DNA from: Malacoraja senta
Taxonomy: Eukaryota
Direction of reading: 5' to 3'
Assembly: GCA_038087875.1 (NCBI GenBank)
Contig: CM075982.1
Location: 20,832,001-20,896,000, forward strand
DNA: 64,000 bases
The position numbers were made by a program, and so were the translations under genes. Below, one piece after another: positions 1 to 64,000 of this stretch. A model generated the notes under the pieces. That model was not told where the DNA came from. It saw only the letters and a list, made by a program, of their open reading frames with translations, and made no database searches. Positions within the stretch are counted from its first letter, which is position 1, and every line of letters starts with the position of its first letter.

Positions 1-99
1 TGAGGGAAGTCTGGATTTGTTAGTTCCATCAGATCCAGGTTCAGATTAACTGATTGTCATATTCATCAGGGTACAATAAAATTCCTTGTTCACACGAAG

Positions 100-2860
100 C
101 TCACAGTATACACACAGTAATGAAAAATACACGTTTAATACAATGACAAGCGGAAAACAGCTGAACAGGTGCACTCCGAGGTAGTGCAAAAAAAAGGTAC
201 AATAACTGAATGAGGTCGAGTAAAGAACAAGAATACGTGGCAGCACACCCAGAAAGGGGGGGGGGGATAAAAGAGATGTTTTGGGAGACTGATAACAGTG
301 AGGAAGAAGCTGTGCTTCAGTCTGGATGCCAGAGCTATCAACTTGCGGTACCTACTTATTGAAGAGAGAAAAAGGAATGGCCAGAGCCTTGACAATACTT
401 CTGTCATTCCCGATGCAACCCACCACGAAGATGGACTGGATCGAAGTAAGTGACGAGCCTGTGATGGACTGGACTGTGTTCACCACTCTCTGTAGGTTCA
501 GGCAGTTAAGAGCAGAGCAGTTGCCATACCAAATGAGATGTCCCTGTAAGATTCCTTTCTGTAGCGCATCTATAGAAGTTGGAGAGAATCCTCGTGGACT
601 TGTCAAATCTTCTCGAATGCCGAAGAAACGATCCCGAGTGGTCCAAGAAATCTTGCGGGTCATCAGGAATGCCAAGAGGCAATATTGGGACAAACTTGAG
701 TCCTACTATAACCACCCGAACACCCATCGACTGTGGCAAGGCTTCAAGACTATAATGGGCTACAAAGCGTAGCCAGGCAGAATCACTGGCAGTAGTGCGT
801 CCCTTCTCGATGAACGGCGTCACGGCGGCACAGCGGTAGAGTTGCTGCCAGAGACCCCGGTGCGATCCTGACTACGGGTGCTGTCTGTGCGTAGTTTGTA
901 TGTTCTCCCTGCGACCGCGCGGGTTTTTCCCCCGAGATCTTTGGTTTCCTCCCACACTCCAAAGATGTACAGGTTTGTAGGTTAATTCAGTTCAGTTTAG
1001 TTTATTGTCACGTGTACCGAGTCACAGTGAAAAGCTTTTGTTGCATGCTAACTAGTCAGCGGAAAGACAATACATATTTACAATCAAGCCGTTTACAGTG
1101 TATAGATACGTGATAAGGGAATAATGTTTAGTGCAAGGTAAAGCCAGTAAAGTCCGATCAAAGATAGTCCGAGGGTCACCAATGAGGTAGGTAGTAGTTC
1201 AGGACTGTTCTCTAGTTGTGGTGGGATGATTCAGTTGCCTGATGATAGCCTGGAAGAAACTGTCCCTGAATATGGAGGTGTGCGTTTTCATACTTCTATA
1301 CCTTTTGCCCAATGGGAGTGGGGAGAAGAAGGAGTGGCCAGGTGAGATTATGCTCATTAGGTGCGTCCTTGATTATGCTGCTGGCTTTGCCGAGGCAGCT
1401 TGAGGCATAAATTGAGTCAATGGAAGGAAGGTTGGTTTGTGTGATGGTCTGGGCTGTATCCACAATTTCTTGTGGCCTTGGATGGAGCTATTCCCAAACC
1501 AAGCTGTGATGCATCCCGATAAAATGCTTTCTATAGTGCATCTGTAGAAGTTGGTGAGAGTTGTAGGGGACATGCCAAACTTCTTAAGCCTTCTAAGGAA
1601 CTAGAGGTGTTGGTGTGCTTTTTTCGTTGTTGCTTCAATAAGGGTGGTCCAGGAGAAGTTGTTGGTGATATTGACTCCTAGGAATCTCAACTTCGACGCT
1701 GTCAATGCAAACTGGGGTATGTGTACCGCTTTGCTTTCTGAAGTCGATCACTAATGCCTTGGCCACTATCTAATTGGCGGTAGAAATATAAATTGTCCCT
1801 AGTGTGTGTAGGATATTCATTGATTATTGCTCTGCTTTCAAAACCATTATCCCAACCAAGCTCATCTCCAAACTCGAGGAACTTGGAGTCAGCACTTCCC
1901 TCTGCAATTGGATCCTTGACTTCCTGACCAACAAACCACAATCAGTGAGGATAGAAGACAAATCATTCTCCATGATAATTCTCAACACTGGTGCCCCGCA
2001 AAGATCCATTCTCAGCCCCTATAATAATACTGCTTATACACTGACGACTGTGCAATCAAATACCAATTCAACTCACAGTCAAATACCAATTCAAGTTTGC
2101 AGACCACACTACCGTCGAGGGACAGATATCTAATAAGTACAGAAAATACATTGTGAACCTTGTAACTTGGTGTCAAGACACCAACCTCCCCCTCAATGTC
2201 AGCAAGACAAAGGAGACTTAGTGATAGACTTCAGGAAGTAAAGCAGTAGAAGTGCCCCAGTCTATAGTGATAGTGCCGCCGCAGATATGATCAAAAGCTT
2301 TAAGTTCCTAGGACTGAATACCACCAGCAATTTGCCCTGGACTAGCCACATTGAAGCTATGACCAGGAAAGCACACCAATACCTCTACTTCCTTAGAAAA
2401 CTTAGGAAGTTTGGCATTTCTCCAACAATCCTCACCAACTTCTACATATGCGGTGCAAAGAGCATCTCATTGGGATGTATCACAGCCTGGTTTGGGAACA
2501 GCTCCATCCAAGACAGCAAGAAATTACAGAGAGTTCTCTCATTACAATGAGAGAAACACATTGTCACATAAACCAGCCTCTCTTCCATTGACTCCATCTG
2601 CACTTCATGCTGCTTCGGTAAGGCCACCAGCATAATGAAGGACCAGTCTCACCCTGGTCACTCCCTCTTTGCTCCTCTCCCACCAGGCAGGAGGTACAGA
2701 AGTTTGAAAAGGTTCAGGCACAGTTTCTTCCCAGCTGTTATCAGGCAACTACATGGTTCTCTCATCAGCTAAAGTGTAGTCCTGACCTTGCATCTACCAC
2801 ATTGGAGATCTTTAAACCTCTGTGCATGTGATAATAATAAACTAGACTAAACTAAAAGTA
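100..2860. mobile_element. Cluster of degenerate Rex1/Babar-like LINE fragments on both strands
   Basis: ORF remnants [46 protein letters not shown] and FKFLGLN..LYFLRKLRKFG, with frameshifts. Confidence 0.8.
817..985 (+). mobile_element. tRNA-derived SINE (HE1/V-SINE-like), 5' part
   Basis: A/B-box-like head ggcacagcggtagagttgctgcc...gatcctgactacgggtgctgtc plus the V-core ggtttcctcccacactccaaag. Confidence 0.75.
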
Positions 2861-2999
2861 AATACATTTACCTGCATATGATCATTGCATGAGTGTGAAG
2901 GGACCACATTAGGTTGCTGGTGACATGGATGCGCCAGAACTTCAAACTGTCAAACATTTCTATAGCAGCTCCGTTGAAGTGAACAGAAATGTGCTCATT

Positions 3000-3210
3000 C
3001 CCTAATTTCTTGAGGTCAACAACCAACTCTTTTAGCTTGAGGAGAGATACAAAATGCTGGAGCAACTCAACGGGGCAGGCAGCATCTCTGGAGAAATGGA
3101 ATAGGTGACATTTTGGGTTGGAGCCCTTCATCTGAAACCCGTTGAATTTCTCCAACATTTTGTGTCTATCTTCGGTATAAACCAGCATCTGCAATTCCTT
3201 TCTACATAGC
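3000..3210. mobile_element. Penelope-derived inverted-repeat element
   Basis: aaaatgctggagcaactcaacggggcaggcagcatc motif, shared with the many copies in the window. Confidence 0.6.
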
Positions 3211-3289
3211 TGTTTTGTCTTGCCACACCAGGGGTCAACTGCTGGAGCTCCGACCACCCCGACCAGCTGGCTATGCCAGGGTTCCATCA

Positions 3290-4750
3290 GAAATCCTTAA
3301 GGAACTGAGGAGGAAATGAGACAGGGCAAGGACAACTACAGGAGCTGAAACCTCAGCAGAACAACATGAGGGATGTTCAACAACATGAGCATTACAGGCT
3401 ACAAGAAGACCAGTGGCCTGGGGAGGGAAAGCAATCTGGACTGGGCCAATGGGCTAAACCTGTTTTTTAATAGATTTGATGGAGGGGCATCTGCCCACCC
3501 TCCCCCCTGCTCCCTGACAGACTCTCCCCCTCAATCCCCCTAGTCCACTTCCTCTGCTCTTTCTTTGTCGCTCCTGTCCATCAAGGCTGAGCAGGTGAGG
3601 ATGGAGCTGAGCAGACTCCGCCCAGGCAAAGCCACCAGTCCCACTGGTGTCAGCCCTGGGTTACTCAGGATGTGTGCCAGGCAGTTGTGTGGAATACTCC
3701 AGCATATCTTCAACCTGAGCTTGAGCCTGGAGAGGGTTCCTGTGATGTGGAAGAGATACTGCCTGGTTTCTGTACCAAAGAGGACGCGCCCCAGCTCCTC
3801 CAATGACTACAGACTGGTGGCGCTGACTTCACACATCATGAAGTCACTGGAGAGCATGGTGCTTACTCACCTGCGATCGCTGGTTAAACCCTACTTGGAC
3901 CCACTGCAGTTCACTTACCAAACAAAGATGGGGGTTGAGGATGCCATCATCCACCTGCTCCATCGTTCCTATGCTCACCTGGATAAACCAGGAAGTATTG
4001 TGTCATGTTTTTTTACTTCTCCAGTGCTTTTAACACCATCTAGCCTGCACTGTTAGGGAGCAAACTGACGAAGATGCGGGTGGATGCTCCATTGGTGTCC
4101 TGGATCACCAACTACCTGACTAGACGACCACAATATGTCAGTCTACGGAACTGTGTCTCGGACATGGTGGTGAGCAACACAGGGGCCCCACAGGGGACGG
4201 TCCTCTCTCCCTTCCTGTTCACCATCTACACCTCGGACTTCAGATATAACTCGGGCTCCTGCCACCTGCAGACGTTTTCAGATGACTGCAATTGTGGGCT
4301 GCTGTGAGGGGAGGGAAGCTGAATACAGAGGTGTATCAACGACTTTGTTGAGTGGTGTGGGCTGAATCACCTGCAGCTCAACCCCGACAAGACTAAGGAG
4401 TTAGTGGTGGACTTTAGGAGGAGAGGAACATCCCTGTCCCCTGTCTCCATCAATGGTGTGGATGTGCAGTTTACCAGGGAGTACAGACACCTTGGAGTGC
4501 ACCTAGACAGTAAACTGAACTGGTCAAGGAACGCTAACGCCCTGTACAAGAAGGAACAGAGCCGGCTGTACCTTTAGGGAAGGCTCCTTCAACGTCTGCA
4601 GTAAGATGCTGTAGATGTTCTTCCAATCAGTGGTGGCCAGTGCCATCTTCTTCACTGTCGTGTGCTAGTACTTTAATTTCATGTTTCATGTATTTTGTGT
4701 TTTATGACTGTTGGCAGATCAATTTCCCTCCTGGGATAAATAAAGTTCTA
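3290..4750 (+). mobile_element. Rex1/Babar-clade LINE reverse transcriptase fragment
   Basis: NDYRLVALTSHIMKSLE..LDPLQFTY..VEDAI; GAPQGTVLSPFLFTIYTSD..FSDD; frameshifted. Confidence 0.85.
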
Positions 4751-4759
4751 TCATAATAT

Positions 4760-5700
4760 CGTAACATTTAGACCAAGGATGTTATCCTGACACTATGATG
4801 TAGGTTACCAATATCTTTCCTGTAGCCATCCCATCATTGTTGTTGATAAGGCCAACTATAGTAGGTAGACAAAATGCTGGAGAAACTCAGCGGGTGAGGC
4901 AGTATCTATGGAGCGAAGGAATAGGTGACGTTTCGGGTCGAGACCCTTGGTCAGTGGTATTATCCATGAACATGAAGACTGAGTTGGCATTGTACTTAGC
5001 CGCACTGGGTGTACAGGGAGTCATGCAAGGGACTGAGTACACAACCCTGAGAAGCGCACAACCTTGAGCACCAGCATTGAGGGTCATGGTGGAGGAAATG
5101 TTATGACCAATTCTAATCAATTGAGGTCTGCCATTCAGTAAGTCCAGAAACCATTTTCAGAGGGAGGCCCCAAGGCCAAGGTCCAGAGGTTTTGGGGACT
5201 ATCTTCTCTGGTACTAATGTTGTTAATGGTTGAGTTGTAGACAATGAATACCATCCTAACATATGTGTTCTTATTATCTAGGTGATCTACAGATGAATGT
5301 AGTGCGAGAGAGATGGCATCCTCCAATGACCTATTTATCCTCAATGCAAATTGCAAGGGATCTAGATTGACTGGAGGACTGGCACAGGCGTGAGCCATTA
5401 CCAGTCTTTAAAAGCACTAGATTATGATCAATTTTGGAGCTGCTGGGCAGGTCACTTTACTTTTGGTCAGGTCACTGAGGCAGGTCACTTTACTTTTCTT
5501 GGGGACTTGAATTATGGAAGTTTCCTTGAAGCAGATAGGGACAGAAGACCGTTGACGTGAGGGGTGGGAGATGTCGGCAAAGCCTGCGGCTAGTTGATTG
5601 GCTCATAATTTCAGAACCCATCCAGGTCGTCACTTTCCTAAGGTTTACCTCTGTAAAAAACTAGATCTGTCACCAAAATGTATGGGACAGAAGCAGCGGG
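4760..5700 (-). mobile_element. Degenerate LINE reverse transcriptase fragment, interrupted by a Penelope-derived repeat at ~4863-4948
   Basis: LDPLQFALRINRSLEDAISLALH and GAQGC remnants. Confidence 0.7.
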
Positions 5701-5739
5701 GATAGGTGGAGATGTGCCTTGGACCAGCTGGAGCTTCTG

Positions 5740-5895
5740 GTTACATTTCCTACACTGATCTGTCAGTCTTAGGCCTCCTCCATGGTTAGAGTGAGACCAC
5801 ACATAATCTGAAGGAACATCTCCTCGTAATCTGTATGGGTAATTTACAACCCAGTAGCATGAACATTGAATTCTTTAATTTCAGGTAACTTCTCT
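5740..5895 (+). mobile_element. Penelope-like element GIY-YIG C-terminal remnant
   Basis: Degenerate ...EHLLVICMGNLQPSSMNIEF, similar to the 20618-20800 ORF. Confidence 0.55.
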
Positions 5896-6290
5896 TTCCT
5901 GATCTACCCATATCCTGTCACATACATGTTTCTTTCCACTAGCCCATCCAGTTTCTTCCCCCTCCTCTGCCCCTCCTGGGTATCCTATACCATCACTTCC
6001 CTCCCCCCTCCGTTCTATTGTCCCTATCATCTCTCTGGTTCTACATTTTACTTCTCACCTTCCTTTATTTTCAGATTCCACCATCTGCAGATCTTTTTTT
6101 TCTCCTATCATGTCCCGTTTTGGTCACAGTCGATCTCGTCCCTCGCCCTGCTGACTCATCTGCCCATCAACCCCTGTTTACCTGGATCCACCCATCATTT
6201 AGCTGGATCCACCCCTCAGCCATCAGACTATTAAACTCAACAAACAAAAATCTGCACTTTAATACCCTATTGCACTTTATATGCTTATTT

Positions 6291-6292
6291 AC

Positions 6293-6334
<42 letters not shown>
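6291..6334. repeat. (GT)n(AT)n microsatellite
   Basis: Direct reading. Confidence 0.9.
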
Positions 6335-6339
<5 letters not shown>

Positions 6340-6792
6340 GGTATATGGACACACTGACCTGTTCTGTATTTATTTATGCCTACAATATTCTGTTATGCTG
6401 AAGCAAAGCAAGAATTTTATTGTCCTATCTGGGACACATGACAATAAACTCTCTTGAACTTGAACATATGCTAGCTCTTGCCCCACCCCTTTCTCACAAC
6501 CTCTTGGTATCAGTTGTCTCCTCTCTACTACTCCCGTCTGCAGAAGGACCCCAACCGCAAATGTCAATCGTCCAATTCCCGCCACAGGTGCTGCCTGACC
6601 TGCAGAGTTCCTCCAGCAGAAAGGTTTTTTTTACTCAGTCTTCTTTCTCCATGACTGTGTGTGTAAGACCCCGTGTCTATGTGTGACTGACTCTGTGTGT
6701 GTCTCTCTCTCTCTGATTGTGCGTGCTTCTGATTGTATGTGTGTGTGACTGACTCTGCCTGTGTGACTGACTCTGTGTCAAGTGTATTGGAC

Positions 6793-7022
6793 GGCAGACA
6801 AAAATGCTGGAGAAACTCAGCGGGTGAGGCAGCATCTATGGAGCGAAGGAAATACGCAACGTTTCGGGTCGAAACCCTTCTTCAGACAATCTGATGATGG
6901 GTTTCGACCCGAAACGTTGCCTATTTCTTTCGCTCCATACATGCTGCCTCACCCGCTGAGTTTCTCCAGCATTTTTGTCTACCTTCGATTTTCCAGCATC
7001 TGCAGTTCCTTCTTAAACAAAA
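6793..7022. mobile_element. Palindromic Penelope-derived element with back-to-back hammerhead motifs; 10-bp TSD TGTATTGGAC
   Basis: Inverted arms of ~90 bp; CTGATGA..GAAACGTT on + (6891-6918) and CTGAAGA..GAAACGTT on - (6857-6885); TSD at 6783-6792 and 7023-7032. Confidence 0.8.
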
Positions 7023-7323
7023 TGTATTGGACTGTGTTTGTCTCTGACTGTGTGTATGCCTGACTCTGTGAGTCTCTGACAGTGTGTGTGTGTATCTGAC
7101 GCTGTGTGCCACTGGCTGTGTGCGTGTGTCCCATTCTGTGTGTGGAGTCAGTTCCTGTCCCGGGACTGTTTATTGCCCTGTGCCAGGAAGGTGTGAACTT
7201 GTCTGGCGGCTCGGGGACGTCCCCCGGGCGGGGCGGGTGGGGGAGGTCCCGGCGGCCGCTTCAAAGCGGACTGGAGAGCGGCAGACACTCGAACTGGAGC
7301 AATCCACCGACGAGCAGTGCCCG

Positions 7324-7351
7324 ATGGACCGAGGCCTCGGGGAAGGGGGAG
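7324..7351 (+). CDS. SEBOX: SEBOX putative coding exon 1 (MDRGLGEGG+G)
   Basis: ATG at 7324 and donor G|GTGAGG at 7352. Phase 1 matches the exon 2 acceptor (G+AC = Asp). Confidence 0.6.
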
Positions 7352-9774
7352 GTGAGGTGGGGGTCTGGTTGGAGGGGGGGGGGTGATGAGGTTGTCGTGC
7401 GAGGGTGGAGGGGGAAGGATTTGACAAAATGTGAGAGCAGGGGCGAAGAAAGGGAGGGAGGGGTGTGTATGTGGTCGAGGGTGATGGGGAGAAGAGGGGG
7501 GCAGGGTGAGGAGGGGAGGGTGAGAGGAGGATGTGAAACCTTTGGCTGAGGGAGACACAAAAGACGGCAGAGGCTGGAATCTGGAGGAGCACACATCCAC
7601 CCGCTCGCTGCAAGAGCCCACTGTTAAGCAGCGTCTGTGGAGGCAGAGGGATAGTTGATATTCTGGGTCGTGACCTACAAGAGTATTGAGAGCGGAAAGA
7701 GAGATGGGAGTCGGGGGTGCGAGTCTTGGTCAGAAATGGTCGAAGAGGAGAGATCAAGAGAAACGGTGGAGGGAGGGTGGGGAAAGTGGGGGGAGAGGTG
7801 TGGGGGGAGGTGTGGGAAGGATAGTGGTGAGCTAGAGGTGTGGGTAGGGTCTGTGGCGAGAGGGTGCAGGGAGGTGTGGGTGGGATGTTGGTCTGAGTGG
7901 GGGGGATCTGTGGATGGTGGTGGATCAGATCAGGGTGACAGATGATTCCGCCTGACTCCCCCTTCGCCCTCATTTCACTCCTCTAGACACCAGGCCCCCG
8001 CCCCTATGTTTGTCCCGGACGGTGGGCCTGGGATGTGGGGGTGAGGGGCAGCGCAAGAGGAAGAGAACCATCTTCAGCAAGTGGCAACTGGGAGAGTTGG
8101 AGGAGGCCTTCGTGGTGACTCCCTACCCGGGCATCAGCCTGAGGGAGAGGCTGGCCGAGATCACCGGAATTGCCGAGGCCAAGATCCAGGTGGGTTCCCG
8201 CTGTACGAGGCTCTCCATCGGCTCTGTGTCCCGCGGAATGAGGGGGGTCCCGAGGGGACGTGACGGGAAGACGTGGTGATGTTTCTGCCGGTGAGAGAGT
8301 TTTGGAGAGGAGACAATCACACGATAAGGGACAGTCACTTTAAACTGGGGCGTGCAGGCACTTCCTGCAGCCGCGGCGAATCCCTGGGATGTTTGGGTGG
8401 TATTCATGGAGGAATTAGGGACAATGGAGAAGTGGGGGAGACATGAGGCGGGGCCTGGGGCAGACCAGCCGTGAGAGCATTGAATGGTAGGGCAGGCGTG
8501 AGGGATCAAGTGGCAAGAGTCAGGAGGGTGAGAAACATCCTGGACTTTATTCCATGATTTGAACACAAGAGCAAATCTCCCATAGCCTTCACAGTGTACA
8601 GTTCGGTCTCCCTATCCAAGCAAAGGACGTGCTTGTTACAGAAAGAGTGCAGTGAAAGTGCAAGAGATGAGGTCCTGGGATGGCAGACATGTCCCACTCT
8701 TCAAATAAACTTGCTGTTGTAAAGCGGGAGCGGGAGTGGCCAATTTGTACACGGCTTGATTCAACAAAAGCAATGTGATCATGGCTAGATTATCTCCTTT
8801 GCCGGTCGAGGAACTGAATGTTAGCTTAGCTATGGGATCCGCTATCCACTGCGTATTTCAAATGTTTTAATATATTATCGTAAGAATAAACATTTTATCG
8901 TTCTTCTTAATTGCAATGTGACCCCTGGTTAAAACTAGATTGCATTTGGAGGTTTTCCATAGTCCTCCAGCTCAAGAGATGAGATGGAGGCACAACGAAC
9001 TTGAGATGCTGGAATCTTGAACAAAGCACAACGTGATGGAGGAACTCAGCAGGTCAAGGAGCATCTGTTTTTTTGGGAATGGACAGGCGACGTTTCGGGT
9101 CAGGACCCTTTTTCAGACTAAATGTTAAAACTGAAGATTCAGTCTGAAGGGTCCCGAGCTGAAACGTTCCCCGTCCATTCCTTCCGCAGATGCTGCCAGA
9201 CCTGCTGAGCAATCTATGATCTTTGCTGCTGAGTTCCTCCAGCGCTGTGTATTTTGCTCCAGATGCCAGCGTCTGCACTCTCATGTCCACTTACTTCTCC
9301 TTTGTGGTTTTCCAGGTCTGGTTCCAGAACCGCCGGGCGCGATGCACTAGACAGGGCAGGAGGGTGAAGAGGTGCCCGCGGGGATGGAGCCCCCCTGCAT
9401 CCCGCTCAGCCCAGGCTCCGTCAAATAGCGGACCGGGCAGAAGGTCTATGTACTGTACGGCCGGTTTCTGCAGCACCCCGGTGGCGGGGCATGGACCCCT
9501 GACGCAGTATCACCATGCTCCCCACTGCGTGCAGCAGCTCACCAGGGACAAGCCCTTGGCCTTCGGTTTCCCAGCTCGCACCGTTCCTGGAGAGAGAGAC
9601 ACACTCGGATCTGGGAGTAAAGGGGCCAGGATGACTCCCTGTACGAAGCACAGTGACCAAGTCGTGCCACATCTGGAACCACTGCCTGAGGGCCAGGCCA
9701 CACCTGAAGCACACACATCCCTCCGCCACACCTCATACCTCATCTACAACGCTGCCATTGTCACCAACGAGTAG
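7324..9774 (+). CDS. SEBOX: SEBOX/mezzo-type paired-class (Q50) homeobox protein, ~229 aa; join(7324..7351,7987..8189,9316..9774)
   Basis: The homeodomain RKRKRTIFSKWQLGELEEAFVVTPYPGISLRERLAEITGIAEAKIQ|VWFQNRRAR is split by the classic PRD-class intron before VWFQNRR. The C-terminal LIYNAAIVTN motif is typical of SEBOX. GT-AG introns are phase-compatible. The gene sits next to TMEM199/POLDIP2 as in other vertebrates. Confidence 0.9.
7987..8189 (+). CDS. SEBOX: SEBOX exon 2 (homeodomain N-terminal part)
   Basis: Acceptor ttcactcctctag and donor CAG|GTGGGT; encodes GQRKRKRTIFS...EAKIQ. Confidence 0.9.
9316..9774 (+). CDS. SEBOX: SEBOX exon 3 (helix 3 and C-terminus)
   Basis: Acceptor gtggttttccag; encodes VWFQNRRAR...LIYNAAIVTNE*. 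Confidence 0.9.
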   Translation, partial: VWFQNRRARCTRQGRRVKRCPRGWSPPASRSAQAPSNSGPGRRSMYCTAGFCSTPVAGHGPLTQYHHAPHCVQQLTRDKPLAFGFPARTVPGERDTLGSGSKGARMTPCTKHSDQVVPHLEPLPEGQATPEAHTSLRHTSYLIYNAAIVTNE

Positions 9775-10431
9775 CATTTCCACCTCAGTATTGGACCTGG
9801 ATGGATCTTTTCCCTGGAGCAGCTCATACCAAAAGCAAACTCCTCTGTCAGCCTGGAGTCTCTTGTCCCTTCCAGAGATCACTGCACTCCTCCTCAAATG
9901 CCAGCCAGGAGCACCTGCCTTAACTGAAATCGGGTGGATACTGAAAGGCCCTCTTAACAGCAGAGTGGGTTGCAGAGCTCGACAGTGTCTGAGAACATCG
10001 TGACTGTGATCCAATCTCACACCAACGATACTTGAGCTCTTTTTCAACTGGTTCTCGGCAACTGTTGACCTAAGCTTGCCCATCTCCAGAGGTGACTGCG
10101 CTGTAACTGTAACAAGGTGGGGAGCTTTGTTAGGCTGGAGCCAGCCTCTCCCATCACACACTGTGGCTGTAGGTGAAGGGATGGGTATTGGGGAAAGGCT
10201 GGGGATTGGAGATGGGTCATAGGGGTGGATGGACATAGAGACTAATCTAGTGTAATGAGCGTCACTTTGTGGACTTGGACATTTTGGGTGATCAATGATG
10301 AGAGTGTGATCAACCTCTGCCTGATAGCAACAACATTTTGGTCCATGAATTGGGGTGGGGGGAGGGTGGCAGGAGTCTAAACATTCTGCTTTGGGGAATT
10401 ACTACTTGTTTATGTGTTAGGAAAAATGTTT

Positions 10432-10560
10432 AGGAAGGAACTGCAGATGCTGGTTTAAACCAAAGATAGACACAAAAAGCTGGAGTAACTCAATGGGACA
10501 GGCAGCATCTCTGGAGAGAAGGAATGGGTGATGTTTTGGGTCGAGACCCTTCTTCAGACA
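10432..10560 (-). mobile_element. Penelope-derived short element; 11-bp TSD GAAAAATGTTT
   Basis: TSD at 10421-10431 and 10561-10571. Confidence 0.7.
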
Positions 10561-13500
10561 GAAAAATGTTTGTTCCTTCTTGGGTGGTGGAAATTCCATG
10601 CAGATCTAACAAGAAGAAAGGGAGCAGGCTAGTGTCGCTAGTGCTCCTCCTGTATCTGCCCCACCGCCCACACTATGTGGTGGTTTCCTGCTCATTTATA
10701 TGGACAGGGAGCAGGTAGCCCAGTGGAATGGCTCATGTTCCGAGGGTACAAGGAAGGCAGATGTGGGCAGTGTTGGGTGGCAGGAACGTTTTTGGTAAAG
10801 CAAAAAGACAGGAACACATTTATAAAATGGATGCAATAGAAACAGCGAGTTCAGATTTAGATTCAACTTTATTGTCATTGTGCAGTGTACAGTACAGAGA
10901 CAACGAGTTCCTTTAAGTAGAGAGCCTCTGTGTCACCATTCGGTTCCTGTGCAGTATACAGATGCAACGTTTTCCCTATCTATCGCTCTTCCCACCCCCA
11001 CCCCCTGTAGTGACTAAACCTGTGTAGATTAAATTAAATAAAGATTGCCTAAGCTCTGGCTCCTGAACCTTTTGCTGCAAGACCTTCTGATCCTTTTACT
11101 AATCCAGACTGTAACACAATTGTATAGCAAAGGACAAGGCAATGATAACTTTTTTCATTATTTTATATCTAAAACCTTTCGATTTACAACAATCAGATTG
11201 TTCTATACTGATGAGCCTCTCAGATGATCTTTTAATTACAGGAGGATTTTTCTATATCTGAATATCATCAACTATTACTCTGCTTCAAAGCCTCATCGTC
11301 GTTCCAGTTACAAACCTGCTCCCCACCTGCCCTTTGAGTGGGATCTCTGAGAGACAGTGATCTCTAACAATCTCTTAATCCTGATTTCAATCTCAAATTA
11401 AATTTGAGGTAAACACAGAGTCCCACCCTTTGCTGAGTGACAATACCACATCCGCATTTTGGTTGGCTTAATGGCGATCAGATTAATCCACACCCTCCCA
11501 TGTGGAATTAGTCTGCTGGTTACATGTCGTGCCGCGCAGCGCACGGTCAGGCCTGGACAAGACACAATTCTATCAAACCTGCTCCCATTCCCTGTGCACT
11601 CTGCAGACCAGAGATTCTGGTGAATTGGTTGGTAGAGAATATTTACTCAAGGCAAGGACATTATTATTACACCTCTGGAAACTCCAGACCTGACAGCAGC
11701 ATCAGTGCACCCACTGATTAGAAAGTTGCCTGTGGGACTGGGGTATTGTCAGCACATTGCAACAGGTTTCCTTGGGGAGAGGATACTGAGTCTCAGCAAA
11801 AGTGGATGTCACTGAGCTTCAGGATCGGGTGATAGAGGGGCTGTCTATCTCACTGCCCTTCTCTTTCCCCTCATTTGCCAGTATCTCCCCTTAACCTCTT
11901 CTATCTCTTTCTCTCTCTCACCAGTCTCTCTCTCTCTCTCTTCCTCTCTCTCCTCTCTCCTCCTCCCCCCCTCCTCCCTTCCTCTCCCCACATCCTTCTC
12001 TTGGCTGCAACAGCTCACACCAATTACATTTAGATGCTGTCAATTAGCAATCAGTTCTGTGCTGTTCATTCACTGGACATGAGAGAGAAAATAGAATAGA
12101 GGGGGCCATTTAAAAAAAAAAGAAAATATTTATTTGCAATCGTTACAATATTCACATCATTGATAAGGTAAAACCCGCTGTGTGGACCTGTGAATAGCTA
12201 CATTGGCCAGGCTCAGGAGCAGGCCAATGAGAGGTGCCCCAACCCACATACCCTCAACCTCCTCCACAGACTGAAGTTCAACCAGAACTTGAGGAGCAGC
12301 ATCATCAAACACTGAGCTGCAACCTTACACTCGAGGTCAACAGTCCAGGCCGCAGCAACTGCAGGCAGCCTGGGAGTCAGCGAACCAGCTGAGAAACCTG
12401 TGTTACTGCTCAGTGCACGCTTTCCAGCTCAGGTCCCTGATATGAAGGGGAAAGACTCTTGTGTTGAGTGACCACCACTGGGTACTCGCCCTGGAATAGG
12501 TGAAGAAGCTGAGAGAGAGTTCAGGACCAACGCCTCCAGAAAGACCATTGTGTAGCTTTTTTTAAAAGAGTTAATCAAATTGATCAAAACAATTGATCAA
12601 AGCTCCCAAGGAGATCCAATGGGCGAATGCAGCTGAGGGAATCAGCTCAGACAGAACGGTCCCACTTGAGCCACTCCTCGATAGGTCTGTGGGGAGTTTT
12701 GGCCAAGAGCCTTGGTGGTGTTCAGATCCACCGGTGCTGAGCCTGCCCCACGACAGAGAACCCCCCCCCCCCCCACCCTCTGCGTGCAGGCTCCCTGGGC
12801 TTGAACGTAATTACTAACCAGACTCGGAGCAGCTCCAGTGAAGGACAGGCAACTCCCTCCGAGCTGGGAGCTGTGTCTTCCTTACGGCAGTAGGAATAAT
12901 CCACCCTGCTCTCCCTGCACTGGGACAGATCAAGGAACAGCTTTACTCAGTAATAACTTTTACTTCGTATTTTGTTTCCATGTAACCGTCAGCTTGCCCC
13001 TGCCAAGGTGACTTGGTTCTAGAGTGCTCCTGGAGAGGGAAAGGGTGGTGAAGGCTAGAATGTCTGGGACTTGTGTGCATTGCTATATTATGTTTTTTTT
13101 AGTAATGTTTGAAATCATGGTAAAGATATTTAAAAACAAAATATATATCAACAAAAAGAACACATGAAATGGGGCCTGGAGTACAAAGGCCAGAAAAAGG
13201 ATCAGATACAGAGTGAAGCTCCCTCTACACACGTACCTAGGAGTCAGAGACAGAATGAAGCTTCCTCTGCACCATCCCATCACACACTCCCAGGACACAT
13301 GTTGCATGTGTTCATGCAAATTCAATGAACTTCATTCCAAATTTTTAAGTGTGGTCACTATTAAAATGCAGGACTGTCAGAGGTCAATGTTACATTGCTA
13401 GGTCCTATAAGCTGCCATCAAATGGCAACATTGTTCAAGTTAAACAATTACAGGAACTCCATTCTCATGAAGAAGTGGACTGAGCGTTTTTACTGCGCAG

Positions 13501-15221
13501 ACGCAAGACTCCTCATGCGGGCATCTGTGGGAGTGTCGGGCAATGAGTTTAGCATGTCAATCACTCCACTCAACACAAGGCACAAGTTCCAAAGTTTGAC
13601 TGAGATTTATTTTATATTTAATAAAGACTTTGGACTGAAATATTCAAGTTGACAGGGAAGCCTTATCTGGTGCCCACTCTAACTCCAGGGCTAGAACTTA
13701 AAATGAGACCAGTCTAATCAGGAAGTGGGACAACTCTTCTTGCAGGGCCCATTTCATGCAAGGTGTTCCCTCTCAGGGGAGTGGTGTTCTCACATTCGAC
13801 TCTGCATACAAACGTATGGTGGACTCTGCTTAGCTCTGAGATCACTTGCTCCCAATGAAGCAATGTCTCTATTTTCAAAGTCCATTCATCCTCCAGCCCC
13901 CTCTGGCCCTGCAGCCTCCACTAATTCCATCCTCAGTACTCTTCCTGATGTTAAACACTCTGTCTTCAGAGCGTTCTGTTGCCAAGGCCCTAAACTCTGG
14001 AATTTCCTTCTTAAACCTCTCAGTTTCTATCCCTCTTCCCCCTTCAAGATGTTCCTTTTACCAAGCTTTTGGTCATCCTCCCTGTGTCAGCTTACATTTG
14101 CTCCAGTGATTAACCTTTGAATGTTTAGCTGTGTGTAAAGTGCTATGTGTAAAGTTATTGCTTTAGCTGGAACCTGTCAACCACCAGTTTGTACTTCAGG
14201 CTGAGGTTCCCTAGGCCAGTAACTCTGCATCACCCTTCGTAGGGTGCAGTGAATGGAGTTGTTCACACTGGGAGACACCTTCCTCTCACCAAGCCAGCTT
14301 CCCAACAAGCACGAGATGTTCTTTAACATAAGTGGACACATACGCAACAGCAAACTCAAGAAAAGTTACAGGTATACAATCTGTCAGAATCACCACACTC
14401 CATCACACACGGGTTGCTTCGCAAGAATGAACCACTGTGACTAACTCAAGGTATCTATAGAAAAGAGGTCTTTGGGTGGGCTGAGAGAGGGCAGGAAGAT
14501 TTGGCGATTCTAGTTTCTCCTGGGTTTCCTGATCATTGCTTCTCCAGGAAAGATACAAAGAGGAGATAATTATCAACACCCCACTTGCCTCCCCCTTACG
14601 CCAACAGATTGTGCACTCCCTACACAGACATACCCGCGCTTTCCCACTCCCAGTCAGCAACTACCCAATCCCTGTCAGTCAAAAAGACTATGAAGTGAAA
14701 TCTTAATAAGCCTCTTTCCACAGATGCTGACTGACCAGCTGAGTATCTCCTGCATTCTCTGGTTTTGTTTCAGATCTGAGCAGTGCTTTGGGGCATTTTG
14801 TCATGATTGTGGCACTAGTTATATAATCAACAGATAGAGAGTTATACACATTGTGAAATTAAATTCAGCTAAAGAATTGAGAACAAAGCAAGCAGATTGT
14901 CAGAAGACACAACTTGCTCATCAGTGTTCTTTGTGGGAGGAGAATCCGTGGTTCATACCTGGACTGACAGACATACATCAACTTAATTACTCCTTACATA
15001 CTCATAAAGTAACACATAGAACAACAAATAAACCTTGGTCGCAGCACAAGAACATGTACAGATAATATACGACAAAGGTGTTTGCAGAGTCAATATTTGT
15101 AGGTGGGAGAGCTTCCAGCATTTCCCGCAGGGTGAGAGCCACACAAAGCAGATTCCAGCCAGACCTCGTGGTGAAACATGTAGCTGGTCTGACGAGACCA
15201 CAGCCGGGGGATCCGTGCCTG

Positions 15222-15317
15222 CTACATCTCCCCCAGTTCTCCTTCCATGGTGCGCACGAGCACGTAGAGCTCAGCCAACCCCACCACTGAGGCAACAATG
15301 AGTCCACTGAGAACACA
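15222..15317 (-). CDS. TMEM199: TMEM199 last coding exon (second transmembrane helix)
   Basis: [31 protein letters not shown]. Confidence 0.93.
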
Positions 15318-18300
15318 CTGCGGCAGAAGGAAAGGCAGAGGCAACGTCAGAGAACAAGGTCTGCCATAGGCTTGTGCAATCACATTATCTATTCTAGTGT
15401 ATTCATTGCTGCCAGACATCCAGAGCAGACCAGCGTACTCCTCTGTTCTCCAGCGCAGGGAGACTGAAGGAAGCCAACAGCATGTCGCCCAGGGCCACTA
15501 CAGATGTTCATTGTTCAGTCTGACCCCTGACCACATGCCAGAAACCACATCTCACAGGAGTACAGGCCCCACATTCCATTCACTCCAATAATGTAGTGTT
15601 GGCCCATATACACTGGCCAAGTTCCCCATTAACATTACCCCAGCTGACAAACATCCCCCATCAAATCCCACACCCCGGCATCAGACCCTTCCAAAGCCCA
15701 AACACTCCCTCACAAATCCCTCTTCATCAAAGCCCTCCCTTCCATCTCTATTCTTCATCAAACCATGGATCCATAGCTCCTGAAGTGGCAACGCAAGTAC
15801 ATGAGTGGTAAAGAAGGCATATGGTATGCTTGCCTTCATTGGTCAGGGCATTGAGTATAAGAGTCATGTTGTGGCTTTGTAAAACTTTGCAGTACTGTGT
15901 GTAGTTCTGGTCAAAGCAATGATTGGAAGTTTTGAACGTGGTGCAGAAGAGGTTTACCAGAATGCTGCCTGGATTAGAGGGTATTACATATAAAGAGAGG
16001 TTGAACAAACTTGGCTTTCTCTGGAACATCAGAGGTTGAGGAGAGACCTGATAGAAGTAGATACAATTCTGAAAGGCATAAATAGGGTGGACAGTCAGAA
16101 GCATTTTCCAGAGTGGAAATGTCATACACCAGAAGGCATGGCTTTAAGGTGAGAGGGGGCAAAGTTTAAAGGAGATGTGCAAGGTGAGTTTTGTTTTACA
16201 AAGTGGGTTGTGGGTTCCTGGAACTCGCTGCCAGGAGTGATGGTGGAGACAAATACTATGGTGGCAATTAAGAGGCTTTTAAATGGGCACATGGATATGC
16301 AGGAAATGTAGGGATATGGGTCACGTGCAGGCTGAGATTAGTTTAACTTGGCATCATGTTTGGCACAAACATTGTTGTCTGAAAGGGCCTGTTCCTATGC
16401 TGTACTGATCTATGTTCTGTTAAACACCTCCCATCAATTATCTTCGTCCCATGCGATACCCACACTCACCGCAGCCGGCTCCGTGAACAAATACTGACTA
16501 CCGAGGTAGGCACAGGCAAACGCTGCCACCACCGTCACCAAGAAGTTAAAGATGGTTACCACCACGGCCTTGGCGGATCGCACTGCAACACCGACAGAAA
16601 GAGGTAGACATCAGCAAGGGTTAAAAGCCGATCTGACACAGGAAATCGACAGTGCTGGTCGCAGCTAGGCAACCAAAACCCCAGAACCAGAAGAAACTGC
16701 TCTGTGTTCTGGAAATAGGAGCAGCATTTCTAAAGCGATTCTGATGCAAAACGAAGAGCAGAAGTTAATTTAGACCAGCCTTGCCCACTGGATACAGCAA
16801 CCAGGAGCTCTCCTGATCACCCACAGACACTGTGGTTACCACATCCCTGCTGTGAGCCTCAGAGACTTTGCTTTAACATTGTGTTTCAGGTTTTCTACAT
16901 CAAGGAGATGGAACCTTCCACGTTCATACCAGAACACTTGGAGGTTGGGAAAAACACAGGCGAGTTGCAGAGTGTTGTACCAGAATTCTTATGTAACTGG
17001 GTGGTGGGGGTGTTCCTAGTTAACAGTCCATACGGAAATATCTTGATCATCTATCTACTGTGCCCCATTGGGATGCTCTATGTTTCCATAAGATCACCTC
17101 TCATCCTCTGAACTCCAAAGAATATATACCATACCTGTTTAATGGAGACACAAGAGACTGCAGATGCTGGAACCTTGAGCAAAAGTGCTAGAGGAACTCA
17201 GTGGGTGGCATCTTTGGAGAGAATGGCCAGGTGACATTTTGGGTTGGAACCCTTCTTATGACCTGCTTCGCCTGACTTGACAGAATGTTCCATCCGGAGC
17301 TCCTGGGCGAGGTGCAGATGACCAGATGGTTATGAAGGTAGACAAAAATGCTGGAGAAACTCAGCGGGTGAGGCAGCATCTATGGGGCGAAGGAATAGAT
17401 GTTTTGGGTCGAGAAGCGTCTGAAGAAGGGTCTCGACCTGAAACGTCACCTATTCCATTGCTCCATAGATGCTGCCTCACCCGCTGAGTTTCTCCAGCAT
17501 TTTTGTCTACCTTTGATTTTTCCAGCATCTGCAGTTCTTTTTTAAACAGATGGTTATGAAGGCTCCCCTTCCATTACCCAACCTCAATAGTACCTGCTGC
17601 AGTCTCAACATTATTTTTTTAAGACTTCCTAGCTGAACAACAAACTCTCAGATGACGAAGTCACTCTGAGACTTTGGAACACAAGTGCCAGATTGTTACC
17701 AGAGTGACAAACTCATTCTACAGAGACCAGAATCTGAATCAAAACCAATTGCTGGAAGAACTCAGCCAGACAGCAGGTCCTGCGGAAATAGGTTCTCAGG
17801 GAAGCTCCCTGACCCGAAATGTTAAATAAATATTTTTTCCACAAGTGACTGCCTGACCGGCTGAGATCCTCCATCATTTCCCTTGTCATTTAATTCTACA
17901 TTCGATCCTGCTCGTCTTGAACTTCATTTTGAATAGATGTGATTTGAAACAAATCCAATGTAAAATCTTCAGCCACTCACCTTGCCTTCCCACATCTCCA
18001 AATGTGCCGTATCGATTTATCTGCTAGGAACAAAAGATAAAGGGAAGTTAGCACCAAGCCGTGGCTTTATCCCCAGCCGGGCTGTCCTGCTCCTGGACAC
18101 AGGGCTACACCAGTATAGATCAAGCGCGCCAGAACCCCTGGAGAAGATCACACCACCTGGCAGTTGACATTTCTGGTGATCCGTCTGTACTCTTCATTTG
18201 CTATCTTTGCTTTGATCTTGTCCAATCTGGCCACCAGCTGCGGGTTCTGAAAGGGACAGGGACTTGACATGAGAAGATCATTAACATTTCATAACTGATA

Positions 18301-21300
18301 ACCTGTAACAGATTTACTAGATTAAGTTTGATCTCCTGTCCTCAGCACACACACTCACAAGGATCAGAGATGGTGACCCACCACAGATATTTGCACTTTT
18401 GACTTCCTAAAATACATCGCCTCACACTAGTTGGTAGAGCTGCTGCTTCACAGCTCCAATGTCACAGGCTCAATCCGTGCACTGTCTTACATGTTCTCCC
18501 TGTGACTGTGTGGCTATCCCCCTTGTGATCCGATTTCCTCCCACATCCCAACTGCTGCTGTAATTTACTCCCTAATGTAGATATGTGACAATAGAATCAA
18601 TGATTTGATGGGCATCGTAAGTTGATGGGCACAGGAGATAGACTAAGTTTCAGGAGTGCTGGAACTGGTATAGACTCAATGAGCATTCTGAATCCTAATG
18701 AGTAAGAAAGGAAGTATAAATTCTTACTGGGTTTGACGGGCAGATACAGGGATGCCTTTTCTCCTGGCCAGTGTTCCTGGAACCAGGCAGTACAGTCTCA
18801 AAATAAGGAATCAGACGTTCAGGGCGGAGTTAAGTAATTTCCACTCCCAGAACATACCAAAACTTTGAAACTCTCTGCAAAGGAGGGCGGTGGCTCAGTC
18901 ACTGACTATATTCACAGAAAGATCCCGAAACTTTGGATATTAATGAAATTGAGGGATATGGGTGGGGGAAGTAGTAATGGGGTTAAAAGATCAGCCAGAG
19001 TGAATGGTGGTGCACCCAGTGGGAACCAGTGTCCTCTATCCAGTGGAGACCAGTGACCAGCAGGGACCAGTGTCCTGTGGAGACCAGTGTCCAGTAGGGA
19101 CCAGTGTCTGGTGGAGATCACTTTCCAATGGAGACCAGTGCCCAGCAGAGTCCAGTGTCCTGGAGAAACCAGTGTCCAGGAGAAACCAGAAACCAGCAGA
19201 ATCCAGTGCATCACCAGTGCCAGATTAAGGGCAGTATTCCACACCACCCCCCCCCTCAGTCACCTCCTCCCATCTTCTATACTGACCCTCTCAGGCAGCT
19301 TCACTTCTGGTGTAAATATTTCTGCACCCTCCAGAAGTTCGTGAAGATACACAGGGAATCCTGCAAACATAGAACATCGAATAGTACAGTAAGTAAAAAC
19401 ACACAAACCATCACAGCTCAGCCAAGATTATACAGGGGCTACAGAACGACAGGTGAGCGCCCCACTCAATTGACTCGCTAACCATCTTGAAATGGTTATC
19501 AGGTCACTTAATTTATTCCAGCTTTACTGAGCCAGCACTCCAGGTGGGAGAACGACAGGAGGAGCTCCTCTATTTCACAGCTGTAGGAGTGACATCTCAG
19601 CCACGACGGAAGGGGCAGTTTGGGAGGGAGGGGGACAGTCGAGAGGGGACACGGGGCAGCTGAGGCAGAATGGATGATGCCGGGGAGGGGAAGGGAGGGG
19701 AACCTGCACCCTGTTAACAACACACATGAGCTGCTTCTGCTTGGCAGGATGTAAAGAATGATTCAATGATACTTTATTGTCAAATGTATCTAAGTACAGT
19801 GAAATGCTTTGTTTTGCATGTAGCAGACCTCATCTAGACAGTACACAAGCCTCGCCACGGTTTGGGGCCAACAAAGTTACATAAGTTCACCGAACAGTCT
19901 ACTGCCTGCAGAATTATAATCATAGAGTGACAGGGCCTTCAGCCCAACTAGTCATGGTGACCAAGGCACATACCTGGGCAAGTCCTATTTGTCTGCGTTT
20001 GGCTCATATTTCTCTCAACATTTCCTGCCGGTGTATCTATCCATATATAATTTAAATGTTGTATTTGTACCCACCTTTTCCACTTCCTCTGGCAACTCGT
20101 TTCACATATCCACTACCCACTGTGTGAAAAAGTTGACAGTCAGGTCCCTTTTAAATGGCTGAACAAAAATCAAAATGCTGGATGAATTCTGTGGGCCAGG
20201 CAGCATGTAAGGAAGAAATTAATAAACGATGTTTCAAGTTGGGACCCTTCTTCAGAATGGCAGCCTCTTCTTGTGCTGTACAGTTCTGTGTTTTTACTTG
20301 TCCAAGTTAAATTCCATCTGCTATTCTTTGTCCCACTTTCCCAGTTGATTTCAATCCCGTTGCATTCTTAGCCAAACTTCTTCAATATCCACTGTACCAA
20401 CAAATTTGGTGTAATCTGCAATTTCACATGCACAAAGCCATGCTGACTATCCCTATCAGTCCTTGCCGTTGCAAATACAGGTAGATCATATCTCTCAGAA
20501 TCCCCTCCCGTCACTTACCCACCATTGAAGGAAGACAAAAATGCTGGAGAAACTCAGCGGGTGAGGCAGCATCAATGGAGCGAAGGAATAGGTGACGTTT
20601 CGGGTCGAGACCCTTCTTCAGACTGATGTGGGGGGGGGGGGGGGCGGGAAGAAGAAAGGAAGATGCGGAGACAGTAGGCTGAGAGCTGGGAAGGGGAGGG
20701 GAAGGAGGGAGAAAGCAAGGACTACCTGAAATTGGAGGTCAATGTTCATACCGCTGGGATGTAAACTAACCAAGCAAAATATGAGGTGCTGCTCCTCCAA
20801 TTTGCAGTGGGACTCACTCTGCCCATGGAGGAGGCCCAGGACAGAAAGGTCGGATTCGGAATGGGAGGGGAATTTGAAGTGCTGACACCATTGTTGTCAG
20901 GCTCACTGACCTGTAGTTCCCTGGCTTGTCCCTGCAGCTCTACTTAAATAAAGACAGCATTAGCCAGCCTTCAGTCTTCCGTTACCTCATCTGTAGCTAA
21001 CAATAATACAAATATCTCTGCCTGGGCAACAGCAATTTCTTGCCTAACTTCCCACAATGTCCTAGGATGCACTTGGTCAGGCCCCACGGGTTTAACCATG
21101 GGATTTATCCAGATATTTATTTAAAACTGCCAGCACCTCCTTTTTTGTTTTTAAAAAAGTCATGAAGTGCTAGAGGAACTCAGGGGGTCAGCAGCATCTT
21201 TGGAGAACATGCATTGGTGAAGTTTCGGGTCAGGTCCAAATCCCGACCCAATTCGTCACTATGTTCTCCAGAAATGCTCCCTGACCCGTTGATTCACTTC

Positions 21301-22060
21301 ACCACATTGTGTCCTTTTATTTAAACCAACATCTGCAATTCCTTGTATCTCTATCCTCTTTTGTGAATATGTTTCAAAACATTTCTATTTTCCTCCATGA
21401 TTTCCATAGCTTCCATAACCTGTGTAGGAAATAACTGCAGATGCTGGTTTAAATCAAAGGTAGACACAAAATGCTGGAGTAACTCAGTGGGACAGGCAGC
21501 ATCTCTGCAGAGACATTTCTGGTCGAGACTGTCTGATGAACGGTCTTGACCCGAAACGTCACCCATTCCTTCTCTCCAGAGATGTTCCTTGTCCCACTGA
21601 GTTATTCCAGTATTTTGTGCCTAGCTTCCATAACCTCCTCCACAATAAATACATATTAGAAATATTCATTTAAGACCTTGTCCATCTCCTGTGGCTCCAC
21701 ACATAGACAACTGCACTGATCCTTAAGGGGATATATGCTTTCCCTAGTTACCCTGTTGCTCTTAATTAAGATAAATGACGCGAGGGCTTTTTGTGGTTGT
21801 TAAATCCCACGTCCCAGCATTAATTCATAAAGAATAATGAGATTAAAAAACAGCCATTTTTGTCTGATTTACTCACCTTTTGTTTCCAAGAATATGTGGA
21901 GTTTTCTCAGGAGGGTGAAAGGAATCGTGGGGGTGGGTTTCGTTCCTGTGAAGCAGGATTTGAGTTCAGCATGCAGATCCATGGGCAAAGAATGGTCATC
22001 TTTTAGTACGAGGCCAAGCTGTTGTAGGAAGCCATCACTCACTCGTAGAGAATGTGCCAT
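15222..22060 (-). CDS. TMEM199: TMEM199 (VMA12) V-ATPase assembly factor, 199 aa; complement join(21877..22060,19287..19360,18157..18246,17981..18023,16470..16582,15222..15317)
   Basis: The spliced translation MAHSLRVSD...[52 protein letters not shown]...[15 protein letters not shown]...[26 protein letters not shown] matches the TMEM199 family. All introns are GT-AG and in phase; total CDS is 600 nt. Confidence 0.95.
15770..16420 (+). mobile_element. CR1-type LINE 3' fragment
   Basis: Degenerate [23 protein letters not shown]; typical CR1 3' UTR ending gggcctgttcctatgctgtac. Confidence 0.75.
16470..16582 (-). CDS. TMEM199: TMEM199 coding exon 5 (first transmembrane helix)
   Basis: [38 protein letters not shown]. 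Confidence 0.93.
17339..17546. mobile_element. Palindromic Penelope-derived element; 16-bp TSD CAGATGGTTATGAAGG
   Basis: TSD at 17323-17338 and 17547-17562; hammerhead-like core at 17420-17447. Confidence 0.8.
17981..18023 (-). CDS. TMEM199: TMEM199 coding exon 4
   Basis: [14 protein letters not shown], 43 nt; TAGCAG tandem acceptor and GTGAGT donor. Confidence 0.88.
18157..18246 (-). CDS. TMEM199: TMEM199 coding exon 3
   Basis: [30 protein letters not shown] with AG/GT flanks. Confidence 0.93.
19016..19221. repeat. CCAGTG-based minisatellite
   Basis: Many degenerate gagaccagtgtcc units. Confidence 0.85.
19287..19360 (-). CDS. TMEM199: TMEM199 coding exon 2
   Basis: [25 protein letters not shown] with AG/GT flanks. 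Confidence 0.92.
20528..20885 (-). mobile_element. 5'-truncated Penelope-like element: GIY-YIG C-terminus plus 3' terminal repeat with hammerhead motif; TSD CACCATTG
   Basis: [23 protein letters not shown] is a typical PLE ORF end. It is followed on the same strand by CTGAAGAAGGGTCTCGACCCGAAACGTC (20594-20621). Confidence 0.8.
21422..21621. mobile_element. Palindromic Penelope-derived element; 15-bp TSD TAGCTTCCATAACCT
   Basis: TSD at 21407-21421 and 21622-21636; CTGATGA..GAAACGTC at 21533-21560. Confidence 0.78.
21877..22060 (-). CDS. TMEM199: TMEM199 first coding exon
   Basis: [16 protein letters not shown]...[16 protein letters not shown]; acceptor tctaacag 7 nt before the ATG; donor G|GTGAGT. 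Confidence 0.85.
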
Positions 22061-22949
22061 CGGTGAACTGTTAGAAACCCCCAAATGGAGCAGCAGGGCA
22101 CCAAAGTAGCAGTCTGGGGGAGGGGGGTCACACAAACATATTACCACCAAGCAAAACAGATGGTAGGACCAGTATCAAAACAGAAGATTTAAAATAAAAT
22201 TCCTACCTATAATCTCCCTAGAATTTATAATTGCCAAGAGTCCTTGAGTTAACGCAATCAATATACAATTCATTTCAAAGGTATTTTATTGTCACATGTA
22301 CCAATTAAGGTACAGTGAAACTTGATTTACCATGCAGTCATATTACAAAAAGCAACAAGACACACAACTACATAAAAGTTAACACAAACATCCACCGCAC
22401 TGGATTCCCCACATTCCTCACTAAAGGCAATAAAGTGTAATCTTCATCACTCTTTATTCTTTAATCTGCTCTTCCAGGAAGAATAGGTAAATTTCTAATA
22501 CACATGGCATTAAACAGCATGAAGTGAAAGTGTGTTTAGAATACATAACACAATAACAATGTTATTGTACTGGCAATCCAGACGCTCCACTGTGACAATT
22601 GGAAAGTTTACATTCAATTTATTTAATACGTCTGAACTAACAAGTCAACAACAGTAACATTAATCATGAAATTCATGGAGTTCACATGTTCTATAAGGGA
22701 AGGAATTCCACCATCCCTTATCAATCTGGCCTGATCTTTTAATTTGTTTTTAGTATATGAGCTCACTAGCAAGGCCAGCATATAGTAGAGATATGAGGGA
22801 CAGATAAGGTGGTAGGAGCAATACAAGGATGGTTGGGGGAAATAGAAAATAGTAAATAGGAAATAGTAGGTGAGTCATGGGGGCTTGAGTAGTGACGCTT
22901 AAACAATTATGACAGGCAGTAAGGGACAGGAAGGGGTGTGGGGTTCACA

Positions 22950-24090
22950 AGTTATAGGAGTAGAAAGACTTCGGCCCATCGAGTCTACTCCACCATTCAA
23001 TCATGGCTGATCGCTGCCTCCTAATCCAATTTTCCTGCCTTCTCTCCATAACCTTTGACACCCATTCTAATCAAGAATTTGTCTATATCTGCCTTAAAAA
23101 TATCCACTGACGTTCTCGACTGCCCTCTGTGGCAATGAGTTCCACAGATTAACTACCCTCTGACTTAAGAAGTTCCTCCTCACCTCCTTTCTAAAAGAGT
23201 GCCCTTTAATGCTGAGGCTATGACCTCTGCTCCCCGTTGGATTGCAACCTTGTCGTGGTCGGGGAGCTTGTGTGTCTATGACCCCTAGAGCTATGCCAGC
23301 AGGAGATTTGTCTCCTGTTAGAGGCTCCCATGCTGGACAGGTCGAAGGGTAGAGGCGAGACGAAGAGTGATTCACTGGCCCTCCAGGTTGGGAGTTGAGC
23401 ACAGGGCTAACAACCCTGACTCGTAAAACAAATATGTTACGGAAACTGCAACTGAAGGAATCAACACTACTGGGCGTGATTGACTTCCAGGGCTATTGAC
23501 AGATGCTAGGATGAATGTCAATGGTGAAAGCCAAAAGGAAGCCACTGGCAGGAAGGTGGAAGCTCTAAATGCCAAACATAAGACTAAGGCATCATAAGGC
23601 GCTGGAACTGGATTGGCCATATACTGAGAAGAGAAGCAGACAGCATCCCAAGAATAGCCCTGCATGGGACACCGGAAGGGAATAGGAAAAGAGGGAGACC
23701 CAAAACCACCTGGCGTCGAACTGTAGAGGAGGAAATGAAAACAATGGACCTGACCTGGGGTAGTGTCCAGAAGCTAGCCCAGAACACACAGGGGTGGAGG
23801 ACCTTCGTTGCTGCCCTACATGCCAGGAGGCATAATAGGCAGTAAGTAAGTAAGTAAGTACTATGACCTCTGGTCCTACTCTCCCACCAGAGGAAACATC
23901 CTTTCCACATCCAATTCAATGAGGTCCCCCCTCAATTTTCTAAACTCCAGCAAGTACAGGCCAGTGATTTCAAGCACTCATCATATGCTAACCCACTCCA
24001 TACTGGAATCATTCTTGTAAACCTCCGCTGGGCCCAAATTTGCTCACAGTACTCCAAACCACCAGCGTGTTATAGAGCCTCAGCATTACA
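22950..24090 (-). mobile_element. CR1 LINE 3' fragment interrupted by an RTE-derived insertion
   Basis: The RGHSLSIKGHSFRKEVRRNFLSQRVVNLWNSLPQ remnant continues on both sides of 23230-23860. Confidence 0.8.
23230..23860 (+). mobile_element. Internally deleted (bipartite) RTE-clade retroelement; 12-bp TSD CTATGACCTCTG; (TAAG)n tail
   Basis: An RTE-like 5' UTR is joined to the RTE C-terminus RRWNWIGHILRR...GRPKTTWRRTVEEE...WRTFVAAL. TSD at 23218-23229 and 23861-23872. Confidence 0.8.
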
Positions 24091-25234
24091 TCTTCGGTAA
24101 AGGGGACAGAGTGAAGAATGAGAGGGGCAGTGATGGATGGGCAGTACGGTGGGTTGGGAGTCAGGCTGACACTGAGACATGAGAGGTGTGGAGGATTGGT
24201 TTGTAGAAGAGGGCTGTGAAGGAGGGAATGAACAGCAGAAACTGTATTGTTAGGACAGGAAGTGAGGGATGATAGAGGCAGGTGGGGGCAGAAACAGTGG
24301 GGTCAGGAGGGACAGTGGCAAGTTGCAATTGTTGGTTGTCAACAGACAGTGGGGAACAGCTGCTGGGGGGGGTAAGAGGGCAATGGGAAAAGGTAACGAG
24401 GGAGTGAAAAGGGCAGGGAGAGGAGGCCGGGCACTGGCGGATATCAGGCATGAAGACGACAAATTGGGTTGCAAGAACTACTACACATATGTAAATGGAA
24501 AAAGACTGGCATGGGTGAATGTGGTCCCCAATAGGGACAGATGAGTAAATAAGGAACTGCAGAGGAATTATACAAATACTTTGTTGAGTCAAGTCAAGTC
24601 AGATTTGATCGTCATGTGTCCCAGATAGGACAATGAAATTCTTGCTATCATTGTCCTATCTGGGAAACATGACAATAAAATACTTTGTTCAGTAAACATA
24701 GGAAATGCCACGACTAACCACCGGGTGGCGCCAGCAATGGCTGCCTCGGCAACAGTCTGTCTGTCCTTTCCTTCTTTGTGTTTTAATAGTATGTGTTAAA
24801 CGTATGTTTTTAGTGTTCTTCAGCTTGTTTTATGTCGGGGTAGGGTAGGTGGAGGGGAGGGAATGGAAGGGAAGGGGATGGGGGGGATGTGGGAAACATT
24901 TTCTAATCTCTTACCTCGATGGAGATGCGATTTTTTTCCCCGTATCATATCTCCGTCCGCACTGCGGCCTAACATCGAGGAGTTGGCGGCCTTTGCTGGA
25001 GACCAATTTCGAGAGCTCCACTGCGGGTGCTTACGGGACTTTAAGATCGCGGAGCCCGCAATCCCTTTGCCAGGGATCGACCTCGGAGCTCCAACCGTGG
25101 GTGCCTGCGGACTTCAACATCACGGAGCCCGCGGTCTCTGGTGAGAGACCAACTTCGGGAACTCCAAGCCGCGTGAGTTTCGATCGCCCCGACACAGGAA
25201 CTTTGATCGCTGCGACAGTGGCTCGACTGACAAT

Positions 25235-25635
25235 AGACAATAGGCCATTCGGCCCTTCGAGCCAGCACCGCCATTCACTGTGATCATGGCTGATCATCCA
25301 CATTCTGTACCCCATTCCTGCCTTCTCACCATATCTCCTGACTCCACTATCTTTAAGAGTTCTATCTAACTCTCTCTTGAAAGCATCCAGAGAATTGGCT
25401 TCCATTACCTTCTGAGGCTGAGAATTCCACAGATTCACAACTCTCTGGGTGAAAAAGTTTTTCCTCATCTCCAGTCTAAATGGCCTACCCCTTATTCTTA
25501 CACTGGTTCCTGGTTCTGGACTCCCCCAACATCAGCAACATATTTCCTGCCTCTAGCGTGTCCAATCCCTTAATAATCTTATATGTTTCAATAAGATCTC
25601 CTCTCATCCTTCTAAATTCCGGAGTATACAAGCAT
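25235..25635 (-). mobile_element. CR1 LINE 3' end
   Basis: RMRGDLIETYKIIKG and MRKNFFTQRVVNLWNS. Confidence 0.8.
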
Positions 25636-26069
25636 ATCAACATATGACTGCCCCGACTGCGGGAGAATAGAGGAAGAAGCTGGTCTGTTTTGCCTTCCAT
25701 CACAGTGAGGAATGTGGGGAATCCGCTGTGGTGGATGTTTATGTTAACTTTTATGTAGTTGTGTGTCTTGTTGCTTTTCTTTCGTATGGCTGTATGATAA
25801 TTCGCATATTACTGTACTAATAAAAGACATTTGAAACCTTTGAATACTCAACAAATCAGGCAGCATCTGTGGAGAGGGAGGAAATCTGTAAAACATTCAC
25901 ATCAAGGCAGTCTGCTGCACCATGACAGGGTCCTGCTGCACCATGACAGGGTCCCAGACAGCTGGGCTTTGACCCCAGGCCCGGACAGATCTCAAGGCCC
26001 GGCACGGAATTTGTAAAATTCCACTGACAGATTCGCCGCCCTCGGTCCGATTTCGATGTTAAATCTCAC

Positions 26070-26200
26070 CTGAGCGAATGGAAACGGCCACGACCTGAGG
26101 TAATTCCGCAACGAGCTCTGACCTTGCTCTTACTTCAGACTCAGGCTTCAAGCCTCACTAGGCCCGTCGGCATGACAACCTGCGCCATCTTGGTTGTGGG
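26070..26200 (-). other. TMEM199: Putative non-coding first exon of TMEM199, containing a 15-aa uORF at 26141..26188
   Basis: Lies in the CpG island head-to-head with POLDIP2 and has a minus-strand donor CAG|GTGAGA at 26070/26069. The first coding exon has a splice acceptor just before its ATG, which implies an upstream exon. Confidence 0.6.
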
Positions 26201-26291
26201 CAGCGCGGGTAGGCGTTGGGGTAACTGAGAGAGCCGGTTCCGGCCTGGTCCCGCGGCGCAGCACGGCGCACAAGCCCCGCCCCGCACTGTC

Positions 26292-26425
26292 ATGGCGGCT
26301 CCGGCCCTAGGCTTCTGCGTGTCGGCCTTGGCCAGGCACTCCGTCGCCGCACTTCGGGCTATCGCCGTGTGCCGCGCCTGCAGCATTGGCCAGCGCCATC
26401 AGCAAGTCCGGCTCCTATCATCCAG
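26292..26425 (+). CDS. POLDIP2: POLDIP2 exon 1 (mitochondrial presequence-like)
   Basis: gtcATGGCG start context; Arg/Ala-rich with no acidic residues, ending ...RLLSS; donor AG|GTAAGG. Confidence 0.9.
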
Positions 26426-29400
26426 GTAAGGCCCCGGTTCGGCGCTAGCGCAAGCCTCGGGTTCGGCCAGAAAGAAGTCCGATAACAGGCTGTGCAAGTG
26501 CGGAACAGTTTGCGGGAATTAATCGTGTTTCACCGCTCATCCAATGTCCGCTTTCTCCTCTCGCCCCCCACCCGGGTACCGTCCCGGCCCGGCACGGTGA
26601 ACCCCACGCCGGGTACCGTCCCCGCCCGGTGACTCCCACCCCGGGCACGGTCCCGGCCCGGTGTCTCCCACAGCGAGCACCGTTCAGGCCCAGTGCCCCA
26701 CACTCCGGGCATGCTTCTGGCTCTGTGTCCCCCGCCCTGGGCACAGTCCCGGCCCGGTGCCCCCTCACTGAACATGGCCTTGGCCTGGCGCCCCTTTCCT
26801 GGACACAAACTCCCCTCCCACCCTTCCATCACTCCTTCAGTCCTAGCTCACTCCCCATGCCTCCCCCATTCAATCTGTGCTCCCTTTACACAACTGATGG
26901 TACTCCTCCATCCATCCTACTCTGCCAGACTGTCCACCTGATCTTCCAGCTGCCCACCCCACTACCGGGTCCCGCTCCTCACTTGTGTAAAATGACCAAC
27001 TTTATCCTCCTTTCTCGCCACCCACTCGCACTATCTCACTTGTCCCTGCTTCTTTTTCCTTCCCTTTACCTTACATCCCCACACCCAGCTGTTTCTCTCT
27101 GACAGCTGCACTGCCCCCTCCACCCCCATTGAATTCAGTCTGGTCTACAATGGTTATAGAAACATAGAAACATAGAAATTAGGTGCAGGAGTAGGCCATT
27201 CGGCCCTTCGAGCCTGCACCGCCATTCAATATGATCATGGCTGATCATCCAACTCAGTATCCCGTACCTGCCTTCTCTCCATACCCTCTGATCCCTTTAG
27301 CCACAAGGGCCACATCTAGCTCCCTCTTAAATATAGCCAATGAACTGGCCTCGACTACCCTCTGTGGCAGAGAGTTCCAGAGATTCACCACTCTCTGTGT
27401 GAAAAAAGTTCTTCTCATCTCGGTTTTAAAGGATTTCCCCCTTATCCTTAAGCTGTGACCCCTTGTCCTGGACTTCCCCAACATCGGGAGCAATCTTCCT
27501 GCATCTAGCCTGTCCAACCCCTTAAGAATTTTGTAAGTTTCTATAAGATCCCCTCTCAATCTCCTAAATTCTAGAGAGTATAAACCAAGTCTATCCAGTC
27601 TTTCTTCATAAGACAGTCCTGACATCCCAGGAATCAGTCTGGTGAACCTTCTCTGCACTCCCTCTATGGCAATAATGTCCTTCCTCAGATTTGGAGACCA
27701 AAACTGTACGCAATACTCCAGGTGTGGTCTCACCAAGACCCTGTCCAACTGCAGTAGAACCTCCCTGCTCCTATACTCAAATCCTTTTGCTATGAAAGCT
27801 AACATACCATTCGCTTTCTTCACTGCCTGCTGTACCTGCATGCCTACTTTCAATGACTGGTGTACCATGACACCCAGGTCTCGCTGCATCTCCCCTTTTC
27901 CTAGTCGGCCACCATTTAGAAAATAGTCTGCTTTCCTGTTTTTGCCACCAAAATGGATAACCTCACATTTATCCACATTATACTGCATCTGCCAAACATT
28001 TGCCCACTCACCCAGCCTATCCAAGTCACCTTGCAGTCTCCTAGCATCCCCCTCACAGCTAACACTGCCCCCCATCTCTGTCTCCCCAGAAATCGCCCTG
28101 AAGGCAAAGTGTTGGAGACGGTTGGAGTGTTTGAGGCACCTAAACAGCAGGGGAAATACGAAACAGGACAGGTAAGAGATCGCTGCTTGGACCTGAAAAC
28201 TGGAATACCAGAGGTGTCTTTAAATATCCCTCAAGAATTCCTTTCAGGAATCAACCATTCTCTGTCTGAAGACAAATTCATCAGCACCTTGATTTAAATG
28301 ACTACTCCCTAATCTTGAAACTATACCCCTTGTTCAAGATTCTCTCCCGGCTAGAAACATCTCATCAATGCTGCTGTGCCTCTCTGTCCCCACACCTAAT
28401 CTTATGTTTCAATAAGATCGCCCTTGATTCTTCTAAACGCCAAAGAATATGTATCTGATTTGTAAAGCCATGTGAAAGGTCAACTCTCGTATCCCTGGAA
28501 TTAACATATTGAATCTCTTTCGGACTGCCTCCAATGTCAATATATAATTTCCAAAAGGGGACAAAAACTGAGCGACGTACTTGACTAACCAGACAAATGT
28601 CCTGTTCAATTGTAACAAGTCTCCCTTTTCTAAGATCAATCCTCTTACAGTAAAAGCTAATATGCAGGTTGCTTTCCTAATCACCTATGAGGTAGAATGG
28701 CTATAGAGTTGCTGACACAGTGCCAGAGACCTGGGTTCGTCCTAATTACATGTGCTGTGTGCAGAGTTTGTACATTCTCCCTGTGACTGTGGGTTTTAGT
28801 TTAGTTTAGAAATACAGTGTGAAAACTGGCCTTTCGGCCCATTGAATCTATACCGACCAGCGATCCCTGCACACTAACACTCTCCTTCACACACTAGGGA
28901 CAATTTACAATTATACAAAGCCAATTAGCCTACAAACATGTACATCTTTGGAGTGTGGGAGGAAACTGGAGATCCCGGAGAAAACGAACACGGGTCAGGA
29001 GGATAACGTACAAACTCCGTACAGACAGCCCCAGTATTCGGGATCGAACCTGGGTCTCTCGTGCTGTAAGGCAGCAACTCTACAGCTGCAACACCGTGCA
29101 ACCGTTTCTCGGGGTGTTCCAGTCTCCTCCCACATTCGAAAGATGTGCAGGTTTGAAGGTTAATTGGCTTCTGTAAATTCCCCTGAGTGTGTAGGATGCG
29201 AAAGTGAAATAACATAGAACTTGGATGCCCAATGGTCAGCATGGACTCTGTGGGACGAAAGGCCTGTTTCCATGCTGTATTTCTAAACTAAACTCAAAAG
29301 CTTCCCGTTGTCCTGATTACTACTTATTCAATATGCTAAATAGCTTTGGATTGAATAATTCTGGAGCAAACCCTGGGCGGGCTGCAACAATGGAAGTGCC

Positions 29401-32400
29401 TGCAGTGTCAGAGTGCTAGCTCGGAAACCCGGTAACTCATAAATCTTGAGCAAAATAAAATGTGCTGCAGATACTCAGTAGGTCAGGCAATATCTGGGGT
29501 GGGAATGGACAGCTGGCATTTTGGGTCATGATTCATCAGACACGATGATCTTCTCATGTGCTTTGTCTGCAGCTATTTCTGCACAGTGTGTTTGGATACC
29601 GAGGAATTGTCCTGTTCCCTTGGCATGCCAGGCTCTACGATCGTGATGTGGCTTCATCCAGCCCTGACAGGTACAAGTGATTGTTTGCAAGCCACTCACT
29701 GCTCCTGCTAATTTCCTGTGGTGCTTATGAAGGTAGAATATTGAAGTTAGTGGGGAACATGTTTTGGTTACGTGAGGCGCATAGGTTGAAATTGCAGCGT
29801 TGCAATCGAGGGAAGCACAATGTGCACATTTCCCTTGGGAAGGGATGCAGTGTGAACATGTGCTAACCCGCGTTTGATCCTGACCTCGGGTTCTGTCTAT
29901 ACAGATTTTGCTTATTCTCCCTGTGACCGTCTGAGATTCTTCCCAGTGCTCTGTTTCCACCCACATCCCAATGATGTGTGGGTAGCTTAGTTGGCTATTG
30001 TAGAATACCACTTATTGTAATAAGATAGCAAAAGCATTGAAGGGGAGTTGCTGAGGATGTGAGGGAGAATTCATTGTGATAAATAAGGAGGGTGGGAAAG
30101 GGACTCTTGGGATTGCTGTGCTGGGATGCTTAATTTCAAGTCGTTATAATCAAAGTATAAACAATTACTGTGTATCCTCTTGTAGGTGGCCAGTGTGATC
30201 CAGTGTCTGGAATGGTGTCACTAGGTCCCTGCTGGAACTATACTGTCTGATGGTTGAGTCCTTTCATTGAGTCACACAGCAGACACGAAACCTACGCCCC
30301 ACTGAGTCTGCCAACCCTTAAGCAAAGGGCCATCCACTCTAACTTTACAGTAATTCCAATTTTACTTCCCCACATTCCTATCAGCTTCTCCCTGCAGATT
30401 CTACTGCTTACATAGGGCTATTTATGGCAGCCAATTAACGTACCAACCAATGTCTTTAGCATGTGAGAGGCAATTGTTTATCCTGGGGAACTCACGCGGT
30501 CACGGAGAATGCATAAACTCCATACAGACAGCATTACAAATTGGGATCAAAACTGGGTTGCTGGACTGAGGCCGCACCTCTACTAGCTGCACCATTGTGC
30601 TGCATGATTGGAGTCCAGTTGCCTGCCAGTTGCAGTGAATTTGAAAAGTTGTTTCAGCGACTTCAAGGAGCATATTTCTCTTTATCTTTGCCTTGTTTAT
30701 TAAATCAAAATGCTTTTAGTTTTTCCCAGTCTCGACCAAGGGCTGTGGAGTTGTTTGCTGCATCTCTGTGGTGTGAATATGGTACTTGGAATTTAGTACA
30801 GACAATGGCAGTGTTACTGAGGTGGGTGAGTGGGGATGTGTTCCTAGAAAGGTCCAGATCGCAAATTTCATAGCCTGAAGCCGTCACTTGCACATGTGGC
30901 CAGAAACACGTTGGAAAACAAAAATTGCTACTTTGTTTACTTTTCCCCCCACAAATTCAATGAATTTTATTCCATGTCAAACGTATATGGGTGGTGATTG
31001 GTGAATTTCCGTTACTCAATTAACGCAGGGGTTACCTGTAGTCCTTAATTAAAATGGAAAGTGCTGACAATCCACAGTTAGTCACATTATTTAAGCGACT
31101 TTGAGTCCTGAAAAAGGCGCTATATAAAAAAAAATAAAAAAAAAAATCTATTATTATTATTATCTGTGGAGAGAGAAAGAGTTAATGCTTTAGATCAATT
31201 ACTTCATCTAAACTTCAGAATTCTGGCATTTGCTATTTTTATTTCAGATTTCCACCATCTTTTTTATTAAACATACATCACTGGGTGCAGTCAATGAATT
31301 AATAAACACTTTTTTTTCTCTCTTGCTCACAGTAAACCAGAAACTTCAGGCACTCAAGGTTCCAAAGAGGTGAAAGGCAAAACACACACCTACTACCAAG
31401 TGCTGATTGACACCAGGGACTGCCCTCATATAGTAAGTGTGAGTAATGCACGGATGGGATTGTGCTTCTGGCTGGCATTTCTTGGCCACTTGTGTAAAAC
31501 ATTTTGCCTCCGATCAATGCTGTGGATTTGCACAAAGCTTCTAGAATGATTTAAGTGGGAGAAAGGTCCACTGGTGATCTCTGGGCTTCACCTGTATTTA
31601 ATGGAGCAGAACTATGTAGTTACAAAACCATTTCTTGAATATGGTGTGTTGATTAGTTTCAAAGTGGATGAAGGGACTGAGACAAACTATCCACAAGGAT
31701 CCAAATAGCCTCCCAACTTAAACGGCCCATTTATTCTGATTTTGTTTTCTGTCCAATAACCAATCTGCACCTATATCACATGCTGTAATATTGTTTAATA
31801 ATCGCTTGTTGGGTATCTTATTGAAGGCATTCTTCTACATCATATCAACTGGTCTATCTTTGTCTTTACTGCCAGGTTTATCAAGCTTTCTCTTTCAGAA
31901 ATTCACTTTCAGATTTCTCTTTCCGAAATTCATGTTGACTCTGGCCATTCCCGTTATTCTCATTGTGTCTTCCACTTCCCTAATAAGATTCCATCAATTT
32001 CCCCACTACTAATGTCAGCCCAACCGATCTATGGTTTGGCTTACTCCTCTTACCCACCTGCTTCTGGCTTCTAACACCAACAATCCTCCTCCCACACCTG
32101 GGCCCATCATCCTTCACAACTTTCAGTTCATCTATCACCTCCTGGCCTCTTTTTTTCCTTTATACTGGCTATCTTCCCTCTCCACTCTCAGACTTGACGC
32201 AGGGTCTCAACCTAAAGCATCAACGATTCCTTTCCCCCCCACGGATGCTGCTCGATCAGCTTAGTTCCTCCAGCAGCTTGTGTTTTGTTCTATGGAATTT
32301 TAGAAGATGCCAGCCACTTATTTCAACCCCCTAGGATACAGGGTATCAGGTACCAGCGATTAATTGGCTTTGGTAATTACTTCAGTGCTAACTGTCTCAC

Positions 32401-35400
32401 TGTGCTAACATCTCTGAGTTCCTCATTCATGCTCGCCTGTTCACTGTTATTTCCAGGAAGTTTCCTCTCCTCCGAAGATAGGCACAAAATATATGTTAAT
32501 TTTTCTGCCATTTCTTTATTGCTTGTTTCTCCTCTGTTGGAATCTGAATTTAGCCCAGTCTTTGGGGTTATGCCCAATAGAAACACTCCCATCTCAGTCT
32601 TAAGTGTTTCGCATTAACTTTTGTAATCTTTTCCCTATTACTTGTACGTAGAAATTCATACAGTCTGGATTTTATCTTTATCATTAGCATAGTCTTATAC
32701 TTTCCATTTAACTTAGTACAGTCCTTTATCCTGATAGTCACAGCTGGACCACTTCTCTTGCAGGGGTTTTGTGGTTTAAATCTTGCAAACAAGTATCAAT
32801 TCTGTAGAAGTTGACCATTGCTTGTTTGCTGTCATGCCTTTTAATGTAGCTTCCCAACTTTTATTCTTGTATGTAACTGTAGCGTTTCTGTTTCAGTCAC
32901 AGCGGTCACAGACAGAGGCCGTGACTTTCCTTGCTAACCATGATGACAGCAGAGCCCTTTATGCTATTCCAGGTAAACGGTTTGATTGCTGCGTTCTTTG
33001 TTAGTTGACGTCAGCCAGTCAGTCAAGATTCTGTGATTGGTTGAAATACCCAGGGTACTGAAAGGGTGGGGGAATTATAAAGGTGGACCATGTGTGCATA
33101 TGTACATTATGTGAGGAGAGTATTGTGTTGGTTGTGAGTTGTCTTCAAGTTGAAAGCCCTGGCAATGCATGCTGTCCAGGCCATTATTGAGTCCTGGTGG
33201 TGAGCAGCACCCATGAAACACCATTCAGTGTTTGTTGGAGTTGGTTGTTTGAGCCCCAGGATATTGTTGTGGGATTACTTCAGGGCAGAGTCCGCAGCCC
33301 AGCCACCTCCAGCTGCTTTATCAGTATCTTTCCATCTCAAGGTCAAAAGTGAGGATGATGGTTGTTGTTCCATTCATTTCCACTTAGAATTGAAAGAATA
33401 CATGCTTACATGCAACTCGACATGAAGAGCCATCATCAAGGGTTACATCAAGAACAAGTAGCATTAGTTCAACATCTAAAAATTTATGGGGAGTAACCGT
33501 TTAATGCTGTATCGGCAGGTGTTTATTCTGTGGTGCATTACTCCCTCATAACTCCTCAGAGCCTCAGCCCTCCTACTTCAGGCGTGCAATTGAATACTTC
33601 ATTGAGTAGTCAGAAATTTACAGCAAAGGTGGCCATCTTGACTGTAATGTTTGGAAAGAATTATCCACCCTAATCTTCCCACCCAACAAGTCCATATGGA
33701 AATTGCATGAGTATACAAGTATTTAAATGTGATGAGGGTTTACACCTCCCTCACCCTTTCAGTCGGTGTATTCCAGATCCCCTAACCTTGTCTCCCTTCT
33801 AATCCTTTCACTAATTACTTTAAATCTGGGGCTATGCAGCTTCCAAATGGCGCCCAACCCAGGCAACTATTTGTGTGCTAGTCACAGAAGCTGATCTGTA
33901 TTCACACATTATAATCTCTCCACGCTTTTAAATCTCTACTCCTACAGCAAGATTTCTCACTTTAACTATGCCCTTATCATGTATCTACACACGGTGAATG
34001 GCTCGATTGTAATTATGTATTGTCTTTCTGCTGACTGGTTTTCACTTTAACAAAAGCTTTTCACTGTACCTCGGTACACGTGACAAAAACTAAACTGAAC
34101 TGATACCTGTGCTGCACAATGAATATTCTGTTCTATTTGTAGGCTGAAGGGCATGTTCTGTATTGTTGTATGTCATATCTGTGTTGTCACTCCAGTTTTT
34201 GATTCTTCTGCTAATGGAAGTGGGGTTTTCTCTGTATAGATCCTTCATAATGTTGTGTTCCTCAGCTGAATCTTCCTTCACCACCTTCTGCTCCAAAGAC
34301 TATAACCCCAAATCTAGATAATCTACCCACCCAGCCACAATTATTCCAATCCCTGCAAATTTTTTTAACTTCCTCTGCACCTCTTGAACTGCATTTATAT
34401 CTCAATTCTAATGTGGTGACCACAGTTTGAGCTGGTATTGTGTACATTGTATTATGTATACTTGTTGCGTGGTCTCCTAGCTCCTATAGTCTGTGCCTCG
34501 TCCAAATCATTTTCGTGCTTTTTTTGGCAAATGAGATTAATTCAGGAAGGCACCTTACTCAGCATGGACAAGTTGGATTTAACGACCTGGTTCCATGCTA
34601 CGTAACTCTGACTTTCTGTCCTCTTTTAAACCGTTTTTCTGGCCAAGCATTTGTTCACTTCCTTTCCTGCTTTGGCATTAACTTTTTGGAATTATCTTGA
34701 GGTAAGTTACAACATAAAGATACCGCATAATTTGTTACTGAGGGAAGATTGGCAATTGAACTGGTGAGTGCAAAATTTCTGGTTTGTGAGTATATTTATG
34801 TGGCAGTTGGGTGATTCTGCCCGGAGCTATGGAATCCATTTCCCCGACAACTGAGTGCAATATCGCTTGCTGTTAGATCTTTTTTTGATATGATTGTTTG
34901 CCTTGTCTTAGGTTTGGACTACGTGAGCCATGAAGATATCCTGCCTTACAGTTCATCAGACAGGAGTCCTATCCAGCATGAGCTGTTTGATAGATTTCTC
35001 TCGTATGACTCAGCAAAAGGTTTGTTATAGTTTGTGCTGTGTGCAGATTTACAATGTTATCTTCTAGTTTGAAGCTGCATGTTTCTTATGTTTTCATGAT
35101 GACTGAGTTTTATTTGTACTCACCATGTGATACTGTGAGCAAAGGATTGAAGAAAGTAAGAGCTGTATAATGAGTGATTGATTGATAGTTTATGGTAGAC
35201 AAAAATGCTGGAGAAACTCAGCGGGTGAGGCAGCATCTATGGAGCGAAGGAAATAGGCAACGTTTCGGGTCGAGACCCTTCTTCAGACTTCAGATGATTG
35301 ATAGTTTATTATCGCATGTGACATGCCGCGGTGAAATTGTTTATTTTGCATACCATACACAAAATATGCAAAGAGTTGCCATGAAAAGGATGCCAACAAA

Positions 35401-38400
35401 GTAGTCCCCAATAGTCCCTCTTTGTTCTCTCAGCAGCCTCCCTACCCTAAGTCCCTCTTTGTTCTTGGTGGTGTGTCCTCGACCCACCTCCGGCACCCAC
35501 TGCCGGCACGTTAACTGACAGCCGGCCCACCTGACCTCCGGCACAAAATGGAAGAGGAGCAAAGTGTAATTGATCCATTTCTGCTCGGTTCAAGCTTCGG
35601 CACCACAGCCCACACACATGCCATCCAAACTATGAACGATTTATTCAGATGTATGTTTTTGGGATGTGTGTAAACCTTGGAATCGTCACCCAGATGAATT
35701 TAACTATAGCCTGTACTGGTGAGAAGGCATTGGATTTGTTCTTGGGTAAGCTCCAATCACAGATGCTCCCCAAAGCAACAGCAGTGTGAGCTAGTGGGAT
35801 AAAAACAGACCAGGGCACTATTAGTTGCTTTTACGATGTTGTAGGTGTGGATAGGGCTTTGCTGTGATGTTTCCTAAAGCCAAGTAGCCTTGAATTGCTG
35901 GTTAAGGTTTTTGTGAAGGAGGTACTTGTGTGAAGGACAGGAGGTTGTTGCACATGTGAAGCTCTGCTCTGGGGAACGCAGTTCTTACAGAGCACAAGAG
36001 GTAGGACATCAAATTTTACAACTCTGCAAGATATTGGTGACTCTACATTGGGAGTACTCGATGTGTAGTCGGGGTCACCTAGTTATAGGAAGAATATCAT
36101 AAGTTGGAACGGATACAGAAAAGATTCACAAGTTGTTACCGGGACTGGTGGGGGGGGGGTTGAGTTATAAGAAGAGATTGGTTATGCTGATGGGTTTTTT
36201 TTCTGGAGCATAGGATGCTGATGGGTTACCTTATAGAAGTATGTGAAAACACGAGGGGCATAAATAAGGTGAATGGTTAATCTTTAGGTCTAGGTTTAAG
36301 TTGAGAGAGGAAAAATTTAATTGGAACTTGAGCAGCAATTTTTTCCACAGTATGCTCAGGGCATGGAACAAGCTGCCAGAGGAAGTGATTGAGACATGTA
36401 CTATTACAACAGTTAAAATACATTTTGGGCAGGTACATGGGTGAAAAGGTCTAAAGTGATATGGGCCAAACGGGATGAGCTCAGGAAAGCAACTTGATGA
36501 GTTGGGTGGAAGGGCCTGTTTCTGTGTTATATAATTCTATGCCTCTGACTCTATAGGATCAATGGTGAGAAAGCTAGCAAAAGCTGAACCTTCTGGCTGA
36601 AATGGTATTGATCGCTTCTTTTTGCAGTTAGTCTGTCCTGATGAAGTAGATCTATGATTAAAACACTGCATTGTTTCATCCCCTAGCTTTGCCTTTTGTA
36701 GCCAGAGACACTTTGCGTGCTTGGCAGGAGAAGAACCATCCCTGGTTAGAACTGTCTGATGTGCACCGGGAAACAACTGAGAATATTCGGGTCACAGTCA
36801 TACCCTTCTACATGGGGATGCGGGTAAGGGTGATGTGTGATGTTTACTTAAGCCGGCACATACAAAGTTTGGTGAAACCGGTTCTTTAATTTTGCAGTTT
36901 ATGCTTTGCTATAGCTCCAGTACATGGTTTTGATGTAAATTTTGTCCCTGGAAGTGTGAGCTAGGGACTTCACTGTAATTGTAACATTGACTGTAATATT
37001 GGTCTGTGTTTTTGTTCACTGCCTGTGAATGACTGCTCAGTTATTCTGAAATCAGGATGGTATTGAATAGAAGACCCATCATACCAGCTCTTTTTATAGC
37101 TTTTCTCACTTTGCCAATTGAATGTCGATGTGGAAATATTTTAAATGCAGAATATCTGATTGTAGTATTTTGCTGGTTGCATTTTCCCAGTAAATTTGAG
37201 ATTGAACATTTCTTCCATTGAAAGAGATGAGGGTGGATGAGGCCAGCAGGACCACTGGCTTCTCTCTTGCCCTGGGACTGTCGGTAGTGTGAATGGGGAA
37301 CTTCCCGTCTATTTACTAAGGAGTTGGATTGGGTGAACTGAACTATGGAGGAGGGTTGGCTGTATGTTTACTTCAAAATAAAAATGGTGAAAATGTTTTC
37401 TCTGACTTGGTGGCCTGGCCTTCATCCACCTCTACCTCCACCTGCTTTCACAGATGAGTTAAAAACTTTGTAAGGAGTGTTACTAAATTGTAACAGGGCC
37501 TGGATAAGTGTTTCAAATGTTCTTTGAGTGTGAGGTGAAGCATGAAATGGGGCTGGTTGTCAGGGTGAAAGGCATTATTCCTGGTCAGGGCTACCTGAAT
37601 AAAAGTTACAAACTGGCTTTAAACATTTTTCATTCATTTTCTGATGTTTGATTTCATTGCAGGAAGCACAGAATTCGCATGTGTACTGGGTAAGTATTGC
37701 TCAGTTTTCACTTGATTTCTCGGATTAATATGTGTGTTACTGATCACATGATAGGGATTCTATTCACATGCCAAATGCTGCAAACACGGCCATAGTAAGA
37801 AATAGAAATGAAACCGTACTATCTGATGGGTGGGGAGGAACTGGGGGGAGAAAAGATTAAAGGGGGATAGTTAGTCTGAGTAAGAGTAGTGGAAGAGAGA
37901 GGTTTTCTGGTTGGAAGAGGGTGAGGGATTTGACTGAGGAGAGGTTTTGGCGCTGGGTGGGGGGTCTGATATGGATTAGAGTCAAGGGAAGGATTGTTGG
38001 AGGTCCAGGTGTTAAGAGCACATTCAACATTCAATTGTAAAATGGTCTTGATCCACATTGCTGGCATTTGACATTGCCGCTTTGCCGTCACCTGGCCTGG
38101 GTCTAATCTTTCGTACTTTGGTGAATCCAGCAATTCAATGTCCTGATACCATGACTGGCACTATCCTGTAGATTGCTGAATTGCTACATTGGTCCTATAC
38201 GTTAGGGAGATCTGATCCTGCACTATGCGGGAGCCTTGTGCAAATTCCTGCCCTGTGCTGATGCTCCTGTCGGTATTAGTTTATTGTCATGTAAACTGAG
38301 ATACGGTGAAAAACTTTGTTTTGTGAGCTATCCAATTAAATCATATCGTACCCAAGTACAATCAAACTATACACGTACAATAGGTAGTGCAAGGAGAAGA

Positions 38401-41400
38401 AATAAACAGAGTACAGAATACAATGTTATAGCTACTGAGAAGTGCAGACAAAAAAAGAAAAAGTGCAAGGGTCACATAGTGGTAGGGTGGGAGATCAGGG
38501 CTACACCTTAGCTTGTGAGAAGTCCTTTCAATAGTCTGATGACCGTGGGGAAGAAGCAGTTCCTCAATCTGGTGGTAGCGCAGGAATACTGATCTCATCC
38601 ATGTTCTTCTTGGTGTGGCTGATCCAGAGAGCTACTGTGAAGGCCATCTATGAGGGCTGGTGTAGGGCAGGCAGGGCAAAAGATGTGGCTTCTCAGCCCT
38701 GAGATCCATGGCTCAAGACTGCACAAAACCAATGTAATGATTGTGAGCGTGGAAAGGGCAGCAATGCTGCAACTTTTCATGGATTGCTGAATCCTATGGT
38801 CTCCCATCTGTTGGAAGTGATTGATGCTGCTGCTTCCCATCTCCTTGCATTGCTGCCCCCAGGTGAAGATTTTTCTGTCGAAACACTCGACAGCCAATGC
38901 TACAATTACCCCCTCTATTAGTGCTGATTCCAGTCTTACTTTTGTGCCTGGGAAAACATCCTGAACACTAAGTGGAATACCAGGGTAGGAATAACATGCA
39001 AGAAGTTTAAAGGGCAGCTGACACAGGAGCACACAAAGGTCTGTTGCTCTTTCCAAGGAGGACTTGTACTGATTCATTTTGAGGCTCTGACTGTATCTCA
39101 CTGTCTCCCTCCTCAGTGGCGATACTGTATCCGACTAGAGAACCTTGGGACTGAAGTGGTACAGCTTCGGGAAAGGCACTGGCGGATCTTTAGCCTGTCT
39201 GGGACGCTGGAGACAGTGCGAGGAAGAGGAGTTGTGGGCAGGGTGAGTACCATGTGATGCTGATTGTTGCCATCTCACTCCCCACTACCCCAGTATTCCT
39301 AAGAATTTACTCTTTAAAAATAAAGTGCAAGAATAACTCAGTTTCAGGCAGCATCTCCGGAAAACGTGAATTGGTAATATTTCATGTTGTGAGCCTTCTT
39401 CAGCCTGTGATGTTCTTTAAGATCATGCTTGATTTACTCTTTAAGCAAGCTTTACAATATTTGATTATATTAAGCTCCCCGTTCCATTTAACGCTCTGGT
39501 GTGCCCAAGGATTTCGTTAAGACTGGTAAAATAGAAGGGCTCGGTTTGAGCAATAAGCAGTTTGAAATGTGTATCTGATGTTGCTGCATCCCGAGGAATG
39601 TAAACAAAGTGTCTGGGGCACTTATTAATGGAATTAATGTGTTAATGGGTGACACTTAGCAAGTCTATCACTGGACAATGGATGCAGATATACTGTCTGC
39701 CTAGTGACAGTGGCATTGTTATCACATAGTGCTCAGTACACAGGTGTATAGTCAGGATTCAGCTATCACATAGCTTCCAAACCCAGTTCTTGATGATCCT
39801 CTTGACAGATGCATATTGCAAGAACTATGTTTACAGGGAACAATTTATTTAAAAAAATTAGCAAGTCAAACTAAGTTGTGAACTGATTTGCTAATAAAGA
39901 CATGTACTTATTTTCACCTGCAGGGGAGATCAGTGCAAAGTGCCTTAAGTAAAGCCTTGGGTAAAGTTACTATGTCTATATGGTGATGATGAGGATATGA
40001 AATCTGCTTTCAAATTAGTTTTTTTGTTAACACTTGGCCTCATAGTGCAGCAATTTATTTACCAGATTTTCATCAGCAAGGATTATGCAGACTAGTTTCA
40101 AGAAATTTGGCATGCTATAGTAAATTAAATCTTGCTAACCTCTAATGCTCCCGTGTATCTGCTCCCAGGCATGCTGTGTTTGGAGGTATCTGCTGGTGTG
40201 GCTTGTTCAGTTCAGAATACCTTTTCCTCCACCTTCAGGAGAAATACTGAAGCAGTTAAGGAAATCAACTCATCAAACTCCCACCACGAACTTTTACAAA
40301 GGCAATTGCAGATGAGCAGTACGCAAACTTTCTGCAAATGAGTAAATTAAAATATACAAATAGTTGATGTGATAAAACGCAATTAATTTGTTCTTGAGAG
40401 ATTTAAGAGGCTTCCTAAAATTTTGACTAGTTTATTATAATCTGTTTAAAGGTATCTTTCTTAGGATCAAGGATGACTTATTTTCACTGTGCATTTGTGC
40501 ATTCTGGGGTGGCTGAAATGATTGAGCAGCAAACTTATCCAAGATGGGGCAGTAGGTGACTGAAGGGGTGGGTGGTCTTTAGTTTGTAAGATGGTGTAAT
40601 TATTCTACCGCTAATACAGGGCTCATGTTTGTGCTCCCGAAGCCTTGAGGACTGGAGAAACACTGCTGGTCAGATTCAGTGGAACTCTTGCCAGAGTATA
40701 TTAGAGCTGTGCTGTAAGATGGAGAACACTCGGGAGTGAAGTTGAAAGGGAGATCTGATCATTCCAATTCAAAAATGAATGGAAAAGATAAATAAGGAAA
40801 TGTTATTGATGTGTTGATGACTATATTAGAAGGCAATCACAAAGGGAAGATGAGATGAAATACTTCCATTCACAAATGTTTGCTGAAGCTTAATAACCCA
40901 AATCATTTCTCCAGGACCTACTTTACAGCAGACATTGGGCAGACAGAGGTAATACATGGTGAACAGAGTTCATTATTGTAATCTCACTATAAACAGGAAA
41001 TTGGGATTCATGTCTCCAATATGGACAAGGACACATTGCCTGTGCTGAGATCTCTCTTGCTTTCTCCATGTTAATTCTAATGGGGATGACAGTGTTGCTG
41101 TATGTTGAAATCCATGCAGCCCAAGTTGTCTACCTGAGCTAGTCCCATTTGCCCATGTTTGGCCCATATCCCTCTCAACCTTTACTATCCATGTACCTGT
41201 CCAAACTTTGTAATTGTACCCGCCTCTACCGCTACCTCTGGTAGCTCATTCTCCATACCCTCCACCCTCTGTGTGGAAAAAATTGTCACTCAGATCCCCT
41301 TTAAATCTTTCACCACTCACCTTAAAATGTCCTCTACCCTAGGAACAAGAATGCCGTTATTCACCTCATCTATGCTTCTCGTGATTTTATGCATCTCCAT

Positions 41401-44400
41401 AAGGTCACCCCTTGGCTTCAATGCACCGGGGGAAAAACACTAGCCTATCCAGGCTCACCTTATAACTCATACCCTCCAGTCCCAATCATGTGAATCTCTT
41501 TTACACCCTTTCCAGCTCAATGACATTGTACCTAGGGTGACCTTGACTACTCTGCTATTAGGCCTCAGGCACTGAGAATTTAATTCAAGCTAATAGCAAG
41601 TGCTAACAGAAACGCTGAATATTCATGTCCTTCATTAACTCCAGCTCATAAAACCCATACTCCACTCTATTCCCTCTTCTTTGTATTTTCTGATTAAAAG
41701 GTAAATGTATTTTCTTTTCCGCTCTCTCTGTTTAGGAGCCGGTTCTATCGAAGGAGCAGCCTGCATTTCAGTACAGCAGCCACGTCTCACTGCAGGCACC
41801 CAGTGGTCACATGTGGTGAGTAAGCCCGTTGCTGCAGTTAGATCCAGCTTTGTGATTGCCTCACTGTTTGCTGCATTGCCTGGTTTCTATGAAATGAAAC
41901 CATTTGGAATGGAGTTGGTCTATCTGCACAAATATAGACCCTCTGTGTGGCACAGCAGGTAATCTGTGTGTTACAGACATACAAATGCAAAGGTCCCTCC
42001 TTTATCTAGCACTTGTATTTGCCAGGATGATTGGAGCAAGGTTGATACAATTGTCAGATTATCTAGCAGCAAAATCAACCAAGGTTCTTGTACTAATCAC
42101 TGAAGGGGCATTGCTGTGTGTGTGTGTTTTTGTGTAAGTGTAAATGTGTGTGTAAATTTGTGCATATCCAGGGAGCACCATCAGAGGATTATGGCCTGTC
42201 CCATGATTGATTTCTTGTTTTTGTGTGCACTTTCGGAACAAGAGAAACACATAAGGGATACTATTTCTTTGGGTGTTTGTAACAGCGGTGGAATGCTTTG
42301 ACTTAACTTTGGAGATATCCATTTTTAACTTCCAGCTGCCTGCTAGTATCCTGAAGCCTGAAACAAATGTTTACCTCTTCCTAACCAGGTGTCATGCTGT
42401 CGTTTCTTCACCACTACTTACTGCTCAAACCAACCAACATCTAACATTGTAATAATTGACAATCTTGTCAGGCATTTTTACTCCCCCTACCCCGCCCCAT
42501 ACCAGCATGGAAAGCCATGTGATTTTGTTTAAAGCTGCTGAAGCTTGCTTACTGTGAACCAATGTTTGAGGTTCAAATCTCTGCTTTAACAGTACAGCTT
42601 CCATCTATGGATAGAAAAATAGAGGTAATGTTTCAGGTTGAAGATCCTTTGTCAATTCTGAATCCTCAGCATTTTCTGTTTTGTTATTTTTAATATTTTT
42701 TTAATAGATTTTCAAACTTCCTCCCACTATCGGTCACCAGGGTTTACAGTTAAGGGCCTGTTCCACTTGGTCATCATTTACTCGACAGGCCGGTATTGAC
42801 TGACGCGCGACGGTCGCGTGCGTCATCATGCGTCCGCACAGCCGTCTGGAGCGCGTGATGTCATTTGAAGATAGACACAAAATGCAGGAGCAACTCAGCG
42901 GGACCGGCAGCATCTCTGGAGAGAAGGAATGGATGATGTTTCGGGTCGAGACTTCTTCAGTCCGAAGAAGGGTCTCGACCCGAAACGTCACCCATTGCTT
43001 CTCTCCAGAGATGCTGCCGGTCCTGCTGAGTTACTCCAGCATTTTGTGTCTATCTCCAATCGTCTTGGCCCCACTCTGGGAGTAGGAGTGGGGACAGATC
43101 TGGATCCACAATGGTCGTGAGCCCCAGGCAGAGGTCGGCGATCGTTTGCCTGCTTCTGCTGCTGTTGGAGGTGAGACGTTGCGCCGCGTCAGGGTCTTGG
43201 GCCTGTCCCACTTTGGCTGTCAGTTACGCGACAGGCCGGTGGCGCGCGAAGATTTCGTACATGACAAAATCCACACTCCTCCACACCACTCCATGCGCCT
43301 GTACCACGCTACCCACCCACTAGCAGGCCGCGTAAATGGCACGCAAATGACGGCCAAGTGGGACAGGCCCTCTAGTCACTAATGAAGTAGAGGTCCAGCC
43401 AGGAAGGCATGGGAGCCCCAGTGTCAAAACGGAACTATCCCAGAGACATATTCAGTGGGCAAAATTAGCATGCATTTGTTGTAGCTGTTAATTATGTGGT
43501 CACTTTTTGTGACTAAGTGGATAGATAGTCAAGTCAAGTCAAGTGAGTTTATTGTCATGTGTCCCTGGTAGGACAATGAAATTCTTGCTTTGCTTGAGCA
43601 CAACAGAACATAGTAGGCATTTACTCCCAAGGCATTCTATAAATATATACACAATGGTCAATATACTGATAAAGTGCAAATAACAGTATTGGCTAGTAAA
43701 GTTCAGTGTTATGTCCGAGCCAGGTTTAATAGCCTGATGGCTGTGGGGAAGTAGCTGTTCCTGAACCTGGTCGTTGCAGTCTTCAGGCTCCTGTACCTTC
43801 TACCTGAAGGTAGTAGGGAGATGAGTGTGTGGCCAGGATGGTGTGGGTCCTTGATGATGCTGCCAGCCTTTTTGAGGCAGCGACTGTGGTAGATCCCCTC
43901 GATGGAAGGGAGGTCAGAGCCGATGATGGACTGGGCAGTGTTTACTACTATTTGTAGTCTTTTCCTCTCCAGGGCACTCAAGTTGCCGAACCAAGCCACG
44001 ATGCAACCGGTCAGCATGCTCGCTACTGTGCACCTGTAGAAGTTAGAGAGAGTCCTCCTTGACAAACCGACTCTCCGTAATCTTCTCAGGAAGTAGAGGC
44101 GCTGATGTGCTTTCTTAATAATGGCATCATTGTTCTCGGACCAGGAAAGATCTTCAGAGATGTGCACGCCCAGGAATTTGAAGCTCTTGACCCTTTCAAC
44201 CATCGACCCGTTGATATAAACGGGACTGTGGGTCCCCATCCTACTCCTTCCAAAGTCCACAATCAGTTCCTTGGTTTTGCTGGTGTTGAGGGCCAGGTTG
44301 TTGTGCTGGCACCATATGGACAGTTGCTCGATCTCTCTTCTATACTCTGACTCATCCCCATCAGTGATACGTCCCACAACAGTGGTGTCATCAGCGAACT

Positions 44401-47400
44401 TGATGATGGAGTTCGCACTATGTCCGGCTACGCAGTCATGAGTATAGAGTGAGTACAGCAGGGGACTGAGCACGCAGCCTTGAGGTGCTCCCGTGCTAAT
44501 TGTTATCGAGATAGATAATAAGCAAGAGAGTGAAAGCCCTGTCCCACGGGCAGGTGGTTACTGGCGGTGACGCGCGGTGTAGCAGGAAGTTGGGACCGCC
44601 AGGGGACCGCGCATGGCCCGCAGGGTCGGTCCCACGCAGATCGCCGGAACCGTATGTAGTTGGTCCCGACACCGCGCGGTGCTCAGAAAAACTGACACTG
44701 TCCAAAAATCTTGGCCTGCCGACCAGCCACCGCCTCTTCACCGCGAGCACCGCCTGTACGCCGCGAGCACCGCCTGTCACGATGTCATCGCGTAGCACGT
44801 TGCGTTGCGCGATGACGTCATCACCCGACGCCGCGCTCGCTGCATGCATTCGCATGCTCGTGGGACAGGCCGTATGGTAAACACTCGGCCTCCGTGCGGC
44901 AACCGCTTCCGGTTAGGTTGCGCTTGCCGCATGCTCGTGGGACCGGCCATACGGTGAACACTCGGCCCCCCAGCGCGGCGCTCCCGCGGTAGCCGCGCGG
45001 TCCCTGCTTCCGGGGATACCGCGCTTCACCGCTGTTACCGCCTGCCTGTGGGACAGGGCCATGAGAGGTTGCCAAGTGTAGACAGGAATGTGGTACTGAG
45101 GTTACTATCACAGCATTGTCTTGTTGAATGATGGAGCTGCCCTTAGGGATATAGCATCCTACTTGTGCTCTTTATTCATGTGTTCATATGTGCTGATTAT
45201 CAATTTGTTGCTTGAAGGCCAAAACTAACTGAAGTATAAGGACATTCGTGCACTGCTCACAAAGGAAGCCGATGTTTTATTTAGCGGTCTAATTCACTGA
45301 TCACGAATTCAACTATGCTTGCAGGCTGAACGAGGTCATTAGTTTTGAGGTGTTTACGTGACTGCTGACTCTTTGCTTTTTGACTAAAGTTACTGACGGA
45401 CTTTTGTCTGCTGCCTGACTTGCTTCACTGCTGCTTTCCCGTTCTGGCTTCTGTCTCTTGGAGTGATTGTCCAGGCTGATGTATATTTTTTAATCCTTAT
45501 TCTTCTGCAGGATGTGAGTGTAGCTTGCAGAGCTGGCACTTTTTGCCCTTCCGCTGTGGCCATTTCAGAAAGCAGTTAAGAGCAGTTTGGAGCATCCACG
45601 TCACAGCACCAGAGACGTGGTTCGATCCTGACCTCGGGTGCTGTCTGGAGTTTACATGTTTTCCCTGTGATCATTGGGGTTTCCTCCCACATCCCAAAGA
45701 CTTGGAGAGTTGAAGGTTAATTGGCCTCTAAATTGACCCTGGTGTGTAGGGAATGGTGTGAAAGTGGAATAATGCGAATCTAGTGTGATTGAGGAATCAA
45801 TGATCAGCTTGGACTCAGTGGGTGAGGAGCCTGTTGCCATTCTGAATTAATGTTTATATCAATCTAATTAAATTCCATACACCATTGTTTTGCACAGTTT
45901 AACAGCTGATCAGTATTATCCTGTATTTTATGACTATCCTCTCATTATAGAAATCTTTGCTAATTTTCCTGTCATCGGCAAACTTGCTAACTCCAGCATT
46001 CGCGTTCAAATTATTAAATGTATATAACATACAGTAAGGGTCCCCGTGCTGATCCGGGCTTCCAAATACAGACGCAGACCATCTCCACCACCCTCTGCCA
46101 ATTTTTAAATCAATTTTATCTTGGATCCCATGAGCTTTAACCATTGGGGACAGTGTCCCATGTTTGACCTCGTAAAAGGTCTTGCTGAAGTTCCATTTGT
46201 CATTGCCCACCAATATATTTTGTTATTTCTGAAAATTGCAGTCAAATTGTTCAGATGGGATCATGCTGCCGCACCCGCTGAGTTTCCCCAGCACTTTTGT
46301 CTACCTTCCCTTTATTAAAGCCATACTTACTACCTATCATTGATCCCTGCCTATTTAACCGCAGATTAATCATGTTCATTAAAATTATTTCCAATAACCT
46401 GACATTGGACTTGCAGGTCTATATTTACCAGATATATCCCTGCGTAAAGGTACCAAATTTCCTGACCTCATCTTGTCACCTCACCTGTGGCCAATGAAAA
46501 ATGTATATATCTGTTTTGGCCCTTCCTCCCATAGCAACCTGGGACACATCTTGTCGTCTTTAATGATAACATCTTCCAGAATCCTCTCACTGAATCCCCC
46601 AGCTACAATTCCCTGGTAATATACGTGGGAAGCATTAATTTAACACCTTGCTTCCATCCTCTGGCTCCACACACACAGATTGCTGTTTTGATATCTAATT
46701 TTATGATTATTCTTTTCCCCTAAATATTACTTTAAATCTGCTTTGGGGTCTTCTGTTATCATGTCCATCAGTGATATTTCACACCCTCTCTTTTCTCTCT
46801 GAATTTCTCATTTAAATACCTCCATACAATTTCTGTACTGCTGAATGTCGTCCCCTATTTTCAGTTCTCTGTGCCTGCCATATGTTTGTTTTTTTGTCCA
46901 GCCATCCAGAGTTCCATGACTTCCCTGATAGCAACATGCTGGCCCTGAACTCTCCTACAATTTCCCTTTTGAATAACTACTTGTCAGATATAAAACTGCC
47001 TTTATGTAACAGTTCCCAAGCTACTTTTGTCAGGTGGTGTGCTATTGAAATTGAACTCTTCAATTTCAGGACCCGTTTTTCCCCAAACCATCCCCTTCCA
47101 AGGCCCTTTTCATAACTACCTTGAAAATTAAAGACACATTGACTCAACCTCCAAAATGCTCTCTTACTGACACTTTGGCCACCTGTCATTGACAGTCACT
47201 GATATTAGGTCAGGTTTTGACCTTTTTCCATCCAAGTACTGCCTCAAACAGCTTGCATGGATGCACTTAAAAATTCCACCCCTGCTACTTATTTCACACT
47301 AAAGCCATCCCATTTAATTTTGGGCATATTGAAACCCCCTATTATTATGGCACTATTACTCTTGCATTCTCTTTTATTTGTCGACATGTCTGCTCCTCTA

Positions 47401-50400
47401 TCTTCTGGGTGCTGTTACAAGGCCTGTTGTCTACTCCCAGCAGATTATTCATTCCCATTATTATTCAACCCTGGAGGGAAATTGGTCTGCCAACGGTCAC
47501 AACACACAGCAAGGTCCATCTACCTGGCCTTGAGATATCCTCCCTCATTTTTTTTTTCCAATAATGGATTCCCTAATCAACATTGCACTGCTACCTCCAT
47601 TGCATGCTGCCCTTTCATGCATGAGGATTTTACAGCTTGGAATGTTGAGCTACCAGTCCTGCCTGTATTTCAACCATGCATGCCTCTATAATAGCAACGA
47701 TCATACTTCCAGTTGTTGGGCAATGCTCCTTAAGTTTAACTGCTTTACCAGTCAGACTCCATGCTTTAACATAGATGCAATTTAAACTCTCATATGCCAG
47801 TCAGACTCCATGCTTTAACATAGATGCAATTTAAACTCTCATATGCCTGATCTCATCCATGACTGATCTGCATTCTTGACTTTCGTACCTTTGACTGCAT
47901 CTCACCACACCACTCACCTCTTCCTCCCAAACGGTACATATATTCTGTTTCCCATCCCTGAATACCTTAAGGTCATGCTCTTTTATCTGTGATCTAGCTT
48001 TTTAAATTTATGTTGCAAGAATTATCACATTTTTCTAAAATTGTTGGTACAAAAGTTGCCTACAACTTCTGTTTGTTCACCCTCTCCCCTTAGATTGCCA
48101 CACAACAGTCTTTTGACATCTTTGACCCTGGGGCACTAGTATGGCAACATACAATCCTAGATTCATGTTTATGGCTTTAGAGATACCTGAATTTCCATTA
48201 TTGTCAAGTATCCTACCACCATTGGCCTTGCTGCTTGTTCCTTCCTCGGCAGTTTAGTTGCTCTTGTGCCAGGTTGGACTTTTCGGAGAACATCCCCCTG
48301 CCCCCCCCCCACCACCCCATCCACCACTATCATCATCATTGTCCAACACAGAAATATTTTGGAGTTATATTCACTCTGATGTTTGCCTGACTACAGGCCT
48401 GCCTCTCTCCCTCTGCCTGGTGATCACCCATTCATTTTTTGACTATCTTTCCTTAAGTTGCTGAGTGGCTACCTCCTAATACCTATCAGCCGTATAGATG
48501 CACTGTAGTATTTGCAATGGCCATTCATTTTGTAAAACCCTGTGCTTAAACTGGCCCGACAGGAGGTACTTCCCACAGATGTGGTCATCCAGCCCACAAG
48601 GAGTGCCCTGGAATTCCCATGTGCTGCAAGTCATGCAACACACAGTGCTGCCATCGTTTTTGGTGTAGAAAGAACTCCTTAAAATGTAACCTGAAATGTA
48701 CCTAGTTTTATATAAACTACAAAATACTCACTAACTAACTACCAGACTTGCACCTATGTCCAGCTAAGGGCCAATGTCTAGAAAATTACACAGGTCCTGT
48801 CACCAAAGCCCTCTTAATCTTTTCCCTCAATACCCTCTCATCCCTGGAACCCCTAAATATCTGAACATCTATTGAGCTCTCAGCTTGAATATACACAACC
48901 ACTGATCCGCTTCATTTCCTTGAGTCCAAGAGCCCTGGTCCTGAATATGTGTCGTTTGTTTAACGTCCTCGAGAGATCCCAGGAACCTTTGTTACAGTCT
49001 CTCGCAAATATCTTTCCTTGGTTAGGGAGACCAGAAATTATTCCAGGTGCACTCTCATCGGGGCTTTATATACTTGAAACATAGCATATTCGTATCCTCC
49101 AGTAATTAAGGCCAACATTTCTTTTGCCTTTGTAATTGCTCGTTGAACCTACCTGTTGACTTTGTGACTAATATTCAGTGACATCTGGCTCCTCACAACA
49201 CCCATGCATTTAATTTCCTCCCTGTTTGGAATATCCTCCATTTCAATTTTTTAAACTAAAGCGAATGACTTCCCATTTCCCACATTACCTTGGGACAAGT
49301 GGGGTGCAACAAAGGTTCACATGGAGTCCTCGGTTTGAGAGGACATTCCTTTGAGAGATTAAGCACACCACACCAGGCAATCTGATAAATTTCTCTATTT
49401 ATCCTTCAGCTTAATTTTTTTTTAAATCGTGACATTTCACCAGGGAATTATAATATTGGTCATTGGGACAGTTATGAGGCAGTGAACAAAGCTTCACAAA
49501 AAAGTTGTTGGAAGCATCTTAAAGGAGATATAAAGATTTAAGATGGGTGGCTCTTCACTTAGACATTGACAGCCACTAACAGTGGAGTGGTGTAAGATGA
49601 GGATGCTCAGGAGGCTTTGGATGACTGGAAATAAAGATAGCTTGGAAGGTTGAGCTGAGAAGCTCCATGAAGGGTGGCACGCTGGCGCAGCGGTAGAGTT
49701 GCTGCCTTACAGCGCTTGCAGCGCCGGAGACCCGGGGTTCGATCCCGACTACGGGTGCTGTCTGTACGGAGTTTGTACGTTCTCCCCGTGACCTGCGTAG
49801 GTTTTCTCTGAAATCTTCAGTTTCCTCTCACACTCCAGACGTACAGGTATGTAGGTTAATTGGTTTGGGAAATGTAAAAATGATCCCTCGTGTGTGTAGG
49901 ATAATGTTAATAATAGTGTTAATATGCGGAGATCGCTGGTCGGCGCGGACCCGGTGGGCCGAAGGGCCTGTTTCCGCGCTGTATCTCTAAACTAAACTAA
50001 AAAAGTTCACTGGTGTTGTCATAAGCTAATATGCAGGACTTTTTAAAAATAGAAACAAATTGGTTTAGAGGTTGGAAGGTTGCCTTGTATGTCATTAGCT
50101 GGTGCTATTTCTCTGCCCTACTTTTTGGTGGCCTTGGGTTTGAGCCCGAGGGAGACTCCTAAATAGGAATAGACCAAAAACATAATGGAGACCCGTCCAC
50201 AGTTGGTGTCTCGGAAGTAAACTACAAAGCTCAGCTTGCTGCTGGTGTTGGCCTGTGAGATTTGTTGCTGTCTTAAAAGTCCATGCTAAATCTAAATTGT
50301 TCCTGCTGCATGGCTCCAATGGGCTTCCCGTGGAGCTGGTGCCAGTTTTATGCTAGATCACAGGCTAGCATGCCATCTGTTATATTGCTAAATCCAACCC

Positions 50401-53400
50401 TTCCTTCCCCTAGCAGAGTCTTCTGTTGAGGGTGGCAGCCACTGGTTTCAATGATGTGAATGTATTGTAAGCAGATGCACAGATAGTGAATGAATCTACC
50501 ATGCCCACAGGCTGCTGGACATATCCTGTCCAGGTGATAGGGAGCTTATGTTTGCAGCGATGATGCTTCCTCTGCAGTACATGACTGGCTCCTACTCGTT
50601 TTAGGTATCTTTCTCAGCTCATGAGATCTATTTTTTGTCAATTGTTCGACTGATTTTGTGCATTTCTTAAAATTTTGCTCTCTAAATTTCATTTGAGATT
50701 TTCATGCTCAGTCTTCGAATACAAGATGCATGAGATATTAGTTATGTTCTGGCATTTCCCCCCATGACCTTCTAATCTTCAATATGCAAATTGGGCTTCC
50801 CATATAATCCAGCCTAATTTTCACAACCTAATTATTCCGAACCACTTCAGTGCTCTCTGGTGGATTTATTCCCAGCTGTCCATGGGATTCAGCCAACTCT
50901 TGCTCAAAATTAATCTGGTGAATGTGCATGAGGATTAAGAGCAGGGAGAGGATTTACTGAATGGCTGGAATGTAGTTATGCAATACCATTGTTTAACAAG
51001 AGAAAGGGGACAACTGTGTAACTGTGGGTCCGTTGGGCTGCCAATGGTGGTGGGTAAAAGATGGATAAAATTCCAAGGGATGACATAAATTGAATATTGA
51101 TACGGTTGCAATTTTGTGGATCTTAGTGCGATGTTTGGTAGAGTCGACACAACAATCTGATCATCAAAGAGAAGGTCGATGGGATCTGGTTGAAAAATCG
51201 TCTTGGTTGAAAAATGAATTTGGTGGCCGAAAACAAAGATAATAGATGATAAAGGGTTTTAGTGATCAGAGGGTTGTATGTAATGGGCTTCCATAGAGTT
51301 CACTCATTTGTATTTTTGTAGTGCATTGGACTTGGATATAGTGGTCATAATCAAGATGTTCACTTCAGGTACCAGAATGAGTGGTGCCGTTGGTACTGAG
51401 GAGGAATGTTTTGGGCTGTAGAGGAGTTCAGTGGGACTCATGTGCAGATTAGCAGATGGGATTCAGTGCAATATACTGGAGCAGCGTGATCTCACTGGCA
51501 CTGTCATCAATTGGCCAACAGCGTCAGTGGGAAGGATGTGACAGCACCAGAGGGGTGCAGAGGATGGTACCAAGATGGAAATTATAATTGATGAGAAACT
51601 ATCATAGTAAAGATAGCTGTTACCATAGCGGTTACCCATGTCCCTTTACAGGAGGTAAGTGACAACGTTCATGAGAGGAGTTGGAGGAGGGAGAATGGTA
51701 TGCAGAGTCTGAAGAAGGGCTCCCGACCGGAAATTACCTATCCATTCCCTCCAGAGATGCTGCCTGACCTACTGAGTTACTTCAGCAATTTGTGTTTTGC
51801 AGGCAGAGATTTGTTTATTGATTGAAGTGTTGTGAGTTGCTGAAATGGTGAGGGCGGGCCACACTCCTTGATGACCGTCACAACCTGCTGGGTTACTGAC
51901 CGAGAGTTAGGAAATGCGTCACGAAATCCAGTCACTCTTGGCCAGCAAGGATACAATGAGCTGAATGATCTCTGCCAGAGCTGTACATTTCAGTAATTAT
52001 GATGTCCACTGGGGATTGCTTTAGAGACCTCTGTCTTGGGACTCAGCAATTTCTGCCCTTAGGATTTCTCTCCCCCCACCCTCATTACCCAACTCCTGGA
52101 GCCCATGTAGGGTTGTCTAGGTCACTGATTGCCTGCTTATGCTTTACTAAGTCAAAAAAACATACTTTGTGTATGCTAGGGTCACCCATTGAGCTTGATT
52201 CTCCTTTCCAGGAGGCTTGCTGCAGTTGGAGGTCTGTGTTAGACTTTCCCTTCCAGCCCCACACTTTCCAGCATGGCTGAGCTCAGGACAGACAGGGAAC
52301 CATCCCTTGAGTCTCAAGTGCAATATGTGGGGTCTGCAAACATTTTGTGATTCTCTTGTATCTCCTTAGGATCAGTGTCCTAATCATGTTTGCTCAAACT
52401 TCTGAGAGTTGTCTTGGGGTATTTTATTATATTACAAATGGTGCATTAGTTCTGAGAAAGACTGATTTGGATGGGAATGTGTTAATAAGAGCTTATCCAT
52501 GGGTACTGTACTCACAAGAGGCTATGAACAAACCTTCCCTTTAGATTTTATCCCAGTTAATCCCCTCCCTTCCCACTTCCCTAGCCTTACTTCCATAGAT
52601 ACTATAATCAGTTGTTGGGGGCCATTTCCGGAGACTGATCTTGTCTCTGCATTCCACAGGGGTTCCTATCGCTTTGAGAGCACCAACCGGAGTCTCCTCG
52701 ATGTTCGTATTCCACCATTCTCCCTCGAAAGCAAGAACGGCGACTCTCCCAATGGGTTCTTGCCAGGCCCATTCTCCTCCTTAACCTAAGTACGAGGTAG
52801 TTACTGCAGTCTCTCACTACAATGATAAAAAGTGTAAAGGTAGCAATAGACTTTGGGGAAATAGGTTTGTGCTGCCCCCATTCTGTGGACTGCCTTCCAT
52901 GGTAAAGAAGTTCAGTTAGGCTCCACAATAACCAGGAGGAGAGGTATCTGTTCCTGTTGGATAAAACTGACTATCACTGTAGAATGATGAGAATTTCACC
53001 AATTCATACTATGATGCTGTAATGATAGGTACATTTATGGCATTGCTGCAGCAGTTTGTAGACATGTATTACATGATTGGGCAAGGGCATACCATATAGT
53101 TTGTTAGTGCAAGAGTGTGATTTTTTTCTGTTCTCCTTTGTCAGTATTTTAAATAATCGCATCGATTACCATGCCTCATTTGCTGCCTCTGACCAATATT
53201 GAATGTACTAAGCAATATGTCAGGCTATTATCTAGGATTGTTGTAGGTGATCTCTGAATTAAAATGTCACCTTATTACTTCGAAGGAATATTGTAAGCAG
53301 TGGTACTGTTTCTTTAATTATTCCCCAATGTAGATGTCACCAGCAAGCCCACCATTTAATGCTCTTCCCTAGTCACCTTTAGGAAAGTGGTGGTGAGCAT

Positions 53401-56400
53401 CTTCTCGAACTGTTGCTGTTCCTCTGGTGATAATTCTGCCAGTTCTGTTGGGTTGGCCTCTTATTAAGGGCTTCCAGTCAGAAAGACATCCATCCAGCGC
53501 TGTCCTCTGCGTTCTATCACCAAACCAATTTTGTATCCATTTCGTCAACACACCTTGGATCTCTTGAGCCTTAACCTTCTGAGAGCCTACTATGCAGGAT
53601 TTTGTCAAAAGCCTTAAACATGTCTATTGCTCTAGTTACCTCCTCAAAATACACGGATTTGTGAGATGATATCCTCTGCAGAAAGTCGTTTTAACTCGTA
53701 ATCAGTCCCAGCCTTTTCAAATGAACATAAATCCTGTCCCTCAGAATTTTTTCAGCTTCCCTACCCACCATGTGATGCTTCCTGTAATTTCCAGGCTTAT
53801 TTCCACTGCCTCTCTTGAATAGAGACAACATGAGCTTTCCTGCACTGTTCTGGTACTTAATCCATTGCAAATGAAGTTTCAAAATTCTCCATCAGTTCCC
53901 AAGCAACCTCCCTTCCCCCCGCCTTCCCCCTTTTCTTCCCTTTGTATCCTGAGATAGATTTTTATCATGTTCTAGGGAATTTTCCACTCTGATGTAGCTC
54001 CAATATTTCTTCTGTCTTTCTGATACAGACATGCTCCATAATACTAGTATTTCCCTCCCATCTCCAGCTTCCACGTCCTTCTTACTGGTGAATAAACTCG
54101 GTGGCGGAGCTTCCATAACCCTCTTGTGGAGAAAATTCTAGAGATTCACCACGCCTTGGGTGATATTTTTGTCATCTCTGCCCGGAATATCCAACTACGT
54201 ATGAGACTGACTCCTTATACTGATACCCCTGCCATGGGAAATATCTCTGCATCTATCTTGTCACATCACTCATTGATTCAGAGACTACCTTGCATTCTGC
54301 TAAACAGTGGAAAGCACAGTCCTTGTTTTTCTAATGCTTGCTCCCTGAAAGTGACACACAAGTAAATAGAGTGGTAAAGAAGGTATGTGGTATGCCTGCC
54401 TTCATCAGGAAGATTCATTGTTTTCTCTGGAACGTCAGAGGTTGAGGCTAGACCTGATGGAAGTACATTAAAATTATGAGAAGCATACATGGGATAGACA
54501 ATCAGAACCCTTTCCCCACAATCAAAATGTCAAGGACTAGAGGGCATAGCTTTAAGGTGGGAGGGGCAAAGTTCAAAGGCGATGTACAGGGTAAGATATT
54601 TACACAGAAAATGGTGGGTGCCTGTGTTGTGCTGCCAGGGGTGGTGGTGGAGGCAGATATAAAAGTGACGTTTAAGAGGCTTTTAGATAGGCATGTGGAT
54701 ATGCAGAGAATGGAGAGATGCGGATCACATGTAGGCTGAGGAGATAACTTGGCATCATGAAGGTATGTGGTATGCCTGCCTTCATCAGGAAGATTCGTTG
54801 TTTTCTCTGGAACGTCGGAGGTTCATTGTCGAAGTATCTGTTCCTGCGCTTTACTGTTCAATGTTCTCATTTCTGCTCATCCAACTTAAGCCTGAACTCC
54901 ATCTGAATATTCATCACTGTTCCACCATGGCAAGTTTCCCCTTGGCAATGAAGCTCAGACATAATATTCCAGGTTTAGTTTCACCAGGGCCCTGTAATTA
55001 AGCAAGACATCCCCACACTTTTAATTCAATCCTCTTGAAATTAAAGCTAATATTCAATTTAAATAGGTCCAAATGGTGAGATATTTAGGAGTTCCAATGC
55101 ATGATTTACAAAATGTATCGTAAAACTCCATTAATCCAGCATGCTCAGGACTTTGGTGTCAGACTGGCAATTTTCTGGACTATTGGACATCATTTCTATT
55201 GGCAATCCAACAGATTTTCAATTTCACTTCTTTGTTAAGATGTTAGAGTAATATAAAGATTCTAGTGTACCGGGTAGGTTTAAAGGGAACCTGGAAAATG
55301 GGGCCCTAGTGTGTTTCAAGGGAGCATGGAAAACAGGCCCAGGTGAGTTTCAAGGGAACATGGGAATCGAGGCTCTGCTGCGTCAAAGGGAGTGAGGGAT
55401 TGGGCCCCGGTGAATCAAAGGAATGTGTAACAGGGCCCCAGTAAGTCAAAGGAAGTGAGGGAATTGGGTCCTGTGAGTCAAAGGGAGTGTGGGAATCGGG
55501 CTGTAGTGAATCAGTGGCCGAAGTATCTGGATTTCTGAACAACAAGCTATAGGATTAATGGGAGGTACACAAAAATGCTGGAGAAACTCAGCGGGTGCAG
55601 CAGCATCTATGGAGCGAAGGAACTAGGCAACGTTTCGGGCTGAAACCCTTCTTCAGATTAATGGGGTTTGGCAAATAACACTGTGAACTAACAATGTTAT
55701 TATTAATTGCTTTGGGAATTGTTTACATAAGTGGAGGTGTTATACTGCAGTTAAATAGATGTTGCTGAGACCACTTGGAATATTGTGCACAGTACCAACC
55801 TTATTTAAGGAAGGATATTAATGAATTGAAAGCAGTTCCGATAAAATTTGCTGGACTGGTACAGAAATAGGCTGGTTACGCAACGAGGAATAGTTGGACA
55901 GGTTGGACTTGTATTTCCTGGAATTTGGAAATGTGAAGCAATTTGACTGAAAAATAAAAGATCTTCAGGGGACCTAACAGGATGGATGTGGTAAAAAAAA
56001 AAAAAATTCCTTTTATTGAAAAATATAGAACTGGAGGCTACTGTTAAAAAGCAAGAAGATTTTTTCTCTTAAAAGGTTGTGACTCGGCAACTTTCTACCT
56101 CAAATGTTTGTGAAAACAGAGTTTGTATATATTTACGACAGACATGGGTGAATTCTCAGTAAACAAGGGGTGTTGATATGATTCATGTCCTGTGTTAAAC
56201 GTGATTGGGTTGGGAGATGGGGTAAGAGGCTATAGAGGTTACCTTGTACAGGAAATGTGAAGAGTGTTAGGAGGGGCAGGGTTGTTCGGTGTTTTGGGTG
56301 TGTTGTGGAGCTGTGCTAAAGCAGATGGACAGATTGCTGCTGCTTATTACTGTTTGCACCTTTCACAGGGGCTCGTTCACTTTCCGAAGGCCAGGCAGCA

Positions 56401-58435
56401 GCACCTTCGATGTTTCCATCCCATCCTTTTCTCTCGAGAGCAGTAGTGAGGACGGCGGGCCCTTCTCCTCCCCGGTCTGAGTATTTGCCTCCAGCAAATG
56501 ATGGAGTAACTAAACACAGTCTGCACTCAGGATCTTTCCTCGAACCAGAGCACCAGTGGACCCAACTCCAGGGGTGGTGCTGCCTGGACAAAGATGTGGC
56601 ACATCACCAGCCTCCGTACAGGGACACGTGGCCAGTTCCGCTATAATATGCGCACTCACTCAGGCTTCTGTTGGGGGTTAGATTTGGATGGAGATGGATG
56701 AGGAGAGTGGAGGCAGGTAGATTTGGATGGAGATGGATGAGGTGAGTGGAAGCAGGGTAAATGTGGAGTTTGCTGGTGTTGAGTTTGGGTTGGGGTTAAT
56801 TAATAACATATTAATTAGGAGCAGGATTGGCTTCTTGCTAATTGTCTTGTAGTCCAGGAGCACTCTTTTGGAGAAACAGTGCTGTGTGCTTTCTCCGTGT
56901 TACTGGTTTTATGAAGTCTGCTGTGTTGTGAAGTTATATAAGAATCAGACCACTGGAGACAGGACAATAGTGTACACCTGGTACGTGGGAGCCCAATATG
57001 TCTAACGGTATGGATGACCTATGCCAATGCTACAAAACAGTTCCAGATTCTGTCTTTTGAACTTGTTGCTATGGCAACATTTTGTGTTAAGCACTGGGGT
57101 ACTGTACTGATAGGGACGGTTCTGTCTATACCACAGGTACAGTACTGGTGGAGACTTCTGTCACTGTATAACACTGGGGCACAGTACTGGTGGGGACTTC
57201 TGTCATTGAGTAACATTAGGCTATTGTCTGTTTAGTCTGGGTCCAGTAGTGGTAGATACTGGTCTATTACTGTCTAAATTTGATTGGTACATGTCTCCCT
57301 ATGTAGCAACGGGGGCAATATTGGGCTTGTCTCTACACCAGAAAGCGATAGGTACAATTCAGGTGGATTAACAAGCACAGAAATGTTTGATTAAAGCAGT
57401 GACTCTAATTGGTTCTGCCACTGTTGCCACACTGGCAGTATGGAATTATTGAATACCCTGGAGCGGGGCATTACTTGTGTCTGAACGTCTGTGCTGATTC
57501 AGATCCAACCCTGGTGATTGCTGCTGTTGCCTTGCTGAGCTACAGAGCCATTGGATGCAGCAGATGATCTGCCAGGTGGGTCCTTGGTGTCTGAGTTTAG
57601 CAAGCAGTTGGGATTTGGACAGTTCTGGATCCAGGTTATGTTAGGAGTGCTGCTCTTCAGCATTTTGGGAAGGCTAGGTTTAGCCTTGTGAGGCCACACA
57701 CAGTTACCAGCGATCACTGTATGAAAACCCACCCAAAGAGCACCTGAGTGAAATTTGCCACAGATTGTAACCTCCACTTGCCTACATTTGGAATGGATTT
57801 ACCAGGTGTAGTGTGTTACTGCTGGTGTCCCTGGTTCCATGGTGCATACTGTGCTTCATTATTTGCTGTGCCTATATCTGTGTGCTCCTGCTGCTGATGT
57901 TTATTGACTAGTTTAAATAAAGATTTTTGTTTGGATTATCTGTTTTCCCCCTTATTAAATGTTAGTATATGGTATCCCAGTGTGAAATCTTCTACCCCCA
58001 CGGAAAGCCTAGCACTTGGTGGCAGGGCCCAGTGGAAGGAGAGAAACCAGCTGCATTTCCTGCAGGAAGTGGGGCAACAAGTGCTTGTGGCCCAAGAGAA
58101 GGCACCTGAAGGTGCAGCCTGTGGAGTATCTGTTACACCACGATAGGGCGCATCAGTAAAGGCTGCACCTCGGGGAACCACCTGGGTGACAGGGAGAGCT
58201 GACACAACCTATCTGAGTGGAGAATTCAGACCCTGGTTGCTTTGTTCCTGTGCCAGGGACTGCGGCCTCAGGCGCAGTAGAGTTGTATCATTTAATCTGC
58301 TCCTTTCATCCTGTCTACAGGGGGACGTTTCGCTTTGAGAGGCCCGAGGGTTCACAGCTTGATGTGCGGATCCCACCCTTCTCCCTGGAGAGCAATAAGG
58401 ATGACAAGGCTCCCCCTGCTGGCTACAGCTGGTAG
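26292..58435 (+). CDS. POLDIP2: POLDIP2/PDIP38 (YccV + ApaG/DUF525 domains), canonical isoform 360 aa; join(26292..26425,28090..28171,29573..29670,31333..31432,32897..32972,34912..35019,36687..36823,37663..37689,39117..39242,41736..41815,58321..58435)
   Basis: The spliced translation closely matches vertebrate POLDIP2 (RNRPEGKVLETVGVFE...YYQVLID...AWQEKNHPWLELSDVHRETTENIRVTVIPFYMGMR...WRYCIRLEN...GHMWGTFRFERP...VRIPPFSLESNKD). All introns are GT-AG and in phase. Confidence 0.97.
26570..26765. repeat. GC-rich tandem repeat in POLDIP2 intron 1
   Basis: Repeated ccgggtaccgtcccggcccgg / gggcacggtcccggcccggtg units. Confidence 0.75.
27157..28074 (-). mobile_element. Young 5'-truncated CR1 LINE with an intact 273-aa ORF2 tail and (TTTCTATG)n tail
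   Basis: Uninterrupted GGSVSCEGDARRLQGDLDRLGEWA...RPHLEYCVQFWSP...QRVVNLWNSLP. Confidence 0.92.
28090..28171 (+). CDS. POLDIP2: POLDIP2 exon 2
   Basis: RNRPEGKVLETVGVFEAPKQQGKYETGQ. Confidence 0.95.
28700..29295. mobile_element. Nested HE1/V-SINE-like elements: a minus copy (~28795-29095) inside a plus copy
   Basis: SINE head at 28700, an inverted full copy, then the plus-strand body resumes and ends in ctaaactaaact. Confidence 0.7.
29573..29670 (+). CDS. POLDIP2: POLDIP2 exon 3
   Basis: LFLHSVFGYRGIVLFPWHARLYDRDVASSSPD. Confidence 0.95.
31333..31432 (+). CDS. POLDIP2: POLDIP2 exon 4
   Basis: KPETSGTQGSKEVKGKTHTYYQVLIDTRDCPHI. Confidence 0.95.
32897..32972 (+). CDS. POLDIP2: POLDIP2 exon 5
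   Basis: SQRSQTEAVTFLANHDDSRALYAIP. Confidence 0.95.
34912..35019 (+). CDS. POLDIP2: POLDIP2 exon 6
   Basis: GLDYVSHEDILPYSSSDRSPIQHELFDRFLSYDSAK. Confidence 0.95.
35194..35294 (-). mobile_element. Penelope-derived short element; 15-bp TSD TGATTGATAGTTTAT
   Basis: TSD at 35179-35193 and 35295-35309; hammerhead core on the minus strand. Confidence 0.8.
35980..36550 (+). mobile_element. Degenerate CR1 3' fragment
   Basis: Recognisable CR1 ORF2 end and 3' UTR. Confidence 0.65.
36687..36823 (+). CDS. POLDIP2: POLDIP2 exon 7
   Basis: LPFVARDTLRAWQEKNHPWLELSDVHRETTENIRVTVIPFYMGMR. Confidence 0.95.
37663..37689 (+). CDS. POLDIP2: POLDIP2 exon 8 (27 nt)
   Basis: EAQNSHVYW; flanked by ttgcag and GTAAGT. 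Confidence 0.93.
39117..39242 (+). CDS. POLDIP2: POLDIP2 exon 9
   Basis: WRYCIRLENLGTEVVQLRERHWRIFSLSGTLETVRGRGVVGR, containing the ApaG GxGVVG motif. Confidence 0.95.
41736..41815 (+). CDS. POLDIP2: POLDIP2 exon 10 (ends in phase 2, ...GHM-TG|)
   Basis: EPVLSKEQPAFQYSSHVSLQAPSGHM(W); donor TG|GTGAGT. Confidence 0.95.
42753..43371. mobile_element. TIR element (MITE, possibly PIF/Harbinger-like) with a nested palindromic Penelope-derived repeat (~42868-43055)
   Basis: Ends AGGGCCTGTTCCACTTGG ... CCAAGTGGGACAGGCCCT; CpG-rich interior. Confidence 0.7.
43528..44510 (-). mobile_element. Young 5'-truncated Rex1/Babar-like LINE (254-aa intact RT C-terminus; (ACTTG)n tail)
   Basis: LSPLLYSLYTHDC..IIKFADDTTVVG..FKFLGVHI..QRLYFLRRL, with no stops. 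Confidence 0.9.
44534..45061. mobile_element. CpG-rich MITE with GCCCTGTCCCAC TIRs and 3-bp TSD TGA
   Basis: tga|AAGCCCTGTCCCACGGGCAGG ... CCTGCCTGTGGGACAGGGCCA|tga. Confidence 0.75.
45511..45513 (+). CDS. POLDIP2: Candidate 3-nt POLDIP2 microexon (GAT), inserting Met: GHMW-M-G
   Basis: ttttttaatccttattcttctgcag|GAT|gtgagt: a strong acceptor directly followed by a consensus donor; frame-preserving. Confidence 0.5.
47748..47847. repeat. 49-bp perfect tandem duplication
   Basis: ccagtcagactccatgctttaacatagatgcaatttaaactctcatatg, twice. Confidence 0.9.
49672..50003 (+). mobile_element. Near full-length HE1/V-SINE-like tRNA-derived SINE
   Basis: tRNA-like head (tggcgcagcggtag A box, ggttcgatccc B box), V-core, and CR1-like tail ending (TAAAC)n. 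Confidence 0.85.
52660..52789 (+). CDS. POLDIP2: POLDIP2 alternative terminal exon 11a
   Basis: Acceptor ctctgcattccacag in phase 2; (W)GSYRFESTNRSLLDVRIPPFSLESKNGDSPNGFLPGPFSSLT* is paralogous to the canonical last exon. Confidence 0.8.
54350..54870 (+). mobile_element. CR1 3' fragment with a ~64-bp internal duplication (54379-54442 and 54760-54823)
   Basis: [19 protein letters not shown] remnant; repeated aaggtatgtggtatgcctgccttcatcaggaagattc. Confidence 0.7.
55280..55512. repeat. ~30-35-bp degenerate minisatellite
   Basis: Repeated gagtcaaagggagtgagggattgggcccc-like units. Confidence 0.7.
55563..55655 (-). mobile_element. Penelope-derived short element; 10-bp TSD GATTAATGGG
   Basis: TSD at 55553-55562 and 55656-55665. 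Confidence 0.75.
56369..56480 (+). CDS. POLDIP2: POLDIP2 alternative terminal exon 11b
   Basis: Acceptor tttgcacctttcacag in phase 2; (W)GSFTFRRPGSSTFDVSIPSFSLESSSEDGGPFSSPV*. Confidence 0.78.
57090..57270. repeat. ~40-bp degenerate tandem repeat
   Basis: cactggggtactgtactg / cacaggtacagtactggtgg / cactggggcacagtactggtgg units. Confidence 0.65.
57916..57950 (+). terminator. Candidate poly(A) signal for the exon 11b isoform
   Basis: AATAAA at 57916-57921 followed by U/GU-rich gatttttgtttggattatctgttttcc, upstream of the 11c acceptor. Confidence 0.5.
58321..58435 (+). CDS. POLDIP2: POLDIP2 canonical terminal exon 11c
   Basis: (W)GTFRFERPEGSQLDVRIPPFSLESNKDDKAPPAGYSW*, the closest of the three to the mammalian C-terminus. 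Confidence 0.95.
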
Positions 58436-60324
58436 ATGGCCATCCGCTGGACCCTGACCTCGCAGGGGCTGCTGCTGCTGCCTGGAACTGAGGGGAACGG
58501 GGAGAAGCGAAGGAGAAAGTCTTCGAGTCAGCCTGTTGCAAATGTCCTGGGTTTGCTGTGTAAAACCTGATCACGTTGTTGTAAAGCTCCTTTGAAATTG
58601 GACTCTGGGACTGATGTATTATTGAAGGAGGAAATTATGGGTTGTAGGGGGTTAGGGCACGGAGCGATTGGGATGAAGGAAAGGTGGAATGGGAGCTGGA
58701 AATTCTTTGCTGCACATATTCAGATGTAGTCAGTCTTGGAAGGTGGAATGGAGTTAGGTTTCTCTGCTCATCGATATTCCTGTCAAGTAACTATCCAACC
58801 CTTTTCCCTCCCAACCCTACCCATGCATATTTGAATGAAGCAGCATAAAAGCAGGAAGAGGTGTCCACGAGCAGTGCGGCTCTCAGTGGCCAGAACCCAG
58901 CCAGCTGGCCCAGTCTGATTGGTGTCTCACCTGCTGAAAGTGTCCCCACTGGAGACATTGAAACACTACCTGCAGCGAAGGTGAATTTCCAGCATCTTCT
59001 TTCTCCTGTGTCTCTATTCTTTCACCTAAGCCACTGAGTTCTTGTCATCATCCTGCACATAGTGGCTGAATTTCCATATAATCCGTGGCTGATACTCTGT
59101 GTTCACAGGATGAATGTTGCCGGCCCTGGTTTGTTCTGGCCTTTTCCTGCCTCCAGAGCTCCCCTTCCCCTCCACCTCCCCACTTCCAGTCTGAAGAAGA
59201 ATTCTGACCTGAAACATCACCATCCCTTTTCTCCAGAGATGCTGCATGACCCACTGAGTTACTCCAGCTATCTTTGGTATAAATGAGCATCTGCGGTTCC
59301 TTTAATCTGTGTCAGCCAGCTGGTGTCTGGAGAGGGCCAATTGGAGGTAAGGGGCATGGGTGCAGCCCATGGCTGCGGGCTATATCACCGACTCCAGTGC
59401 AGATCTCCTTGGCTGGCCTTGCCTCAGATTGGCAGGGTGTTGGTATGTATGCTGTTGCCACTCTTGGCCCCACTGCCGGTTGGTTTCTGCTCCACGCCGG
59501 GTGCTGCCCTGGCTGGGTGAGTCGGTAGATCAACAGAGACCTGTCAGTATGGCCAGGTCTGATTCCTGCTTTCTCAGACTGGAGCCAAATGCACACTGTT
59601 AGCTTAAGGAGCAAAGGAGCATGTCTGACACAGTGGGCGCTGGGGATGGCTGAAGTCCCTGAGCAGCCCTTGGACAGACGATAGATTCAGCTGCCCTTCC
59701 GATCCCTTAACTGAGAACACTGCTTTCTCCCTTGTGCTTCCTGCTTCCCTTTAAATATTAACTGGGAAGGCATTTAAAGAGGGGAATCCTAAAAATAATT
59801 TTATTACCAACAGAGGCAAGGCCGTTCAGCCCATCGAGCTGATCCCCGACCCATGTATTTGCTTCCTATGGTATGCAGTGCCCGTTTGAATGATCTAATG
59901 GATGTGCTGTCCCTGTCCTGTGATGCCCACAGATGCCAGCAGAGGGCTGTGTCACTCAGTGACCAGTATTTGTGGGGAGGTTGTAAGATTTAGCTGGGAT
60001 AAATAATTTCCTGCTGGGAATGGCAGGAATGTGCTCCGCTGATCCTGGCAGGAGACCAGCACTGGGGAATGTGCTGCCTTCCCCTTCAGCGACTGTGGAG
60101 TGCCGGAACTGGAATTTAGCCCTGTCCTTGCAATGAGCCAATGGGCTGGACACAGAGAATGTGGCACCCAACTCTTGCACTGACTCTGTCTGTTATTAAT
60201 CTGCTTTAAAATCATTCCCAGATGGTGCAGGGCGAGGTTTGTTCCAAAGTGTTTCAGTCTGTCTATACTTAACCCCTCAGCAACCTCCATCCCAGTCTGC
60301 AGGTTTATGCCCCGTGGTCCCCGT

Positions 60325-60524
60325 NNNNNNNNNNNNNNNNNNNNNNNNNNNNNNNNNNNNNNNNNNNNNNNNNNNNNNNNNNNNNNNNNNNNNNNNNNNN
60401 NNNNNNNNNNNNNNNNNNNNNNNNNNNNNNNNNNNNNNNNNNNNNNNNNNNNNNNNNNNNNNNNNNNNNNNNNNNNNNNNNNNNNNNNNNNNNNNNNNNN
60501 NNNNNNNNNNNNNNNNNNNNNNNN
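60325..60524. other. Assembly gap (200 N)
   Basis: Run of exactly 200 N. Confidence 1.
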
Positions 60525-63132
60525 AAAGCAGAATCTCTGCCCTATAAGAGAGAAAGAGAGGACTTTAATAAAAACATAAAGCACCTCACATCAATCAACA
60601 CTTGTCAAAACCAAAAAACTGGGTTAATATTTCAGCTTACTATTTTTGTTTCAGATTTTCAACATGCAGTTGTATGTATTAGGGATTCTAATAAGGAAGG
60701 GGTCGAGAAGAAGAGATAGATCAGCCATTATTGAATGGCGGAGTAGGCTTGATGGGCCAAATGGCCTAGTTCCACTCCTATAACTTATGAACATATGAAA
60801 GCATCCGGGGGCTAGACTGCCTACACAGGGTCTAGAGCCTCTACAGTGTAGAATTCCGACACAACACCCTTCCCAGCCACTACCAATGGTCCCAAGTAAC
60901 ACTTCCAACTCAGTATGCAAGTTGCAACAAGGCACCCACCCATCCGCATAAGGAGCTCCAATATATTACTCAACCACCATTCCACTCCTCCTACCAGCAT
61001 GCGATCACCATGGTCACCTAATCAGTTCTCCCTCAAAACACACATGCACTGTCCGGGGGAGAGACTCTGACACTGCACACACTCATCCTCCCAGACACTG
61101 AGTCAGCACACAACTCCACTGCAGCCTCCACACCCTCCCAGGACCCAGCTCCACCACATCTCACACTCACCCTGTCCAATCGCAGGACACAGCTATAATA
61201 TGGCACTTACCCTTTTCAAAATCATGGAATTATTTTATCATAATGAACCTACTTCTGTGTTAAGGAAAGACACAAAGTGCTGGGGCAACTCAGCGCGTCA
61301 GGCAGCATCCTCTGAGAACATGGGCAGGCGACATCTCAGATTGGCACTCTTCTTCAGACCCAATCTAAAGAAGGGTACCAACTCAAGACATCACCTGTCC
61401 ATGTTCTCCAGGGATGCTGTGTGACCTGCTGAGTTACTCCAGCATTGTGTGCCTATCCTTGGTAACCAGGATCTGTAGTTCCTTGTTTCTGCCTCGATTA
61501 AGATTATTTTTCCCCCTAACTCTTAGTCAAAGCTTACAGTGATCAGCCAAATATTTCACATGGCTCTATGATAGATTTTATCCCACATAATTCCTGCAAA
61601 GAATTTCAGGACATTTTGCAACTTAAAGAACTGTAACTGGGCCACTGCTGCAAGATAAAAGTAAACGTAACACTTGTCCACCAACCGACAGTGGGGCAGG
61701 GCACTGCTCAAGGTGGAAACAGCATACGTAGCACCATCAGGGAGGTCCATACAGAAAGTACTTCAGCACACGACATGGCCACTGGAAAATGTACACCAGA
61801 CCACCCCAGGACAGCAAGGGGAACCCTCACCCCTGTTCTTTATACATTGCCATGTGATTGACCAATTAACTTGGGCTGACATGCAAGATCTTGCTTCAAT
61901 GTCTCACTCAAAACCAGCCTCGGTGCAACACCATCTCTGTTCTCTGGGAGCATCAGCCCAGGATGGGAGCTCAGTAGAACCTGCCACAGAACAGTAATTG
62001 ACTCCTCTACAGCTGTTAATGGCTTCTACCTAACACGGACAAGCACCCCCACCACAGCTGAGTTTCAGTGCTGCCTGGCCAACTGAGTTACTCCAGCACT
62101 TTGTCCTTTTGTTTAAACCGGCATCTGCCAGTTTCTCGTGCCTCCGATTTTCAGGCCTTCGCACCCAATATTCTAAAAATGATCCCACTGTCAATCCAAG
62201 GGCTGATCTGACGACTAACGGGAACTGATTGTGCCTTTTTATGTGATTCGCTGCAGATTTTGACCTCAGCACAGCACAGCACAGTACATGACTCAGACCC
62301 TGGCACAGCACCCCATCGCAAGAGAGCATGGCAGATTCTCAGCAGGAGCAGATAGCATCTTTAAACACCAGTTGGATTAGCCCGGTGTAAATTTTGGAGG
62401 AAAATTGATGATTAGAGGACGAGCAGTTGTCACGTTTTGTTTTTTAGGTAAGTACCTGAACAAAAGCAATGATGGGTTCACAACTGAGAATCACTAGTCA
62501 TTCTCAGAATAATTCACTTGAACTTTGCGTAGAACAGACAAGACACAATTGCCTTCTTTTATGTAAACCAAGGTTTACAATAAGGTGTTTTACGCACAAA
62601 TCGAAACACAAGACACTGCAAAAGGTGGAACCTGGAGCAAAAAACAACTGCTGGAAGAATTTGGTGAGTCGTGCAACATCTGAGAGGCTAACAAATTATT
62701 CACATTTCAGGTCGAGACCTGTATCAGGACTTGGTGAATCGCCTCCAATGCTACTATATCTTTTTTTAGATATGGGGTCCAAAACTGTGGGCATTTTCCC
62801 AGATGAATTCTGATGAAGATTCCACAGCCAGAAACTGTTTCTCTCTCCACAGATGAAGATCAACCTGAACATCTCCAGAATTCCCTGATTTATGACAGAT
62901 TTCTAGCATCTGCAGTTTATTTACTTTTCTGTTTCTTCCTATCTCACCTGCCGTCTCAACCTTCAGGAACCTGTTAGCAATACCTCAGTGCCTTGCCTGC
63001 CCTCCCCATATTCCACCTGCCATTTGGCCATTCCACAGGACTCCCTAGCAATTCCCCGTGGATCCCAAGGGAGTTTAATCGAGACCAGGGAATGGAGGGA
63101 CTAACAGTGGCTTGGCACTCGGTCAAGTCTTA

Positions 63133-63470
63133 CGGGCAACACAGTGGCGCAGCGATAGAGTTGCTGCCTTACGGCGCTAGTGACCCGGGATCGATCCTGA
63201 CTACAGGTGCTGTCTGTACGGAGTTTGTACGTTCTCCCTGTGAATGCATCTGCGGTTCCTTCCTACACACTCTCCGTGACTGTGTTGGTTTTCCCCGGGC
63301 TGATACTGTTTCCTCCCTCACTCCAAAGACGTACAGGTTTGTAGATTGGCTTCGGTAAAAATTGTAAATTGTCCCTTTTGTGTGCAGGATAGTGTTAGAG
63401 TATGGTGATCACTGGTCGGAGCAGGCTCGGTGGTCCGAAGGACCTGTTTCTGTGCTGTATCTCTAAACTT
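63133..63470 (+). mobile_element. HE1/V-SINE-like SINE in the SMG6 intron
   Basis: Same head, core and tail as 49672-50003. Confidence 0.8.
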
Positions 63471-63512
63471 AACTGGAAGTAAACAGACATGGCCAGAGGC
63501 AAAAGGGCTCAC

Positions 63513-64000
63513 CTGAGTAGGGCCATCCTCTCCAGCCCGTCCTTACTGACATTGTCTCTGGAGAGCAGATTGCTGAGCTGCAGCTCCTGGTTGTCTGCCA
63601 TCCGCAGGAGCTTCCCCAGTTCCTGATGCTGGAGAGTCTGCACGTGCTGCTCCATGTCTTCAGGATGCAACTGCCCAGTCTGGTAGGGAGCAATGAACTG
63701 GGGAGGGTAGCTCGGGTAATACTGTGTAGAATACATGGTGGTGTTGCCACCTATCTGGTAGGGCATAGTGTAGGCCCCATACGAATACTGGGGGCCAGTC
63801 ACAGCCGCCCTGGAGTAACCGTAGGGATTGTCCGAGTTCTGGAACTTGTAGTACGCCGTGGGCGTTGGGTGTGTGTAGGAAGAGTAGGTCTCTCCCTGGG
63901 AGGATGAACTACACTCATCGTCAGTGTCCAAGAAATGCAATTGGGGAGTCTGGTTCTTCAGTGCAGGTTTTTGGTCGGGATTGTTGGGATCCCAGAGCCT
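63513..64000 (-). CDS. SMG6: SMG6 (EST1A) NMD endonuclease, 3' part of large exon 2 (continues past the window end)
   Basis: RLWDPNNPDQKPALKNQTPQLHFLDTDDE...YYKFQNSDNPY...QELGKLLRMADNQELQLSNLLSRD...GLERMALLR matches the SMG6 N-terminal region. The donor AG|GTGAGC falls at the expected exon boundary. Confidence 0.9.

What the first reader, a model, noticed from the sequence alone, without database searches (positions are those of the whole stretch)
52660..58435. POLDIP2 carries three tandem paralogous terminal exons that could swap the end of the ApaG/DUF525 domain
Seen in sequence: exon 10 ends in phase 2 (...GHM-TG). Three separate downstream exons each start with G after a pyrimidine-rich CAG acceptor, complete the Trp codon and stay open to their own stop. 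11a (52660-52789) reads WGSYRFESTNRSLLDVRIPPFSLESKNGDSPNGFLPGPFSSLT*. 11b (56369-56480) reads WGSFTFRRPGSSTFDVSIPSFSLESSSEDGGPFSSPV*. 11c (58321-58435) reads WGTFRFERPEGSQLDVRIPPFSLESNKDDKAPPAGYSW*. All keep the G-[ST]-aromatic-x-F...DV-x-IP-x-FSLES pattern at identical spacing, while codon third positions and flanking introns have diverged. That pattern suggests purifying selection rather than recent duplication or decay. Established knowledge: human POLDIP2 is known with a single terminal exon like 11c. This exon completes the Ig-like ApaG/DUF525 domain, which has been proposed as the substrate/partner-binding module of this CLPXP adaptor and polymerase partner. Inference: mutually exclusive last-exon choice would give 365-, 359- and 360-aa isoforms with different binding surfaces and different 3' UTRs. 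I am not aware of this having been described.
Basis: partly seen in the sequence, partly recalled or inferred. Interest (0 to 1): 0.92.

Follow-up and report, generated by a model that had tools for sequence, protein, structure and literature searches.

The report
Three alternative POLDIP2 end exons, skate
A skate's POLDIP2 gene carries three ancient copies of its last coding exon; all three are transcribed, giving three different protein tails, and they are kept from sharks to bony fishes and already listed as isoforms in public annotation, though I found no paper on them.

Summary
Three paralogous copies of the POLDIP2 last coding exon lie at 52660-52789 (11a), 56369-56480 (11b) and 58321-58435 (11c). 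Each has a CAG acceptor, the same phase and its own stop.

All three are used. Transcriptome contigs from three related organisms show a GT..AG joint 52789->58321. So in skates 11a is not a terminal exon. It is a cassette exon whose TAA abuts its donor, and it is spliced on to 11c, which then serves as 3' UTR. Contig depth suggests inclusion from none to nearly all between samples.

11b is a true alternative last exon. It has a 1.46-kb 3' UTR ending about 15 nt after AATAAA (57916). 11c is the orthologue of the human last exon.

The trio, in the same order, is present in three other skates, a horn shark and a sturgeon. RefSeq already lists a-, b- and c-type isoforms in many cartilaginous and ray-finned fishes, so the array predates their split.

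Across four skates, variable columns are 0/130, 5/112 and 3/115 in the exons against 16-30% in distal flanks. Each type keeps its own tail.

Two points fail: 11a's exon type and 3' UTR, and the novelty claim. What the three tails do is inference.

The parts
41736..41815 (+). POLDIP2 exon 10 (EPVLSKEQPAFQYSSHVSLQAPSGHM + TG of Trp), shared donor TG|gtgagt
   Evidence: 100% to skate POLDIP2 residues 297-323
52618..52867 (+). Block around 11a conserved between skate and horn shark (82.5% over 251 nt). It covers 42 nt of upstream intron and 78 nt of downstream intron. TCTCT lies at -16 and +21 of the exon.
52660..52789 (+). Exon 11a. A cassette exon that codes (W)GSYRFESTNRSLLDVRIPPFSLESKNGDSPNGFLPGPFSSLT*. 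Its TAA is the last 3 nt, directly followed by the donor gtacga. It is spliced on to 11c.
   Evidence: joint 52789->58321 GT..AG in X2 (depth 96.8) and X9 (depth 9.9). X2 record 8 = 26 nt + exon + 30 nt of 11c. Depth is 0 at 52820-53419; 0 of 130 columns vary among four skates; held by at least 14 RNA-type runs.
56369..56480 (+). Exon 11b coding part: (W)GSFTFRRPGSSTFDVSIPSFSLESSSEDGGPFSSPV*
   Evidence: contigs start at the acceptor (56368), one with 26 further upstream letters, and run on unspliced; 97% to Rhinoraja isoform X4; in-frame 3-nt indel in two skates.
56481..57936 (+). 3' UTR of the 11b form. AATAAA at 57916-57921; contig end at 57936.
   Evidence: X1 records 5 and 6; depth 10-16, then falling. 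(poly(A) signal); 57888-57956 conserved to horn shark, about 1.4 kb after its 11b.
58321..58435 (+). Exon 11c, the orthologue of the human last coding exon: (W)GTFRFERPEGSQLDVRIPPFSLESNKDDKAPPAGYSW*. It is coding in the c-form and 3' UTR in the a-form.
   Evidence: 6z9c, E 1e-15. X1 record 7, 1786 nt, runs from upstream exons straight into 58320..
58436..60312 (+). 3' UTR shared by the c- and a-forms. It is seen at least to about 60312; then an N gap at 60325-60524; AATAAA at 60567.
   Evidence: X9 record 29 has 1693 letters beyond 58619..

Best explanation
This is the 3' end of the POLDIP2 orthologue of a skate (family Rajidae). Its last coding exon was triplicated in tandem before cartilaginous and bony fishes split. 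All three copies accept the exon-10 donor in the same phase (TG|G = Trp), so one gene makes three proteins that differ only in the last 36-42 residues.

c-form: exon 10 is joined to 11c. This is the form that mammals have.

a-form: 11a is included as a cassette exon between exon 10 and 11c. Its stop codon is the last three bases of the exon, so translation ends there and 11c becomes 3' UTR. A stop at the last exon junction should not trigger nonsense-mediated decay (inferred from the 50-55-nt rule).

b-form: exon 10 is joined to 11b. The transcript is not spliced further and is polyadenylated about 1.46 kb downstream at a conserved AATAAA.

Each exon encodes the end of the second-last strand, a loop and the last strand of the ApaG/DUF525 beta-sandwich, then a flexible tail. 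The core pattern G-[ST]-aromatic-x-F...[DE]-V-x-[IV]-P-x-FSL-[ED]-S is kept, so the fold closes the same way. The loop, two strand residues (b-type has VS/A-IPS where a and c have VR-IPP) and above all the tail are specific to each type and conserved within it.

Shown: anatomy, transcription, the splice joint, the poly(A) end, conservation. Inferred: that the three tails act as type-specific short linear motifs that tune which partners or compartment this multi-partner adaptor serves, and that 11a inclusion is tissue-regulated.
For: Sequence anatomy.

Transcription and joints: the GT..AG joint 52789->58321 is seen in two runs of two organisms. The 11a and 11b contigs each carry 26 unaligned upstream letters. 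That is the number expected for 31-letter-word contigs that branch from one shared exon followed by the shared GGG (27+3+1 = 31; the 27th exon-10 letter aligns to the intron's last G). 11a depth against 11c depth is 0/272, 97/62, 3.5/9 and 22/31 in the four runs. 11b contigs run unspliced to 57936, about 15 nt after AATAAA. The 11a exon is held by at least 14 RNA-type runs of 5 organisms.

Annotation in relatives: a-, b- and c-type ends appear as RefSeq isoforms in skates, sharks, chimaera, bichir, sturgeon, paddlefish and teleosts.

Same a-b-c order in Leucoraja, Amblyraja, Rhinoraja, Heterodontus and Acipenser genomic loci.

Within-type identity is 0.81 (a), 0.57 (b) and 0.86 (c), against 0.37-0.47 between types.

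Four-skate alignment: 0/130, 5/112 and 3/115 variable columns in the exons, against 16-30% in distal flanks. 11b has an in-frame indel. Skate against horn shark, pN/pS is 0.05 for 11c and about 0.5 for 11b with low pS.

Intron flanks of 11a and 11b and the 11b poly(A) region are conserved to horn shark.

AlphaFold models of the a- and b-forms give a strand-loop-strand hairpin (pLDDT blocks 83-86 in the a-form, 64-83 in the b-form) followed by a tail of pLDDT about 30. The human crystal-structure paper reports a mobile C-terminus and a last strand (beta15) that contacts the N-terminal beta0 strand (PMC8138528).

The upstream flank is colinear with the Vma12/TMEM199-bearing flank of Rhinoraja.
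Against: The RNA evidence is Logan contigs, not reads. Their depth is a poor measure of expression, and missing contigs do not prove absence. So the 0-to-nearly-100% switch of 11a is indicative only, and the tool itself guessed X1 and X2 to be 'probably DNA'. Against that guess stand the empty introns and the splice joints.

The 26 upstream letters were not shown, so exon 10 as their source is inferred.

One organism-B contig reads 8 nt past the 11a donor (52797). This may be a second donor 7 nt downstream or unspliced RNA.

No protein-level evidence exists for the a- and b-forms.

11b is the least constrained: 57% within-type identity, and 2 of 4 changes in organism A are non-synonymous.

Both structure models have low overall confidence (mean pLDDT 55 and 44).

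Tetrapod genomes could not be searched, so loss in tetrapods is not shown.
Confidence: 0.85

Rival explanations
1. One reading: three mutually exclusive terminal exons, each ending its own transcript with its own 3' UTR.
For: It holds for 11b and 11c. In sturgeon and in a teleost-like contig, an AATAAA lies 120-250 nt after the 11a stop and there is no GT at the stop. There 11a may well be terminal. One organism-B contig runs 8 nt past the skate 11a donor. An ATTAAA about 470 nt after 11a is kept in three skates.
Against: The joint 52789->58321 is seen in two organisms. Depth is 0 in all four runs from 52820 to 53419. The TAA|GTA donor is kept in all four skates.
Confidence: 0.07
2. 11a and 11b are regulatory, unproductive exons. 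Their inclusion lowers output of the c-form or changes the UTR. Their peptides do not matter.
For: 11a is conserved even at synonymous sites, and intron flanks are conserved. This pattern is also typical of poison exons. pS of 11b is low.
Against: The a-form stop sits at the last junction, so decay is not expected. Type-specific tails are kept from chimaera to teleosts at the protein level although the DNA changed (74.6% DNA identity skate-sturgeon against a conserved SPNGFLPGPF tail). 11b has an in-frame 3-nt indel. No copy in five genomes carries an inner stop.
Confidence: 0.05
3. 11a and 11b are decaying relics of an exon duplication, with only noise splicing.
For: Horn shark 11a has a frameshifted tail. 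b-type sequences are rather divergent.
Against: Open frames, acceptors and order are kept in every locus examined across the cartilaginous/bony-fish split. 0 of 130 columns vary among skates, against 20-30% nearby. 11a depth is equal to or above 11c depth in one run.
Confidence: 0.02

Closest known systems
Human POLDIP2/PDIP38 (PDB 6Z9C, 6ZLX)
   Same: Same gene by sequence, domain order (YccV-like + ApaG/DUF525) and neighbourhood with TMEM199/Vma12. 11c matches the last 37 residues of the human protein at E 1e-15. The last exon supplies the final strands and a mobile tail.
   Different: To my knowledge human and mouse have one terminal coding exon only (c-type). I could not search tetrapod genomes here. 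The skate has two further paralogous exons in use.
RefSeq/UniProt POLDIP2 isoform models of fishes (e.g. Rhinoraja longicauda X1-X5, Heterodontus francisci X1-X3, Carcharodon carcharias X1/X3, Acipenser ruthenus X1-X3, Myripristis murdjan X2, Polypterus senegalus X3)
   Same: They carry the same three tail types. The 11a peptide is identical to Amblyraja, Leucoraja and Rhinoraja models, 11c is identical to Rhinoraja, and 11b differs by one residue.
   Different: These are automatic models without description. They do not say that 11a is an internal stop-bearing exon in skates, nor that the three types are ancient orthology groups.
Tandemly duplicated, alternatively spliced homologous exons (mutually exclusive exons), as catalogued in vertebrate genes (own knowledge)
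   Same: Adjacent paralogous exons of like length and equal phase. Only one is translated per mRNA. They are ancient, strongly conserved and have conserved intron flanks.
   Different: They sit at the 3' end of the gene, and each carries its own stop. Exclusivity comes from a stop codon (a against c) and from polyadenylation (b), not from the splicing-level exclusion of classical cases. The a-form mRNA contains two of the copies.
Alternative last exons and stop-bearing cassette exons
   Same: 11b behaves as a skipped alternative last exon with its own poly(A) site. 11a behaves as a cassette exon that brings in a stop.
   Different: The alternative ends are homologues of the default end, not unrelated sequence. 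So a folded domain is completed in every form.

Membership tests
POLDIP2 orthologue | YccV-like (PF08755) plus ApaG/DUF525 (PF04379) architecture | tested here: met
   Window exons match skate POLDIP2 proteins that carry both Pfam domains, mostly at 80-100% identity per exon.
POLDIP2 orthologue | Head-to-head neighbour TMEM199 (Vma12) | tested here: met
   A Vma12 gene lies on the opposite strand upstream in Leucoraja, Amblyraja, Rhinoraja and sturgeon. Window 15729-26291 is colinear with that Rhinoraja flank. Adjacency in mouse is stated in PMC8687530 (abstract).
Alternatively spliced homologous (tandem-duplicated) exons | Adjacent paralogous exons with the same phase and similar length | tested here: met
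   130, 112 and 115 nt. All begin with the G that completes Trp. 53% protein identity.
Alternatively spliced homologous (tandem-duplicated) exons | Each copy conserved in orthologues as its own type | tested here: met
   Three types from cartilaginous to ray-finned fishes. Within-type identity 0.57-0.86, between-type 0.37-0.47.
Strict mutually exclusive exons | Mature mRNA holds exactly one of the copies | tested here: not met
   The a-form mRNA holds 11a and 11c (joint 52789->58321). Exclusivity holds only for the translated part.
Alternative last exon with own poly(A) site | Transcript ends downstream of the exon at a poly(A) signal, with no further splicing | tested here: met
   For 11b: contigs run unspliced from 56368 to 57936, AATAAA lies at 57916, and the region is conserved to horn shark. 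For 11a in skates this is not met: depth is 0 after 52820 and the exon is joined to 11c.
Poison (decay-triggering) cassette exon | Stop more than about 50-55 nt upstream of the last exon junction | tested here: not met
   The 11a stop is the last 3 nt before the junction. Decay itself is not testable here.

The most novel reading that the evidence does not exclude
The three tails are distinct, anciently fixed short linear motifs that split the many roles of POLDIP2 among isoforms. These roles include CLPXP adaptor, polymerase/PrimPol partner and NOX4/CHCHD2 partner. The tails are: a, ...SPNGFLPGPF-x-SL-x; b, ...GP[FY]-x-x-L-[VLF]; c, ...NKDDK-x-PP-x-G-x-x-W. Inclusion of 11a would be switched between tissues. 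Mammals would then have kept one third of an ancestral jawed-vertebrate isoform set. The hydrophobic ...SL[VAI] ends of the a- and b-forms could act as C-terminal recognition tags, for example for CLPX or PDZ-type binders.
Probability: 0.25. Interest if true: 0.65.

Novelty: new member of a known kind. Interest (0 to 1): 0.42.

Why it matters
POLDIP2 is a puzzling multi-partner adaptor whose ApaG/DUF525 domain is thought to bind substrates. The sequence comparison shows that fishes have kept three alternative ways of finishing that domain since before cartilaginous and bony fishes split. Each has its own conserved tail, and contig depth hints that one switches sharply between samples. This gives a natural set of variants for asking which partners depend on the last hairpin and tail. 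It also raises the question of why mammals are known with one form only. For genome annotation, it explains why some fish models are named 'POLDIP2-like'. It also explains some faulty models, such as read-through fusions and frame-shifted joins.

Tried and rejected
Searches that gave nothing:
- Rfam scan of 41000-60000: no family.
- Literature searches for POLDIP2 with alternative last exon, mutually exclusive exons, exon duplication or zebrafish isoforms: nothing relevant.

- Read laying failed twice as busy and worked on the third identical try.
- The exact look-up of the c-form of Rhinoraja failed, because only the longest product per gene is on record. The a-form with a 10-kb flank was used instead.
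- The first two contig look-ups used a flank too short to reach 11c and were repeated.

Readings considered and dropped:
- The GxGxxG motif needed for CHCHD2 binding lies in the exon 9/10 region (GRGVVG), not in the alternative exons, so it does not explain them.
- The GT right after the 11b stop (TGA|gtattt) as a donor. It is 'at' in Leucoraja, Amblyraja and horn shark, and no such joint was listed.
- Motif scan for splicing regulators: only TCTCT at -16 and +21 of 11a is conserved. It is too short to count as evidence.

Weak results:
- Structure models had low overall confidence. I used them only for the hairpin and tail, and made no fold search.
- The representative search with the 11a peptide found only four mis-called ORFs on genomic Logan contigs of unknown fishes. 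These served as stepping stones to full-length proteins.
Full report
OBSERVATION.
- Exon 10 ends ...GGT CAC ATG TG|gtgagt at 41815.
- Three exons begin with G directly after a cag acceptor, at 52660, 56369 and 58321. They stay open to TAA (52789), TGA (56480) and TAG (58435).
- A six-frame motif scan finds these three copies and no other in the window.
- 11b and 11c are each 53% identical in protein to 11a, and the DNA has 65% mean column identity. The flanks do not align with each other.
- tblastn with skate POLDIP2 proteins places exons 1-10 at 26292-41816.
- The upstream flank is colinear with the flank that holds the Vma12/TMEM199 gene in a related skate.
- 11c matches the C-terminus of human POLDIP2 in PDB 6Z9C at E 1e-15.
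- The 11a peptide is identical to the RefSeq proteins of Amblyraja radiata, Leucoraja erinacea and Rhinoraja longicauda, while other exons differ. So the window comes from another skate.

ARE THE EXONS USED?

(i) 11a. A GT..AG joint 52789->58321 is present in X2 (depth 96.8) and X9 (depth 9.9). X2 record 8 is 26 letters + 11a + 30 letters of 11c. No run has any depth from 52820 to 53419. So in skates 11a is an internal cassette exon. Its TAA is its last three bases, its donor is the gtacga right behind, and it is spliced to 11c, which then is 3' UTR.

(ii) 11b. Contigs begin at the acceptor (56368) and run on unspliced. X1 record 6 ends at 57936, about 15 nt after the AATAAA at 57916. Depth then falls. 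So 11b is a real alternative last exon with a 1.46-kb 3' UTR.

(iii) 11c. In X1 a 1786-nt contig runs from upstream exons directly into 58320. This is the canonical form. Its UTR reaches at least about 60312.

(iv) The shared upstream exon. The 11a contigs (X2, X9) and an 11b contig (X9) each carry 26 unaligned letters upstream. With 31-letter words, contigs that branch from one shared exon followed by the shared GGG should keep 27 letters of that exon, one of which aligns to the intron's last G. That is what is seen. So both exons hang on the same upstream exon. I infer this; the letters were not shown.

(v) Depths. Depth of 11a against 11c is 0/272 (X1), 97/62 (X2), 3.5/9 (X3) and 22/31 (X9). 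11b is at 5-16. X1 and X2 are the same organism and study, so 11a inclusion seems to switch strongly between samples. Contig depth is a poor measure, and absence of a contig is not proof.

A second index search finds the 11a exon in at least 14 RNA-type runs of five organisms, and not in X1.

CONSERVATION. A search of 1.84 billion representatives with the 11a peptide gave four mis-called ORFs on genomic Logan contigs that end in 11a-like peptides. Stepwise searches from these reached full-length proteins.
- 11a-type ends are annotated in Narcine, Amblyraja, Callorhinchus, Hemiscyllium, Polypterus, Polyodon and many teleosts.
- Cluster members show all three types as RefSeq isoforms of single genes. 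Rhinoraja longicauda has X1/X2 = a, X4 = b, X3/X5 = c. Heterodontus francisci has X1 = a, X3 = b, X2 = c. Carcharodon has X1 = a, X3 = b. Acipenser ruthenus has X1 = a, X3 = b, X2 = c.
- b-type ends also occur in Myripristis, Centroberyx and Lampris.
- Genomic loci of Leucoraja, Amblyraja, Rhinoraja, Heterodontus and Acipenser all hold the three exons in the order a-b-c, with acceptors and open frames.
- Mean identity within types is 0.81 (a), 0.57 (b) and 0.86 (c). Between types it is 0.37-0.47.
- The single invertebrate end (amphioxus, molluscs, insects) looks like a mixture: GTFRMER.DG as in c, and SLESKSDDSP.GF as in a.

So the triplication is older than the split of cartilaginous and bony fishes.

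SELECTION.
- In a four-skate alignment, variable columns are 0 of 130 (11a), 5 of 112 (11b) and 3 of 115 (11c). At more than 100 nt from the exons they are 16-30%.
- 11b differs in two skates by an in-frame 3-nt deletion.
- Skate against horn shark: 11c has pN 0.03 and pS about 0.6. 11b has pN 0.11 and pS about 0.19. 11a is inflated by a horn-shark-specific frameshift in the tail.
- In organism A, 11b has two synonymous and two non-synonymous changes.
- Constraint ranks c > a > b, with extra constraint on silent sites of a and b.
- Between skate and horn shark, the conserved block around 11a extends 42 nt upstream and 78 nt downstream. Around 11b it extends 69 nt upstream and 128 nt downstream. 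The 11b poly(A) region is conserved too. Around 11c only about 15-18 nt are conserved. This is the usual signature of regulated alternative exons.
- The donor TAA|gta is kept in all four skates. Horn shark keeps only a GAG|GTA 7 nt further on, which skates have as well. Sturgeon and a teleost-like contig have no GT at the stop but an AATAAA 120-250 nt later. So the way 11a is finished may differ between lineages.

WHAT THE EXONS ENCODE. AlphaFold models of the a- and b-forms of Rhinoraja were poor overall (mean pLDDT 55 and 44). In both, the exon-10/11 region forms strand-loop-strand, followed by a tail with pLDDT about 30. In the a-form the strands are residues 320-330 and 335-345, with pLDDT blocks of 83-86. 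The paper on the human crystal structure reports a mobile C-terminus. It also reports that the last strand (beta15) touches the N-terminal beta0 strand and the YccV-like domain (PMC8138528).

The core residues are shared by all types. The differences lie in:
- the loop: ESTNRS in a, RRPGSS in b, ERPEGS in c;
- two strand positions: b-type has V-S/A-I-P-S where a and c have V-R-I-P-P;
- the tail, which is type-specific and conserved: a, K..D-SPNGFLPGPF-x-SL-x; b, GP[FY]-x-x-L-[VLF]; c, NKDDK-x-PP-x-G-x-x-W.

The GxGxxG motif needed for CHCHD2 binding and the N-terminal strand said to bind CLPX lie outside the alternative part.

MECHANISM, WITH STATUS.
- Shown: one donor and three acceptors in one phase. 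11a is a stop-bearing cassette joined to 11c. 11b is an alternative last exon. 11c is the default.
- Inferred from the 50-55-nt rule: the a-form escapes nonsense-mediated decay, because its stop lies at the last junction.
- Inferred from conservation: all three proteins are made, and the tails are functional short motifs.
- Weak lead: TCTCT at -16 and +21 of 11a in all skates would fit repression by a PTB-type factor.

COMPARISON AND NOVELTY. The kind is known: tandemly duplicated homologous exons used alternatively, alternative last exons, and stop-bearing cassettes. The isoforms themselves are already in RefSeq and UniProt for many fishes. Six full-text searches found no paper that mentions them.

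What this work adds is:
- the three ancient orthology groups;
- the internal-exon nature of 11a in skates;
- the conserved 11b poly(A) site;
- the strength of constraint.

I rate it a new member of a known kind, of moderate interest. Whether tetrapods lack 11a and 11b could not be tested with the tools. None turned up among the candidates of the protein searches, which is weak evidence.

The earlier scan note on this window (s1-189514, a candidate 3-nt microexon at 45340-45530) concerns another feature. It did not affect this reading.

Noticed in passing
window 50687-50954: A 272-nt block inside intron 10 is 78.7% identical to horn shark (L008:74670-74938, E 1e-58) and colinear with the exons. 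It is AT-rich, has no ORF over 48 aa within it and no Rfam match. It is probably a conserved non-coding element.
   Followed up: partly
window 55563-55657: A SINE-like repeat (…GCTGGAGAAACTCAGCGGGTGCAGCAGCATCTATGGAGCGAAGG…) has summed word depth of about 3e5 in X1, X2 and X9 and about 4e4 in X3, with many contigs branching at its ends.
   Followed up: no
L008:93198-93321 (Heterodontus francisci): The horn shark 11a exon has a 1-nt shift in its tail (…SPMGSCLARSLP* instead of …SPNGFLPGPF…). Other sharks are intact. It may be a lineage-specific change or an assembly error.
   Followed up: partly
window 56474-56480; proteins P0059, P0061: Scyliorhinus torazame RefSeq isoforms X4 and X2 appear to join 11b to 11c through a donor inside the last codons (…CTG|GTCTGA), judged from their peptide sequences. 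The result is a frame-shifted end or a fusion. The same GT exists in the window (CCG|GTCTGA). No such joint was among those listed.
   Followed up: partly
protein P0007 (Bagarius yarrelli): This 405-aa model reads through from an 11a-type exon into an 11c-type exon. It is probably an annotation artefact caused by the exon array.
   Followed up: no
window 52644-52648 and 52810-52814: TCTCT lies 16 nt before and 21 nt after 11a in all four skates. The upstream one is also present in horn shark. It is a PTB-like motif but too short to be evidence.
   Followed up: partly
window 52790-52797: An organism-B contig (X3 record 15) runs 8 nt past the 11a donor and then has 2 unmatched letters. This fits a second donor GAG|GTAGTT 7 nt downstream, which is the one conserved in horn shark. 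It could also be unspliced RNA.
   Followed up: no
window 60325-60524: A 200-N gap lies inside the shared 3' UTR, just before the AATAAA at 60567. I left it as it is.
   Followed up: no
L009:18889-19300 (Acipenser ruthenus), L001: In sturgeon and in a teleost-like Logan contig, the 11a-type stop is not followed by GT, and an AATAAA lies 120-250 nt downstream. There 11a may be a true terminal exon, unlike in skates.
   Followed up: partly
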